Source of the DNA: a virus
IMG/VR virus record: IMGVR_UViG_3300021400_000123
Coordinates: 1-48,469 of that record
Reading direction: 5' to 3' (one strand)
DNA length: 48,469 bases
The position numbers and the translations under genes are program-made. The notes below the pieces were generated by a model. The model worked only from the letters and a program-made list of their open reading frames with translations. It was not told the origin of the DNA and ran no database searches. Of the stretch, positions 1 through 48,469 are shown piece after piece. Every line of letters begins with the position of its first letter. Positions within the stretch are counted from its first letter, which is position 1.

Positions 1-107
1 CCCGACAATGAAGCCAGTATCACTGATCGGACGCTTGATGAAGAATTCAAGCAGACAGGACTGGGCAGTATATGACCCATTCGGAGGATCAGGAACAACG
101 CTGATAG
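1..107. repeat. Left copy of a 107-bp terminal direct repeat, identical to 48363-48469. This is the signature of a circularly closed contig.
   Basis: Read directly. The string cccgacaatgaagccagtatcactgatcgg...aggaacaacgctgatag occurs at both window ends, in the same frame of a single gene. Confidence 0.95.
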
Positions 108-223
108 CCGCAGAGCAACTCGACCGCAGGGCATACCTGATGGAACTCGATGAAGTATTCTGCGATGTCATCGTGAAAAGGTGGGAGAACTTCACAGGCC
201 AGACCGCAATCATGGAGGAATGA
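2..223 (+). CDS. 3' end of the ParB-domain DNA methyltransferase gene, continuing 47233..48469 across the circular junction.
   Basis: The frame is continuous with 47233..48469 through the repeat. It contains the SAM-binding motif FGGSGTT and stops at 221-223. Confidence 0.85.
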   Translation, partial: PTMKPVSLIGRLMKNSSRQDWAVYDPFGGSGTTLIAAEQLDRRAYLMELDEVFCDVIVKRWENFTGQTAIMEE

Positions 224-225
224 GC

Positions 226-870
226 ATGGACAAAGAGATAGCAAACCTCTCTCTCGATATGTCCGAATTTGATCGGGGGGGGGGTACGGCGATGAGTGAA
301 CAAAAAGAAGCAAAAAACCTCGTCCGGGTCGAAATAATCGCTCAAATCTTCGGAGTGACCGTCCGCAGGGTGCAGCAGATCACCCAGGAGGGCATCATCG
401 AAACGACTGCATCCGTGGAGGATGGAAGAGCAGTCAGAAGATACGACCTGATACCGACTGTGCAGAAGTACATCTCCTACCTTTCAGACAAGGCATACGG
501 AAAAGCGCACAGAACGGATAAGGAAATAGAGCTGCGTGAGCAGAAGATGGAGGCAGACATCGCCCTGAGGGAATCCCAGGGAGAACTTCACAGGCTGAAG
601 ACAGCAATAGCGGCAGGAGACTATATCTCCATCGAGGAAGTCCGCCTCGATTATGCGAAGTTTTTCGTAGTTTTCAAAAAATTCGCAATGTCAATGCCTG
701 CAAGGATAAGCGGTATGCTTTCGGGGTCAATCGAACCGCTCGAAGCAAGGCGAGTAGAGAAGGAAGTATCAAGCGAAATCGCAGAGCTTCTTAACTCATT
801 CGTGGTGGCAGGCATAGCGAAGCCGAAGGATGTCAAGGAGATACTGAGTGGCGAAACGCAGGAGCCGTAA
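226..870 (+). CDS. terS: Terminase small subunit, lambda Nu1-like, with an N-terminal HTH.
   Basis: GGAGGA lies 7 nt upstream of the ATG at 226. HTH-like segment: VEIIAQIFGVTVRRVQQITQEGII, followed by a coiled-coil region. The gene sits directly upstream of, and overlaps, the GpA-type large subunit. Confidence 0.7.
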   Translation: MDKEIANLSLDMSEFDRGGGTAMSEQKEAKNLVRVEIIAQIFGVTVRRVQQITQEGIIETTASVEDGRAVRRYDLIPTVQKYISYLSDKAYGKAHRTDKEIELREQKMEADIALRESQGELHRLKTAIAAGDYISIEEVRLDYAKFFVVFKKFAMSMPARISGMLSGSIEPLEARRVEKEVSSEIAELLNSFVVAGIAKPKDVKEILSGETQEP

Positions 871-2698
871 GTGGCGAAAGAAATATGAGGTAGCCTCATA
901 TATCCACGAGGCACTCCGGCAGCTGAAGCCACCAGAGGACATCAGCGTCAGCGAATGGGCGCAGAAGTACCGAATGCTCGATGCAAAGACAGCTGCTATG
1001 CCGGGACCGTGGAGAAACGACAAGACCCCGTACCTCACGGAGATAATGAACGAGCTGAACAACTACGAGACCGAGGAGATCGTCTTCTGCAAATGTACGC
1101 AGGTCGGAGGAACAGAGGCGGAGCTGAATATGCTCGGATACATCATCGGACAGGATCCTGCACCGAGCATGGTGGTCTATCCTTCAGACAAACTGGGAGA
1201 GTCCATATCAGACAACCGCATCAAGCCAATGCTCCTGGCATCGCCTACGCTTCGGGAGCGTTTCTATGAACTGCGGAGCCAGAAACTGGAGATGCAGTTC
1301 GAGGGAATGTACCTCACCATTTCAGGAGCGAACTCGCCTTCGAGCCTTGCATCGAGGGCAATCAAGTACCTCTTCCTCGATGAGGTGGATAAATATCCGG
1401 GAGCATCGAAGAAGGAGGCGGACCCGATCTCACTGGCGAAGGAAAGAACAAAGACCTTTGCAAACAGAAAAATCTATATGACATCCACACCGACCATCAA
1501 GAGCGGTCACATCTGGAAGAACCTGCTCGACTGCGATGTGGAGAAGCACTACTTCGCACCATGTCCGCACTGCGGAGAGATGATAGAACTCAAATTCGCA
1601 AATCTGCAGTTCCCGAAGAAGGAGGAAGACCTCACAGCTTCGGATCGGGCAGACCAAGCGGTCTATGTGTGCCAGGAATGCGGATGCGTGATCAACGATC
1701 AGCACAAGGCGCAGATGCTGCGGTACGGAGAATGGCGGATAGTCAAAGAAAACAACTCCGCCAGAAGAAAAATAGGCTATTGGATATCGGTCTTATATTC
1801 TCCTTTCGTTCGCTTCTCGGAAATCGCTCTGGAATGGATAAACTCCCAGGGCGATAACGAGAGGCTACAGAACTTCATCAACTCATGGCTTGCAGAGCCG
1901 TGGGAAGACACGAGGCTGACCACCTCGGCAGATGTGGTTCTGGAGAGGCAGACAGAATTCGATGAGTTCACGGTACCGACCTGGGCGAAATTCCTCACAG
2001 GAGGAGTCGATGTTCAGGAGACCTGCATCTATTACACGATCAGGGCATGGGGGAACTTCATCACAAGCCAGAACATCTGCCACGGACAGGCGATGTCCTG
2101 GGCAGACATCGAGAGGGTAATGAACTACGGATACATGAAGGAGAACGGAGAACAACTGGTCGTAAGCCTCTGCCTCATCGACTCCGGCTTTGACACCGAT
2201 GCGGTCTATGACTTCTGTGCGAACAATTCAGACTGGGCACTCCCGGTCAAAGGTTCGAGCAGAGTAATGACCGAGCACTTTCACCTCTCAAAGATTAACA
2301 AGACCGACAGCAAAGCATACGGCATGAACCTCTGCGTGGTCGATGGCGGCAAGTACAAAGACATGATCGCTGCCAGAATGAAGAAGGACAACGGCAGAGG
2401 AGCGTGGATGGTTTACAACGGATGCGACATGGAATATGCGAAGCAGGTGACTGCGGAGCATAAAGTCCAGATCAAAAGAGGCGAACAGCTTGTGCAGGTG
2501 TGGGAACTGAAGGCAAGCCACACCGACAACCACTACCTCGACACCGAAGTGTACGCATTCGCAGGAGCCGACATCCTCGGAGTTCGCTCGATGCATCTGA
2601 TGGAAGAGCAGAAGGTCGAAGAAAAAAAAGAGCGACCGAAAGAGCAACAGGAATCCCCGGAAGAGTCGTGGATAAAAGCAAATGAAGACTGGATATAA
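848..2698 (+). CDS. terL: Terminase large subunit, lambda GpA family.
   Basis: 616-aa ORF with a GTG start overlapping the terS end. Walker-A-like CTQVGGTEAE, Walker-B-like YLFLDEVD and a CPHCG...CQECG zinc motif, as is typical of GpA-type terminases. Confidence 0.88.
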   Translation: MAKRRSRKWRKKYEVASYIHEALRQLKPPEDISVSEWAQKYRMLDAKTAAMPGPWRNDKTPYLTEIMNELNNYETEEIVFCKCTQVGGTEAELNMLGYIIGQDPAPSMVVYPSDKLGESISDNRIKPMLLASPTLRERFYELRSQKLEMQFEGMYLTISGANSPSSLASRAIKYLFLDEVDKYPGASKKEADPISLAKERTKTFANRKIYMTSTPTIKSGHIWKNLLDCDVEKHYFAPCPHCGEMIELKFANLQFPKKEEDLTASDRADQAVYVCQECGCVINDQHKAQMLRYGEWRIVKENNSARRKIGYWISVLYSPFVRFSEIALEWINSQGDNERLQNFINSWLAEPWEDTRLTTSADVVLERQTEFDEFTVPTWAKFLTGGVDVQETCIYYTIRAWGNFITSQNICHGQAMSWADIERVMNYGYMKENGEQLVVSLCLIDSGFDTDAVYDFCANNSDWALPVKGSSRVMTEHFHLSKINKTDSKAYGMNLCVVDGGKYKDMIAARMKKDNGRGAWMVYNGCDMEYAKQVTAEHKVQIKRGEQLVQVWELKASHTDNHYLDTEVYAFAGADILGVRSMHLMEEQKVEEKKERPKEQQESPEESWIKANEDWI

Positions 2699-2710
2699 GG
2701 AGGAATGAGC

Positions 2711-2935
2711 ATGGCAGATCTTAAGACCGTAAAGGAAGAACTCGCAGAAGTCGAGCAGGCTCTGTCGAGCATCGCCCTGGGCGGCCAATCCTACACGATA
2801 GGATCCCGAAAGCTGACCAGAGCAGACTACTCCGCACTACTGGCACGAAAGAAGGAACTGCAGGCGGCTCTCGCTTCAGAGGGAGACACCTCGCTGTTTG
2901 ATAACACCTTCGTGGCTTATTTCGATGGGAGGTAG
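2711..2935 (+). CDS. Head-tail joining protein, lambda gpW-like.
   Basis: Small (74 aa) ORF between the GpA terminase and a lambda-type portal. AAGGAGG lies 7 nt upstream of the ATG at 2711; the ORF-track start at 2705 is too close to the SD. Sequence ADLKTVKEEL...GGQSYTIGSRKLTRADY... Confidence 0.65.
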   Translation: MADLKTVKEELAEVEQALSSIALGGQSYTIGSRKLTRADYSALLARKKELQAALASEGDTSLFDNTFVAYFDGR

Positions 2936-2940
2936 GAAAG

Positions 2941-4512
2941 ATGGCATGGATAGATAATGTGATCGCCTTCTTCAACCCTGAGGCAGCAGCCAGAAGAGCG
3001 GCATGGAGAAATGCATACGATGAACTGCGAAATTACGATGCCGGAGACTTTGGAAGACTGAACTCCGGGTGGAGGGTTTCAAACGAATCGGCAGAAGTCA
3101 CGGACAGGAACAGCCGTGAATGGGTAAGAGCCAGAGCAAGAGACCTGGAACGCAACTCCGATGTGATGAACTCCGTACTCGGAGCATACAAGAGAAACAT
3201 CATCGGTTCAGGCTTTCAGATCCAGGCAAAGGGCAAGAACACAAAGCTGAATAAGGAACTGGAGCAACTCTGGAAGAAGTGGTGCAAGGCAAGGAACTGC
3301 GATGTGACCGGGCAGCAGAATCTGAACGAGATGCTCCGAATGGCGGTAGTCAGGAAGAAGGTAGACGGAGGAATCCTCTTCGTGAAGCGATACACGAAGG
3401 ACGGAATGGTACCCTTCTCCCTTCAGATGGTCGAGGTAGACGAACTGGATACCGGGTTCGAGTCTCCCCACGACAAGAACCACAAGGTAGTAGGAGGAAT
3501 CGAATACAACGAATACAATCGCCCGGTCGGATATTGGATCCGGCGGTACGAGGTAGACGGATACTCAATCGCATCCCCGGTCTATGTGAAGGCCGATGAT
3601 GTGATTTTTTATTTCACGAAGAAGAGACCATCGCAGATCAGGGAGATGTCAGACATGAGTCCGACAGTCACAAGGATCCGAGATGTGAACGAATTCATCA
3701 CGGCGGTATCGGTGAAGCAGAGGATAGAAGCCTGTCTCTCCGTCTTCATCAAGAAGCAGCTGCCTGTTTCAGGAATCGGACGAAGCGGAATATCAGATAC
3801 GCAGGGGAAAACCTCATACGATGGCAAGACCCTCACACCCGGCATGATCAAGGAGCTGAATGCAGGAGATGAGGTTCAGGTAGTCAATCCGACAGGACAG
3901 TCTGCAGATGCAACATCGTTCGTGAAGCTGCAGCAGAGACTGGTCGGAGCAGGACAGGGTCTCTCCTACGAAGCCACAAGCCGTGACATGAGCGAAACGA
4001 ACTACGCATCAGCAAGGCAGGGAGCCATCGAGGATGAAATGACCTTCCAGGAGGAAAAGGAGAAGATCCTCTCCATCTTGGATGAGATATATGAGACCTT
4101 CGTGATATCCTGCGTGATTTCAGGAATCGTGCAGGTAAGAGACTTCTGGGAGAAGAAGGACGAATACCTCGCCCACGAGTGGATACAGCCTCCGAAGAAG
4201 TGGATAGATCCGCAGAAGGAATCAGGAGCGATGAAGACCGCTCTCAATATCGGAGTCAAGACCTACAAGCAGATAGCAGCCGAACAGGGTACGGACTGGC
4301 GCACCCAGATAGATGACATCGCAGAAGTGAATGAGTACGCAAAGAGCAAAGGACTGGAAGACTTCTCATCAATACTCTTTGACGGAAAGATGTCTGACAA
4401 AGAAGAACAGGAGGAACAGGGCGATGAACAGACGCTTACAGAAGAAGAGGGCGGCGAATCTCCAGAGGACAATGGAGACGAAAGACCCGAAGACGATGAA
4501 GGAAAAGAATAA
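2941..4512 (+). CDS. Portal protein, lambda gpB family.
   Basis: 523-aa ORF in the position after terminase and gpW, with an acidic C-terminal tail. GGGAGG RBS. Confidence 0.88.
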   Translation: MAWIDNVIAFFNPEAAARRAAWRNAYDELRNYDAGDFGRLNSGWRVSNESAEVTDRNSREWVRARARDLERNSDVMNSVLGAYKRNIIGSGFQIQAKGKNTKLNKELEQLWKKWCKARNCDVTGQQNLNEMLRMAVVRKKVDGGILFVKRYTKDGMVPFSLQMVEVDELDTGFESPHDKNHKVVGGIEYNEYNRPVGYWIRRYEVDGYSIASPVYVKADDVIFYFTKKRPSQIREMSDMSPTVTRIRDVNEFITAVSVKQRIEACLSVFIKKQLPVSGIGRSGISDTQGKTSYDGKTLTPGMIKELNAGDEVQVVNPTGQSADATSFVKLQQRLVGAGQGLSYEATSRDMSETNYASARQGAIEDEMTFQEEKEKILSILDEIYETFVISCVISGIVQVRDFWEKKDEYLAHEWIQPPKKWIDPQKESGAMKTALNIGVKTYKQIAAEQGTDWRTQIDDIAEVNEYAKSKGLEDFSSILFDGKMSDKEEQEEQGDEQTLTEEEGGESPEDNGDERPEDDEGKE

Positions 4513-5092
4513 AGGCACTCGTGAGCTTCTCGACTGCAAGATCAGAGCAGTCGAGGACAAAGAGCGAACCTTCAGGCTTTCCTTCAGTTCCGAAGAGCCA
4601 TACGAAAGATGGTTCGGTCCCGAAATACTCGACCATTCAGAGGGAGCGGTAGACCTCACCCGGCTGAATGAGATAGGAGTCCTGCTCTATAACCACAATC
4701 GGGATGCCGTGATCGGCAAGATTGAAAGAGCATGGATAGAAAATGGCAGAGGCGAAGCCGAGGTCACCTTCGACACAGACGAAGACTCAGAGAAGATCTT
4801 CAAGAAGGTAGAGGGCGGAACCCTGAAGGGGGTATCAGTAGGATACCTCGTGGACTCATGGGAGGAAGTAATGCCGAATAAACAGTCGGCAGATGGCAAG
4901 TACACCGGACCCTGCTCAATCGCAAGGAAGTGGGCACCCTACGAGATAAGCATCGTCTCGGTTCCGGCTGACCCGACAGTGGGTGTAGGACGCTCCGCAG
5001 AGGGCGGCGTGGATACTGCTATCTACGAGACTAAAAAGCGGCAACTTCAATACAACAAAAACATTTCACAAGGAGGAACACACAATGAGTAG
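4496..5092 (+). CDS. Prohead serine protease, HK97/S78-like.
   Basis: Sits between portal and capsid. Sequence ...FRLSFSSEEPYERWFG...LYNHN...GVSVGY...ISIVSVPADP resembles caudoviral prohead proteases. The start is ambiguous (4472 or 4496). Confidence 0.75.
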   Translation: MKEKNKGTRELLDCKIRAVEDKERTFRLSFSSEEPYERWFGPEILDHSEGAVDLTRLNEIGVLLYNHNRDAVIGKIERAWIENGRGEAEVTFDTDEDSEKIFKKVEGGTLKGVSVGYLVDSWEEVMPNKQSADGKYTGPCSIARKWAPYEISIVSVPADPTVGVGRSAEGGVDTAIYETKKRQLQYNKNISQGGTHNE

Positions 5093-6629
5093 AGAACAGA
5101 TGATTGCTCGTCAGCAGGAACTCCTCGCACTTGCGAAGTCCCAGAACCGAGCAATGACAGAGGACGAACTCAAAGAGTTCGACAGTCTGCAGCGTTCTAT
5201 TGACGCATACGATGCGACAGTAGGAGCAACTGGCCACGCTAATCAGAGAAGCGTCAAGGATGATGACGATGACGAGGGTGGCAACGATGACGATGATGAG
5301 GACGGCCAGAAGTCCGCAAAGGACATTCAGGCAAGAGCCATCAAGGAAGAGCGTGAGCGCATCCGCTCCATCGAGGAGATGTGCCGCCACTTCAACATGG
5401 ACGCATCCGAGTACATCAGCAAGGGTACATCCGTAGAGGGTACCAGAGCAGCTATCATGGAGAAGCTGATGACAGACGGCGCACCTATCGGCTCCGGCAT
5501 CACCGGGGTAGTCGATGAGGGTGACAAGTTCCGCAGAGCAGTATCCGATGGACTTATGATGCGCTCTGGTCTTCAGGTTCAGAACCCTGCAGAGGGAGCT
5601 GAGTCATTCAGAGGCATGAGCCTTCGTGACATCGCTATCGAGTGCTTGACAAGAGAAGGAGAGAGCCAGAGCGCACTCCTGCGCATGGACAGAAGCGAAC
5701 TGTACGACAAGTTATGCCGCCAGTTCTACAACCCTTCCGCAGCATTCCCGGCAATCATGGATCAGACCATCAAGAAGAGCATCGTGGATCTTTATAACCA
5801 TGTGCCTACCACTTTCCAGGAGTTCACCACAAAGGGAACACTCCCTGACTTCAAGGAGACCGCAGACCACGAGTATGTGATCGGTGGAGTGGGTGACTTC
5901 CTCGAAGTGCCTGAGAACGGCGAAATCCATCCTGATAAGCCTACAACCGAGCTTCTGCCTTCTCGTAAGCTGAAGACCTACGGTAAGCAGTTCAGCATGA
6001 CCCGTCAGGCATTCATCAACGATGATATCGGGTTCCTCACCAGAGTGCCTGGTCTTTATGCGACAGCCGCAAAGAAGACCATCGACAAGCAGGTGTACGG
6101 TATCCTCTTCAACAACCCTGCCATCTTCGATGGAACTGCACTGTTCCATGCAACCCACAAGAACCTCGTGGCTAATGGCAGCAAGCCTTCACAGGCATCC
6201 ATCCAGGAGATCATCCTCCAGATGCAGAAGCAGACCGACCAGTTCGGCGATGCAATCTACATCAACCCTGCAAAGATTATCGTGCCTGTCGGCTACGAGT
6301 TCGACCTCGCCGTAATCTTCCACAGCGCACAGGTAACTGGCAGCGCAAACAACGACATCAACCCTCTGTACAACTATCCGCTTCAGATCGTGCAGTCTCC
6401 GATCCTGAACGCACTCGCAGGCTCTGGTGCTTGCCCTTGGTTCATGGTAGCGGATCAGAGCAGCGCAAGAGGAATCCAGGTAGACTACCTCAACGGACAG
6501 GAGACACCTACCGTCCGCAGAATGGAGGCACCGGGAGTCCTCGGCTTCACTTGGGATATTTATCTCGACTGGGGCATCAGCGTAAGAGACTTCAGAGGCA
6601 TCGCAAAGAACCCTGGCGTGGCTCTTTAA
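5085..6629 (+). CDS. Major capsid protein (HK97 fold) with an N-terminal scaffold-like delta domain.
   Basis: 514 aa with an AAGGAGG RBS. The N-terminal roughly 120 aa are coiled-coil plus an acidic run (DDDDDEGGNDDDDEDG). The position follows the protease. Confidence 0.85.
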   Translation: MSREQMIARQQELLALAKSQNRAMTEDELKEFDSLQRSIDAYDATVGATGHANQRSVKDDDDDEGGNDDDDEDGQKSAKDIQARAIKEERERIRSIEEMCRHFNMDASEYISKGTSVEGTRAAIMEKLMTDGAPIGSGITGVVDEGDKFRRAVSDGLMMRSGLQVQNPAEGAESFRGMSLRDIAIECLTREGESQSALLRMDRSELYDKLCRQFYNPSAAFPAIMDQTIKKSIVDLYNHVPTTFQEFTTKGTLPDFKETADHEYVIGGVGDFLEVPENGEIHPDKPTTELLPSRKLKTYGKQFSMTRQAFINDDIGFLTRVPGLYATAAKKTIDKQVYGILFNNPAIFDGTALFHATHKNLVANGSKPSQASIQEIILQMQKQTDQFGDAIYINPAKIIVPVGYEFDLAVIFHSAQVTGSANNDINPLYNYPLQIVQSPILNALAGSGACPWFMVADQSSARGIQVDYLNGQETPTVRRMEAPGVLGFTWDIYLDWGISVRDFRGIAKNPGVAL

Positions 6630-6650
6630 TGAGAGAGGAGGAAAAATACC

Positions 6651-6983
6651 ATGGCAAAAGCAAAGTTCTGGCAGAATGGCGGACACCTCGACTATGTCAA
6701 TAGCACCGGGTCCGACATCGAAGCCAACACAGTAATTTTATACGGCAGCCGCATCGCAGTAGCAGGCGGAGACATCCCGAACGGAGCGAAGGGCGCACTC
6801 ATCGTAGAGGGCGTGTTCGAGTTCCCGAAGGATAACGCAGCCATCACAGCCGGAGCGGCAGTGTACTGGGATGCAACTGACAGCGTGATCACGGCTACAT
6901 CCACAGGCAACACCCTCGCAGGTTATGCCGTAGCGGCAGCAGCGGCTGACGATGCGAAGGTTCTCGTCAAGATCAACGCATGA
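6651..6983 (+). CDS. Head decoration/cement protein, DUF2190-like.
   Basis: 110-aa Gly/Ala-rich beta-type protein immediately after the capsid gene: ...GGDIPNGAKGALIVEGVFEFPK...AVYWD. Confidence 0.65.
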   Translation: MAKAKFWQNGGHLDYVNSTGSDIEANTVILYGSRIAVAGGDIPNGAKGALIVEGVFEFPKDNAAITAGAAVYWDATDSVITATSTGNTLAGYAVAAAAADDAKVLVKINA

Positions 6984-7234
6984 AGCTGACAGCGAAGCGT
7001 CCTATCTTGTACCGCTCCAAGCAGTACAAGGTAGGCGAACAGCTGCCTGCTGACAATCAGGCGATGGTTGAAGCGTGGCTCGAAGCCGAAAGTGCGGAAT
7101 GGATAGACGAGACCAAGAACGCACCTGCGGTCGAGCCTGAAGCTAAAGCACCAAAGGATAAAGAGCCGGAGGTGGAAGAGCCGAAAGCAAAAGCCACAGC
7201 CAAGAAAGCGGCAACCAAGAAGGGAGCGAAGTAG
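6980..7234 (+). CDS. Hypothetical head protein with a Lys/Ala/Glu/Pro-rich tail.
   Basis: ATGA start/stop coupling with the upstream gene. 84 aa. Confidence 0.55.
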   Translation: MKLTAKRPILYRSKQYKVGEQLPADNQAMVEAWLEAESAEWIDETKNAPAVEPEAKAPKDKEPEVEEPKAKATAKKAATKKGAK

Positions 7235-7561
7235 ATGAGCGCATTCAAGGACATTATAGCCAGAGATGTGCATCAGACCTTCTTAAACCCTGATGAATTT
7301 TCAGACATCCATAAGGTCAACGGTAAGGATATGCCAGTTCAGATAGACACGAACGAGCAGATCGAGCGTGAGAAGAGGATGAACCAGAATGTGGACGGTG
7401 TCTACACGAACCAGAAGCTGATCTATGTGGCAGCTTCGGACTTCGGAGCGATGCCGAAGCAGGGAGCAATCCTCAATCTGGACGGAAAGATATACCGGGT
7501 AGCCGATGCGGTGGATGAATACGGAATCTATTCTATAACGATCGAGGCGAACAGAGCATGA
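7235..7561 (+). CDS. Putative head-tail connector/adaptor protein.
   Basis: Position in the neck module and translational coupling (TAGATG). 108 aa. Confidence 0.5.
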   Translation: MSAFKDIIARDVHQTFLNPDEFSDIHKVNGKDMPVQIDTNEQIEREKRMNQNVDGVYTNQKLIYVAASDFGAMPKQGAILNLDGKIYRVADAVDEYGIYSITIEANRA

Positions 7562-8124
7562 GTCAGATATACATCGAGGTAGATCAAAAAGACCTCCATA
7601 GAGTCATGTCGAAGCTGAAGGACATGGAAAAAGCACCGAGGCATCTGCGAAATGCTATCAACCGAACCGCAACCGTGGCGATGAAGATGATAAAGCAGGG
7701 CAGAAGCCAAGGCTATACCGTGAAAGTCGGACGCTTTAACAGCGATATAAAGAAGTTCAGTGCAACTCCGACCAATCTGCAGGCAACGATACGCTCCAAG
7801 GGAAAACCTCCCACACTTCAGAGTTTCAAGACCTCATACCCGAAAGCCGGAGGCAAGGCGGACATCACAAAGAGTGGACTGAAGAAACTGGTCACAGACT
7901 CAGGCGGTGCAGCCTTCATCCCTTCAGGTGGACAGGCGGCAGGACTGATGGCTCAAAGGAAGGGTAAGGAACGGCACCCGATCAGGGTGTTATACGGCAA
8001 CTCCGTACCGAAGATGGTAGAGCAGATCTACCAAGGCAAGCGTGGAGGACAGGGCGATATGGAAGACAAGGTCAAGAAGAGACTGCACGATGAAATTCAG
8101 GCGGAGATTGCCAAGATTATGTAG
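7558..8124 (+). CDS. Putative neck/tail-completion protein.
   Basis: ATGA coupling and position in the neck module. 188 aa. Confidence 0.45.
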   Translation: MSQIYIEVDQKDLHRVMSKLKDMEKAPRHLRNAINRTATVAMKMIKQGRSQGYTVKVGRFNSDIKKFSATPTNLQATIRSKGKPPTLQSFKTSYPKAGGKADITKSGLKKLVTDSGGAAFIPSGGQAAGLMAQRKGKERHPIRVLYGNSVPKMVEQIYQGKRGGQGDMEDKVKKRLHDEIQAEIAKIM

Positions 8125-8138
8125 AGAGGTGCGATTTT

Positions 8139-8678
8139 ATGACTTTCAAGAATCTGCAAGACGATTTGATAACAGAGGTGGAGACGCTCCTAAAGGATGT
8201 GGTCACCCAGAATACGGACGGCGAACAAGTGGTGGGAGTAAAAGGGTATGCCCACAGATTACCAATCACCCAGTCGGACGAAGACGATCCGGCTCAATAC
8301 TTCCCGTACTTCATCGTTCGGTTCGATACTGGCAAGACAGAAGACGATGATGACTGCTGGCACATCGCCGTGGACATCATACTCGGAGTGTATGACGCAG
8401 GAACGGACATCTCGGAAACCGAGACGAACGGTGACGGCGAAGAGGAAACGAGGAAAAAACTGCTCGTAGGTGGACATGAAAACATCCTCATCATGATACA
8501 GAGGATCGTGGACAGGTTCGCATGGGACCCTCTGTTTGATAAGAAGTACAGAGCAGACCAAAACATCCAATGGGCGGTCGGAGAAGACGATACCTATCCG
8601 TTTTATTTCGGAGCGGTAGCAATTACCTTCTCTGTTCCAAAGATTGGAAGAAAGGAGCCGGAGTACAGATATGTCTAA
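8139..8678 (+). CDS. Putative tail terminator/neck protein.
   Basis: 179-aa ORF with an RBS, upstream of the sheath gene. Confidence 0.45.
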   Translation: MTFKNLQDDLITEVETLLKDVVTQNTDGEQVVGVKGYAHRLPITQSDEDDPAQYFPYFIVRFDTGKTEDDDDCWHIAVDIILGVYDAGTDISETETNGDGEEETRKKLLVGGHENILIMIQRIVDRFAWDPLFDKKYRADQNIQWAVGEDDTYPFYFGAVAITFSVPKIGRKEPEYRYV

Positions 8679-9036
8679 ATCAACAAAGAAAGCGCAGACA
8701 GCTAAAGAGGCCGAGGCGGAAGTAAAGGACGAAGTGGTAGAAGAGACTAAGGTCGAAGAAGCCGCAGAGCCTGAGAAGACCGAGGAAGTCGCAGAGGCAA
8801 CAGCGCAGGAGCCGAAGATGTATGTCGGACCCACGATACCGGGGGCAGGCATCCAGAACAGGGTATACACGGAGATACCCGAAGGGGCAGCGGCTCTGAT
8901 CAAGGAACACCCCGAATTCGGTAATCTGTTCATAGCCATCGAGGAATACCCGAAGGCGAACAGAATGCTCCGTGAAGGAACTGGTTACATTTTCAGTGCA
9001 TTCAACAAGGCACTGGGATATAAAAACAACAAGTAG
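8671..9036 (+). CDS. Hypothetical virion protein with an acidic Glu/Ala-rich N-terminal half.
   Basis: The ATG at 8671 overlaps the upstream stop. 121 aa. Confidence 0.5.
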   Translation: MSKSTKKAQTAKEAEAEVKDEVVEETKVEEAAEPEKTEEVAEATAQEPKMYVGPTIPGAGIQNRVYTEIPEGAAALIKEHPEFGNLFIAIEEYPKANRMLREGTGYIFSAFNKALGYKNNK

Positions 9037-9049
9037 GAGGTAAAGCATC

Positions 9050-10528
9050 ATGGCTAAAAAACATGGAGTATTTATCACCGAGGAGGCTACAGCCGTAACC
9101 GTGCCTCAGGAATCCTCTGCAGGAGTCCAGGTAGTAATCGGAACGGCTCCCATCAACCAGGTGGAAGACCCTTCGAAGGTGGTAAATGTACCAATTCTCG
9201 CAAACTCCGCAGCTGAGGCAATGGCTGCACTGGGATACTCGGATGACTTCGAGAAATACACCCTCTGCCAGTCGATGTATGCGACAGGCAACCTCTACCA
9301 GGTTAGCCCGGTCGTTTATATCAATGTCCTCGACCCGGACACTCACAAGCAGGCTCTCACAGAGGCAACGGTGACAGTCACCGATCTTCAGGCTACCGTA
9401 AAGACAGAGGGAATCCTGAAGAAGAACCTCGTGGTCAAAGTACCTGCATCCACACAGGGCGGAGATCCCACTACCCTCACAGTAGACACGGACTACACCC
9501 TCGAATTTGACAATGACGGATACCTTGTGATCACTCTTCTCTCTTCAGGAGCAGGAGCAACAGCTACAAGCCTCATCGTATCCGGCTACAAGTTGGATCC
9601 TACCGCAGTAACCGCAAACGACATCATCGGTGCAGTGAACGCTTCGACAGGAGCAGAGACAGGTATGGAAGTAATCCGTCAGGTATATCCGAAACTCGGA
9701 ATCGTACCCGGAATCCTTCTCGCACCCGGATGGAGCCAGATCGCTACAGTCGGCATCGCACTGCAGGCGAAGGCGGTCAACATCAACGGAGTATTCAAGG
9801 CGGTAGCCTTCCTCGACATTCCTACCGACTCCACAAACGGAGCAAGGAAGTATACGGATGTCAAGACCGTGAAGGAAAGCTGCGGCTTCACTTCGGAGTA
9901 CGCATACGACCTCTGGCCTTGCGTAAAGGTCGGTGACAAGGTTCTCGCATTCTCCGCAGTAGCGGCAGCCAGAACAGCATACACCGATGCAGTCAATGAG
10001 GATGTGCCTTCGAATTCACCTTCGAACAAGCCTCTCGCCATCACTGGCACCTGCCTCGCAGACGGAACAGAGGTAACCCTCGACCAGGATCAGGGCACCA
10101 CAGTCAACAGCTACGGTGTGGCAACAGCCATCAACATCAACGGCTTCAGACTCTGGGGCAACTACACAGGAGCATATCCGGCAAGCGGAGACGCAAAGGA
10201 CATCTGGATCAATGTCCGCCGTATGTTCAACTGGCAGGGTAACACCTTCATCCTGACCTACTTCGACAAGGTAGACGATCCGATGAACTTCGTACTCATC
10301 GAGAACATCGTGGACAGCGAGAACATCCGCTGCGCAGCTTACGCACCTACTCACTGGGCAGGAGCAAGCATCGAATACCTCGAAGCAGACAATCCGATCA
10401 CGGATATCCTGGCAGGCAAGATGACCTTCAGACAGCACATCGCTCCGTATACACCTGCAGAGACCATCAACAATATCCTGAACTACGATACTTCGATGCT
10501 TCAGGCAGCTTTAACAGGAGGTGAATAA
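9050..10528 (+). CDS. Contractile tail sheath protein.
   Basis: 492 aa with a GGAGG RBS. Its N terminus (MAKKHGVFITEE...APINQV) and its position upstream of the tube gene are typical of sheath proteins. Confidence 0.88.
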   Translation: MAKKHGVFITEEATAVTVPQESSAGVQVVIGTAPINQVEDPSKVVNVPILANSAAEAMAALGYSDDFEKYTLCQSMYATGNLYQVSPVVYINVLDPDTHKQALTEATVTVTDLQATVKTEGILKKNLVVKVPASTQGGDPTTLTVDTDYTLEFDNDGYLVITLLSSGAGATATSLIVSGYKLDPTAVTANDIIGAVNASTGAETGMEVIRQVYPKLGIVPGILLAPGWSQIATVGIALQAKAVNINGVFKAVAFLDIPTDSTNGARKYTDVKTVKESCGFTSEYAYDLWPCVKVGDKVLAFSAVAAARTAYTDAVNEDVPSNSPSNKPLAITGTCLADGTEVTLDQDQGTTVNSYGVATAININGFRLWGNYTGAYPASGDAKDIWINVRRMFNWQGNTFILTYFDKVDDPMNFVLIENIVDSENIRCAAYAPTHWAGASIEYLEADNPITDILAGKMTFRQHIAPYTPAETINNILNYDTSMLQAALTGGE

Positions 10529-10530
10529 AG

Positions 10531-11058
10531 ATGAGCAACATCGGAAACATGGTACCCGAAGTCATTAACGCTTACAATGTCTATCTTTCAGGCAAAGTCC
10601 TGGGCGTTTCTGGCGAGGTGGAGCTTCCTGAATTGGAGGCTATGACAGAGACCATCGAAGCGGCAGGAGTCCTCGGAGAGATCGAGACTCCGGCAACAGG
10701 ACACTATGGCAGCACAAAGATCAAGATCCCGTTCGCAATCCTTCATGAGGATGTGGTATCTCTCATGGATACTACAAAGGCTCTGGAACTCACTCTTCGT
10801 GGTTCTGAGCAGTTCATGGACAGGAAGACAGGGAACACCGAAGACATCCCGGTCAAGATCGTGGTAAGAGGCAAGGCTACAACCAACACCCTCGGCACTT
10901 TTGCAAAGGGCAAGAAGGGAGAACCTGAGATCGAGATCGAGTGCTTCTACATCAAGATCGTGATCAACGGCGATGACAAGTTCGAACTGGATAAGTTGAA
11001 CTTCAAGTGCATCGTCAACGGCAAGGATCTGATGGCGAAAATTCGCAAGAATATCTGA
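10531..11058 (+). CDS. Tail tube protein, P2 FII-like.
   Basis: 175 aa directly after the sheath gene. N terminus ...VINAYNVYL... is typical of myoviral tube proteins. Confidence 0.82.
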   Translation: MSNIGNMVPEVINAYNVYLSGKVLGVSGEVELPELEAMTETIEAAGVLGEIETPATGHYGSTKIKIPFAILHEDVVSLMDTTKALELTLRGSEQFMDRKTGNTEDIPVKIVVRGKATTNTLGTFAKGKKGEPEIEIECFYIKIVINGDDKFELDKLNFKCIVNGKDLMAKIRKNI

Positions 11059-11073
11059 TAGGAGGAATCACGC

Positions 11074-11433
11074 ATGGCTGAAAAGATTACCAATATCGAA
11101 GAAGCGCAGGTAACTGCAAAGAAGGAAGAGACGGTGGGGGATGAATCCCTCATCGTCAAACTTTCCAAGACTTACAACTTTGAAGGAGAGCAGATCTCCG
11201 AGATCGACTTCTCCGGCTTGGAAGATGTGACCGCAAAGACGATGATCAAGGCGAACAAGGTACTCACGGCATCCGGCGATGTCCAGATCATGCCGGAGAG
11301 CAGCCTTCACTACGCTCTCATCATTGCGGCAGAATGCACCAAGTACCCTATCGAGTTTTATGAGACACTCCGTCCGAAGGACGCAACCAAGATCAAGAAC
11401 ACGGTGACTGGTTTTTTCTACGGCGAAGAATAA
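11074..11433 (+). CDS. Tail assembly chaperone (G/E-like), the zero-frame product.
   Basis: 119 aa between the tube and tape-measure genes, with a slippery heptamer near its 3' end. Confidence 0.78.
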   Translation: MAEKITNIEEAQVTAKKEETVGDESLIVKLSKTYNFEGEQISEIDFSGLEDVTAKTMIKANKVLTASGDVQIMPESSLHYALIIAAECTKYPIEFYETLRPKDATKIKNTVTGFFYGEE

Positions 11434-11588
11434 GGCTCGAAGACGCAAGAGACCTACGGAAACTATGTCTCGCACTTTCCATCAATCTGAATTCAGACTG
11501 GGACAAATTCGAGAGGCTTTCAATTTTTGAGCTGATCGATCTGTGCGATGACCTCAAAGATCTACAGAAGGAGATGAAGACGAAATGA
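11074..11588 (+). CDS. Tail assembly chaperone, the -1 frameshift-extended product (GT/E+E'-like).
   Basis: After a -1 slip at 11412-11418, the -1 frame stays open for 56 codons (LRRRIRLEDARDL...SDWDKFERLSIFELIDLCDDLKDLQKEMKTK). It stops at 11586-11588, overlapping the tape-measure ATG at 11585. Confidence 0.7.
11412..11418 (+). promoter_or_regulatory. Programmed -1 ribosomal frameshift slippery heptamer, T_TTT_TTC.
   Basis: The zero-frame codons are ggT TTT TTC, which fits the X_XXY_YYZ pattern in the correct phase. Confidence 0.7.
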
Positions 11589-14500
11589 GCGAATACGATA
11601 TAGCGATTAAGATAGCCGGACAGCTTGAAGGCTCTTTTAAGAATGCCATCAAAGGTGCTCAGTCTGGTCTCACAGGTCTCGGTCTTTCAGGAAAAGTCGG
11701 AACTATGGCACTAAAGGGCATCGGAGTAGCAGCCAAAGCAACTGCGGCAGCATTAGCAGCCACAGGAACTGCGGCTGTTGCTCTCGGTGGCTATGCCGTA
11801 AGCGTAGGAAAAGACTTCGAAGCGCAGATGTCCACGGTTCAATCCATTTCAGGAGCGACCGGGGAAGAATTCGAAGCATTAAAAGCCAAGGCGAAGGAAA
11901 TGGGATCCACGACATCCTTCTCCGCAACCGAGGCAGGACAGGCCATGGAATACATGGCAATGGCAGGATGGAAGTCCGAAGACATGATAAGCGGTATCGG
12001 CGGAATCATGAACCTGGCGGCGGCTTCAGGAGAAGACCTCGCTCTGACTTCGGACATCGTAACGGACGCACTAACCGCATTCGGACTGTCGGCTAAGGAC
12101 TCCGGGCATTTTGCGGATGTACTGGCGGCAGCTTCAAGTAACGCAAACACGAATGTCGCAATGCTCGGCGAATCCTTCCAGTACGCAGCACCAGTAGCAG
12201 GCGCACTCGGAATATCCGCAGAAGATACATCAGTCGCTCTCGGACTTATGGCGAACGCAGGAATCAAAGCGTCAAATGCCGGAACTGCACTCAGGACAGG
12301 ACTAACAAACCTCGCAAAACCGACAAAGCAGATGCAGACCTACATGGATAGGTACAACATCGCAATGGTGAAGAACGAAGACGGATCCATAAATCTGCGA
12401 GATACCATGATAGACCTGAGAGCCAAGATGAGCGGACTGTCGGAATCAGAACAGGCAGCTGCAGCGGCGGCAATATTCGGAAAGAACTCAATGGCAGGAT
12501 GGCTCGCAATCGTCAACTCTTCGGAGCAAGACTTCGAGAAGCTGACAGGAGCGATAGATGACTGCAATGGCAAGGCCGCAGAGATGGCGGCGATTAAATT
12601 AGATAATTTGGAGGGAGATATCACCCTCTTAAAAAGTGCGGCGGAAGGCTTCGGCATTTCACTGTACGAAAATATGCAAGGACCCCTGAGGGAATGGGTA
12701 ACCTTCGGAAAAGACCAGATAGGCATCCTTCAGGAGGCTCTCGACAGCGGAGGCTTCGAAGGACTGGCATCAGCCATCGGCGAAGTCTTATCAAACGGAG
12801 TGGTCAAGATCGGAGACGCTGCGCCTGATTTCATAAACGGAGCGGCAGATGTGGTCGAAGCACTCATAGACGGAATAGACGGCAAGTCCCCGGAACTCGG
12901 AGCGGCGATGGCAAGGCTCGGAACAGCACTGCTCAATGCGGCAATCCGCCTCATTCCTCGGATGATCGTCACAGGCGGAAAGCTGATGGTCGAATTCGCA
13001 AAGGGAATGGTGGACAACCTCCCGGCTCTGAAAGAATCAGCGATAGAGGCGGTGACCTACTTCTGGAATGCAATCAAGGAAGGCTTCGGAGATTTCAAAG
13101 ATTTTCTGGGAGACGATGAGGTCGAACCTTTCAAGAAGGTACTCGCACTCCTTCCGGCAATAGTCGGAGGCTTCGCAATCTTTGACGGAATCGGTGGAGC
13201 GATCAAGGGATTTGTAACATCGTTCAAGACGGCAGGCAAGGCAGTACCTGGAGCGGCAAAAGGAATAGCCGGAGCAGGCAGTCAAATGTCCGCAGTAGCA
13301 AAGAACATCCTCGGAGTGGGGGCAGGCTTCGCACTGGCAGCGGCAGGAATCTGGCTTCTTGTAGATGCAGCCACAAGGATATCCCAGGCAGGACCCGGAG
13401 CGGTAGTCGCACTTATAGCCATGACAGGCGGAATCATCGCCCTGATGGCTATAGCATCGAAACTCGGACCCGAACTGCAGGCAAGTCAGCAAGGACTGAT
13501 CGCATTCGGAGCGGCAATGCTGATGACGGCGGCAGCGATGGCAATAATGTCCTTCGCAGCGATCCAACTGGCAAATGCAGGACCCCTCGCATTCGCAAGC
13601 CTCGCTCTGATGATCGGAGGCATGGCAGGAATGATGGCGATAGCCGGAGCATTCGGAACGCAACTGGCAACAGCGGCACCCGGACTACTGGCATTCGGAG
13701 CGGCGATACTTCTCGCAGCGGCAGGAATGGCGGTCATGACCTACTGTGCAATCACGCTCTCTCAGGCAGGAACAGGAGCAATCGCAATGTTCGCAGGACT
13801 GGCAATCGGCCTGATCGCCTTCATGGCGGTAGCGGCACTCCTCGGCCCGATGCTGATATCAGGCGGAGCAGGAATGCTCCTTCTTGGAGCAGGACTCCTC
13901 ATAGCAGCCGCAGGGATGGCTCTGCTTGCCAACACGGCAATCCAACTCTCGACCGCAGGAGCACCTGCAATCATTACGATGGCGGCACTCGCAGTCGGTA
14001 TCCTGGCATTCGGAGCGGCAGCCGGAGCATTGGCACCATTGCTCATGGCAGGCGGCGCAGCACTGGCAGTATTCGGAGCAGGGCTTCTGGTAGTCAGCAC
14101 GGCGGCGGTAGTGGCAGGAGCGGCACTCCTTATCATATCCGCATCACTGCCTACGCTTTCACAGTATGGAGCGTCAGGAGCGGTGGCAATCCTCGAACTC
14201 GGAGCGGCAATGACCGTCTTCGCAGGAGGAGCGACACTCGCAGGAGCAGGAGCAGGAGCAGCGGCTCTCGGTTTCGGAGCATTGGCACTGGCGGCAGCCG
14301 GAGCAGATCTGGCATTCGCTCCGCTTGCGCTTGAAATGACAGCGGTAGCAGCGGCGGTAGCCATCATAGGAACATCCGCATCAGCGGCGGCAACAGGAAT
14401 CACCACCATGAAGAACAGTTCTGACGGAATGGTGACATCCATGGCGAAACTCGCCCTGGCATTCGCACCAGTAACACTGGCGATAGTTCCATACGCAGCC

Positions 14501-15577
14501 GGAGTGGTCGCAGGAACGGCAGCAACGGTAGCACTGGCAGCTTCAATCGGAGCGACCACAGTAGTCCTCGCAGCGATGGCGGTAGCACTTCTGGCAGTGG
14601 TGGCAGCCTTAACAGGAATCAACCTGGCAATCTCCACCTTCAGGACACAGGCGATGGTTCTCGGAGCATCGACCACAATAGCCACTATGGCATTTATGAG
14701 GTTCGGAACTGCGGTAACACCTATGTCCGCAGCACTCATCAGAATAGTAGCACCGATGACATCCGCAGGAGCGGCATCAACCGTACTGGCGGCAAGCATG
14801 ACCAGAAGCGTAGGATCCGCAAGACAGATGGCGGCGGCTTTTGTAGCACTCGCAGTCGCATCGGCAGCAGGCGTGGCGGCTTTCCGGGCATTCCAAAGCG
14901 GAGAGAGTCAGAGCATGACTCAGGCTCAAACCGATACCCAGACGAAGACGGCGGCAATCGTGAGCATCGTGCGGATGGGCGGAACACAGATCATAATGAT
15001 CGCCACAATGACGGCAAGCGGAATCAGGGCGGCATTCAGCATCGACCTCACATCAAGTGGACAGAACATGATGCAGGGTCTCATCAACGGAATGAACAGC
15101 ATGGCTGCACAGGTTCAGGCAACTGCAACACGAATCGCTCAACAAGCAGCGCAGGCCGTGAACAACGCTCTGCAGATACACTCGCCTTCACAGCTTATGG
15201 TCGAATCTGGACAGTACACGGGCGAAGGACTGGTAGTCGGAATGCAGAACCGCACATCAGACATTCAGACTGCAGCGCAGGCAATGACGCAGCCGATCCA
15301 GGAGCAGAGCAACCAGATGAGAGATATGACCGCTCCGCAGGTCGATATGCGAAGCGGAGTGATCGGAGAGACCATCGACAACTTATCAGGAGGAACGACC
15401 AACAACAATACGACAAACCAGACATCGAGTCCGACCTTCAACTTCAGTCCGACTTATGTGATAGAAGGCAATGCAGATCAGGAGACGCTCCAAGAGGCAA
15501 ACAAGATGAGTCAGGCGGACTTCGAGAAGATGATGAACGAGTGGCAGCGCAAGAATCAGCGTGTCAGCTTCGCATAA
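11585..15577 (+). CDS. Tail tape measure protein.
   Basis: 1330 aa. The N-terminal core (...EAGQAMEYMAMAGWK...NLAAASGEDLA...) is typical of tape measures. It has a central Ala/Gly-rich hydrophobic repeat block and an IHSPS motif near the C terminus. Confidence 0.93.
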   Translation: MSEYDIAIKIAGQLEGSFKNAIKGAQSGLTGLGLSGKVGTMALKGIGVAAKATAAALAATGTAAVALGGYAVSVGKDFEAQMSTVQSISGATGEEFEALKAKAKEMGSTTSFSATEAGQAMEYMAMAGWKSEDMISGIGGIMNLAAASGEDLALTSDIVTDALTAFGLSAKDSGHFADVLAAASSNANTNVAMLGESFQYAAPVAGALGISAEDTSVALGLMANAGIKASNAGTALRTGLTNLAKPTKQMQTYMDRYNIAMVKNEDGSINLRDTMIDLRAKMSGLSESEQAAAAAAIFGKNSMAGWLAIVNSSEQDFEKLTGAIDDCNGKAAEMAAIKLDNLEGDITLLKSAAEGFGISLYENMQGPLREWVTFGKDQIGILQEALDSGGFEGLASAIGEVLSNGVVKIGDAAPDFINGAADVVEALIDGIDGKSPELGAAMARLGTALLNAAIRLIPRMIVTGGKLMVEFAKGMVDNLPALKESAIEAVTYFWNAIKEGFGDFKDFLGDDEVEPFKKVLALLPAIVGGFAIFDGIGGAIKGFVTSFKTAGKAVPGAAKGIAGAGSQMSAVAKNILGVGAGFALAAAGIWLLVDAATRISQAGPGAVVALIAMTGGIIALMAIASKLGPELQASQQGLIAFGAAMLMTAAAMAIMSFAAIQLANAGPLAFASLALMIGGMAGMMAIAGAFGTQLATAAPGLLAFGAAILLAAAGMAVMTYCAITLSQAGTGAIAMFAGLAIGLIAFMAVAALLGPMLISGGAGMLLLGAGLLIAAAGMALLANTAIQLSTAGAPAIITMAALAVGILAFGAAAGALAPLLMAGGAALAVFGAGLLVVSTAAVVAGAALLIISASLPTLSQYGASGAVAILELGAAMTVFAGGATLAGAGAGAAALGFGALALAAAGADLAFAPLALEMTAVAAAVAIIGTSASAAATGITTMKNSSDGMVTSMAKLALAFAPVTLAIVPYAAGVVAGTAATVALAASIGATTVVLAAMAVALLAVVAALTGINLAISTFRTQAMVLGASTTIATMAFMRFGTAVTPMSAALIRIVAPMTSAGAASTVLAASMTRSVGSARQMAAAFVALAVASAAGVAAFRAFQSGESQSMTQAQTDTQTKTAAIVSIVRMGGTQIIMIATMTASGIRAAFSIDLTSSGQNMMQGLINGMNSMAAQVQATATRIAQQAAQAVNNALQIHSPSQLMVESGQYTGEGLVVGMQNRTSDIQTAAQAMTQPIQEQSNQMRDMTAPQVDMRSGVIGETIDNLSGGTTNNNTTNQTSSPTFNFSPTYVIEGNADQETLQEANKMSQADFEKMMNEWQRKNQRVSFA
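13307..14254 (+). repeat. Five tandem repeats of about 63 aa (189 nt) of hydrophobic Ala/Gly-rich sequence inside the tape measure.
   Basis: The units begin LGVGAGFALAAAG / GLIAFGAAMLMTAAA / GLLAFGAAILLAAAG / GMLLLGAGLLIAAAG / ALAVFGAGLLVVSTA. Each contains a Q-(L/A)-x-x-AG-x-x-A core. Confidence 0.75.
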
Positions 15578-15589
15578 AGGAGGCAGAGC

Positions 15590-15850
15590 ATGGCAAGGAC
15601 ATACACCACAATCCAGGGCGATACCTGGGATCTGATCGCCTACAAAGTGTACGGCGAAGAGAAATATATGCGATACCTCATCGAAGCGAACTGGGAGCAG
15701 ATAGATGTCCTCAAATTTTCGTCAGGCACGGTGCTCACTGTGCCTGACCTTCCTGAAGAGGCAGACGAAGATGCTCCATTCTGGAGACAGGATGCGAACG
15801 GAGAGGATAGCGCAACCTACTCACAGACTACGGAGGTAGACGATGAGTGA
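15590..15850 (+). CDS. LysM-like tail protein, P2 gpX-like.
   Basis: 86 aa. YTTIQGDTWDLIAYKVYG...GTVLTVPD matches the tail-X/LysM pattern. The gene follows the tape measure. Confidence 0.78.
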   Translation: MARTYTTIQGDTWDLIAYKVYGEEKYMRYLIEANWEQIDVLKFSSGTVLTVPDLPEEADEDAPFWRQDANGEDSATYSQTTEVDDE

Positions 15851-17138
15851 CAACCCAAGGAAAGCCGAGGCAGCCTTCAAGTTTAACGGCAAGAATGTCA
15901 CGAAGACTCTGAAGAACTACCTCGAATCAGTAAAATACACCGATGTGGCATCCGGGAGCAGTGACCAGTTAGACATTCAACTTCAGAACATCAATGCGAA
16001 CTGGCTCGGCAAGTGGTACCCGACCAAGGGAGACAAAGTGGTCGGTTCGTTCATTTTCCACAACTGGAAGAAGGACGGCAAAGACATCTCCCTGCCGCTC
16101 GGAAAATTCACGATGGATGATATCCGCTTTTCAGGCGGACCCATGACGGCACAGTTCGGATGCGTAGCGGTGCCGAATGATGAATCATTCAGAGTAAGAG
16201 AGAGAACCAAGACATGGAAGGGAATAACCATTCAGGGCATCGCCCAGGAGATAGCGAGCCGATACGGTCTATCCCTGAAGTATTCTGCACCGACAATCTC
16301 CATCAACGAACTGGAGCAGTCGGACAAAACGGATTGCGCCTTCTTATTCGACCTCTGTGACAAGTACGGAATCTCGATGAAGGTCTACGCAGGACAGATA
16401 GCAATCTATGATCAGGGAGCGATGGAGAGAAAGAAGTCGATAGCAACCCTGAAAAGAACCTCGTTCGTGGATGATCACTGGGATTTCACGGACACTCTCG
16501 CAGGGATCTACACCGGAGCAAGGATATCCTACAAGTCCGGCAAGGACAGTGAGGAAATCAGCATATACCTCGGCTTTCAGGCAGAGGACGCACCGGGAAG
16601 TCGTGTGCTTCGGATCAGCGAGACAGCGGACAGCGTGGAGGATGCCTACTACAAGGCAGCGGCCAAGGTCAACAAGTCCAATCAGGGCGCAACCACGATA
16701 TCGGCTGACATCTTCCCGAACCCGAAGATCTGCGCAGGAGTGACCGTGAAGGTCACAGGGATGGGTAAAGCGAACGGTAAATATTTTGTGGATAAGTCCA
16801 CGATCACAGTCGGGGAATCAGCCACAAAGCAGAGCATAGAGATGCACAAATGCCAGAGAAGGCTCGTGAACACGGCGGTACCGACACCACCTGCAGCGTC
16901 ACCTTCAGCACCTGCAGCGAAGTCATACAAGGAGGGAGATATCGTCCAATTCAATGGCGGAACTCACTATGTATCAAGCTACGCAGGAGCAAAAGGGTAC
17001 AATGCAAAGCCGGGACCGGCAAAGATTACGCATGATCCTACCTGCAAGGGCAACGGCGGAGCGCATCCATGGCATCTGGTACATACAGACAAGACATCCA
17101 ATGTCTACGGATGGGTAGACGAAGGAACATTCTCATAG
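15843..17138 (+). CDS. Baseplate hub/late-control gpD-like tail protein with a C-terminal SH3-like extension.
   Basis: 431 aa, positioned after gpX as in P2/Mu/PBSX tails. Confidence 0.75.
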   Translation: MSDNPRKAEAAFKFNGKNVTKTLKNYLESVKYTDVASGSSDQLDIQLQNINANWLGKWYPTKGDKVVGSFIFHNWKKDGKDISLPLGKFTMDDIRFSGGPMTAQFGCVAVPNDESFRVRERTKTWKGITIQGIAQEIASRYGLSLKYSAPTISINELEQSDKTDCAFLFDLCDKYGISMKVYAGQIAIYDQGAMERKKSIATLKRTSFVDDHWDFTDTLAGIYTGARISYKSGKDSEEISIYLGFQAEDAPGSRVLRISETADSVEDAYYKAAAKVNKSNQGATTISADIFPNPKICAGVTVKVTGMGKANGKYFVDKSTITVGESATKQSIEMHKCQRRLVNTAVPTPPAASPSAPAAKSYKEGDIVQFNGGTHYVSSYAGAKGYNAKPGPAKITHDPTCKGNGGAHPWHLVHTDKTSNVYGWVDEGTFS

Positions 17139-17151
17139 GAGGAACGAAAGC

Positions 17152-17625
17152 ATGGCAGAAAGACTGATAAGAATCGGCAGAGTGTCCTCCGTGAATGCGG
17201 CAAAGGGAATGGTCAGCGTGACATACCCAGACCTCGACAACTCCACTACCGGGGAGTTCCCGGTCTTCTCATTCACGGACGAATACAAGATGCCGAGTGT
17301 AGGGCAGGAGGTCCTCGTCCTGCATTTATCGAACGGACAATCCGCAGGCATCGTCCTGGGCAGATACTGGAACGGCTCGAACACTCCGCCTGTTAGTTCA
17401 GGCTTCAGGAAGGAAATGGGTGACAACTTCGGGCAGGCTTATATGGAATATAACGGCTCGGCATTAACCATTCACGCATCGAAGATCATACTCGATGGAG
17501 AAGTCGAGACGGACGGCTCGATCACGGTACCTGCGAAGGACGATGTGAAGGTGGGAGCAATCACCCTGAAGAACCATAAGCATACCGACAGCGTGGGTGG
17601 AAAGACCACCAAATCAGAAGCATAG
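17152..17625 (+). CDS. Baseplate spike/assembly protein V-like.
   Basis: 157 aa. IRIGRVSSVNAAKGMVSVTYPD...GQEVLVLHLSNG matches the OB-fold N terminus of gpV/Mu gp45 proteins. Confidence 0.75.
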   Translation: MAERLIRIGRVSSVNAAKGMVSVTYPDLDNSTTGEFPVFSFTDEYKMPSVGQEVLVLHLSNGQSAGIVLGRYWNGSNTPPVSSGFRKEMGDNFGQAYMEYNGSALTIHASKIILDGEVETDGSITVPAKDDVKVGAITLKNHKHTDSVGGKTTKSEA

Positions 17626-17637
17626 GAGGTATGACAC

Positions 17638-18033
17638 ATGGCAACATTAGCAAAATGGGGAGATATAACCTTCAGAGTCAACTCGGAGCAGGTCTTCTCC
17701 TTCAGGAATATGAAACGATCCTACTCGGCGAGATGGGCGGCACACAACATACCGGGGAAAAGACCGAAGATGGAGTTCCAGGGACCCGGCATGGATGAGA
17801 TCAGCATCGAGGTCATACTGGACGCAGAACTCGGAGTGAAGCCAAGGTCAGCGATGAAGAAATTCAGATCCGCAGCGAAGAAGGGTAAAGTCCATTACTT
17901 CTATGTGGGAGGAAAGAAGGTAGTCGCTCGGAAACTTTACATCTCCGCAGGAACGGAGAACTGGAACGAGATATGGAACGGCGGCGAACTGGTGAGAGCC
18001 ACAGCCACCCTGACATTTAACGAATACAGATAG
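17638..18033 (+). CDS. Tail protein, P2 gpU-like.
   Basis: 131 aa. The pattern W..H...GKRPKMEFQGPGMDEISIEVIL...TLTFNEY resembles gpU-family proteins. Confidence 0.6.
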   Translation: MATLAKWGDITFRVNSEQVFSFRNMKRSYSARWAAHNIPGKRPKMEFQGPGMDEISIEVILDAELGVKPRSAMKKFRSAAKKGKVHYFYVGGKKVVARKLYISAGTENWNEIWNGGELVRATATLTFNEYR

Positions 18034-18044
18034 GAGGTAAGGCG

Positions 18045-18380
18045 ATGGGTTTCACGAACTACATACAGACCGTCAATATGGACGGAATGTCAGACTTTGA
18101 AAGAATCGACCAGAACCTCCGCACTCTGATCGTTACACTGGAACAGACGCTACCGGGAAGTCGAGGCTTCGGACTTTCGATAGAAATCACCGACCTCATG
18201 CCGGAGCAGGCCAGAAACGACTTCGCAGCGGCTCTGGATGAAAAGGTGGAAGAGTTCATACCAGAGATAAGGATCGCAGACATCGAGATGGATGTGGGAG
18301 CGGACGGATCGATAACGATGCAGATCTATGTCGAGGAAAATGACGAATACGAGGAAGGAGATGAGGAAGAAGATGATTAA
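18045..18380 (+). CDS. Baseplate wedge protein, gpW/gp25-like.
   Basis: 111 aa. ...IDQNLRTLIVTLEQTLPGSRGFGLSI... is typical of the GPW/gp25 family. The gene lies upstream of the J-like gene. Confidence 0.78.
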   Translation: MGFTNYIQTVNMDGMSDFERIDQNLRTLIVTLEQTLPGSRGFGLSIEITDLMPEQARNDFAAALDEKVEEFIPEIRIADIEMDVGADGSITMQIYVEENDEYEEGDEEEDD

Positions 18381-19518
18381 CGCAATAAAGAACCTCCCTG
18401 AGGTCAGCTTCATAGACGGAAAGACCCTCGATGATGTCCAGTCTGAGATGGTCTCCGACTATGAGAAGAAATACAAAGAAGTGACAGGAAAGAGCCTGAC
18501 GCTTCGGAGAGCTGACCCGGAGACATTGAAACTCTATGCGGCTTCGGTTCAGATATACCACCTGCTCCTTCATATCGATATGGCAGGAAAGATGGATCTC
18601 CTGAAATACGCATACGGAGACTTTCTGGACAACCTCGGAGCACTCCGAGGAGTCACAAGGCTACCTGCGTATCCGGCAAAAGCAACGGTGCGCTTCACGC
18701 TTTCCGCAGTTCAGGCATCCGTGGTAACCATTCCACAAGGCACAAGGGTATCGAATGGAGATATCCTCTACTTCGCAACAGATGAGGTGGCAGAAATCCC
18801 GATAGGGCAGACCTATGTGGATGTACCCTGCACCTGCCTCGATGACGGAGAAGTAGGAAACGGACAGATGGCAGGAACGCTCAATTTTTTAGTAGACAGC
18901 ATCGCATACATCGGTAGCGTCTCCAACACCGAAGAGACCACAGGCGGATCCGAAATCGAATCGGATGATGACTTCGCAGACAGAATCTACCTCGCTCCCG
19001 GCTCGTATTCGGTAGCAGGACCCACGGACGCATACATCTACCACACGAAGTCCTACAGTTCAGCAATCGGCGATGTGGAAGTATCCTCGCCTGATGCCTG
19101 CGAAGTGGAAGTCCGCTTCTTGATGGCGGACGCAAGTATGCCGACCGCAGGACTGATCGCAGAGGTTCAGGATTATCTCTCCGCAGAAGACAAGAGACCG
19201 CTCACGGATCAGCTGACGGTACTCGCACCGACCGGGCAGAGCTTTGATGTCAATGTGAAATATTACATCAACAAATCGAATCAGGACACGGCGGTATCAA
19301 TCCAGTCATCGGTCAATGCAGCGATAGCGGAATACATCGCATGGCAGACAGGAACGATAGGAAGAGACATCAACCCTTCAGTTCTTACCCAGATGATGGT
19401 AGCTGCAGGAGCAAAGAGAGTGGAAGTAACCTCCCCGGCATTCACTACGGTGCCGACCGGGAGCGTAGCAAGAATCAATAACCAGACAGTCACATATGGA
19501 GGGGTAGAGGATGATTAA
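18373..19518 (+). CDS. Baseplate protein J-like.
   Basis: The ATG at 18373 overlaps the gpW stop (ATGATTAA). About 381 aa, in the position between W and I. Confidence 0.82.
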   Translation: MINAIKNLPEVSFIDGKTLDDVQSEMVSDYEKKYKEVTGKSLTLRRADPETLKLYAASVQIYHLLLHIDMAGKMDLLKYAYGDFLDNLGALRGVTRLPAYPAKATVRFTLSAVQASVVTIPQGTRVSNGDILYFATDEVAEIPIGQTYVDVPCTCLDDGEVGNGQMAGTLNFLVDSIAYIGSVSNTEETTGGSEIESDDDFADRIYLAPGSYSVAGPTDAYIYHTKSYSSAIGDVEVSSPDACEVEVRFLMADASMPTAGLIAEVQDYLSAEDKRPLTDQLTVLAPTGQSFDVNVKYYINKSNQDTAVSIQSSVNAAIAEYIAWQTGTIGRDINPSVLTQMMVAAGAKRVEVTSPAFTTVPTGSVARINNQTVTYGGVEDD

Positions 19519-20413
19519 ACTTTCAGAAGGTGAACTCCTCGACCTCTTACCTTCGCAGCTGAAGAACGACACGGATATGATCTGCCTTTCATACGCACTC
19601 AAATGCGCAGTAGAGCGACTGCTCCAATACGAAAGACAGACGATGACCGACAACTTCATCGACAGCCTCCCGGAGAAGATACTGGATGTACTGGCAGTGG
19701 AGCTTCGAAGTCCGTACTACCTCGACAGCATGGATATAGAGACGAAGAGGAACATCATCAAAAATACATTGATATGGCATACCAAGGCAGGAACACCCTC
19801 TGCGGTTTCAGAGATGATCACTGCCATATTCGGAGAGGGATATCTGGTGGAATGGTTCGACTTTACAGAGGGAGACAAGACACCGGGATACTTTGACATC
19901 GTAACCAACGCTCGAATGACCGAGGATATCGTGGAGAACTTCATGGCGATAATCAAGAGAGTCAAGAACGAGCGAAGCCACATCAGGAGGATCCTGATCA
20001 ACAGAAAAGTGGAACACCCTGAATGGGTAGGATGGGGAGCGACATCCTCTCCGAAGAGACCGATCACGAATGCACCTGAAAGAGCCTCTGGCATTCAGGG
20101 AGAAGAAAGCACTGCAACGCAGGCGGTCTCATCCCCGAAAGAAGCAATCCTGAACGGATACCCGAAGAGGGAATCCGACACCGAAGGATATGAGTACGCA
20201 GGTGCTACGGCGATGTCCGCACCAAAGGAAACTATAGGGAATAGCACGACTCCGGCAACACGGTCGGTACAAAGAAGCGATAAAGCACTGGCAGCAGCGA
20301 TATCTTCTCCGCACATTCGGATCCTGAATGGCGGACTGAAGGAGGAGAGCGCACCAGAGCAAAAGCAGAAGGTAGCGGTCGGAGCCGTGTCCAATTCTAA
20401 AATAATTTTATAG
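19511..20413 (+). CDS. Tail protein I-like (baseplate/fibre attachment) with a repeat-bearing C-terminal half.
   Basis: N terminus LLDLLPSQLKNDTDMICLSYAL...LAVELRSPYY is typical of gpI/XkdU-type proteins. The C-terminal 125 aa carry 5 copies of an SSPK-x-x-I-x-N-like motif. Confidence 0.78.
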   Translation: MIKLSEGELLDLLPSQLKNDTDMICLSYALKCAVERLLQYERQTMTDNFIDSLPEKILDVLAVELRSPYYLDSMDIETKRNIIKNTLIWHTKAGTPSAVSEMITAIFGEGYLVEWFDFTEGDKTPGYFDIVTNARMTEDIVENFMAIIKRVKNERSHIRRILINRKVEHPEWVGWGATSSPKRPITNAPERASGIQGEESTATQAVSSPKEAILNGYPKRESDTEGYEYAGATAMSAPKETIGNSTTPATRSVQRSDKALAAAISSPHIRILNGGLKEESAPEQKQKVAVGAVSNSKIIL

Positions 20414-20431
20414 CAAGGAGGAACAGAAGCT

Positions 20432-20986
20432 ATGGCTGGAGTATTCAACCAAGCCGTCCTGACCAAGAAGGGAATCGCACTTCTGGCAAAAGCACAAGCC
20501 GGACGATGCACGATCAACCTCACAAAAGCGGTATCAGGTAACGGCACCTACTCGGCAAGTGAAGACTTGACAAGCAGGACAGCACTAAAGAGCCAGATGC
20601 AGGAATTCAGCATCAACACGGTAATCGTGCAGAACACCACGAATGTCTATGTCAAATTCATCATCACAAACTACCCGGACGCAAGCCACGCACTCGCCCA
20701 GGGGTACTATGTGAGAGAGATCGGCTTATATGCCACTGACCCGGACGAAGGAGATATTCTGTACGCAATCGCAACAGCGGTCACAGACCAGTGGGATTAT
20801 ATGCCTTCGTACAATAATCTCCTGCCTTCGACCATAACCATCGAAATGCTGACCGAGGTGGCGAACGCATCCACGGTCACCATCGAAGCACCGAACAAGA
20901 TGTACCTCTACGATGACAACACCGGGGAGAAATACCAACTCGGAGTAGAGGACGGATTACTTTATTTTGAGGAGGTAGCAGAATGA
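20432..20986 (+). CDS. Tail fibre N-terminal (tail-collar/DUF3751-like) protein.
   Basis: N terminus MAGVFNQAVLTKKGIALLAKAQAG...INLTKAVSGNGTY resembles the conserved N terminus of P2 gpH-type fibres. The stop overlaps the next start (ATGA). Confidence 0.68.
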   Translation: MAGVFNQAVLTKKGIALLAKAQAGRCTINLTKAVSGNGTYSASEDLTSRTALKSQMQEFSINTVIVQNTTNVYVKFIITNYPDASHALAQGYYVREIGLYATDPDEGDILYAIATAVTDQWDYMPSYNNLLPSTITIEMLTEVANASTVTIEAPNKMYLYDDNTGEKYQLGVEDGLLYFEEVAE

Positions 20987-22224
20987 GCAAAGTATATGTA
21001 GCAGACAAGGAGACGCTCGACAAAATCTATGACATCGTCTCCGCAGAAGGAGTCTACGGCTTCATCGAACACTGCGCCACGCTTGCACCGGGCAGCAGGA
21101 TCGAGTACATCGGCAAGAACGCAGACTACACACCCATCAGTGTGACCATGGGCGGAGGTTTCTCCCTTGGATCCTGGGGCGGCTTCTCCGTTCTGGCAAA
21201 TAACAAGCCTTGGATGGTAAACGCAGACGGAACACCCGACTACGAGTTAGACCCTGACGATTACACGAAGAAACTGGACGGATCGGCATCCGATGTCTCC
21301 AATACCTCATACGCAGGAGGAGCATTCTCGTGGATCTGCAAGATCTGGAAGAAGGAGTACATGGTAGGCGATGACCGCTATGTTCTCTTTTCAGAGACCA
21401 AGAAGGAAGGCTTCGAGCCTGTCGGCTTCATCGACAGTAACAACGCAGAACTCGAAGGAGTATGGCTGCCGATGTTCTACAACACCAACGGAACAACGAA
21501 GGCAACCTGCATCGGCGCAGGACAGCCGGAGGCAAACAATACTACGGCAAACCAGAAGACTGCCATCGATGCATTCGGATCCAGAGCGAAGTTCCTCGGC
21601 GGTGCTATCGTTGAGACTCTTCAGGATCTGCTCATCATGTGGGCGAAGACCACAGACCTGCAGGGAGCATACGGCAAGGGCAACTGCTCCGGCTATGTGA
21701 ATGACGCAACCCAGAACTACGGTGTTCTTGCGAATGCAGTAGTAGGCGGCGGACAGTTCTACGGCACCACAGACGGAACATCCCTCAATAAGATCCTGCA
21801 CTCCATCGTCCTGGGCACTTATCAGCAGTGGATGAGAGACCCTTACACCATCTGCGTAAGCGGCAAGCTGAAGGTTTCCAAGAACTACGCATATGACCTC
21901 GGAGCTTCAGGGTATACCGACACAGGAGTGAACTACGATGAGGTAGCAGATACCTCATGGCATTATCCTCACAAGTATAAGACAGTCGCAGGCTTCGGTT
22001 CAGTTCCTTCTCTTCCGCCTTATAACGGCTCTACTGCACTCGGCGGATGCGATGGCTTTATCGTAAACAGGAGCATCACGGCGGTCGCCATTCGGTTCGG
22101 TACTTGCCGCCATGGCCTCTTTGATGGGGTTCGTGCTTTGAATTTGTGCGACACTGCTACGACTGCGGACTGGTACCTCGGCTCGGCCGTTCTTCTCCTG
22201 CCACCTGTCGGCGTAGCCGCATAG
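20983..22224 (+). CDS. Tail fibre/receptor-binding protein, the DGR target gene, with the variable region at its C terminus.
   Basis: 413 aa. The last roughly 48 codons contain the VR, which matches the downstream TR except at TR adenines. Confidence 0.88.
   Translation: MSKVYVADKETLDKIYDIVSAEGVYGFIEHCATLAPGSRIEYIGKNADYTPISVTMGGGFSLGSWGGFSVLANNKPWMVNADGTPDYELDPDDYTKKLDGSASDVSNTSYAGGAFSWICKIWKKEYMVGDDRYVLFSETKKEGFEPVGFIDSNNAELEGVWLPMFYNTNGTTKATCIGAGQPEANNTTANQKTAIDAFGSRAKFLGGAIVETLQDLLIMWAKTTDLQGAYGKGNCSGYVNDATQNYGVLANAVVGGGQFYGTTDGTSLNKILHSIVLGTYQQWMRDPYTICVSGKLKVSKNYAYDLGASGYTDTGVNYDEVADTSWHYPHKYKTVAGFGSVPSLPPYNGSTALGGCDGFIVNRSITAVAIRFGTCRHGLFDGVRALNLCDTATTADWYLGSAVLLLPPVGVAA
22080..22188 (+). 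repeat. DGR variable region (VR).
   Basis: 109 nt that align without gaps to 22329-22437. There are 13 mismatches, all opposite TR adenines. VR encodes ...FGTCRHGLFDGVRALNLCDTATTADWYLGSA. Confidence 0.92.
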
Positions 22225-22227
22225 GGG

Positions 22228-22249
22228 GTCTGGGGGTCTTCCCCCAGAC
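22228..22249 (+). promoter_or_regulatory. GC-rich hairpin/cruciform element 4 nt after the target-gene stop codon: 9-bp stem, 4-nt loop.
   Basis: GTCTGGGGG-TCTT-CCCCCAGAC read directly. No U-tract follows, so it does not look like a simple terminator. Confidence 0.6.
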
Positions 22250-22309
22250 TAAACGAGAAGCAGCAATAGGCTATCTTTTTGTAACGGATTTATAAAACTT
22301 AACAGGGGG

Positions 22310-22631
22310 AAGGACTGCCGACACCAGGGGCGGTCGCCATTCGGTTCGGTAATTGCAACAATGGCCTCAATGATGGGGTTCGTGCTTTGAATTTGAACAA
22401 CACTGCTACGAATGCGAACTGGAACATCGGCTCGGCCTGTTTTTCTATCATTATGGAACATTAACCAAATGGCAGTCCTTAACCTACACCTCTGACGGAT
22501 GAAAAGCCGTTTACTCGCCATTACTGGAAAGATGAGTGAAAATGAATCCGATACAGGGTGAGTCATAAAGCGGTCGCACCTATGGCTCACAGGAGATAGA
22601 AGAAAAAATATCCCATAGGAGTAGAAGTTTT
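22310..22631 (+). ncRNA. Putative DGR template RNA: TR plus the downstream spacer up to the RT start.
   Basis: ORF-free. A 10-bp complement brackets the TR (22310-22319 AAGGACTGCC and 22471-22480 GGCAGTCCTT). The spacer contains a hairpin at 22558-22590 and a nested helix within about 22494-22549. Confidence 0.5.
22329..22437 (+). repeat. DGR template repeat (TR).
   Basis: A non-coding copy of VR. It has 25 adenines, many in AAY codons if read in the VR frame (...FGNCNNGLNDGVRALNLNNTATNANWNIGSA). Confidence 0.92.
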
Positions 22632-23831
22632 ATGCGAAAGAAGGAGGCAGAAGAGGCGATACAATCCTGCGGCTGCCAGAAGGGCATGAAACAATACAAG
22701 TATCTGTATCGAAAGATGCTCGATGAGCAGACCGTTCGGAAAGCCTATAAGAAACTTCGCAAAGGAAAGACCAAGAGGAAAGAAATACAATTCATTGACG
22801 CACACCTCGATGAAGAGGTGGCGAAGATGATAGAAATGATCAGAAACACGAGACCGGGCGAAGTCGAACACCCGGAACTCGCATTCGTACCATGCAAGAG
22901 GACTCCACGGTACATCCATGAACACGGAAAGACCAGGCGAATCTATATGCCGGAGATCCACGAGCAATGGCTACACCACATCATCGTCCTGATATTGGAG
23001 CCAATCATCACGGCAACAGCCTACCCGTACTCCTGCGGATCATTCCCGAAGAGAGGTGCTCACTACGGCAAGAGGCAGATGGAGCGATGGATAAAAAGCG
23101 GAGCAGGAATCAGGAACTTCGCAAAAATCGACATCCGTCATTTTTATGACAGCATCCAGGTCGGCATCCTGATGAGGGAGCTGCGGATCAGGATAAAGGA
23201 TGACTGGTTTCTCTACATCATAGAGCTTTGCTTCAGAGGGATAAGAAAAGGAATACCTCTCGGCTTTTACATAAGCCAGTGGCTCGCAAATTACCTGCTC
23301 GAACCTTTAGACAGGCTCGTGACAGAGACACTGGGAATCAAGAAATACCTCAGGTACATGGATGATATGACATTCTTCGCAGAGAGCAAGAAGAAACTCC
23401 ACGAAACCATCTCGGCAATTCGGATGTTTCTCGGTCGGAGGCTTAGGCTAAAGCTGAAGCACAACTATCAGGTCTGCAAGTTCGACTTCGTAAAGAAGAC
23501 CGGGCAGAGGATAGGAAGAGTCATAGACTTCATGGGTTTTGTCTTCTTCAGAAGCCGCACGGTGATCCGAAAGAGCATCATGCTATCGGCAACCAGACTG
23601 GCGAAGAAGATGAACAAAAATAAACAGAAACTGCGTGGATACTACCGAAAGCACATCGAGGCGATGATCTCATACATGGGATGGTTCTCCTGCACGGACA
23701 CCTACCACTGCTATGAAGAACACATCAAGCCACAGGTCAACATCGGGAACTTGAAGCGCATCGAATCAAAACTGCAAAGGAGGCAGAATCATGAAAGCAT
23801 GGAAACAGGAAAGATGCTCCGAGCAGCCTGA
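22632..23831 (+). CDS. DGR reverse transcriptase.
   Basis: 399 aa. It has the YMDD catalytic motif (LRYMDDMTFF), an LGFYISQ match to the DGR-type [I/L]GxxxSQ motif, and an N-terminal ...AYKKLRKGKTKRKE... segment. It lies directly downstream of the TR. Confidence 0.9.
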   Translation: MRKKEAEEAIQSCGCQKGMKQYKYLYRKMLDEQTVRKAYKKLRKGKTKRKEIQFIDAHLDEEVAKMIEMIRNTRPGEVEHPELAFVPCKRTPRYIHEHGKTRRIYMPEIHEQWLHHIIVLILEPIITATAYPYSCGSFPKRGAHYGKRQMERWIKSGAGIRNFAKIDIRHFYDSIQVGILMRELRIRIKDDWFLYIIELCFRGIRKGIPLGFYISQWLANYLLEPLDRLVTETLGIKKYLRYMDDMTFFAESKKKLHETISAIRMFLGRRLRLKLKHNYQVCKFDFVKKTGQRIGRVIDFMGFVFFRSRTVIRKSIMLSATRLAKKMNKNKQKLRGYYRKHIEAMISYMGWFSCTDTYHCYEEHIKPQVNIGNLKRIESKLQRRQNHESMETGKMLRAA

Positions 23832-24060
23832 AGAGCTTCAGGACATCGGAGGCGGTCTCTACATGGAGAGACGGAACATCACGGCAGAGAACCACGAAGC
23901 AGACGAAGCGGCAGGGGTGGAGGCGTATACCGACTATGTCTGCGAGAGCCGTGAAATCACGCAGGACGAGTACAATATGCTCAAGAGCATCAACGAGCAT
24001 AACGACCAGGAGGCTATCGATGCGTACACCGAGCAGCTGTTAGAGGAAGGAGTGATCTAA
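23791..24060 (+). CDS. Hypothetical acidic protein.
   Basis: AGGAGG lies 7 nt upstream of the ATG at 23791. The ORF overlaps the RT 3' end by 41 nt. 89 aa. Confidence 0.5.
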   Translation: MKAWKQERCSEQPEELQDIGGGLYMERRNITAENHEADEAAGVEAYTDYVCESREITQDEYNMLKSINEHNDQEAIDAYTEQLLEEGVI

Positions 24061-24061
24061 G

Positions 24062-24199
24062 ATGAGAACATTAGTACAGAGCCTGAGAAGGCTATACCTT
24101 AAAGGGAAGGTCACCGTGGAGAAACTCCAGAGCATGGTAGAAGCAGGCACTATCACCCAGGAAGAGTTCGACTACATCACAGGAGGATCTGTGGGATGA
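24062..24199 (+). CDS. XkdX-like small protein; below the ORF-track size cutoff.
   Basis: 45 aa: MRTLVQSLRRLYLKGKVTVEKLQSMVEAGTITQEEFDYITGGSVG. The C-terminal ...ITxEE(F/Y)xxITG motif is the XkdX hallmark. GAAGGAG RBS. Confidence 0.68.
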   Translation: MRTLVQSLRRLYLKGKVTVEKLQSMVEAGTITQEEFDYITGGSVG

Positions 24200-24393
24200 T
24201 GGGTGACGCAATCCGGGAGATTAAACTGGAACTCTTCGAGAGCCAGTCTGAAATCATCCGAATTCAGTCCGAAGTGATCGATGACTTATTCCGCCTCTTA
24301 GGTCAACACCTGGAGGCGGATGAACTCGACAGCCTGCCAGTCATAGAGAAGATAAACCGGGCAGCTTCGCTTCGGAAAGAACACGAACTATGA
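24196..24393 (+). CDS. Hypothetical protein.
   Basis: ATGA coupling to the XkdX-like gene. 65 aa, predicted helical. Confidence 0.45.
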   Translation: MMGDAIREIKLELFESQSEIIRIQSEVIDDLFRLLGQHLEADELDSLPVIEKINRAASLRKEHEL

Positions 24394-24411
24394 CAGGAAG
24401 GAGGGCTGACC

Positions 24412-24720
24412 ATGGAAGAGACGATATCAAGAAAAGAACATGAGGAGTTCGCAAAGCGCATAGACGAAGAGAACCACAGACAGAATCGCAGAATCGAAGC
24501 ACTTGAAGAGACCGTCCGTCAGATTTCAGACCTCACGGCCACGGTTAAGGAACTGGCTGTGAACATGAAGAATATGCTGACAGAACAGGAGAAGCAGGGT
24601 GTAAGACTTGCGAAGATGGAAAGCAAGGACGGCGAAATGTGGCGCACGGCTCTGACGCATATCCTCACGGCGATCATCGGTGGAGTGATTGCTTTTATTT
24701 TTGCGAAAATTGGAATGTAA
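24412..24720 (+). CDS. XhlA-like membrane protein associated with lysis.
   Basis: 102 aa with an N-terminal coiled coil and a single C-terminal TM segment (WRTALTHILTAIIGGVIAFIFAKI), as in XhlA. It lies upstream of the holin and endolysin genes. Confidence 0.68.
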   Translation: MEETISRKEHEEFAKRIDEENHRQNRRIEALEETVRQISDLTATVKELAVNMKNMLTEQEKQGVRLAKMESKDGEMWRTALTHILTAIIGGVIAFIFAKIGM

Positions 24721-24736
24721 AGGAGGGCAAAACATC

Positions 24737-24958
24737 ATGAAGAACATCCAAAACAGCAACTGGTGGAAGGCAGCAGGCATCAGAGCCTTAAAAACTGTAT
24801 GCCAGACAGCCATCGCCACAATCGGTACTGCAGCACTTGTGGAGCAGGTCAACTGGGTAGCGGTAGCAAGCGCATCCGCTCTCGCCGGGATCCTCTCGCT
24901 TCTGACAAGCCTTGCAGGAATCCCTGAGATTGAGAAGGAGGAGCAGAACAATGGATGA
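24737..24958 (+). CDS. Putative holin.
   Basis: AAGGAGGG RBS. 73 aa with two hydrophobic segments (RALKTVCQTAIATIGTAALV and VAVASASALAGILSLLTSLAGIP). It sits immediately upstream of the endolysin gene. Confidence 0.68.
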   Translation: MKNIQNSNWWKAAGIRALKTVCQTAIATIGTAALVEQVNWVAVASASALAGILSLLTSLAGIPEIEKEEQNNG

Positions 24959-25064
24959 GAAGGACATCACCAGAGAAGAAGATCTGAACGAAGAGGCACT
25001 CGATGAACTCTCTAACGGCAAAGGGGAAGATGAGGAAGATGAGAACTCCCCGAAGGGGTGACCT

Positions 25065-26480
25065 ATGACGAAGGAAGAATTCATAGAGAAGATCGCAGCA
25101 CTCATCATCAGACACGCACCGACCTATGGGATAGCCGTACACTCTCCAATCATCGCCCAGGCGATACTGGAGAGTGCATACGGCACTTCGGAACTTGCGA
25201 AGAATGCGAATAACTACTTCGGATTGAAGTGGCGAAAAGGCAGGTGTCCGAGTGCGACAGGCATCTATAAGAAGGTCGGCAGCGAACAGAACCCGGACGG
25301 CTCATACATAAGCGAACTTATGGAATGGTGCCAGTTCCCGGACATGGAAAGCGGAGTGAAGGGATACTTCGAGTTCACGAACATCCAAAACTACGCAAAC
25401 CTTAAAGGAGTGACAGACCCGAAGACCTACCTGCAGAAGATAAAAGCAGACGGATATGCCACTTCACTCAAATATGTGGATAACCTCATGGCGGTTATCC
25501 AGACATGGAATCTCACGAAATACGATAACAAGGAGGTGGACAAAGTGAGCAATAGTTCATTAGTAAATTACACAAAACTGTCCCCGAACCATTCAGGAGC
25601 GAGAACGCACAGAATCGACAGGATCAGTCCTCACTGCGTAGTAGGCCAGTGCAGCGTAGAGACCCTCGGTAACATCTTCGCTCCCAAAAGCAGACAGGCA
25701 TCCTGCAACTACGGCATCGGACCCGATGGAAGAGTCGGGATGTATGTCGAGGAGAAGAACCGCTCCTGGTGTACTTCATCCAGTGCAAACGACCAGAGAG
25801 CCGTGACCATTGAATGCGCCTCAGACACGAAAGCACCCTATGCTTTCAAGGATGCGGTCTACAACAGGCTGATAGACCTCTGCGAAGACATCTGCAGGAG
25901 GAATGGAAAGAAGAAGCTGCTCTGGATCAGCGACAAGGCGAAGGCTCTGGCATACGAACCGAAGAGCGATGAGATGCTCCTGACGGTTCACAGATGGTTC
26001 GCAAATAAGTCCTGTCCGGGAGACTGGCTCATGGCAAGGATGGATAATCTGGCATCGAAGGTAACCGCAAGACTCGGAGGAAAATCCGCAGGAGGTGGCG
26101 GTAATGCAGGGAGCATCATCTACAGAGTCAGGAAGACGGCAACGGACTCCAAGACGCAGATCGGAGCATACAAGGTACTGGAGAACGCAAAGAAGGCAGC
26201 GGATGAACATCCGGGATATGCGGTCTTCGATGCAAGCGGAGTGAAGGTCTATCCGATTTCGGAACAGGCGGTCACAACTGGTACCAAGCCATACACAGTG
26301 ATGATCACCACAGCCGTGCTGAATGTCCGCAAAGGACCCGGAACGGAGTGCGGCATCGCTACGACAGTCCGCAAGGGAGAAATCTACACCATCGTGGAGG
26401 AATCCTCAAACGGCAAATGGGGCAAGCTGAAGAGCGGAGCAGGGTGGATATCCCTCGCTTATACCCAGAGGAGCAAATAA
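25065..26480 (+). CDS. Multidomain endolysin: N-terminal glucosaminidase (GH73-like), central N-acetylmuramoyl-L-alanine amidase, and C-terminal SPOR-like and SH3b-like wall-binding domains.
   Basis: Motifs read directly: AQAILESAYGTSELAKNANNYFGLKW for GH73; RISPHCVVGQ...ASCNYGIGPDGRVGMYVEE...NDQRAVTIECA for the amidase_2 type; LNVRKGPGTECGIATTVRKGEIYTIVEE...WGKLKSGAGWISLAY for SH3b. Confidence 0.88.
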   Translation: MTKEEFIEKIAALIIRHAPTYGIAVHSPIIAQAILESAYGTSELAKNANNYFGLKWRKGRCPSATGIYKKVGSEQNPDGSYISELMEWCQFPDMESGVKGYFEFTNIQNYANLKGVTDPKTYLQKIKADGYATSLKYVDNLMAVIQTWNLTKYDNKEVDKVSNSSLVNYTKLSPNHSGARTHRIDRISPHCVVGQCSVETLGNIFAPKSRQASCNYGIGPDGRVGMYVEEKNRSWCTSSSANDQRAVTIECASDTKAPYAFKDAVYNRLIDLCEDICRRNGKKKLLWISDKAKALAYEPKSDEMLLTVHRWFANKSCPGDWLMARMDNLASKVTARLGGKSAGGGGNAGSIIYRVRKTATDSKTQIGAYKVLENAKKAADEHPGYAVFDASGVKVYPISEQAVTTGTKPYTVMITTAVLNVRKGPGTECGIATTVRKGEIYTIVEESSNGKWGKLKSGAGWISLAYTQRSK

Positions 26481-26535
26481 CGGTTCGGATGCCGCACTGT
26501 AGCCATGCACGGTGTGGTGTTTGAATAAATAAAGA

Positions 26536-26571
26536 GGCGGCAAGGAGTAAAATCCTGCCGCCTTCTTTTTT
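26536..26571. terminator. Bidirectional rho-independent terminator between the convergent late (+) and lysogeny (-) transcription units.
   Basis: GGCGGCAAGGA-gtaaaa-TCCTGCCGCC, followed by TTCTTTTTT on the + strand and preceded by an AAATAAATAAAGA run that gives a T-rich tract on the - strand. Confidence 0.7.
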
Positions 26572-26619
26572 GCTTGCTGACATCCCAGACTTGTGATATC
26601 ATGGCACACAAGAGGGGGT

Positions 26620-26850
26620 TTAAGGGGGTAAAACATCGCCCTCTTTTTTCATGAAAAAAATGTCGTAAACCTGATCCGCAGTCAGGCAATACCGATGAAC
26701 GATGACGCACATCTGCGGATAAGTAAAATCATGAACACCATGGAGAACCTGGCTGACATTCTGCCGGGAGACACCAAGGGCATCCGCCAGAGAAGTAATG
26801 GAATCGCCGTAGGCTTTCATTTCCTCCTGTAAAAGAACCACATCAAGCAT
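26620..26850 (-). CDS. Small HTH-type DNA-binding protein, one of the lysogeny-block cargo genes.
   Basis: GAGGAGG RBS 9 nt upstream of the ATG at 26850. HTH-like segment SITSLADALGVSRQNVSQVLHG. Confidence 0.55.
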   Translation of the reverse strand: MLDVVLLQEEMKAYGDSITSLADALGVSRQNVSQVLHGVHDFTYPQMCVIVHRYCLTADQVYDIFFMKKEGDVLPP

Positions 26851-26872
26851 TAGAACACACCTCCTCACTAAT

Positions 26873-27103
26873 TCAGGCAAATGGAACGCAGCACTCTGCG
26901 CACCCTCTCGGATCCATCATCATCGCCATCGCATCAGGGTAATGACGAAGGCGAGCCAATTCTTCATACAGAGCGTCCGCCTGCGCTTCGAGCGGAGCAT
27001 AGAAGCCTGCCGGAGCAAAGCCGCAACCCAACTCTTCATCAGCGGCGATAAAGCGGTAGATTTCGTCAACCTTTTTTATTATTTCCTTTTTCTGTCTCGT
27101 CAT
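26873..27103 (-). CDS. Hypothetical protein (cargo).
   Basis: GGAGGTG RBS. 76 aa. No motif recognised. Confidence 0.5.
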   Translation of the reverse strand: MTRQKKEIIKKVDEIYRFIAADEELGCGFAPAGFYAPLEAQADALYEELARLRHYPDAMAMMMDPRGCAECCVPFA

Positions 27104-27106
27104 AAT

Positions 27107-27394
27107 TTACACCTCCATTTTATACCCGGCATATTCAACCGTAGACTTGATAGCGTTCAGAGTTCTGGCACAGCCGAAGGAGTAAACCTTCTGCTTTTCA
27201 ACCCGGCCGTTCTTCAGGAAGGAAACGGAAACGGCATCCGAAGAGAGGAGATAAACCTCAACCCGATAGGTTTCGGTAGACTTTCCATACCAGGCAACCT
27301 CGACATCTTTCGACCATTCACGAGCAAGAGCATCATCGCCAGAAGCCTGAAAACCATATGCGCTTTTTAAGATTTCAAGAATTCGACTCATCAT
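27107..27394 (-). CDS. Hypothetical protein (cargo).
   Basis: AAGGAGG RBS 7 nt upstream. 95 aa. No motif recognised. Confidence 0.5.
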   Translation of the reverse strand: MMSRILEILKSAYGFQASGDDALAREWSKDVEVAWYGKSTETYRVEVYLLSSDAVSVSFLKNGRVEKQKVYSFGCARTLNAIKSTVEYAGYKMEV

Positions 27395-27406
27395 ACCAAG
27401 ACCTCC

Positions 27407-27652
27407 TTAATTGTAATCATGCAGCAGGATCGCCAGAGCCATCTGGGTAGCCTCGTCTTCCGGCTCGATATCCCAACCACGGTCATAATTCAGAGTAGTA
27501 ACACCGTTTGCCTTTATCGTCAGCTTTGAGATGCGGCCACCATCGATGCCGAACTCGCTGCCTTCTTCAAAGCACTTGCACCAGTAATGGCAGATCACCG
27601 TAGCCTTGTCTTTGCTAAAAGCGTTTATCCCGATCGTTCCTTCTTTCCACAT
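27407..27652 (-). CDS. Hypothetical protein (cargo).
   Basis: AGGAGG lies 8 nt upstream of the ATG at 27652; the ORF-track GTG start at 27661 overlaps the SD. 81 aa: MWKEGTIGINAF...GIDGGRISKL...YDRGWDIEP... Confidence 0.55.
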   Translation of the reverse strand: MWKEGTIGINAFSKDKATVICHYWCKCFEEGSEFGIDGGRISKLTIKANGVTTLNYDRGWDIEPEDEATQMALAILLHDYN

Positions 27653-27821
27653 ATTCAGCACCTCCTGCGTTTTGCTTTCCTTTTGGATTGTCTGTATGTT
27701 AACTCTGCCGGAGACTTATAGCAAGTTATACTTGCGGAGTAATATGCACAAAGATATCCGCCTTTCATTGTTCACTTTTTCATTATGAGGGGCGAACCCC
27801 CACATTATAAAAAAGCGAAGA

Positions 27822-29387
27822 TTAGAGCCTCAAAAAAAGAGTCTGACCATCCCAGGTACACTCCTGCACCACTTCCCGGACAATGGCATTCTTCTCATCT
27901 GCAGACAGACCAGACAGAGACCGCATCATCCGTCCGATTTCCTCAGAACGCTCTGCAGAAGACCGGGCAGATGCCGCAGACCTTCTGGCTTCAGTTTTCG
28001 CAATCTCAATCTCACGGTTTATAGCAGCAAGAGACAGATCCTCCGCCTCAATCTGGGCGATGATATACTTCGATGCGGCAGATCCATCCGCAAGGCTCTC
28101 GGTCAGCCTGCCGATACGAGTGCGGATAGCCGAAGCCTTCCGTTCCAGATCCCGAAGAGCAGAGCCATCATCAGAAGGAGACTCCGCCTCGGCATATTTG
28201 CGGATCACAGAAGGGTCCGCTTCGATTTCAGAGAAGACAGCAAGGACACGGTCATCGAGTTTCGAGCATTTAATCATGGACATATCGCAAGCCTCTGCAC
28301 CCTGCCTCATTCTTTTCAGACAGTAATAGGATGACAGGATCCTGCCGTGCGCTAACTTCTTTCGAGACACCTGCATCAAGCCTCCACACTTCGCACAGCG
28401 GAGCGTACCCTTCAGGAGAGGGATATCATACTTCTGTTTTTTCTCGAAGGTGTTCTGCCGAAAACGAGCCTGAACCGCAAGCCACACATCCACAGGAACA
28501 AACGGCTCATGAATGCCTTCAGTGACCACCCAGGCATCATGAGGCTGAACCTGATGCTTTTTATTTTTCTCGGTGGAGCGGCCATAGATCATCACTCCGC
28601 ACTTCCCATCCCACGACTCACGCTCATCTGCCATCTGACAGCCAAGGCCAGAGTAGAAGTCCCAGACTTCAGGAGTAGCAGGAACGCAGTACGGCATCGT
28701 CAGGATCTTATGCAGCTGCGTGGTGGAGAAGAATGCGCCATTGACAGTCCGCCTGCCCTGACGCTTGAATTCGGTCTCCATGCCCTGAAGAGAATATCCG
28801 CCATCGAGGAACTCCTTATAAATACCAAGGACATACTCGGCAGCCTCAGGAACAGGAACGATGGTGCAGTGCTTCTTCCCATTCACCTGGATATGCTCAC
28901 GGCGATACCCGTAGGGAGGATTACCACCAGTCCAGAGTCCCTTCTTTGCCAGACCGATCATGTTATCGGTAACACGAGCGGCAATAGTCTCCCTTTCCAT
29001 CTGGGCGAAGACCATCGTGACATACATCATCGCCCTGCCGATTGGAGTGGCAGTATCAATATTTTCTTTGATGGAAATAAACATGACACCCTTCTCTTCG
29101 AGAGAAGCGTAGATATTAGCGAAGTCCTTCACATCACGAGAGATACGGTCAAGCTGATAGACCACCAGAGCATCCACAAGGCCGTCCGCAATATCAGACA
29201 AGAGCCTCTGCAGACCGGGGCGGTTCGTATTGGCACCAGTAAAGCCTTCGTCCTGGTAGCACTCGAAGGACTCCACAGAGCCGGAGAACTTCAGATCCAC
29301 ATACTCCCGGCACATCCTCTGCTGATTATCCACAGAATCAGACTTGTCAGAATAAACGGACTTTCGTCCATAAGTCGCAAAATGCAT
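27822..29387 (-). CDS. int: Large serine recombinase (integrase).
   Basis: AAGGTGG RBS before the ATG at 29387. It has an N-terminal resolvase-type catalytic domain (ATYGRKSVYSDKSDSVDNQ...VVYQLDRISRD), a recombinase domain, a zinc-ribbon CxxC...C region and a C-terminal coiled coil. Confidence 0.9.
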   Translation of the reverse strand: MHFATYGRKSVYSDKSDSVDNQQRMCREYVDLKFSGSVESFECYQDEGFTGANTNRPGLQRLLSDIADGLVDALVVYQLDRISRDVKDFANIYASLEEKGVMFISIKENIDTATPIGRAMMYVTMVFAQMERETIAARVTDNMIGLAKKGLWTGGNPPYGYRREHIQVNGKKHCTIVPVPEAAEYVLGIYKEFLDGGYSLQGMETEFKRQGRRTVNGAFFSTTQLHKILTMPYCVPATPEVWDFYSGLGCQMADERESWDGKCGVMIYGRSTEKNKKHQVQPHDAWVVTEGIHEPFVPVDVWLAVQARFRQNTFEKKQKYDIPLLKGTLRCAKCGGLMQVSRKKLAHGRILSSYYCLKRMRQGAEACDMSMIKCSKLDDRVLAVFSEIEADPSVIRKYAEAESPSDDGSALRDLERKASAIRTRIGRLTESLADGSAASKYIIAQIEAEDLSLAAINREIEIAKTEARRSAASARSSAERSEEIGRMMRSLSGLSADEKNAIVREVVQECTWDGQTLFLRL

Positions 29388-29414
29388 AGAAAAACCACCT
29401 TTCTGTTGTGGAAA

Positions 29415-29463
29415 GAACCGAAAGATGGTAGAATTCAAATAGGGTTGTGATTTCTTTCGGTTC
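29415..29463. repeat. Perfect 11-bp inverted repeat with a 27-bp spacer, upstream of int. Candidate attP or int regulatory site.
   Basis: GAACCGAAAGA (29415-29425) and TCTTTCGGTTC (29453-29463), read directly. The element spans 49 bp and lies 28-76 nt upstream of the int start. Confidence 0.35.
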
Positions 29464-29482
29464 ATCCGACAAAGGAATCCGA

Positions 29483-29524
29483 AGCCGTCACCTTTTCCTT
29501 GGAAGGGTGGCGGCTTTTTTGTTT
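29483..29524 (+). terminator. Hairpin plus T-run; terminator-like on the + strand, i.e. antisense to the lysogeny genes.
   Basis: AGCCGTCACC-ttttccttggaag-GGTGGCGGCT (one G.U pair) followed by TTTTTTGTTT. Confidence 0.4.
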
Positions 29525-29789
29525 ACTCATTAACACCCAGACCAGGGTCACCATTATAAAAGGGCAAATAAGTCCTTTCACATTTCTTACAAAGGCGGTA
29601 GCCTTTCTGCTCCGCTTCTTTCCGGGCAACCCGAACGCATTCATCTATACCATTCCCAGAAAAGCACCCGTGGCTCAAATGATACACAGATCGACCAGGA
29701 ATCAGGAGGACATCCTCCTCTGATTTTTTGCGAAGCCGTTCAACCTCAGGATCAGGACGGCTACCAAAGAGAAAACTCAAAAGACCCAT
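29523..29789 (-). CDS. Hypothetical small protein with an H/C-rich (HxxxxC...CxxC) motif, between the repressor and integrase genes.
   Basis: GGAGGTG RBS 7 nt upstream of the ATG at 29789. 88 aa: MGLLSFLFG...YHLSHGC...GYRLCKKC. Confidence 0.55.
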   Translation of the reverse strand: MGLLSFLFGSRPDPEVERLRKKSEEDVLLIPGRSVYHLSHGCFSGNGIDECVRVARKEAEQKGYRLCKKCERTYLPFYNGDPGLGVNE

Positions 29790-29853
29790 ACAATCACCTC
29801 CAGTCAAATAAAGAGCCGCCAGTTCGGCTCTATCAAAAAGAATTCTATCGGAA

Positions 29854-30339
29854 TCACTCGCCCTCCGCTTTTTTCCTTTCAGTCAAATAACGCTCATAAG
29901 CGTCCAGTTTTTCCTCATCCGTAGCGGTGGAAGGATCCAGAACACGATCAGGAGCAACCGGGGCAGCAGGAGCTGAAGCCTCGGAGTAATCCGAGAAGAC
30001 ACTGAGGATGAAATCATCCAGAACTTCTCGCTGATCAGAAGAGAGAGCCATCCACTTATTCAGGATAATGCGGTCAAGTTCCGAGAGGTCGTACTTTCTG
30101 ACCAGAGAATCAATCTCGGTATTTTCAGAAGACAGCATAGGGATACCGTCACCATTCCTGATCCAGTCCTCACGGACAGCGAATTCACGGCAAATGGCTT
30201 TGATGATCTGCTCTGATACATTCCGCCTGCCGCTTTCTATATTGGAAATGGCTGACCGGGTAACACCAACACGCTCCCCGAACTCTTCCATCGTAAGTCC
30301 CAGAATTTCACTTCTCAATTTTTTAATCCGTTCATTCAT
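29854..30339 (-). CDS. CI-like repressor with an XRE-family HTH.
   Basis: N terminus IKKLRSEILGLTMEEFGERVGVTRSAISNIESGRRNVS is a classic XRE HTH. The gene is divergent from the early operon. Confidence 0.85.
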   Translation of the reverse strand: MNERIKKLRSEILGLTMEEFGERVGVTRSAISNIESGRRNVSEQIIKAICREFAVREDWIRNGDGIPMLSSENTEIDSLVRKYDLSELDRIILNKWMALSSDQREVLDDFILSVFSDYSEASAPAAPVAPDRVLDPSTATDEEKLDAYERYLTERKKAEGE

Positions 30340-30371
30340 AAAGCGTTTTCTCCTTTCTCGAATTTACAACA

Positions 30372-30400
30372 ATTCTACCATAAGAAAACATAGCGGTCAA
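30372..30400 (-). promoter_or_regulatory. Leftward sigma-70-type promoter for the repressor operon.
   Basis: On the minus strand: TTGACC, a 17-nt spacer, then TAGAAT preceded by TGg (an extended -10). Confidence 0.5.
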
Positions 30401-30407
30401 TCAAAAT

Positions 30408-30422
30408 GTTTTCATAGAAAAC
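30408..30422. promoter_or_regulatory. Operator O1, a perfect palindrome GTTTTCATAGAAAAC.
   Basis: Read directly. It lies between the divergent promoters. An 18-nt block TTTCATAGAAAACAAAAA is repeated at 30464-30481. Confidence 0.55.
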
Positions 30423-30431
30423 AAAAAACGC

Positions 30432-30460
30432 TTGACAAAGGTTTCTCTGCAAACTAAAAT
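30432..30460 (+). promoter_or_regulatory. Rightward early promoter.
   Basis: TTGACA (30432-30437), a 17-nt spacer, then TAAAAT (30455-30460). Confidence 0.55.
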
Positions 30461-30461
30461 A

Positions 30462-30476
30462 GGTTTCATAGAAAAC
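30462..30476. promoter_or_regulatory. Operator O2, GGTTTCATAGAAAAC (one mismatch from O1).
   Basis: It starts 2 nt after the -10 of the rightward promoter. Confidence 0.5.
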
Positions 30477-30495
30477 AAAAAGGAGGTACGCAGAA

Positions 30496-30669
30496 ATGAA
30501 CGAGACAATCACCAAAAGTCAGAGCCTAAAGACAAGCGACATGGCACTACTCCTGAAATCAATGAAGACGGAGACCAAAAACAATCTCCTTTTCTTGATG
30601 ACAGGCATGGAACTGCAGGCGGCGATGGAAAAAGACAACCAGAAGCAGGCTGCAGAACAGAAGGCATAA
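30496..30669 (+). CDS. Small first gene of the early operon (57 aa, below the ORF-track cutoff). Function unknown.
   Basis: AGGAGG lies 9 nt upstream of the ATG at 30496. Sequence MNETITKSQSLKTSDMALLLKSMKTETKNNLLFLMTGMELQAAMEKDNQKQAAEQKA. Confidence 0.45.
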   Translation: MNETITKSQSLKTSDMALLLKSMKTETKNNLLFLMTGMELQAAMEKDNQKQAAEQKA

Positions 30670-31097
30670 AAAACTGAATACAGAGGGTCAGGGAGCAGCG
30701 ACTGACCGAAAACAACGCAGGTCTGGCGGAGCCGATGCAATAAGTCCGCTCGGTGCAAGTACCGTCCCTGTTCGGGAAAGTGCCGTCAGAGGGGTGGAGA
30801 TCGCAGACCCTCGTAAAACAAAAGCGGATCGGAGGCAATAAAGCGCAGGGTGTGAGACACCGAAAGAGCCGGGACCTGCGGCGGCATCACCCAGATCGGT
30901 GGAGGCAACAGCCTCACTCAACAGGGCAGGGCATGAGGGCAACCCAAGAATACTCAAGGGGCAAGAGACCTGAAAGAGTTCTTCTTCACAGCATGGAGAA
31001 CTCTCTCAAAACTTCGGGACCCAGAAGCCTAAGAGGCAAGTAGAAGAACCTGAAAGCCTAAAGGTTCTGGAAATCCAAGAGAGGGAGAAGAGCAAGA
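30670..31097 (+). other. ORF-free GC-rich early leader of 428 nt, with many hairpins and short direct repeats. Candidate structured RNA.
   Basis: No RBS-preceded ORF is present. Hairpins include 30686-30707, 30849-30861, 30902-30915, 30975-31004 and 31045-31068, and there are five GAAA-containing loops or junctions. Confidence 0.35.
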
Positions 31098-31250
31098 ATG
31101 AAGCAGCCAAAGAAACCAACCTATGAACAGAAGAAGCTGATCAGTAAGGAAGGACTGAACTGGAAGGACTGGATGATCAAGGATGAGGATAACATCTCCA
31201 TCGCACTGATCCATAAGGAGACGAAGGAGATCAAGGTTATATGGAAGTAG
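31098..31250 (+). CDS. Small conserved phage/ICE protein (DUF6906-like), 50 aa; below the ORF-track cutoff.
   Basis: MKQPKKPTYEQKKLISKEGLNWKDWMIKDEDNISIALIHKETKEIKVIWK, recognised from memory as the K-x-P-T-x-x-Q-K-x-L-I...W small-protein family. GAGGGAG RBS. Confidence 0.55.
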   Translation: MKQPKKPTYEQKKLISKEGLNWKDWMIKDEDNISIALIHKETKEIKVIWK

Positions 31251-31294
31251 GTGAGAACGGATGAACGAAATCAAAGTGGAGGTGATGTTCACAG

Positions 31295-32212
31295 ATGGAT
31301 ACCAGAAGCGATACACGGAGGCAGTGGCGAAAGCGTACCAGAAGAAAAGCCGTAAAACGGTGGTGGAGAGCGCAAAAGAGTACAGTGCTGACTGTGATCC
31401 TCGTAGCCTTCGGGGCGATGCTCTTCATGCTCCTGCCAACGCAAGGACAGGACAAAGAAGAGCCGCTCATGCAGGAGGCAAGATACTACATAACGGATGA
31501 TTACTACTACACCAATTATGCGGACTACCAAGAAGCCATGAGGCAGAGGGATGCGTACTACCAGGAGCAGATGGAAGAGTCGGCCAGAGAAGTAGAAGCG
31601 ATGGAAAGAGCCAGAGCAGAGTTCGAAGAGGCAGAGCAAAGAAGGGCAGAAACAGAACTGAAATTCTCACGAGCATACTACCGATACCCGGAGCCGTTCA
31701 ACTCTCCACCGATCATCTGGTACGAAGAAGACCTCGAAGGCTTTCAGGAATATGAGATACCAGAGGAATACACCAAGGGCGGCGGATACTTCCCAGACAT
31801 CATCCAAGAGTATACCTGGGTGCTTTGCAAAGAAAAAGGAATCGACTTCGATAAGGCGGTGGCTCTGATCGAGCAGGAGACCGGGTATGTCTACGATGCA
31901 ATAGGAGAAGCCGAAGATAGCGGATACTGCCAGATAGTGAGGAAATACAACGAAGACCTCATCGAAAGACTGGGAGTGACAGACCTGAAGAATCCATACC
32001 AGAACATCCTCGTAGGACTGACCTTATTAGACTGGCTTCTGGATGAATACGATGGCAGCTACGAAAAAGCACTCACAGCCTACAATGCAGGAACGGACGG
32101 AGCATATAGAAACTACTTCTCCGCAGGAGTATATGCCAGTCCATACGCAAAGAGCGTCCTCGACAGGGCGGAGCGGATCAGGAAGGAGATGCAGGATGCA
32201 GCAGAAGATTGA
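31295..32212 (+). CDS. Membrane-anchored lytic transglycosylase (SLT domain). The 5' end is probably mis-framed; see findings.
   Basis: TM segment VLTVILVAFGAMLFMLLP. SLT-like catalytic region ...ALIEQETGYVYDAIGEAEDSGYCQIV...ALTAYNAGTDGA. Confidence 0.72.
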   Translation: MDTRSDTRRQWRKRTRRKAVKRWWRAQKSTVLTVILVAFGAMLFMLLPTQGQDKEEPLMQEARYYITDDYYYTNYADYQEAMRQRDAYYQEQMEESAREVEAMERARAEFEEAEQRRAETELKFSRAYYRYPEPFNSPPIIWYEEDLEGFQEYEIPEEYTKGGGYFPDIIQEYTWVLCKEKGIDFDKAVALIEQETGYVYDAIGEAEDSGYCQIVRKYNEDLIERLGVTDLKNPYQNILVGLTLLDWLLDEYDGSYEKALTAYNAGTDGAYRNYFSAGVYASPYAKSVLDRAERIRKEMQDAAED

Positions 32213-32561
32213 TGATGGCTTTATTTATGTCAAAGCCTCGAAAGAGGAAGAGGCGGTCATAAAGACATGGCGAATGATGAAGAAGGATAAGGAAAAAGGG
32301 TACTGGTACGGAGCAATATCGAGGCCGCTTCTGGAGAACCTGAAAAGGAACGGCGGACTGATACCTCCGGCAAAGAAAATCCTCGATGATATGTTGACCG
32401 TTCAGGCGGCGGTGGATGCGGAGAGGATCAAGCCGGACAAGAGCGTATCGCCAAGATATAAGTACCCGATAAAAGCGAAGCTATTCACGCACCAGGTCAG
32501 AGCAGCGAACATGGCTCTGATGGTCTTCGGGGTAGTTCCGCCAGAAGGAAGGACAGGATGA
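32196..32561 (+). CDS. 121-aa protein whose C terminus resembles the Q-motif N-terminal segment of an SNF2/DEAD-like helicase.
   Basis: GGAAGGAG RBS 7 nt upstream. The C terminus ...YPIKAKLFTHQVRAANMAL... resembles the L-x-x-(H/Y)-Q-x-x-A segment that normally precedes Walker A. Confidence 0.55.
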   Translation: MQQKIDDGFIYVKASKEEEAVIKTWRMMKKDKEKGYWYGAISRPLLENLKRNGGLIPPAKKILDDMLTVQAAVDAERIKPDKSVSPRYKYPIKAKLFTHQVRAANMALMVFGVVPPEGRTG

Positions 32562-32899
32562 TGGATTACAAAGCAATAATCGGACAGCTTCAGAGCCTGA
32601 AGGAACACTGCCAGGACTGGGCGGATAAGGAAGAGGAAGGCAACATCTGGAATCAGGATGTGCAGGCTCTCGATGAAGCAATGGATATCATATACGACTA
32701 CGGCGGAGCTGCAGAGCAGGCAAAGAAGCTGATACAGAAATACGAAACGGTCAAGGATGCCATCGAAAGAGGCATGGGAACATGGCAATGCCCGAACTGC
32801 CAGAAGTTTATATCCTTCGGGAATGAACACTGCCACTGGTGCGGACAGAGGCTCGGATGGGAGCCGAAGATAAGACCGAAAGCAAGGAGGAAAAGGTAA
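32558..32899 (+). CDS. Zinc-ribbon protein.
   Basis: ATGATG coupling to the upstream stop. CPNC...HCHWC motif. Basic C-terminal tail. Confidence 0.6.
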   Translation: MMDYKAIIGQLQSLKEHCQDWADKEEEGNIWNQDVQALDEAMDIIYDYGGAAEQAKKLIQKYETVKDAIERGMGTWQCPNCQKFISFGNEHCHWCGQRLGWEPKIRPKARRKR

Positions 32900-34228
32900 A
32901 TGCAGGAAGAACCACTGAAGGATAGAGACTGCACGATAGATACCCCGGTCACACTGGGAAAACAGGATGATCCGATCTATGGCAAAGGCATCAGGATCCG
33001 TCCGAGGATAGATGGCAGGAAGGACACAAAGCACTTCGAGAGCATCTACCTGCAGGAGCTTCTGCCATTAGAAGAATATGACCTGATCGTGGTTCTCTTT
33101 TCAGGAGGCAAAGACTCAACGGCCTGCTACCTCAAACTGATAGAACTCGGAGTGCCAAAGGAGAAAATCGAACTCTGGCACCATGACATAGACGGCGGAC
33201 ATCCGACCAGAAGAATGGACTGGCGATGCACACAAAACTATGTGAAAGCAGTCGCAGAAGCAGAAGGAGTCACGCTTCGGGTCTCGTACAGAGTGAATGG
33301 CTTCTTCGGGGAATTGTATCGGATCGGAGCATCGGAGCCTATCGAATGGATAGATCCAGACACCGGGGAAGTGAAGCAGTGCAAACTTTCACCGAACTAC
33401 CTCAAATGCAAGGAACTAAAGGAGCAGGCAACAGAAGAGATGGAAGAACTCCTGAAGGAGTATGGATGCCGCCTAAAGTTTCCGGCGAAGACAGGAGACC
33501 TCTCCAGAAGATGGTGCAGCGCATACCTGAAGATAGATGTGATGGGATCCGTGATCAGCAACCTCGACAGACTCAAAGAATTGGAAACCCTCGGCGGCAA
33601 GCGTCACAAATTCCCGGCAAAGGGAGGAACGCACCAGGGGAGATGGTGCAGCGGAAACCTCAAAGCGGCAGTTCAGGACAGTGTGACGGCGAACCTGCAG
33701 GAGACAAGGAAGGACAAGAAGATCCTGATCGTTTCTGGGGAGCGAAGAGGAGAATCTGCAGGCAGAGCAAAGTACAACGAAATCGAGATAGGAAGGCAAA
33801 ACGCAGAGGCGAAGGCTCACAGGACGGTGCATCAGTGGAGATGCTGCATAGATTACACGGAAAAGGATGTCTGGGAACTCTTAAAGAGGCACCATATCAA
33901 TCCGCACCCATGCTACAGAGTCGGGTGGAACCGATGCAGCTGCGCAATGTGCATCTTCAGCACACCAAGATTATACGCAGGCTTCAATGAACTCTTCCCG
34001 GAAGACTTCAAAGAACTCCACAACGATGAGGTAAGGCTTGGATTTACGCTCGACAACAAAAAGAACCTCTATGAGTTCATCGAAGGAGCTGAAAGCTGCG
34101 TGAACAGGAATGACCAGAAAGCACTCCACAGCATTCAAACCGGGGAATTTACCACTGAGGATGTCTACATAGAGGACTGGAAGTATCCTGCCGGAGCATT
34201 CCACGGAGCAGACGGAGGATCCTGCTGA
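32900..34228 (+). CDS. PAPS-reductase-like PP-loop ATP pyrophosphatase family protein.
   Basis: PP-loop motif LFSGGKDS, SGERRGES, and conserved RWCS...LK and ...GWNRCSCAMC motifs. AGGAGG RBS. Confidence 0.82.
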   Translation: MQEEPLKDRDCTIDTPVTLGKQDDPIYGKGIRIRPRIDGRKDTKHFESIYLQELLPLEEYDLIVVLFSGGKDSTACYLKLIELGVPKEKIELWHHDIDGGHPTRRMDWRCTQNYVKAVAEAEGVTLRVSYRVNGFFGELYRIGASEPIEWIDPDTGEVKQCKLSPNYLKCKELKEQATEEMEELLKEYGCRLKFPAKTGDLSRRWCSAYLKIDVMGSVISNLDRLKELETLGGKRHKFPAKGGTHQGRWCSGNLKAAVQDSVTANLQETRKDKKILIVSGERRGESAGRAKYNEIEIGRQNAEAKAHRTVHQWRCCIDYTEKDVWELLKRHHINPHPCYRVGWNRCSCAMCIFSTPRLYAGFNELFPEDFKELHNDEVRLGFTLDNKKNLYEFIEGAESCVNRNDQKALHSIQTGEFTTEDVYIEDWKYPAGAFHGADGGSC

Positions 34229-34313
34229 AAGAACAAGCATAGGTGCCAAGCGGTAAAACCGCATGACATATAGAAACTACAAATCACAACCCTAAAACGA
34301 AAGGAGAGACGGA

Positions 34314-35030
34314 ATGTTTGAAAAACTGTTTCAAAAGTATGACCGCTTACTCTTCTTCGACACGGAGACAACAGGCTTCGAGCCGGAGAAGGTAGACCAG
34401 ATCATCGAACTGGCAGCGGTAACAATCGACAAGGACGGTACCACGCAGGAGATGGACGAATTCATTCATCTGTTCAGGATGCCGGAGCTGCCACCGAAGA
34501 TCATCGAGCTGACTGGGATCCTCGATCTGACACTGGCAACCGAAGGGATAGATGAATACGATGCTCTGGCGAAGTTCCTGGAACTTATGCAGTGCAAAGG
34601 AGATACGCTTCTGATTGCGCACAATGCCCAGTTTGACCTTCAGTTCCTGGCTTATTCCATCTATCGGAACAGAGAAAAGGGCAAAGGATGGATGATGGTC
34701 TTCAATGACTGCGACTACCTCGACACCTTAACGGTCTACAAAGACCGCAGGAGCTATCCACACAAACTGGAATCAGCGATAGTCGAGTACCATCTGTCCG
34801 GGAAAGTGCAAAACAGCCACAGGGCGATAGATGACTGCAAGGCACTGATGGAAGTAGCCAAAGCGATGGATGAGGAGAAGCCGGATCTCGACAGATATGT
34901 GAACCTCTTCGGTTTCAATCCGAAATACGGACCCGAAAAGAATCAGCTGAAGAAGGTCACATATGTACCGCAGGATTTGTGGAAATGCCCTCCGGCAATA
35001 CCCACATACGAAACGATAGGGAGGAGATGA
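34314..35030 (+). CDS. DnaQ-like 3'-5' exonuclease (DEDDh).
   Basis: ExoI LFFDTETTG, ExoII IAHNAQFDLQFL and ExoIII HRAIDDCKAL motifs. Confidence 0.85.
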   Translation: MFEKLFQKYDRLLFFDTETTGFEPEKVDQIIELAAVTIDKDGTTQEMDEFIHLFRMPELPPKIIELTGILDLTLATEGIDEYDALAKFLELMQCKGDTLLIAHNAQFDLQFLAYSIYRNREKGKGWMMVFNDCDYLDTLTVYKDRRSYPHKLESAIVEYHLSGKVQNSHRAIDDCKALMEVAKAMDEEKPDLDRYVNLFGFNPKYGPEKNQLKKVTYVPQDLWKCPPAIPTYETIGRR

Positions 35031-35034
35031 GGAT

Positions 35035-36393
35035 ATGCAAGCCAAGAATAAAGGCTTCGGTCTTCTCTTCGAAATGGGATGCGGTAAAACGCTGACAGCC
35101 ATCGCCATCATGGGAGCATTGTACCAGGAGAAAAAGATAGACAGAGTCCTCATCGTAGCACCGACATCGGTGGTGGCGGTATGGCCGCACGAACTGGCAG
35201 ACTTCGCAGATTATCCGTTCACAGTGGAGACCCTTCTGGGAGATAAGAGGAAGAGGCTGCGGAGCATCAACGACCTGACGAAATATCCGTACCCGAAGCT
35301 GAAGGTGGCGGTAATCAACTACGAAAGCGTATGGAGAGACGATATCAAGGACGCAATCGAGACCTTCGATCCAGACCTGATCATCTGCGATGAGAGCCAG
35401 AGGATCAAGACTCACGACTCAAAGCAGAGCAAAGCGATGCACGAACTGGGAGACAGGGCAAGGTACAAGCTGATCCTTTCGGGAACCCCGGTGCAGAACA
35501 ATGTGACAGACATATGGAGTCAGTACCGCTTTCTGGACAAGACGGTCTTCGGAGAACTCTACTACGCATTCCAGAATCACTTCTGCGTGATGCACTCAGT
35601 ATTCAAGAGCAAGGTGCTGCGCACCATCAACGAAGAGGAACTGGTAACCAAGGAACACTCGATAGCATTCAGGGTGACCAAGGAAGAAGCACTCGACCTG
35701 CCGGAGCAGACATTCGAGACAAGATACATCGAGATGACTCCGAAGGAGCGAAAGACCTACGACTCCCTGAAAAGGGAATCGGTGGCAGACATCGAAGGCG
35801 GCGGAACGATAACAGCGACCACGGTACTGACGAAGCTGCTCCGCCTGCAGCAATTCACCGGGGGATTTCTGGTGGAGGACGGCGCAACAGAGCCGAAGCA
35901 GGTATCCACAGCTAAACTGGACGCACTGAAGGACATCATCGAGGACTATGTGATAGACGGAGGAAAGAAACTGGTGGTCTTCGCAAGGTTCATCCCGGAA
36001 GTGAACGCAATCATCGAGATGGCGGAGAAGACCCTGAAGGATAAGAAGGTGGTCAGCATTCAAGGCTCGGTACCAAAGGAACAGAGGGGAGACATAGTCG
36101 ATCAGTTCCAGAAGGACCCGGACACGGTGCTCTTCATCGGGCAGATCGACACGGCAGGAGTGGGAATCACACTAACGGCGGCAGACACCTGCGTCTACTA
36201 CTCGAAGACCTACAACTACGCTACATACGAGCAGAGCCTCTCCAGAATTCACAGAATCGGACAGAGAAATGTCTGCACCTACATCGACCTGGTATGCGCT
36301 GACAGCGTGGATGAGAAGATCACAAGAGCACTCCGAAAGAAGGAAGACCTCGCAACCAAGATAGTGGATAACTGGAAGGAGATATTCAAGTGA
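35035..36393 (+). CDS. SNF2-family helicase core; it begins just before Walker A and lacks the upstream Q-motif segment.
   Basis: Motif I LLFEMGCGKT within the first 20 aa, motif II LIICDESQRIK, later motifs LILSGTPVQN and ...GVGITLTAADTCVYY...QSLSRIHRIGQ. GGGAGGAG RBS. Confidence 0.88.
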   Translation: MQAKNKGFGLLFEMGCGKTLTAIAIMGALYQEKKIDRVLIVAPTSVVAVWPHELADFADYPFTVETLLGDKRKRLRSINDLTKYPYPKLKVAVINYESVWRDDIKDAIETFDPDLIICDESQRIKTHDSKQSKAMHELGDRARYKLILSGTPVQNNVTDIWSQYRFLDKTVFGELYYAFQNHFCVMHSVFKSKVLRTINEEELVTKEHSIAFRVTKEEALDLPEQTFETRYIEMTPKERKTYDSLKRESVADIEGGGTITATTVLTKLLRLQQFTGGFLVEDGATEPKQVSTAKLDALKDIIEDYVIDGGKKLVVFARFIPEVNAIIEMAEKTLKDKKVVSIQGSVPKEQRGDIVDQFQKDPDTVLFIGQIDTAGVGITLTAADTCVYYSKTYNYATYEQSLSRIHRIGQRNVCTYIDLVCADSVDEKITRALRKKEDLATKIVDNWKEIFK

Positions 36394-36605
36394 TGGATGA
36401 GATGAAGAAAATCGTGATCTGCAAGCACTGCGGCAAGCCTGAATACTTCGGAGAGATGCGATGGCTTTCAGGAAGATGCTCCTGCCGGAGCTGCTACAAA
36501 GCGCAATGGCAGGACGAAGAGAAGGAACTGTACAGATGGAAAGACCTCGATGGAAGAAGACCGACCATGGAGGAATACAAGAAGCAGGAGGGTATCAATG
36601 AATAA
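36390..36605 (+). CDS. Cys-rich small protein.
   Basis: CKHCGK...CSCRSC motif. Start coupled to the helicase stop. Confidence 0.55.
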   Translation: MMDEMKKIVICKHCGKPEYFGEMRWLSGRCSCRSCYKAQWQDEEKELYRWKDLDGRRPTMEEYKKQEGINE

Positions 36606-36774
36606 AACTTGTAAAGGCTGCTATGCGGCAGACACAGGCGGTCATCCGATGAGCGGAGAGGCTCACGGATGCACACTCGGATACAAGACGGACGGCAACG
36701 GACATCCGGCAGAAGAATGTACGAAACCGAAATCATGGAAACAGCTGAATCAAAGCAAAAAGAAGGGAGAATGA
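36598..36774 (+). CDS. Cys-rich small protein (58 aa).
   Basis: The ATG at 36598 overlaps the upstream 3' end. CKGC motif. Confidence 0.45.
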   Translation: MNKTCKGCYAADTGGHPMSGEAHGCTLGYKTDGNGHPAEECTKPKSWKQLNQSKKKGE

Positions 36775-37256
36775 AAATGGCAGACGGAAGAATCAAAGAA
36801 CTGATCGATGAGTACGAAAGACTCCGCACGGAGAAGGACGAACTGGCAGAGAAGACAAAGGCAAACAATGAGGCATACAAGCAGATCCAGATTGATCTCG
36901 CAGAAGCAATCAGCGATGCGGACATGGCGGATGCCCAGGACGGAGACTATGTCTACACACCGGGAGTGACCACGAAGTACAGCTTCAAGAGTCAGGGAGA
37001 CCTCGAAGAGGAAGGACTGGATAAGTTCGAACCATTCGAAAAGGATCCTGCACTCTGCGGACTGGTCAAGAAGGATATCAACTGGAGAAGCCTCAACTCG
37101 GCTCTTTCAGAACTCGCAGACACTGAAGAAGGAGTGCCGGAGGAAGTCATGGCGGTACTGAACACCTACGATGAGATCGGTATCACCAGAAGAAAAAAGG
37201 ATACAAAGTCAAAGTCCAAAGTTAAGGACGCAATCAAAGCAAGGAGGGAAAGCTGA
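36771..37256 (+). CDS. Coiled-coil protein of the recombination module.
   Basis: ATGA coupling. 161 aa. It lies upstream of the Sak4-like ATPase. Confidence 0.55.
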   Translation: MKMADGRIKELIDEYERLRTEKDELAEKTKANNEAYKQIQIDLAEAISDADMADAQDGDYVYTPGVTTKYSFKSQGDLEEEGLDKFEPFEKDPALCGLVKKDINWRSLNSALSELADTEEGVPEEVMAVLNTYDEIGITRRKKDTKSKSKVKDAIKARRES

Positions 37257-37711
37257 TGTACAAAGAGACAGACGAATACGGACAGTTCAATCTCGACTGC
37301 CGCCTCACTTCGGAGCGAACCATCGAGGAGAATGTGAATGTCATGATCGAGTTCGCAACGCAGCTGCGCAAGGAGCAGACCGGGGAGAGACAGGTCAGGA
37401 ACCGACACGAGGGGTACGGACTCCTCGCAGACGCTCACCAGAATGTGATCAAGGCGATGAAGAGCCTGAAGGACGGAATGGGAGACCTTCTGGACAGCCT
37501 CGCACAGAATGACAGCGTAGCGGTAGACAAGACGGAATCCGTAGCCAATGCACTGGCGGATGTGATCCACACGGCCACCATCATGGCGGCAGAAGCAAAG
37601 AGGGTATCCAATGACCTCTACAAGGAAAACTGGAACCCGACACCAATCGAACAGGCACTCGCTGACAGTGACGGCTTCGAAGAGCCAGACGAAGACAGCA
37701 CCGAGGAATAA
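37256..37711 (+). CDS. Hypothetical protein.
   Basis: AGGAGGG RBS and TGATG coupling. 151 aa. Confidence 0.55.
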   Translation: MYKETDEYGQFNLDCRLTSERTIEENVNVMIEFATQLRKEQTGERQVRNRHEGYGLLADAHQNVIKAMKSLKDGMGDLLDSLAQNDSVAVDKTESVANALADVIHTATIMAAEAKRVSNDLYKENWNPTPIEQALADSDGFEEPDEDSTEE

Positions 37712-37730
37712 GAGAAGGGAGAAGAATGCC

Positions 37731-38675
37731 ATGGCAAAGATCAACTTAACCATTCAACACGCAAAGAGGGAGCAGATCTATGTGAAGGCTCTCATCGGTG
37801 GACCCTCCGGGAGTGGAAAATCATACTCCGCTCTTCGGATGGCAACAGGAATCGCAGGCAGAGAGGGAGAGGGAACGAAGATCGGATACATCGGTACCGA
37901 AGGCATGAGAGATAAGCTCTACGCTAACGAGTTCGACTACGACCTCATCAGCCTGGAGGAATACAGTCCCGAATACTACGAGGCGGCAATCGATGCCTTC
38001 CTCGAAGCAGGATACAAGGTGATCATCATCGACTCCATGACGCATCTCTGGAACTGGGTGCAGGATCAGGTGCAGGCGATCACGGCAACGGCAAAGAGTG
38101 ACAACAGTTTTCAGGCATGGGGCAAGTTCAAGAAGTCGAACAAGAAGATTATCGAGAAGATACTTCTCGCTCCTGCTCACATCATCGTCACAGGCAGAGG
38201 CAAGGACGAATATGTGATGGAGACCAACAGCAAAGGAAAACTCGCTCCGAAGAAGGTCGGTGTCGGCGTGCAGCAGGACAAGGACATCGAGTATGAGTAC
38301 ATGGTGACCTGGATGATTGATCAGGAGACGCATCTGGCAGAGGCGGCAAAGGATAACACCCACATCTTCGAGGGCAAGATGAAGGTTCTCGATGAGAAGG
38401 ATGGCGAAGCTCTCTATGACTGGGCGAACGATGGAGACCCGGTCAAGTCTCCTGCAGAGAGAGCGGAAGAGATCAAGAAGGTTCAGGATCAGATCACAGC
38501 CAAGGCGAACGAACTCGGCGGATCCAAGAACAAGGAAATGATGGAGTGGTACAAGAAGACATTCAGGGGCAATCATACGAACCTGAAGGATCTCGACAAG
38601 CTGACTCAGGCACTCGCAGAGATGGCGCAGTTTTCACCAGTAGAAGAGGCGAAGGAGGGCAAGAAGGATGAATAA
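37731..38675 (+). CDS. Sak4-like RecA-fold ATPase (AAA_24 type), a candidate single-strand annealing/recombination protein.
   Basis: Walker A LIGGPSGSGKS near the N terminus and Walker B VIIIDSMTHLW. It is adjacent to SSB. Confidence 0.78.
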   Translation: MAKINLTIQHAKREQIYVKALIGGPSGSGKSYSALRMATGIAGREGEGTKIGYIGTEGMRDKLYANEFDYDLISLEEYSPEYYEAAIDAFLEAGYKVIIIDSMTHLWNWVQDQVQAITATAKSDNSFQAWGKFKKSNKKIIEKILLAPAHIIVTGRGKDEYVMETNSKGKLAPKKVGVGVQQDKDIEYEYMVTWMIDQETHLAEAAKDNTHIFEGKMKVLDEKDGEALYDWANDGDPVKSPAERAEEIKKVQDQITAKANELGGSKNKEMMEWYKKTFRGNHTNLKDLDKLTQALAEMAQFSPVEEAKEGKKDE

Positions 38676-39102
38676 GGTCATCATCGTAGGGAGACTCACA
38701 AGAGACCCCGACATCAGGACTACTGCAAACAGCACTATGGCATCGTTCAGCGTGGCAGTAGACAGAAGATATAAGCAGGAAGGACAGCCGGATGCAGACT
38801 TCCCCAGAGTAATCGCCTGGGGAAAGACGGCGGAGTTCATCGAGAAATACTTCCATAAGGGAATGAAGATCGCAATCGAGGGTCGCATCCAGACAGGATC
38901 CTACCAGAACCAGAACGGACAGACCATCTACACCACGGATGTGATCGCAGAGGCGGTGGAATTCGTGGAGAGCAAGGCGGCATCGCAGAGTAGCGGCGGC
39001 AGTGGTAACACCTCACAGCCTGCCCAGAATGCTCCGCAGACCACGGACGATGGATGGATGAACATCCCCGAAGGAGTAGACGAAGAACTGCCCTTCAATT
39101 AA
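38668..39102 (+). CDS. ssb: Single-stranded DNA-binding protein.
   Basis: OB-fold N terminus MNKVIIVGRLTRDPDIRTT..., a Gly/Ser/Gln-rich linker and an acidic tip DEELPFN. Confidence 0.9.
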   Translation: MNKVIIVGRLTRDPDIRTTANSTMASFSVAVDRRYKQEGQPDADFPRVIAWGKTAEFIEKYFHKGMKIAIEGRIQTGSYQNQNGQTIYTTDVIAEAVEFVESKAASQSSGGSGNTSQPAQNAPQTTDDGWMNIPEGVDEELPFN

Positions 39103-39161
39103 CAATAACGCTCCCGGAGTCTCGGCTCTGGGAGCAATACCAAAAAGGAGGCGCAACCTGA

Positions 39162-39848
39162 ATGGATAGAAGACTGACAAGAGATATGTTCCCCGGCGGA
39201 ACGGATGAGAGGGTGCTGATGCGAGGAGACTACTGCGATCAGAACATCATCCAGGACATACTGGGAACTTTTGAAGATATAGACGAGGCGGAGAACATCC
39301 TGCAGAACAAAAATGCATACTCGGCATTTTACATCGGAGCGGCAAGATTATATCACACATTCACGAGGAAGGAAGAAACGGACGCATACCAATACGCAGG
39401 ACTCTGCGAGTACCGGGATGACAAGAACTTGCACCCTCAGGCAGGAAGAAAAGTATTCATCATCAGCCAGTACCACAGCGAAGAGCCTGCAAGGGTAGAG
39501 TTCAACCGCAGATTTGCATCAGCGATGGCATACAACCTCGTGACGGAATACGGAGATGTACCGATAGTGCCGCACCTATACTTCACGCAGTTCATGAACG
39601 ATGAAGGGTGGGAGCGTGACTTCGGGATCGAAGCCGGACACCTGATGATGCGGATGTGCGACTCGGCGATGCTTGCCACGATAGACGGCAGGATATCAGA
39701 AGGAATGAAAGCAGATCTGGAATACTTGACGGTTCAGCTTGGGATCCAACCCGAAAAGGTGAACCTTACAGAGGCACAAGCCTCACGATACATCGAAGAA
39801 ACGGAGAAGAGAAGATATGAGGAATGGAACAGAGCCAAACATAGATGA
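39162..39848 (+). CDS. Hypothetical protein with a C-terminal nucleoside-2-deoxyribosyltransferase-like (DUF4406-like) region.
   Basis: KVFIISQY...VPIVPHLYF...MRMCDSAMLATIDGRISEGMKADL pattern. AAAGGAGG RBS. Confidence 0.55.
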   Translation: MDRRLTRDMFPGGTDERVLMRGDYCDQNIIQDILGTFEDIDEAENILQNKNAYSAFYIGAARLYHTFTRKEETDAYQYAGLCEYRDDKNLHPQAGRKVFIISQYHSEEPARVEFNRRFASAMAYNLVTEYGDVPIVPHLYFTQFMNDEGWERDFGIEAGHLMMRMCDSAMLATIDGRISEGMKADLEYLTVQLGIQPEKVNLTEAQASRYIEETEKRRYEEWNRAKHR

Positions 39849-42519
39849 CTTCGTAAACTACGAAGCAGAATACCGTCCTCACATCAAAAAAGCGGTGGTA
39901 GCAGGCGGACATATGACTGGCCTCTGTCCTTTTCACAGCGACAGGAACAACAGCTTCTCGGTAGACTTAAAAACTGGAAAATGGCACTGTTTCACGGAGG
40001 AGATCGGCGGAAACTTCCTCGACTTCTATGCGAAGATGCACGGAACGGACACCACCGAAGCGTACAAGGAGATCCTCCACCAGTACGGAAAAGACGAACC
40101 CGAAACACCAGAGAGCAGGAGCTACAGCCTGGAGCAGTATGCAAAGGATAAGCATCTGCCGGAAAAATGGCTGACAGAGTTCTGCTCACTTTCCACGGAG
40201 ACCGACAGAAAAGCCGGGGTCACATACATGAAGATCCCATACTTCGGAGAGGATGGCAAAGTCCAGACATTCCGAAAGAGATACGCACATAAGGACTTCA
40301 GGTGGAAGTACGGCAGCAGGGGCAAGATCGGACTGTACGGAGAGTGGAGGATGCCGATCATCCGAAGCGGAGACAGTGTGATCCTCTGCGAAGGGGAATC
40401 CGATACCCAGAGCCTATGGTACATGGGACTGGCGGCTCTGGGAGTACCGGGAGCGTCAATGTTCAAAGCGGAACACGCTCCAATGCTTCAGGGCATGAAG
40501 ATATACCTTCACAAAGAGAAGGACTCAGGCGGCGATACCTTCATCAGGAAGACGCTCGATGGACTGCGAAGGGGAGGCTTTGAAGGCGAGGTCTACACAT
40601 TCTCCTGCGGAGACAGGGAAGGATGCAAGGATCCGTCCGACTTCCTGATCAAGTTGGGGAAGGACGATGCCAGAGAGGAAATCCTGAAACTCTTAAAAGG
40701 AGCAAAGGAGATAGACCTCGAAGAGCCTGAGGAGATACCCGAAGCGATAAAGGGCGCACCTGTCAACCTTCGGACACCTGCATGGTACAAATACGATGAG
40801 ACCGGGATCTACAAGGTGGACTCAAAGACATATGAGGAGACGATCATCTGCGGAACACCGATCCTGCTCACCAGAAGGATAAAGAGCCTCGACACGGACG
40901 AAGAGAAGATGGAGATAGCCTTCATGCGGACGGAGCGAAAAGGCAAGGTGTGGAGAACGGCGATACTTCCAAGGTCAACGATATTCACAACCAAGGGCAC
41001 AAGCGTCCTGTCAGACCTCGGATGCATGGTCACATCAGAGAACGCAAAAGCGGTGATCCGCTTCTTATCGGCTCTGGAAGTCGCAAACGATGACATCATC
41101 GACTGGGCGGAGAGCACATCCACATTCGGATGGCAGCCGGGAAAGAGATTTATACCGGGAGTAGGAGAAGATATCGTCCTCGACATCGACTCCACCCAGG
41201 CAAGCGTAGCAGCTGCATATCATACGAACGGCACCTTCGAAGGATGGAAAGCCACGATGCAGGCTCACAGGAACAAGAACAAGTTCAGGTTCATACTTGC
41301 GGCGGCATTCGCAGCACCGATGCTGAAGATACTGCATCAGAGAACCTTCTTCGTGTACAACTGGGGCGATGCCAGAGGCGGAAAGACTGCGGCACTCAAA
41401 GCAGCACTCTCTGTATGGGGAGAGCCAGACGGACTCATGATGAACTTCAACACCACGCAGGTCGGACTCGAAAGAACGGCGGCATTCTTCTCAGATCTGC
41501 CACTCGGTATCGATGAGAGACAGGCAGCAGGATCCGGGCAGTATGCCCAGAGCAAACTGGAAAGCCTCGTGTACATGATCGGTGAAGGAAAAGGAAAGAC
41601 CAGAGGAGCAAAGGACGGAGGAGTCCAGAGAGTAAACAGATGGCGAACCATCGCACTGGCCACAGGCGAAGAGCCAATCACAACAGGATCATCCCAGACT
41701 GGTGTCGGAACCCGTGTGCTTGAAATCTACAGAGGACCCTTTGAGACAGAGGCAGAAGCCGGACAGATGCACCAGGACTCCGCAGCGAACTGCGGATGGG
41801 CAGGACCCGAATTCATAAAGCGTCTGGCAGAGATCCCGGAGGCTGATATTCAGGAACAGTACAAGCGGATGGCGGACTATGTGAAGAGCATCGGCAAAGG
41901 AAAAGCAGGCAGCCATGTGGCAAGCGTGGCGGTCATAGCACTGGCAGACGCACTGGCAAATGACTGGATTTTTGAACAGAAAACCTCGATTTTTGACAAA
42001 AATCCGCAAAAAACGGAACAAATGACGCTGAATACTTCCGCTTTTACCATTTCACCCGGTTCATGGGTGAAGGCGCAGGAGATGGCGGCGGAGATTATGA
42101 AGGAGCAGATGAGCGCAGCTTCAGGAGATGTCAACCAGAACGCAACCGACTACCTTGTGGACTGGGTCAACTCGAATCAGCAATACTTCGGAGAAGAAGC
42201 CATCGGAGCCTGCCTCGGAATGATGAGCGAAGACGGAAAGGTGGCATACATCTACGCATCGGCTCTGAACAATGCACTGAAGAGGGAAGGTTTCAACGAG
42301 AGGAAGACGAAGAAGTATCTGGCAGAAAAAGGACTGATCACAGCCATACCAAGGAAAGACAACAGCGGAGAGACCTACTCAGTAGTGAAATTCTTCAACG
42401 GAAAGCATCAGCGATTTGTTGAATTTTTCCTCGACAAGGCAAGCGATATGGATGAGGAAGATGATGGAGGCTTTATGCCACTGCCTGCAGGAGCGGAGGA
42501 TGAGCTGCCATTCAAGTAA
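39817..42519 (+). CDS. Bifunctional primase-helicase: CHC2 zinc finger, TOPRIM and a DUF927-like P-loop domain.
   Basis: CPFHSDRNNSFSV...GKWHCF (CHC2), ILCEGESDTQSL (TOPRIM), WGDARGGKTAA (Walker A) and LPLGIDERQ (Walker B-like). The C terminus is EDELPFK. Confidence 0.85.
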   Translation: MRNGTEPNIDDFVNYEAEYRPHIKKAVVAGGHMTGLCPFHSDRNNSFSVDLKTGKWHCFTEEIGGNFLDFYAKMHGTDTTEAYKEILHQYGKDEPETPESRSYSLEQYAKDKHLPEKWLTEFCSLSTETDRKAGVTYMKIPYFGEDGKVQTFRKRYAHKDFRWKYGSRGKIGLYGEWRMPIIRSGDSVILCEGESDTQSLWYMGLAALGVPGASMFKAEHAPMLQGMKIYLHKEKDSGGDTFIRKTLDGLRRGGFEGEVYTFSCGDREGCKDPSDFLIKLGKDDAREEILKLLKGAKEIDLEEPEEIPEAIKGAPVNLRTPAWYKYDETGIYKVDSKTYEETIICGTPILLTRRIKSLDTDEEKMEIAFMRTERKGKVWRTAILPRSTIFTTKGTSVLSDLGCMVTSENAKAVIRFLSALEVANDDIIDWAESTSTFGWQPGKRFIPGVGEDIVLDIDSTQASVAAAYHTNGTFEGWKATMQAHRNKNKFRFILAAAFAAPMLKILHQRTFFVYNWGDARGGKTAALKAALSVWGEPDGLMMNFNTTQVGLERTAAFFSDLPLGIDERQAAGSGQYAQSKLESLVYMIGEGKGKTRGAKDGGVQRVNRWRTIALATGEEPITTGSSQTGVGTRVLEIYRGPFETEAEAGQMHQDSAANCGWAGPEFIKRLAEIPEADIQEQYKRMADYVKSIGKGKAGSHVASVAVIALADALANDWIFEQKTSIFDKNPQKTEQMTLNTSAFTISPGSWVKAQEMAAEIMKEQMSAASGDVNQNATDYLVDWVNSNQQYFGEEAIGACLGMMSEDGKVAYIYASALNNALKREGFNERKTKKYLAEKGLITAIPRKDNSGETYSVVKFFNGKHQRFVEFFLDKASDMDEEDDGGFMPLPAGAEDELPFK

Positions 42520-42539
42520 AGGAAGGAGGATCACAACCC

Positions 42540-43250
42540 GTGAAAAAACCAAAACTGATACATTGCTCCTTCGATGAGGTCTACGACTTTGAACCAAGGG
42601 TACCAAAGAGCAGGAGCAGCTACGAGGATGATCAGATCAAGAGAATCTGCGTAGCACCAACCATCAGGCAGTGCATAGACGCAATGCCAAGAGCCGGAAA
42701 CATTATGCGGTTCATGAGGGAAGTCGGGATGCCAGTCGTGATCCACGCATACTACCTCGAAGCGGACCGGGTAGAGTACGACACCAGAGAGTATGTCCCG
42801 GACGCAGACGCAACCGGGGAGATGTGGATACTGGAGAAACCGACAGACTGGAAAAGGATAGACTACGAACTGACCTGCTTCTCACTGAAGGATGGCAAAG
42901 ACAGGAACGGAGCAGACATCACATGGGTGTACGGAGTGTGGCCGGTACGGCACAAGTATACAGACAACCTCCGGGAATTGATAGAAGGGATGGGCGAGGA
43001 TTATGACAAATTCAGGAGGCAATGCCCAGATATCACATTCAGACTTCTGGCAGGGAACTCAACTGAGAAGATGACCGCAGACTTCAAGCGAAAAAGAGAA
43101 GAATACCAGGCGAAAGAGCCGCTGATCAAAGGAAAATACCTCGACAATATGGCGAAACTCTACGGCATAAAGCGAGACAAGGGGATGAGCGACAGAGCAC
43201 TCGCAAGAAAGATAACAAGGCGGATTGAGGTGGGAGGCGGAAAAAGATGA
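42540..43250 (+). CDS. Hypothetical protein.
   Basis: GTG start 9 nt after GGAGGA. 236 aa. Confidence 0.55.
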   Translation: MKKPKLIHCSFDEVYDFEPRVPKSRSSYEDDQIKRICVAPTIRQCIDAMPRAGNIMRFMREVGMPVVIHAYYLEADRVEYDTREYVPDADATGEMWILEKPTDWKRIDYELTCFSLKDGKDRNGADITWVYGVWPVRHKYTDNLRELIEGMGEDYDKFRRQCPDITFRLLAGNSTEKMTADFKRKREEYQAKEPLIKGKYLDNMAKLYGIKRDKGMSDRALARKITRRIEVGGGKR

Positions 43251-43636
43251 AGGTGGTTCACATTTCAGAAGACCAGAGAAGGATCCTACTGGAGACAGGA
43301 TGCCTGCTCATATCAGGAAATGAGCCGTTTGACATAGGAAAGCTGAACATAGAGAGGGAAAAGAAGATGACTCATAACATCAAAATCAAGAAGACTTTCG
43401 TGGAGCCGATCCTGAAGGGAGAGAAGACCTTCGAGATCAGGAAGAATGACAGAGGCTACCAGAAGGGAGACCGTATCCGCTTCACAGTGGTGGACGCTTC
43501 ACTATTTGAGAGCCAGAAGGAGCAGGCCTATAGGCAGGCGATAGAGCAGAGGGTCTACGAGATAACCTATGTCCTCAATGGGTGGGGATTAGAGCCGGAC
43601 TTCGTAGCCTTCGGAATCAGGGAGGTGGGATATTGA
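43247..43636 (+). CDS. ASCH/DUF3850-like (PUA-fold) protein.
   Basis: HNIKIKKTFVEPILKGEKTFEIRKNDRGYQKGDRIRF matches the DUF3850 pattern. Confidence 0.68.
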   Translation: MKVVHISEDQRRILLETGCLLISGNEPFDIGKLNIEREKKMTHNIKIKKTFVEPILKGEKTFEIRKNDRGYQKGDRIRFTVVDASLFESQKEQAYRQAIEQRVYEITYVLNGWGLEPDFVAFGIREVGY

Positions 43637-43650
43637 AATACCCTGAATCA

Positions 43651-44055
43651 ATGTACATCGGCAGCGGCATCTTCGGGGATGACATGGACACCAACATGGA
43701 GCATCACCACGAGAAGGTGGTCAAGGTCAGGAAGAGCCACACCTGCGCCTACTGCCAGAAGGAGATCCCGAAGGGAGAATATGCCGTAAATGAGTCGGCG
43801 GTCTTTCCATACGAGGGAGGATGGAAGTCCTGCTACATCTGTGAAGACTGCATCAACAAATGGCTCGAAGAAACCATAGCAAAACTGGATGAATGTCCGT
43901 TCTGCGGAGGAGAAGCAACAATTCAGGACAACGGCCTCGGATTTCCTCACTGGGTCTACTGCACAAAGTGTGGAGCGAGGATCCACGGAGGACTGAAGGA
44001 CTCTGAAGAAGCAAGCGTGATGGCTTCGATAGAAGCCTGGAACAGGAGGATATGA
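43651..44055 (+). CDS. Cys-rich protein with a C-terminal Lar-like (restriction alleviation) zinc-ribbon module.
   Basis: CPFCGGEATIQ...VYCTKCGARI...EASVMASIEAWNRR matches the Lar-family pattern. The start is ambiguous (TTG 43633 or ATG 43651). Confidence 0.65.
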   Translation: MYIGSGIFGDDMDTNMEHHHEKVVKVRKSHTCAYCQKEIPKGEYAVNESAVFPYEGGWKSCYICEDCINKWLEETIAKLDECPFCGGEATIQDNGLGFPHWVYCTKCGARIHGGLKDSEEASVMASIEAWNRRI

Positions 44056-44330
44056 TGGATAAACTCGGAAAAGAACTCGCACAGGCATACATGGCGGCCT
44101 ACAACGAAGCCATGAACAGAACATTCAGGGAGGACTTCGCAGGGCAGGTGGCGGCGATTGTGACCATGTGCATAGCCAACAGACCGCAACCGCAGCAGAC
44201 GGCAGCAGGGATGGCAAGTCAGATCTTCAGGACGATCATGAATCCTTCGGATCCGAAGCCGGAGAAGAAGCCTGAACAGAAAAAGGAACCTAAAAAGAAG
44301 GAGAGTGGAAAAGATGAACAGGGAATCTGA
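44052..44330 (+). CDS. Hypothetical protein with a Lys/Pro/Glu-rich tail.
   Basis: GGAGGA RBS and ATGATG coupling. Confidence 0.5.
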   Translation: MMDKLGKELAQAYMAAYNEAMNRTFREDFAGQVAAIVTMCIANRPQPQQTAAGMASQIFRTIMNPSDPKPEKKPEQKKEPKKKESGKDEQGI

Positions 44331-44517
44331 CTTCGGAATGCCGTCCCAGAGGCAGGGCAGGGAGACCAAGTGCGGCAACTGCGTGAGCCACAGGCGAGGG
44401 GATAGCCGGGACGGAGGGTGGATCTGCACCTGCGACACGAGCGGCTACTTCCTCGAAGAGACAGATTATAACTTCGGATGCATTCATCACGAACCAAGAG
44501 CTGAAAAGCGATTTTAA
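44314..44517 (+). CDS. Cys-rich small protein.
   Basis: CGNC...CTC...C...H motif. AAGGAGAG lies upstream. Confidence 0.45.
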   Translation: MNRESDFGMPSQRQGRETKCGNCVSHRRGDSRDGGWICTCDTSGYFLEETDYNFGCIHHEPRAEKRF

Positions 44518-44518
44518 C

Positions 44519-44822
44519 TTAACACCTTTTTTCAAAATTTAACACCTATTTTCAAAAGGTGTTAAGTAAGGTGTTAAGTAAAAAATCCAGTAAAATCAAG
44601 GCTTTAGCCTACTACTTAACACTTATTACACCTTTTTTATGAATATACCCTCGCATGAGGAAATGAAACATTTTACAAATTGCATCGTAACGATAAAAAA
44701 GACGGTGTGTATCTGAAAAAAGGTGTTAAGGTGTAACATTTGCCATCAAAGCCAGTAAAATCAAGGCTTTCACACTTAACACCTTTCACGAATCAAAGGT
44801 GTAACGCAAAGGGAGGTGTAAC
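44519..44822. repeat. Iteron-like array: at least 11 copies of TTAACACC/GGTGTTAA (or the GGTGTAAC variant) plus a 19-bp perfect direct repeat. Candidate origin or multi-site regulatory region.
   Basis: Copies read directly at 44519, 44539, 44558(rc), 44570(rc), 44616, 44626, 44722(rc), 44730(rc), 44776, 44798(rc) and 44815(rc). CCAGTAAAATCAAGGCTTT occurs at 44587-44605 and 44752-44770. Confidence 0.7.
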
Positions 44823-45410
44823 ATGGAGGACTACTACAACAGACTGGTGGAAAACCTCGGAAAACTGAAGCGGAACGAGACCCAGATGACTGCAGAACAG
44901 AAGGAGCAATACAAAAAGCCGCTCCTGAAGCTGAGGAAGGAAATCGCTGCCGATGCCACCGAAGCGATGAAGGAATTCATCACCATGGGAATGAGACTGG
45001 GAAAGGATCCTGACTCCGAAACTTGGAAGTGCGTGATCCGAGAGACGAATCGGCTTCTGGATGACTGGATAGACCAGGGAAAGCTGAAAGAAGTCAGCAA
45101 AGTGCTCTTCTCGACATACGACCTCGATGCATTCTTCACAGCTCTCTGCCCGATACACACCACGATATGGTTCAAGGCCTACGGAGAATACTGGCTGAAG
45201 CATTGCACGAAGCAGGAAGACCCGGAGTACCCATACCACAACGATATCATCGACATGGACTGGTGGGCAGAGCATCATGAGTGGGCGAAGACAAAGGTCG
45301 AGGACGGAAAAAGAGTGACGGACTACTTCGGCGGAGTAACAATCATGCTCCCACCGACAAAAGCACTCCTGGATGAGGAATACGAAAAAGAAATGGGGAG
45401 AATGACATGA
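44823..45410 (+). CDS. Hypothetical protein.
   Basis: GGGAGGTG RBS, which itself overlaps an iteron copy. 195 aa. Confidence 0.6.
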   Translation: MEDYYNRLVENLGKLKRNETQMTAEQKEQYKKPLLKLRKEIAADATEAMKEFITMGMRLGKDPDSETWKCVIRETNRLLDDWIDQGKLKEVSKVLFSTYDLDAFFTALCPIHTTIWFKAYGEYWLKHCTKQEDPEYPYHNDIIDMDWWAEHHEWAKTKVEDGKRVTDYFGGVTIMLPPTKALLDEEYEKEMGRMT

Positions 45411-45491
45411 GGGGCGGAAGAAATGCTGAAGGGTTCCCAGATCCAACAGCAACAATAGCCATAGGAAATGTGACAAGGGAGGAAAGAAGAA

Positions 45492-45905
45492 ATGCGAATA
45501 AACTGGTACGATCCAAAAAACGATCCAGTGAAATACATAAAGCAGGTGCAGGCGGAGAAGCAGATCACAAGGAAAGAGGCGGAGAAAATCGTCAGGAAAT
45601 GGGTGCCGAAGGAGGGAGACTTCCAGGCGAAGATCAAAGAAGCCATCAAGGAGAGATATCCACAGGCTCTGGTCGTGAAGATTGCACAAGGCGAATATTC
45701 ACAAGCCGGAATCCCCGATCTGATGGCAATTATTGACGGTCACTTCTTCGGATTTGAAGTCAAGCGGCCATATTTCAACAAAAAGTCGGAGCTTCAGAAA
45801 AAGACGGTCAAGTGGATCAGAGAAGCAGGCGGAACGGCGGACTTTATATCATACAGAGAAGAGGCTCTCGATATCATCGAGGCATACTTTAAGACAGGGA
45901 GGTAG
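45492..45905 (+). CDS. VRR-NUC domain nuclease.
   Basis: GIPDLMAIIDGHFFGFEVKRP...LQKKTVKWIREAGG matches the D...(D/E)xK core of VRR-NUC. This kind of gene is a typical partner of phage SNF2 helicases. Confidence 0.78.
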   Translation: MRINWYDPKNDPVKYIKQVQAEKQITRKEAEKIVRKWVPKEGDFQAKIKEAIKERYPQALVVKIAQGEYSQAGIPDLMAIIDGHFFGFEVKRPYFNKKSELQKKTVKWIREAGGTADFISYREEALDIIEAYFKTGR

Positions 45906-45911
45906 AAGGAA

Positions 45912-46508
45912 ATGGAAAGAGAAGATGCAAGGGATGTCCTCAAATGGATGCTCGGTCAGGTGAGAAGAGCGGAGCATCACAAAAAAGAGCTTCTGGAAAG
46001 ATTGGAGCGGATCAACGAAGACAGAAAAAATCCGATTAAATCTCCAGGATACGATCCTATGCCAAGGAGTGCCGGAGTCGGAGACGGAGCAGCCTCGATC
46101 CTTTTCAAACTTTCAGAAATCGAAGAGCGGATCTTCGAGCAGAGGGATGAGATCGATAAAGCCATCGTTCAGGTCATGGATATCATCGACTTTATACCGC
46201 AGGGCGAAATCGCAAGGCGAATTTTTGAACTCCGCCACCTGGATGGACTCAATATGGGGGAGACCGCAGACGCAATCCCGATGAGCAAGTCCAGATGCTA
46301 TGACATCTACAACGAGACCATCGACAAGCTGCTCGATTTCCCAAAGATCGCCCTCATGGTGGAGGAGAACGAAGCCGATTATATCGACTGGTATATAACC
46401 ACTGAGGAGAAAAGGCGCAAGGCTGAAAAATCAAGTGGGGGGTCAAAAAACCAAAATGGGGGTGGAAATCCCAGATCCAAATTCAGAAAAAAGAAGCGGA
46501 AAAAATAA
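45912..46508 (+). CDS. Sigma-70 region-4-like transcriptional activator (ArpU/RinA/DUF1492-like), a putative late-gene activator.
   Basis: HTH segment RIFELRHLDGLNMGETADAIPMSKSRCYDIYNETIDKL. It is the last gene before the packaging region and has a Lys-rich tail. Confidence 0.65.
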   Translation: MEREDARDVLKWMLGQVRRAEHHKKELLERLERINEDRKNPIKSPGYDPMPRSAGVGDGAASILFKLSEIEERIFEQRDEIDKAIVQVMDIIDFIPQGEIARRIFELRHLDGLNMGETADAIPMSKSRCYDIYNETIDKLLDFPKIALMVEENEADYIDWYITTEEKRRKAEKSSGGSKNQNGGGNPRSKFRKKKRKK

Positions 46509-47039
46509 GCCTGATTTTGAAATCGGGCATCCCAAAACCGGGTCGGGATTTCAAAATGGGATTTGAAAAAGCAATGCCCGAAATCAAAACGGCTTATAAA
46601 TGCTCGATTTTCAGGGCAAAAACAGGATAAAATCAGGGTCAAAAATACAAGGTCGGGGGCATATCCCAGAATAAGCACCAGGAATAAGGGTGGGATAAAG
46701 ACCCCGAAAACAAGGGGCATATACAAGACCCTATGCAGAGGCAGAAAGTGACAGGGCAATAGCACCCCACTACCGGGGTACCAGAATAACAGGGGGGTAT
46801 AGAGCAGGACATATAGGGGCAGAATATACACCACGCATCACAAGAGAGAGCAGAAGAAGAGCAGAGCAGAGAGACAACAAAGCGCACAAGCGAGAGAGAC
46901 AAAACAAGGCTCGAAGCCTTGCAACATAAGGCTTTGAAGGACATCATACAACATCGGACACAATCGGACAAAGTTCTGTGTTAAGATGATAGCGTGGACA
47001 AAGAGAAGAGATGAACCGCACCTCCACGAGAGGAGCGTT

Positions 47040-47065
47040 GAGCAGCCGAGAGGCTGTTCTTTTTT
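47040..47065 (+). terminator. Rho-independent terminator-like hairpin.
   Basis: GAGCAGCC-GAGA-GGCTGTTC (8 bp including one G.U pair) followed by TTTTTT. Confidence 0.55.
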
Positions 47066-47095
47066 ATCCACAAATGACTGGCAGAATGTGGATAA
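47064..47095. repeat. Inverted pair of perfect DnaA-box consensus 9-mers.
   Basis: TTATCCACA (47064-47072) and TGTGGATAA (47087-47095), separated by 14 nt. Confidence 0.6.
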
Positions 47096-47099
47096 CTTG

Positions 47100-47170
47100 A
47101 CTGGGCGGTCGGTCGAGCCGTAGGTACTACCTGACCGGGGGCGGCCTGCGGGTCCGAGGAAAGCCCGGGA
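47100..47170. other. GC-rich candidate cos region.
   Basis: ctGGGCGGTCGGTCGAGCCGTAGGTACTACCTGACCGGGGGCGGCCTGCGGGTCCGAGGAAAGCCCGGG. It contains the palindrome AGGTAcTACCT and G/C runs reminiscent of lambda/P2 cohesive ends. The terminase is of the Nu1/GpA (cos) type. Confidence 0.3.
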
Positions 47171-47232
47171 TTTTGCCAGATATGAATTAAATTTTTTTTG
47201 CCGTTTCGTTACGAGGGCGGCATAGGAGGCAT

Positions 47233-48469
47233 ATGAGAGCAGCGAAACTGGATGTGCAGGAGAAGCCACTGTCATGGCTACACCCTGCCGAATACAACCC
47301 AAGGGTCGAACTTCAACCGGGAGACCCAGAGTATGAACGGATCAAGCGAAGCATTGAAACCTTCGGATTTGTGGATCCGATCATAGCGAATAAGGACGGT
47401 ACCATCATCGGTGGACACCAGAGATACAATGTCCTGCTCGACCTCGGATATGACACGGCGGATGTGGTCGTGGTAGACAAGACCAAGGAAGAGGAAAAGG
47501 CACTGAACATCGCCCTGAATAAAATCACAGGCGAATGGGATGAGGAGAAACTGTACGAACTCCTCATCGAGTTAGACCTTTCAGACATTGATATGCAGCT
47601 TTCAGGGTTCACCCACAACGAACTGGAAGACCTGAAAGTGAAATTTGATATTGAAGAGGCGCAGGAAGACCTCGACTTTGATGAAGAGCAGGCGGAGGCA
47701 GAAGCAAGGAAGAACACCAGAAGCCACAGAGGATGCGTCTGGCTTTTAGGACGGCATCGCCTGATGTGTGGAGACTCCACTGACCGGGATGATGTGGCAA
47801 CCCTCATGAACGGAGAGGAAATCGACCTCGTGATCACGGATCCGCCATACAATGTGGCATACGGAGACAAGGTCGAGGATATGAGCGAAGCGATGGGTAT
47901 CGAAGACAGCCGGGAGCAGTCGCAGATCCTCAACGACAACATGAGCGATGAAGCCTTCGCAGAATTTCTCGGAGACTTCTACCTTCAGACAGCCGCAGCC
48001 ATGAGAGAAGGAGCGGCAATATATGTCTTTCACGCAGACAGTAACGGCCTTGTCTTCAGACAAAAGTATGAAGATGCAGGACTGAAACTGGCTCAATGCT
48101 TAATCTGGGAGAAGAACACCTTCGTACCCGGACGGCAGGACTACCAGTGGCGGCACGAACCTATCCTCTACGGATGGAAAGAAGGAGCAGGCCACTACTT
48201 TATACACGACAGAAGCCAGGATACCGTGATCCTCGAAGACGAACTCGACTTCGAGAGCATGAAAAAATCGGAACTGGTGGCATATTTGGAAGAATTGCGA
48301 AAAGCCTGGGCAGACAGAACCTCGGTAATTTACGAGAAGAAGCCTGCAAGGAATGACATCCACCCGACAATGAAGCCAGTATCACTGATCGGACGCTTGA
48401 TGAAGAATTCAAGCAGACAGGACTGGGCAGTATATGACCCATTCGGAGGATCAGGAACAACGCTGATAG
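47233..48469 (+). CDS. ParB-like nuclease domain fused to an N6-adenine/N4-cytosine DNA methyltransferase. The gene runs off the window end and continues at nt 2-223.
   Basis: GGAGG RBS. ParB-type N terminus ...HPAEYNPR...IIANKDGTIIGGHQRY... Catalytic motif IV VITDPPYN precedes motif I FGGSGTT, which is the beta-class order. There is no stop before the window end. Confidence 0.88.
   Translation, partial: MRAAKLDVQEKPLSWLHPAEYNPRVELQPGDPEYERIKRSIETFGFVDPIIANKDGTIIGGHQRYNVLLDLGYDTADVVVVDKTKEEEKALNIALNKITGEWDEEKLYELLIELDLSDIDMQLSGFTHNELEDLKVKFDIEEAQEDLDFDEEQAEAEARKNTRSHRGCVWLLGRHRLMCGDSTDRDDVATLMNGEEIDLVITDPPYNVAYGDKVEDMSEAMGIEDSREQSQILNDNMSDEAFAEFLGDFYLQTAAAMREGAAIYVFHADSNGLVFRQKYEDAGLKLAQCLIWEKNTFVPGRQDYQWRHEPILYGWKEGAGHYFIHDRSQDTVILEDELDFESMKKSELVAYLEELRKAWADRTSVIYEKKPARNDIHPTMKPVSLIGRLMKNSSRQDWAVYDPFGGSGTTLI
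48363..48469. repeat. Right copy of the 107-bp terminal direct repeat.
   Basis: Identical to nt 1-107. Confidence 0.95.

Follow-up and report, generated by a model that had tools for sequence, protein, structure and literature searches.

A very probably functional and recently active diversity-generating retroelement of accessory-less architecture in the tail module of a gut or rumen phage

The closest cultured relative of the phage described here is FP_Epona (Faecalibacterium phage, Eponavirus; MG711462.1; PMC5883640), which comes from an F. prausnitzii isolate; its diversity-generating retroelement (DGR) was published by Cornuault et al. 2018 as Avd-less with an Mtd-like target, the latter put in the FGE/Mtd superfamily, and the DGR type is thus already known. 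The prototype is the DGR of Bordetella phage BPP-1 (mtd - avd - TR - brt), in which Avd is essential. An accessory-less core was found in 29% of 372 DGRs by Wu et al. 2018, who proposed an Avd-independent variant of retrohoming (PMC5758913). Weinberg et al. 2017 linked only the RT-10 RNA to a DGR (that of BPP-1); the other RT motifs were speculated to serve other DGRs or retrons (PMC5737381).

The window (the whole stretch of viral DNA analysed, 48,469 nt) appears to come from a rumen or gut metagenome. It very probably (rough probability 0.95) carries a functional, recently active DGR of the accessory-less "target - TR - RT" architecture, which resembles architecture A1 of Wu et al. 2018 (PMC5758913): a one-strand core without avd, HRDC, MSL or CH1. 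The element is the last part of the tail module, and the phage is placed among the temperate, contractile-tailed phages of gut/rumen Clostridia; upstream: baseplate J, P2 gpI and tail-collar fibre; downstream: XkdX, holin and endolysin. The same gene order was found in FP_Epona (baseplate J, P2 gpI, tail-collar fibre, Mtd-like target, TR, RT, 89-aa ORF, XkdX, lysis genes), which is likewise temperate, with a large serine recombinase, and likewise without an Avd homologue; the RTs are 64% and the 89-aa ORFs 60% identical. No nucleotide-level similarity to FP_Epona was detected by megablast, and the window phage is therefore a different species, probably of a different genus.

Target gene, its partner and the repeats:
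20432..20986 (+): tail-collar fibre N-terminal protein, 184 aa; Pfam Phage_tail_fib PF12571, E 3e-12
20983..22224 (+): DGR target, 413-aa distal tail-fibre protein; phrog_5302 "tail protein", E 1.5e-80
22080-22188 (+): VR, codons 366-402 of the target; 13 mismatches to TR, all at TR adenines
22329-22437 (+): TR, non-coding, 25 adenines; 109-nt ungapped repeat of VR

The tail-collar fibre protein partners the target from upstream, and the two overlap at the target start codon in ATGA; on the phrog_5302 profile they occupy positions 2-137 and 128-546, respectively. The VR/TR alignment was recomputed and coincided with that of the initial annotation (109 nt each, without gaps; offset 249; 88% identity); the window holds one VR and one TR and no further copies. 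TR has the composition A25 C26 G31 T27, and the 13 mismatches, all assigned to TR adenines from the outset, fall on 13/25 A and 0/84 non-A positions (hypergeometric P = 2.2e-10). Ten codons are changed from TR to VR, exactly those listed initially: N374T, N376R, N377H, N380F, N389C, N390D, N394T, N396D, N398Y and I399L. Adenines of TR occur 14 times in codon position 1, 11 times in position 2 and never in position 3; their earlier assignment to AAY codons holds for 20 of 25 (ten AAY codons), the remaining five being in ATT, GAT, ACT, ACG and ATC. VR had been described as the last ~48 codons of the 413-aa fibre; it does lie near the C terminus, but it is followed by 11 invariant codons and falls short of the literal end.

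The reverse transcriptase follows TR, as had been noted together with its YMDD and LGFYISQ motifs:
22632..23831 (+): DGR reverse transcriptase, 399 aa, pI 10.0; RVT_1 E 1.4e-15, phrog_1423 E 1.3e-90
23259-23279 (+): LGFYISQ motif
23355-23366 (+): YMDD motif

The ORF is intact and all three catalytic Asp are present (key residues: D167, L210-G-F-Y-I-S-Q216, Y242-M-D244-D245, R102). The best solved relative was 8ub7_A (E 1.5e-15), recognised from its residue numbering as bRT of BPP-1; both enzymes carry [I/V/L]GxxxSQ, and R102 and L210 align with R74 and I181 of bRT, the published promoters of adenine mutagenesis. The present RT is ~70 residues longer (399 aa vs 328 aa). Motifs and best solved relative support an RT of DGR type. 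That it belongs instead to a group II intron, a retron or an antiviral Abi/DRT system, the adjacent repeat being coincidental, is hardly credible: NCBIfam gave likeness to group II intron maturase (100.6 bits vs cut-off 300), Drt3a and retron RTs, and some deposited relatives are annotated as "retron-type", but every NCBIfam score was far under the family cut-off, the motif is LGFYISQ and not QGxxxSP, Rfam found RT-4 only and no group II intron or retron RNA, bRT is the best solved relative, and a TR/VR pair accompanies the RT in essentially every relative with enough flanking DNA.

Evidence of activity was taken from independent assemblies with the same TR, each assembly being the consensus of a possibly mixed population. 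A sister genome (L081; same study, other sample) differed from the window at 17 positions in 13,200 nt, all of them TR-adenine sites in VR; TR was identical, and 0 differences were found in the 13,091 other bases compared. No mutation elsewhere in these 13 kb (13,183/13,200 positions identical) is therefore as recent as the diversification of VR. TR is 100% identical in L081, L199 and L201, though the last two are only ~84% identical to the window overall; the four VR alleles of this TR, two of them retrieved via an anchor outside VR, have 23 polymorphic sites, 23/23 at TR adenines, so that 23 of the 25 adenines were used. At the protein level, P0134 differs in 11 residues, all in TR-adenine codons, and among the sixteen closest homologues 179/183 differences in VR codons sit on the 15 TR-adenine codons. 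Mismatch rates in 51 distinct TR/VR pairs of the family, retrieved through RT alone, were: A 51.9%, C 0.4%, G 0.7%, T 3.1%; the value for A compares with ~50% adenine mutagenesis per site in BPP-1 (bRT in vitro 52%), whose TR is likewise AAY-rich. In the negative control, the DGR-less relatives L158-L160, 19-82 sites differed and none of them lay in the VR-equivalent segment.

Tail-fibre genes of phages are recombination hot spots, the genomes are mosaic (e.g., the 89-aa ORF is 99% identical in L199 and its neighbours ~87%), and metagenome assemblies collapse micro-diverse regions; homologous recombination among existing tail-fibre alleles, or chimeric assembly of mixed populations, might thus be thought to produce the VR differences. 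This explanation is effectively refuted by the adenine restriction (23/23 polymorphic sites, 17/17 in L081, 13/13 in the window), which neither process can impose; the equivalent segment is, moreover, invariant in DGR-less relatives of similar divergence, and chimeric assembly would still presuppose a pool already diversified at adenine sites. A fossil element, now non-functional in this phage, with TR/VR divergence recording past activity, is very improbable. Current activity is not demonstrable from a single genome, the RT is frameshifted in one relative (L122), and the existence of DGR-less relatives indicates that loss happens in this phage group; against this stand the L081 comparison, the intact RT ORF with its complete catalytic residues, and the cis elements, 96-100% conserved. 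The differences between assemblies thus support a recently active element.

The target was modelled with AlphaFold (pLDDT 86.5, pTM 0.90). Full-length model: best PDB match TaqVP, the Thermus aquaticus DGR variable protein (5vf4; E 1.4e-8, probability 1.0), then Mtd; C-terminal domain model: top match TaqVP (E 2e-4); weaker matches: Mtd, EgtB, SenA and FGE, so that only C-type-lectin/FGE-fold proteins followed TaqVP; BFVD matches: tail-collar fibre proteins, TM up to 0.87. The C-type-lectin fold, for which the initial annotation proposed a test, is thereby favoured by the predicted structure, the C-terminal domain being modelled as C-type-lectin/FGE-like at the level of fold class only, since TM-scores against solved C-type-lectin DGR targets are low (0.29-0.47). 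TaqVP shares with the target a DGR-diversified C-type-lectin fold and a length of ~380-410 residues; it differs in being a cellular protein and not a phage fibre, at 11-12% identity, TM-scores of 0.29-0.47 and no detectable sequence homology. The target in BPP-1 is likewise a phage tail-fibre protein whose VR lies C-terminally, on a fold of C-type-lectin type. Adenine-only divergence, the 23/23 variation among assemblies, bRT as best solved relative and TaqVP as top fold match together sustain the original DGR interpretation.

Elements at the end of the target gene:
22178..22198 (+): VR 3' boundary; GC-rich end (CGGCTCGGCC), then flank GTTCTTCTCC
22227..22250 (+): GC-rich hairpin GGTCTGGGGG-tctt-CCCCCAGACT; 10-bp stem, 4-nt loop, 3 nt past the target stop codon

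VR/TR homology stops at 22188/22437 and continues beyond only with an indel and mismatches; non-A mismatches across the family concentrate at repeat positions 110 and beyond. The VR-side flank GTTCTTCTCC is unlike the TR-side flank TGTTTTTCTATC (22438-22449), an IMH/IMH*-like asymmetry, and by analogy with BPP-1, which also has a GC-rich repeat 3' end and a downstream hairpin, the boundary may play an IMH/IMH*-like role. The hairpin lies 38 nt past the repeat (directly after IMH in BPP-1); it has no T-run, and the terminator scan made no call there. Similar G-rich short-loop stems were found 20-65 nt past VR in most related loci, and the hairpin/cruciform of BPP-1 suggests a function in retrohoming.

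RNA elements around TR:
22306..22320 (+): long-range helix clamping TR, 5' strand; pairs with 22470-22485, ends 8 nt before TR
22438..22469 (+): AU-rich spacer from TR to the 3' clamp strand; conservation in alignment A3
22470..22485 (+): TR-clamping helix, 3' strand; pairs with 22306-22320
22485..22601 (+): RT-4 RNA (Rfam RF03025); 117.2 bits vs gathering score 73.5, full length 1-118

The initial annotation had missed the RT-4 RNA between TR and RT, the covarying TR-clamping helix and the absence of Avd. RT-4 is the structured TR-to-RT spacer, immediately upstream of the RT gene, and adjoins that gene as in the family definition (RF03025; Weinberg et al. 2017, PMC5737381). Covariation of its helices was seen across 46 loci: over 38 pairs, 96.3% of cells are paired vs 78.6% in shuffles, and the covariation score is 0.568 vs 0.224 in shuffles (reached by 0/500; slid controls 0.07-0.11). 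The RNA structure is thus supported by covariation. RT-4 was found in 13/13 RT-bearing relatives tested, including FP_Epona (at the same place), and was absent from the DGR-less L159; BPP-1 also has a structured spacer RNA from TR to RT, of the Rfam family RT-10. The clamp helix was predicted by RNAalifold unprompted, with compensatory changes in 10/11 pairs and 90.9% of cells paired, and was better than shuffles in 31/42 loci. In BPP-1, too, TR-upstream and TR-downstream sequences form a duplex, whose end is a few nt away from where copying reaches its 5' limit ("cPRT Stop"); the 5' strand is non-coding DNA here and lies inside avd there. RT-4 is thereby shown to serve a DGR lineage as spacer from TR to RT; the TR-clamping helix that precedes it lies outside the Rfam model. 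The AU-rich spacer contains UUCUAUC (22443-22449), which is conserved, and, directly before the 3' clamp strand, AA (22468-22469), which is invariant. Comparison with Sp A56 of BPP-1 makes the spacer a candidate priming region; neither a stem-loop nor a template:primer register was demonstrable in it as a conserved feature, and a search for the priming site and for a template:primer duplex found neither. A promoter-like site was sought upstream of TR and none was found. Direct evidence for VR turnover in recent time, the assignment to RT-4 and the helix clamping TR are given here and do not appear in the consulted passages of the Epona paper (PMC5883640).

The element, called complete in the initial annotation, is so for an Avd-less architecture only, there being no Avd gene. 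Neither Avd nor HRDC or other known accessory genes were found in the window; in the Avd search, basic ORFs of Avd size gave no match at E <= 1, and 43 ORFs gave none at E <= 0.01. As Avd is essential in BPP-1 and no Avd gene was found here, the biochemical mechanism of BPP-1 is not simply transferable. An unrecognised accessory acting in trans, either a phage protein without detectable Avd similarity or a host protein, with RT and RNA insufficient by themselves, is a serious though less favoured possibility: bRT is inactive without Avd (10.1101/2023.10.23.563531), the window has several small basic ORFs without known function (e.g., 6926-7273(-), 26942-27367(+), 43959-44438(-), 46841-47302(-)), and "another small protein" was proposed for Avd-less Faecalibacterium phage DGRs by Cornuault et al. 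(PMC5883640). It is opposed by the search results above; by the VR-TR gap, too short in all relatives (90-232 nt) to hold a gene; by the lack of a conserved stem-loop where BPP-1 binds Avd; and by Wu et al., who did not find a distant avd in genomes with accessory-less DGRs (PMC5758913). The sole always-adjacent gene, the acidic 89-aa ORF, also occurs in DGR-less relatives and is thus not DGR-specific; CH1 of Wu et al. (PMC5758913) is longer (160-169 aa) and confined to Bacteroides lineage 3A. The accessory-less reading, in which the DGR would be independent of any Avd-like protein, is preferred.

The following course is proposed for it. A transcript of roughly 22306-22601, which may run on into the RT mRNA, would have both TR ends clamped by the long-range helix (22306-22320 with 22470-22485); the RT-4 structure comes next and would presumably dock the RT encoded just downstream, and priming would probably proceed in cis from the spacer. 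TR would be copied into cDNA by the RT, faithfully at C, G and U and with ~50% misincorporation opposite A, and the cDNA would replace VR in the tail-fibre gene, with the GC-rich repeat end as 3' limit and the 5' limit beside the clamp helix. With the 25 template adenines spread over 15 codons (ten AAY), always in the first or second position, no stop codon would be possible and up to ~6e14 protein variants could arise. The variable residues would be shown on the C-type-lectin-type domain at the distal fibre end, a surface that may bind the receptor, and the phage population may thus shift its receptor specificity. The added value is modest: a well-defined natural model for Avd-independent retrohoming, in which the DGR would keep rewriting the tip of the tail-fibre protein.

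Positions in the window to which the results below refer are:

20432–20986, 184-aa tail-collar fibre N-terminal protein
20983–22224, target tail-fibre ORF, 413 aa
22080–22188, variable repeat (VR)
22227–22250, GC-rich 10-bp hairpin
22249–22590 (−), antisense ORF, 113 aa, pI 11
22306–22320, 5' strand of the clamp, a long-range helix around TR
22329–22437, template repeat (TR)
22470–22485, 3' strand of the clamp
22485–22601 (+), RT-4 RNA (Rfam RF03025)
22632–23831, reverse transcriptase (RT) ORF, 399 aa
23791–24060 (+), 89-aa ORF
27822–29465 (−), large serine recombinase

The alignment of VR with TR was recomputed; the two aligned over 109 nt each without gaps (offset 249), as the initial annotation had described them, and its second claim, that all mismatches lie at TR adenines, was likewise reproduced (13/13 at TR adenines, 0/84 at non-A positions; P = 2.2e-10; TR, 25 A in 109 bases). 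The pair is the sole long direct repeat in the region read (20800–24100), and a search of the window with every A replaced by N returned these two copies only. VR corresponds to codons 366–402 and thus lies at the 3' end of the coding target; ten codons differ between VR and TR, and in the frame of this ORF they are exactly those of the earlier list. TR adenines occupy codon position 1 (14) or 2 (11) and no other, so placed that residues are changed without stops: ten AAY codons contain 20 of them and five other codons bear A; AAY to NNY allows 15 amino acids and no stop codon, which sets the ceiling at 15^10 × 4^5 = ~5.9e14 protein variants. The 3' repeat end is GC-rich and the flanks of VR and TR diverge, both of which recur in relatives and may represent directionality elements of IMH / IMH* type; the hairpin, a candidate for the downstream GC-rich inverted repeat, stands 38 nt beyond the end of the VR repeat and has counterparts in relatives.

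The RT (pI 10) matched RVT_1 and phrog_1423; its best solved relative was 8ub7_A (E 1.5e-15, as compared with 8.3e-14 for a group II intron RT). 8ub7_A is the RT of Bordetella phage BPP-1 (bRT), the DGR prototype, since the numbering of I181, G182, Q187, D138, D215, D216, R74 and I76 matches that of the cryo-EM paper (10.1101/2023.10.23.563531). Residue-by-residue alignment with bRT gave D167 = D138, D244/D245 (in Y242-M-D244-D245) = D215/D216, L210-GFYIS-Q216 = I181-Q187 and R102 = R74; in bRT, adenine mutagenesis was shown to be promoted by two residues, R74 and I181. The RT with YMDD and LGFYISQ noted earlier was thereby confirmed; it adjoins TR, its active site is intact and it carries the DGR signature [I/V/L]GxxxSQ (other RTs, QGxxxSP). 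Assignment to a group II intron or a retron was rejected: the NCBIfam scores (group II, 100.6 vs cut-off 300; retron, 51.7 vs 235), that for DRT included, were all far under the cut-offs, and group II intron or retron RNA families were not detected in the window at gathering or E-value thresholds.

Activity of the element was judged between assemblies, not reads. Relatives were gathered via the RT alone (80 viral contigs). Nearly all of those with enough upstream DNA possessed their own TR ~300 nt 5' of the RT and a VR ~240–270 nt 5' of the TR, with VR/TR mismatches mainly at adenine sites; mismatch rates over 51 distinct TR/VR pairs: A 51.9%, C 0.4%, G 0.7%, T 3.1%, the T mismatches being located mostly at repeat positions ≥110, in the flank outside the 109-nt core. 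The published in-vitro rate of bRT is 52%, to be compared with 51.9% at A here. The 16 closest target homologues showed 183 differences within VR codons, of which 179 fell on the 15 codons that bear a TR adenine; P0134, from the window's own 90% cluster, showed 11 residue differences, all in TR-A codons and none elsewhere.

L081, a near-identical sister genome from another sample of the same study, was aligned to window 16632–29831; 17 differences were found in 13,200 nt, 17/17 at TR-adenine positions of VR, TR being identical and the remaining 13,091 nt likewise. A search of metagenomes for VR alleles with a long flank gave no match; a shorter downstream anchor succeeded, and in this result-independent scan, with a 28-mer probe wholly downstream of VR, contigs L199 and L201 were obtained. 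Their TR is the same as that of the window; against this TR, the VR of L199 has 11 mismatches and that of L201 has 18, all at adenines. Over the four VR alleles of this one TR, 23/23 polymorphic sites are TR adenines and 23/25 adenines are used. Four relatives (L107, L158, L159, L160) have neither TR nor RT; of these L158–L160 served as negative control and showed 19–82 pairwise differences, 0 in the segment equivalent to VR. Adenine-directed diversification of VR thus continues in the population, as tested between assemblies. In view of the comparisons of relatives, L081, the alleles and the DGR-less control, VR has been rewritten by the element more recently than any other mutation in 13 kb arose, and the DGR interpretation of the initial annotation is supported, the comparisons being direct evidence that the element was active recently.

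In the four DGR-less contigs the gap between fibre gene and 89-aa ORF is 70–110 nt and a VR-like C terminus ('frozen VR') is retained. The TR–RT unit behaves as an insertion/deletion cassette. In another relative (L122, ~2383–3500; IMGVR_UViG_3300028968_000009) the RT frame is broken by a frameshift after '...RRYRLKLKK' and goes on in another frame, which reflects decay of this DGR or else a fault in the assembly.

Conservation around the repeats was uneven. When window 22080–22485 was compared with L199, L201 and a third contig, L206, this cis block (VR non-A positions, target tail, hairpin, intergenic spacer, 5' clamp, TR, post-TR spacer, 3' clamp) was 96–100% identical and the flanking genes 80–88%; values outside the block: N-part of the target 86%, RT gene 87.5%, RT-4 86–91%. 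Strong selection on the cis elements would account for this, or else a TR/VR block of ~400 nt that has spread recently by recombination.

The target had no Pfam hit and no FGE-sulfatase match; it matched phrog_5302 'tail protein' (E 1.5e-80, profile positions 128–546), and the 184-aa ORF matched positions 2–137 of the same profile. As both ORFs, which overlap in ATGA, share this profile, the fibre is split here into two genes and is one protein in other phages; the same split is seen in Faecalibacterium phage FP_Epona. An AlphaFold2 model of the target (67 homologues; pLDDT 86.5, pTM 0.90) was searched against the PDB by Foldseek: only TaqVP, the Thermus aquaticus DGR variable protein, matched significantly (E 1.4e-8, probability 1.0, TM 0.41–0.47), with Bordetella Mtd variants next at marginal E-values. 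A model of residues 180–413 alone was less confident (pLDDT 71.8); TaqVP again came first (E 2e-4, probability 1.0), followed only by Mtd, EgtB, SenA, FGE and similar proteins of C-type-lectin/FGE fold. Among predicted viral structures (BFVD), tail-collar fibre proteins (TM up to 0.87), one FGE-like protein and one TvpA-like protein were retrieved. The proposed check for a C-type-lectin fold therefore came out in favour at class level, TaqVP being the best match of both models; a C-type-lectin/FGE-like fold class is supported by the predicted structures, and the target would be a divergent member of it because TM-scores to the solved matches are low (0.29–0.47) and the Pfam FGE-sulfatase match is lacking.

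Baseplate_J, P2 gpI and the tail-collar protein are encoded 5' of the target; the 89-aa ORF, XkdX, an XhlA-like protein, holin and endolysin follow 3' of the RT, and the serine recombinase lies beyond the lysis genes. Here the tail genes of a temperate contractile-tailed Firmicutes phage meet its lysis genes. In several samples of one study, the exact RT protein was found on contigs of 48,416–48,487 nt; since these start at different points, the window is probably a complete, circularly permuted temperate phage genome. The source samples (ENA assemblies ERZ28612961 and ERZ28612966, labelled SHIW14-1_SAMN02144230-S010 and -S007) may, to judge by this label, come from work on the rumen. It contains no tRNA genes. 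In the two most distant family members, an IMG/VR contig (L078, 8553–8707) and an Erysipelotrichaceae MAG (L194, 7553–7707), two adjoining tRNA genes are situated ~2.4 kb past the RT end and may mark a prophage attachment site.

The accessory protein Avd was sought as a basic protein of ~100–140 aa of family PF05635 / TIGR02436 in the cassette. No member of the family was found among the 43 window ORFs of 60–260 aa, and the ten basic ORFs of Avd size gave no hit to it at E ≤ 1; the gap between VR and TR is 140 nt in the window and 90–232 nt in all relatives, and therefore has no room for a gene. The antisense ORF, which runs over TR and RT-4 and could pass for a reverse-strand avd, is open in only 10/46 relatives, is closed in the closest, and gave no Pfam hit at E ≤ 1; it is probably spurious. 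On these three grounds (Avd not found, gap of 140 nt, antisense frame open in 10/46) the element was not filed as a BPP-1-type DGR (Architecture B: avd – TR – RT). Target, TR and RT share one strand, and avd, HRDC, MSL and CH1 are all missing, the arrangement of Architecture A1.

The 89-aa ORF (acidic, pI 4.2, phrog_20201), which shares 41 nt with the RT 3' end, was considered as a new CH1-like DGR accessory. It is present in all relatives, every RT-bearing one included, and always 5' of XkdX; the four DGR-less relatives have target, 89-aa ORF and XkdX without TR or RT between them, and CH1 is longer (160–169 aa; Wu et al. 2018, PMC5758913). The ORF belongs to the tail/lysis module of the phage, outside the DGR, because it lies directly 3' of the fibre gene in DGR-less relatives; it may be fibre-associated. 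The literature is in accord: Wu et al. found the accessory gene absent in 29% of 372 DGRs, with no distant avd, and proposed an Avd-independent mechanism; Epona is described by Cornuault et al. (2018, PMC5883640) as without an Avd homologue by remote-homology tools.

One Rfam family was detected in the window, RT-4, at full length (model positions 1–118) and above its gathering score (117.2 vs 73.5 bits). RT-1 to RT-19 were defined by proximity to RT genes (Weinberg et al. 2017, PMC5737381); of these, RT-10 alone was linked there to a DGR, that of BPP-1, in which it lies between TR and RT; about the others the authors speculated. A literature search gave no paper combining 'RT-4' with 'diversity-generating retroelement'. 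RT-4 occurred at the same place in 13/13 RT-bearing relatives tested, FP_Epona included, and was missing in one DGR-less relative and in Arawn, a distant Butyrivibrio phage. The RNA was aligned from TR−32 to the RT start over 46 distinct loci, and RNAalifold, unguided, recovered the RT-4 stems (helices 96–100% paired, with compensatory changes) together with a long-range helix of 22306–22317 with 22473–22485.

This second helix, the clamp, extends in the window to 22320 with 22470, encloses TR and ends, on its 5' strand, 8 nt before it. The two strands are wholly different between lineages but complementary (GAACGGCTGGC/GCCAGCCGTTC, ATAGGGACGGC/GCCGTCCCTAT, AACATGGAGGCG/TGCCTCCATGTT). Over all pairs counted on the alignment, paired cells were 96.3% vs 78.6% in shuffles and the covariation score was 0.568 vs 0.224, reached in 0/500 shuffles (slid controls, 0.07–0.11); in the clamp itself, 10/11 pairs showed compensatory changes. 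The clamp is an analogue of the BPP-1 'cPRT Stop', a duplex of the avd 3' end with Sp 59–70; in BPP-1, cDNA synthesis ends a few nt before this duplex and the priming adenosine is 2 nt before its 3' strand (10.1101/2023.10.23.563531). An invariant AA (22468–22469) stands directly 5' of the 3' strand of the clamp; by analogy it may be the counterpart of the priming adenosine, and is offered as a lead only.

For a template:primer duplex of the BPP-1 kind, joining the 3' flank of TR to the spacer, the 46 loci gave no consistent register. A hairpin in the 32-nt AU-rich spacer after TR, equivalent to the Avd-binding stem-loop, was tried in two registers and was unsupported (register A: 76.7% paired vs 76.6% in shuffles, no covariation; register B: 62.4% paired, weak signal). 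UUCUAUC (22443–22449), directly after TR, is the exact complement of GAUAGAA (22595–22601) at the RT-4 3' end; both are nearly invariant in the 46 loci, which places the pairing beyond the reach of covariation, and in a few loci it would be lost. A tertiary contact or one between template and primer may be involved. A sigma-70-like promoter for the TR RNA was not found near 22250–22330.

The closest cultured relative is FP_Epona (RT 64% identical, same gene order; target annotated 'BPP-1-like major tropism determinant protein'), whose DGR, with TR/VR, an FGE/Mtd-like target and missing Avd, was published in 2018 (PMC5883640). Since the FP_Epona cassette is alike, lacks Avd and was published before, the present element is an Architecture A1, Epona-type DGR. 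The RT family is distributed in prophages of Lachnospiraceae, Oscillospiraceae and other Clostridia of gut and rumen (identity up to 77%); nucleotide search among deposited phages returned none similar at the DNA level.

DGRs have been catalogued by the tens of thousands, their textbook target being a phage tail fibre of C-type-lectin fold. As a DGR the element is ordinary and its discovery unsurprising, the same cassette having already been published for FP_Epona. It is a clean natural example: between near-identical genomes of sister samples, only template-adenine sites vary; relatives without a DGR provide a built-in negative control; and covariation can delimit every cis-acting RNA part. 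In three respects the results extend the published descriptions consulted: this DGR lineage now has RT-4 as its assigned spacer RNA, TR is clamped by a covarying helix despite the lack of Avd, and the cis-acting block is unusually conserved.

Avd is missing from about a quarter of DGRs. A more far-reaching reading, held at slightly under even odds (probability ca. 0.45), is that this DGR lineage would retrohome without any Avd-like protein, the longer basic RT, RT-4 and the clamp forming a scaffold like that of the BPP-1 Avd pentamer. If so, the upstream:downstream clamp ('cPRT Stop') would be a universal, Avd-independent feature of DGR RNAs, and before RT-4 no spacer RNA would have been defined for a DGR without Avd. 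With RT-4 assigned, the TR clamp conserved and a relative cultivable, the family is a practical system for testing Avd-independent retrohoming; the RT-4 assignment, the clamp and the conserved cis block bear on how Avd-less DGRs work.

Follow-up and report, generated by a model that had tools for sequence, protein, structure and literature searches.

A SNF2 ATPase gene of a gut phage that is probably in pieces, with its Q motif encoded apart from the motor core

The window, a stretch of 48,469 nucleotides that is the complete 48.5-kb virus record of a gut phage, contains a SNF2 ATPase gene that begins almost at its Walker A motif, which raises the question of where the N-terminal part of the motor is encoded. 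We consider it likely that this ATPase/helicase is a gene in pieces, made as a 121-aa and a 452-aa protein, with three unrelated genes lying between the two. A prior description of a split SNF2 ATPase, or of a Q motif supplied in trans, was not found in the literature on phages.

The motor core and the small upstream protein

The core (452 aa, 35035–36393, plus strand) matched SNF2-rel_dom (PF00176, 130.3 bits, cut-off 24.9), Helicase_C (PF00271, 57.8 bits, cut-off 23.5) and phrog_62 (430 bits). Both RecA-like lobes and motifs I, II, III and VI of the SNF2/SWI2 family of SF2 ATPases were present: GCGKT (residues 15–19; Walker A codons 35077–35091, uninterrupted in the window), DESQ (motif II, residues 119–122, 35389–35400), SGTP (149–152) and RIHRIGQ (404–410) were all invariant in alignment A1. 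The Q motif, normally on the same polypeptide as motif I, was the exception, as an earlier, sequence-only reading of this DNA had proposed. The core starts just 14 residues before GCGKT, and its matches to SNF2-rel_dom and ResIII begin only at profile positions 21 of 290 and 22 of 164; since both begin late, lacking the first ~20 positions, the segment that would hold the Q motif is absent. Homologues of the core were mostly 450–460 aa long.

The Q motif sits instead on the 121-aa protein (32196–32561, plus strand), which comprises an N-domain of ~95 residues followed by a Q-motif helix (codons 96–112, LFTHQVRAANMALMVFG, 32481–32531, plus strand), the latter recognised from family-invariant residues (H99, Q100, R102, N105, M106 and F111) and from alignment with intact outgroup phage SNF2 helicases. 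In Vibrio phage K298, Pseudomonas phage E79 and Staphylococcus phage 3A, an HQ or YQ pair aligned with the invariant H99/Q100, the Q of the outgroup Q motif falling on Q100, and in the same alignment conceptual joining of the small protein to the core gave normal spacing between the Q motif and GxGKT; the C-terminal Q-motif segment and the spacing claimed for it were thus both upheld. A longer reading of the small gene from 32043 would overlap the SLT gene, and its homologues begin at the Met at 32196. Sequence comparison therefore supports reading the 121-aa protein as the helicase's N-terminal part, made up of an N-domain peculiar to the family and the Q-motif helix. The core supplies strand beta-1, Walker A and all that follows, and the break falls in the loop that would connect the Q-motif helix to beta-1. 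The short F-G motif said to be shared by the fragment ends does occur, with conservation of F111/G112 in the small protein, but it adds no evidence, and nothing shows it to be a duplication.

The two proteins would assemble non-covalently, the small one contributing Q100 in trans to the nucleotide pocket. An adenine-sensing Q motif on a chain of its own would make the locus a natural experiment on SF2 motors, in which the contribution of the Q motif to a SNF2 ATPase can be tested directly.

Both junctions were found, as claimed, to carry signals of their own: GGAAGGAG precedes the ATG at 32196, the stop of the small gene overlaps the start of the Zn-ribbon gene as ATGA (32558–32561), and GGGAGGAG lies 8 nt before the ATG at 35035. 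A consensus scan alone gave a single plus-strand promoter-like site ahead of both helicase genes, at 30432–30460 (TTGACA, 17 nt, TAAAAT), and because neither a further such site nor a terminator-like one was found on that strand between 30460 and 37500, a single early rightward transcript probably carries both halves and their cargo.

The two halves are co-oriented and their conceptual join is normally spaced, which would also suit removal of the 2.5 kb to give a continuous helicase, whether by a group I or II intron or by site-specific DNA excision, or joining of the halves by a split intein. Such a mechanism is scarcely credible here, however. The halves lie in different reading frames (32196 versus 35035) and are separately equipped with an RBS and a stop or start codon; no Rfam family, and hence no group I/II intron RNA structure, was matched at E≤1 in 31000–37000; the junctions in the window are without direct or inverted repeats; there is no recombinase gene in the window's gap, and the cargo differs in almost every relative. 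With only 9 residues after G112 of the small protein and only 6 before G7 of the core's GFG there is, therefore, no room for intein halves, and the window's helicase genes gave no intein Pfam match.

Single-chain relatives and the spread of the split

Natural single-chain versions of the two proteins occur within the family (P0006, whose core is 91% identical, P0045, L077, P0186 and P0271–P0273) and recur several times on the tree, always with the same fusion order and register. An uninterrupted helicase can thus be found among the relatives, and the possibility that the 121-aa protein belongs to an unrelated family is contradicted by chains in which it is continuous with the core. The ResIII match of P0045 reaches back to profile position 3, covering the HQ segment. 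An AlphaFold2 model of the natural fusion P0006, for which the input (alignment A5) comprised fused proteins and cores only, placed the Q-motif helix at 98–110 (101–110 block, mean pLDDT 94), followed by a linker (119–134) with pLDDT below 50; its top fold matches were SNF2 ATPases such as 1Z63, the Sulfolobus Rad54-like protein that also ranked first among PDB sequence matches to the fused relative (E 4e-45). Alignment A4 was discarded, MAFFT having placed stand-alone small proteins wrongly inside the core. The phmmer register of P0006 against PDB was rejected as well, because it misaligned the linker against the Sulfolobus LRPYQ segment, and the alignment with intact phage outgroups was therefore used for the register of the Q motif. 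A search of the P0006 linker for an RBS relic of secondary fusion recovered only a weak GTGAG.

If the 121-aa protein were instead an independent accessory, and the core an ATPase working alone without a Q motif, these fusions would be incidental events between neighbours. That reading could draw on the N-domain of the small protein (~95 residues), which has no known fold match (a model of the small protein alone gave no significant PDB match), and on four prophage loci in which the small gene has no cognate core within 7 kb, one of them (L107) a rearranged prophage; other SNF2 genes in the four genomes belong to different, intact families. We nevertheless regard it as quite improbable: invariance in the small protein coincides exactly with the HQxRxxNM helix, this helix falls on the Q motif when aligned with intact relatives and is as far from GxGKT as expected, the fusion arose or was kept in several lineages in constant order and register, and motif Q is reported to be necessary for ATP binding and hydrolysis (PMC2691824).

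The same loop is split in 131 related phage and prophage loci from Lachnospiraceae, Oscillospiraceae and Faecalibacterium, with 82–4,912 nt between the two helicase genes. Starting from the core, all 69 loci in which upstream DNA extends beyond ~2.2 kb carry the small gene there in the same orientation, which leaves among them no full homologue that dispenses with the Q-motif segment; starting from the small gene, the core follows in 64/68 loci whose downstream DNA exceeds 2.3 kb, and the two are split in 64/64. Both genes are under purifying selection (median dN/dS: small gene 0.29, core 0.14; window versus L002, 0.078 and 0.062, respectively), and they are co-inherited (Mantel r 0.83, reached by 0/999 permutations, no discordant pairs), although this may reflect genetic linkage alone. 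The proposal that the split is evolved rather than recent is borne out by its presence in 131 loci and by these dN/dS values, and a split common to more than 130 related phages and prophages is for that reason best described as a long-lived phage ‘gene in pieces’. A gene split can endure throughout a clade of abundant gut phages (relatives of Faecalibacterium phage Epona). Annotators should name the ~120-aa ‘hypothetical protein’ that precedes such helicases a helicase N-terminal subunit, and pangenome pipelines should count the pair as one function.

Endonuclease genes, Walker A inserts and the origin of the break

An endonuclease gene (HNH_3 or NUMOD4-type HNH) was present in the gap in 26/131 relatives, and the gene of the main HNH endonuclease cluster (HNH_3) was the last gene before the core in 17/17 loci. 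Inserts of 4–44 nt were found within the M-G-C-G codons (35074–35085 in the window) of 39/130 relatives, and stop-containing Walker A inserts co-occurred with a gap endonuclease of either type (22/17 against 4/87, Fisher p 9e-11). L007, with a core 84% identical to that of the window, has both, and in L037 the take-off and landing codons match across a 44-nt insert (GGT TGA ... GGT). Ribosomes of the relatives may bypass such inserts, although where an insert immediately precedes the Met codon of EMGCGKT, translation could stop and restart instead.

Stop codons within Walker A in some relatives might also suggest that the split is a product of decay, the helicase being what is left of a pseudogene in a prophage that is breaking down, or else an artefact of assembly. 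This is very unlikely, given that more than 130 independent contigs have the same architecture, the catalytic motifs are all intact in the window, which is itself a complete record, and dN/dS is 0.06–0.14 for the core and 0.08–0.29 for the small gene.

The window has neither an endonuclease gene between the halves (Pfam) nor an insert in its Walker A codons, and the origin of its split was therefore reconstructed from the relatives. The history towards which we lean is that a free-standing HNH homing endonuclease gene inserted beside its target in the Walker A coding stretch, so splitting the helicase gene, and that the lineage of the window would then have lost the endonuclease while retaining the split. 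Alternatively, the split could have come first, with the endonuclease a later invader of the gene.

A link between the bypass of T4 and mobA was reportedly made by Bonocora et al. in 2011. In the T4 topoisomerase genes 39/60, mobA lies at the break and there is a 50-nt translational bypass (PMC2988022); in the helicase relatives, similarly, the break holds an HNH endonuclease gene, the strongly conserved codons next to it contain short inserts with stops, and take-off and landing codons match, whereas the Walker A codons of the window are uninterrupted and bypassing in its relatives is putative. The original ‘genes-in-pieces’ case is nrdA of Aeromonas phage Aeh1, split by the HNH endonuclease gene mobE (PMC2988022). 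There, as here, a gene that is continuous in related phages (in this family L077, P0006, P0045 and P0186, and beyond it K298, E79 and 3A) has been cut into two separately translated genes, both retained; here each piece is translatable from its own RBS and start and is under selection, and free-standing HNH endonuclease genes mark the break in relatives of the window. Unlike in Aeh1, the split gene encodes a SNF2 ATPase and the break separates its Q motif from motif I, three unrelated cargo genes take the place of an endonuclease gene at the break in the window, and the split is common to a large clade of Clostridia phages, on whose tree single-chain forms recur. The Aeh1 pieces reassemble into active enzyme (PMC2988022), whereas assembly of the helicase is predicted from indirect signs: natural fusions, co-inheritance and the model of the fused form.

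The split DNA polymerase of Aeromonas phage 25 (gene 43A/43B), whose products co-purify and are active (PMC2988022), is likewise a replication enzyme from two cistrons with inserted DNA between them, and there too the endonuclease may be the cause of the split or a later invader; enzyme and split position differ, however, and no multi-gene accessory island has been described for 43A/43B. In fractured genes with split inteins, too, an endonuclease gene separates the two halves of a gene (Dassa et al. 2009, PMC2677866), but no intein halves flank the helicase break, so the join cannot be protein trans-splicing.

Genes between the halves

Three plus-strand genes occupy the gap in the window: a Zn-ribbon protein (113 aa, 32558–32899; PF10005), a PAPS-reductase-like PP-loop protein (442 aa, 32900–34228; PF01507 and phrog_424) and a DnaQ/RNase_T-type 3′–5′ exonuclease (238 aa, 34314–35030; PF00929 at 94 bits, phrog_192). 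The coordinates of these and of both helicase genes were all confirmed, but the translational coupling proposed for the three holds only for the first two (ATGA, then TAAATG), the exonuclease gene having an 85-nt spacer and its own RBS. Nor did the idea of one 2.5-kb cassette survive comparison with the relatives, where the region is a mosaic of independently varying modules (96 clusters of accessory genes): the genes between the halves are neither part of the helicase nor one mobile unit. A split gene can be rejoined repeatedly and become a slot for accessory genes, e.g. DNA methylases.

The commonest cargo was the Zn-ribbon gene (55/131 loci), which is first after the small piece in 50/55 and is fused to a homologue of the small piece in P0148. 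We think it unlikely that the break is a functional three-part arrangement of Q-motif subunit, Zn-ribbon third partner and cargo slot, with hopping in some relatives. Under such an arrangement the Q-motif subunit may be a separately dosed gate for the motor's ATP use; the Zn-ribbon protein may be the third partner, on account of its first position, the ATGA overlap and the P0148 fusion; the slot between the halves of a needed replication gene may be a protected landing pad that holds methylases and other accessory genes within the early transcript; and some relatives may additionally need ribosome hopping in the Walker A codons.

The region between the halves was considered as an exceptional insertion hotspot and rejected as such, its variability exceeding that of the downstream module and falling below that of the upstream early region. 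The other two cargo genes were less frequent, the exonuclease gene being found in 10/131 loci and the rare PAPS-reductase-like gene lying between the halves only in the window and L002 (it is absent from L003 and L007). The 85-nt spacer before the exonuclease gene marks a module boundary, at which L002 carries a 1.5-kb C5-methylase insertion.

Two genes for one helicase

Five open reading frames were called on the plus strand exactly where the sequence-only reading had placed them: a small gene encoding 121 aa (32196–32561), a Zn-ribbon gene immediately after it (32558–32899), a PAPS-reductase-like gene (32900–34228), an RNase_T/DnaQ exonuclease gene (34314–35030), which is the last before the core, and the 452-aa SNF2 core gene (35035–36393). 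The junction signals it had claimed are real: GGAAGGAG precedes the ATG of the small gene at 32196, the small gene's stop and the Zn-ribbon start overlap as ATGA at 32558–32561, and GGGAGGAG lies 8 nt ahead of the core gene's ATG at 35035. Its proposed translational coupling of all three intervening genes fails for the exonuclease gene, which is uncoupled, with an 85-nt spacer and an RBS of its own.

The small gene and the core gene are halves of one helicase, as that reading had proposed, and four lines of evidence support this: natural fusions, invariant residues, the alignment of an outgroup glutamine and a model of a fusion protein. By Pfam the core is SNF2 (PF00176, 130 bits; PF00271, 58 bits), and both N-lobe profiles match it only from profile positions 21–22 onward, so that it lacks the usual Q-motif segment. 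Most core homologues are 450–460 aa long, but in the natural proteins P0006 (585 aa, 30 member sequences, core 91% identical) and P0045 (570 aa) the core is preceded on the same chain by a homologue of the 121-aa protein; the ResIII profile match to P0045 reaches back to position 3, covering the HQ segment. Further fused forms are L077, P0271–P0273 and P0186, plus the fragments P0192 and P0131. Gene order around the fused genes is that of the window (DUF7307, then the AAA_24 Sak4-like gene, then SSB).

H99, Q100, R102, N105, M106 and F111, which make up the C-terminal helix, are among the invariant residues of 16 diverse small proteins. Intact phage SNF2 helicases (those of Vibrio phage K298, Pseudomonas phage E79 and Staphylococcus phage 3A served as outgroup) have HQ or YQ 20–25 residues ahead of GxGKT within a single gene, and when they were aligned jointly with the split proteins the outgroup Q, the sole invariant residue ahead of the P-loop, fell in the column of Q100. 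The AlphaFold2 model of the P0006 fusion had a mean pLDDT of 81, with about 94 for the block containing helix 98–110 and below 50 for the linker (119–134), and its Foldseek matches were SNF2 ATPases; helix 98–110 would presumably dock on lobe 1. It is thus likely that the window's helicase is encoded in two pieces and receives its Q motif in trans, an arrangement of mechanistic interest because motif Q has been reported necessary for ATP binding and hydrolysis in the superfamily (PMC2691824). A full-text literature search returned no earlier description of a split SNF2 or of a Q motif in trans in phages.

Removal of the intervening stretch as an intron is very unlikely, there being no Rfam family match between 31000 and 37000 at E≤1. 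Site-specific excision is very unlikely too: the junctions lack repeats, the reading frames of the halves differ and no recombinase gene lies in the gap of the window. Nor can a split intein join the halves, as in genes fractured by that different mechanism (PMC2677866), since the break leaves no room for intein halves and Pfam found no intein domain.

The window is a complete virus record (48,469 b) related to Faecalibacterium phage FP_Epona. A consensus scan placed an early promoter-like site at 30432–30460, upstream of both halves, and from there to 37500 found no plus-strand terminator-like or second promoter-like site. A 71-aa Cys-rich gene (36390–36605), without family match in Pfam or PHROGs, begins on the core stop codon (GTGA overlap), and FP_Epona has a small gene at the same place (L001:7828–8052). 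Among variant proteins, P0188 (504 aa) is a fused-type helicase whose C-terminal sequence is unrelated after about residue 365, probably a recombinant or truncated gene; P0121 (210 aa), a small-piece homologue, has its N-domain in tandem duplicate before one Q helix; and P0148 (222 aa) is a fusion of a small-piece homologue, ending inside the Q helix, with a Zn-ribbon homologue, which may hint at a functional link or be a deletion artefact.

Distribution and history of the split

A survey from the core covered 85 IMG/VR loci, and in every one with more than about 2.2 kb of upstream DNA the small gene lay upstream on the same strand, at distances from 10 nt (the fused L077) to 4,764 nt. Surveyed from the small gene, 80 prophage loci in Lachnospiraceae, Oscillospiraceae and Faecalibacterium genomes had the core downstream in 64 cases, all split (gaps 82–4,912 nt, median 1,278 nt); in 12 loci the sequence stops too soon for the presence of the core to be judged, and in four no cognate core lies within the 7 kb downstream. 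One of these four, in a Clostridia genome (L107:7571–12135), is a rearranged prophage with the small piece orphaned: the small gene runs directly into a terminase fragment followed by genes for portal, protease and capsid, and the core gene was found nowhere in that genome. With the small-protein profile, a search of 1.84 billion proteins retrieved only 217 representatives, almost all of them stand-alone and 75–230 aa long.

The small gene had a median dN/dS of 0.29 and the core one of 0.14 (0.078 and 0.062 between the window and the related locus L002). Decay or an assembly artefact is therefore excluded as the source of the split, which recurs on many independent contigs with selection on both genes; the same sharing among loci and purifying dN/dS bear out the earlier view that the split is evolved, not recent. 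Pairwise distances for the two genes were tightly correlated (Mantel r 0.83, reached by 0/999 permutations, with no discordant pair), so the halves are inherited together despite changing cargo, although linkage alone could contribute to the correlation.

On the outgroup-rooted core tree, fused L077 and P0186 fell at the unresolved base. P0006 and P0045, also fused, were placed with full support within split forms that include the window, and P0271 and P0273 lay within another split clade. AU tests rejected both a single fused clade (p 2e-5) and a single split clade (p 0.0014). Linker length in fused forms varies between about 4 and about 35 residues, and P0006 and P0045 retain the small protein's tail and an apparent core start Met. 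The most economical reading is that the gene split once, long ago, and was re-fused several times, though phage recombination could blur this history. Between the window and its fused relative L086, DNA homology ends at 32529 and restarts at 35044, with 71 nt between these points in L086 versus 2,514 nt in the window. The small-piece part of P0271 and P0273 is about 82–91% identical to that of P0006 while parts of their cores group with a different lineage, a sequence pattern that points to recombination inside the helicase gene.

Genes between the halves

Rather than the single three-gene cassette first proposed, the gap holds a mosaic that varies module by module among relatives: the 357 plus-strand ORFs from 131 split loci formed 96 clusters, of which 58 were singletons. 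The Zn-ribbon protein was the commonest cargo (55 loci, directly after the small piece in 50). Other cargo included GcrA/Myb-type regulators, C5, N6/N4 and Dam-type DNA methylases, DnaQ exonucleases (10 loci), DUF4406 nucleoside deoxyribosyltransferase-like proteins, PcfJ-like and DUF3102 proteins and HNH endonucleases. Other mobile elements also land in this slot: an IS110-family transposase gene occupies the minus strand at L080:4682–5890 and a tyrosine integrase gene L037:6137–7210. A PAPS-reductase gene was present in the gap of the window and L002 only; of the window's closest relatives, L002 has an extra C5 methylase and one further gene, and L003 is without the PAPS reductase. The region varies more than the downstream replication module and less than the upstream early region, and is an ordinary variable stretch lying by chance inside a split gene. 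The 85 nt that separate the PAPS-reductase gene from the exonuclease gene (34229–34313) form a module boundary, and it is exactly here that the 1.5-kb C5 DNA methylase gene is inserted in L002 (window 34237/34233 corresponding to L002 5249/6757).

Walker-A inserts and endonuclease genes

Where present, an HNH_3 endonuclease gene was the last before the core (17/17 loci). In 39 of 130 parsed relatives the 12 nt of the Walker A M-G-C-G codons, equivalent to 35074–35085 in the window, were broken by inserts of 4–44 nt (30 distinct sequences; examples lie at L037:7900–8010, L038:6400–6500 and L007:5100–5215, and in L101). Such inserts are strongly associated with HNH or NUMOD4-type endonuclease genes: the gap contained an endonuclease gene of this sort in 22 loci with an insert (17 had none) and in 4 with clean Walker-A codons (87 had none; Fisher p 9e-11, odds ratio 28). 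The pattern, the same as that of the T4 mobA/gene 60 element, fits an endonuclease that targets the conserved Walker-A coding stretch and lies beside its target. The window has neither endonuclease gene in the gap nor insert, and L007, with a core 84% identical to the window's, has both; on these grounds, with the association in relatives, we lean towards an endonuclease origin of the split.

Phage genes in pieces are already known from Aeh1 nrdA/mobE, T4 39/60 with mobA and phage 25 gene 43A/43B (PMC2988022), and the split SNF2 gene is of the same kind. What is new is that the host gene encodes an SNF2 motor and is cut between the Q motif and motif I, that the split has persisted throughout a clade, that the halves have re-fused repeatedly, and that a multi-gene accessory stretch has grown at the break.

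The Walker-A inserts are candidate sites of ribosome hopping or of stop-restart. In 26/30 distinct sequences the putative take-off codon is immediately followed by a stop codon, and 21/30 combine this stop with take-off and landing codons alike at two or three positions, for example GAA TGAA ATG, GGT TAGGT AAG and, over the 44-nt insert of L037, GGT TGA ... GGT. Those just ahead of a Met codon could act by stop-restart instead of hopping. In L101 the Walker-A codons carry two inserts.
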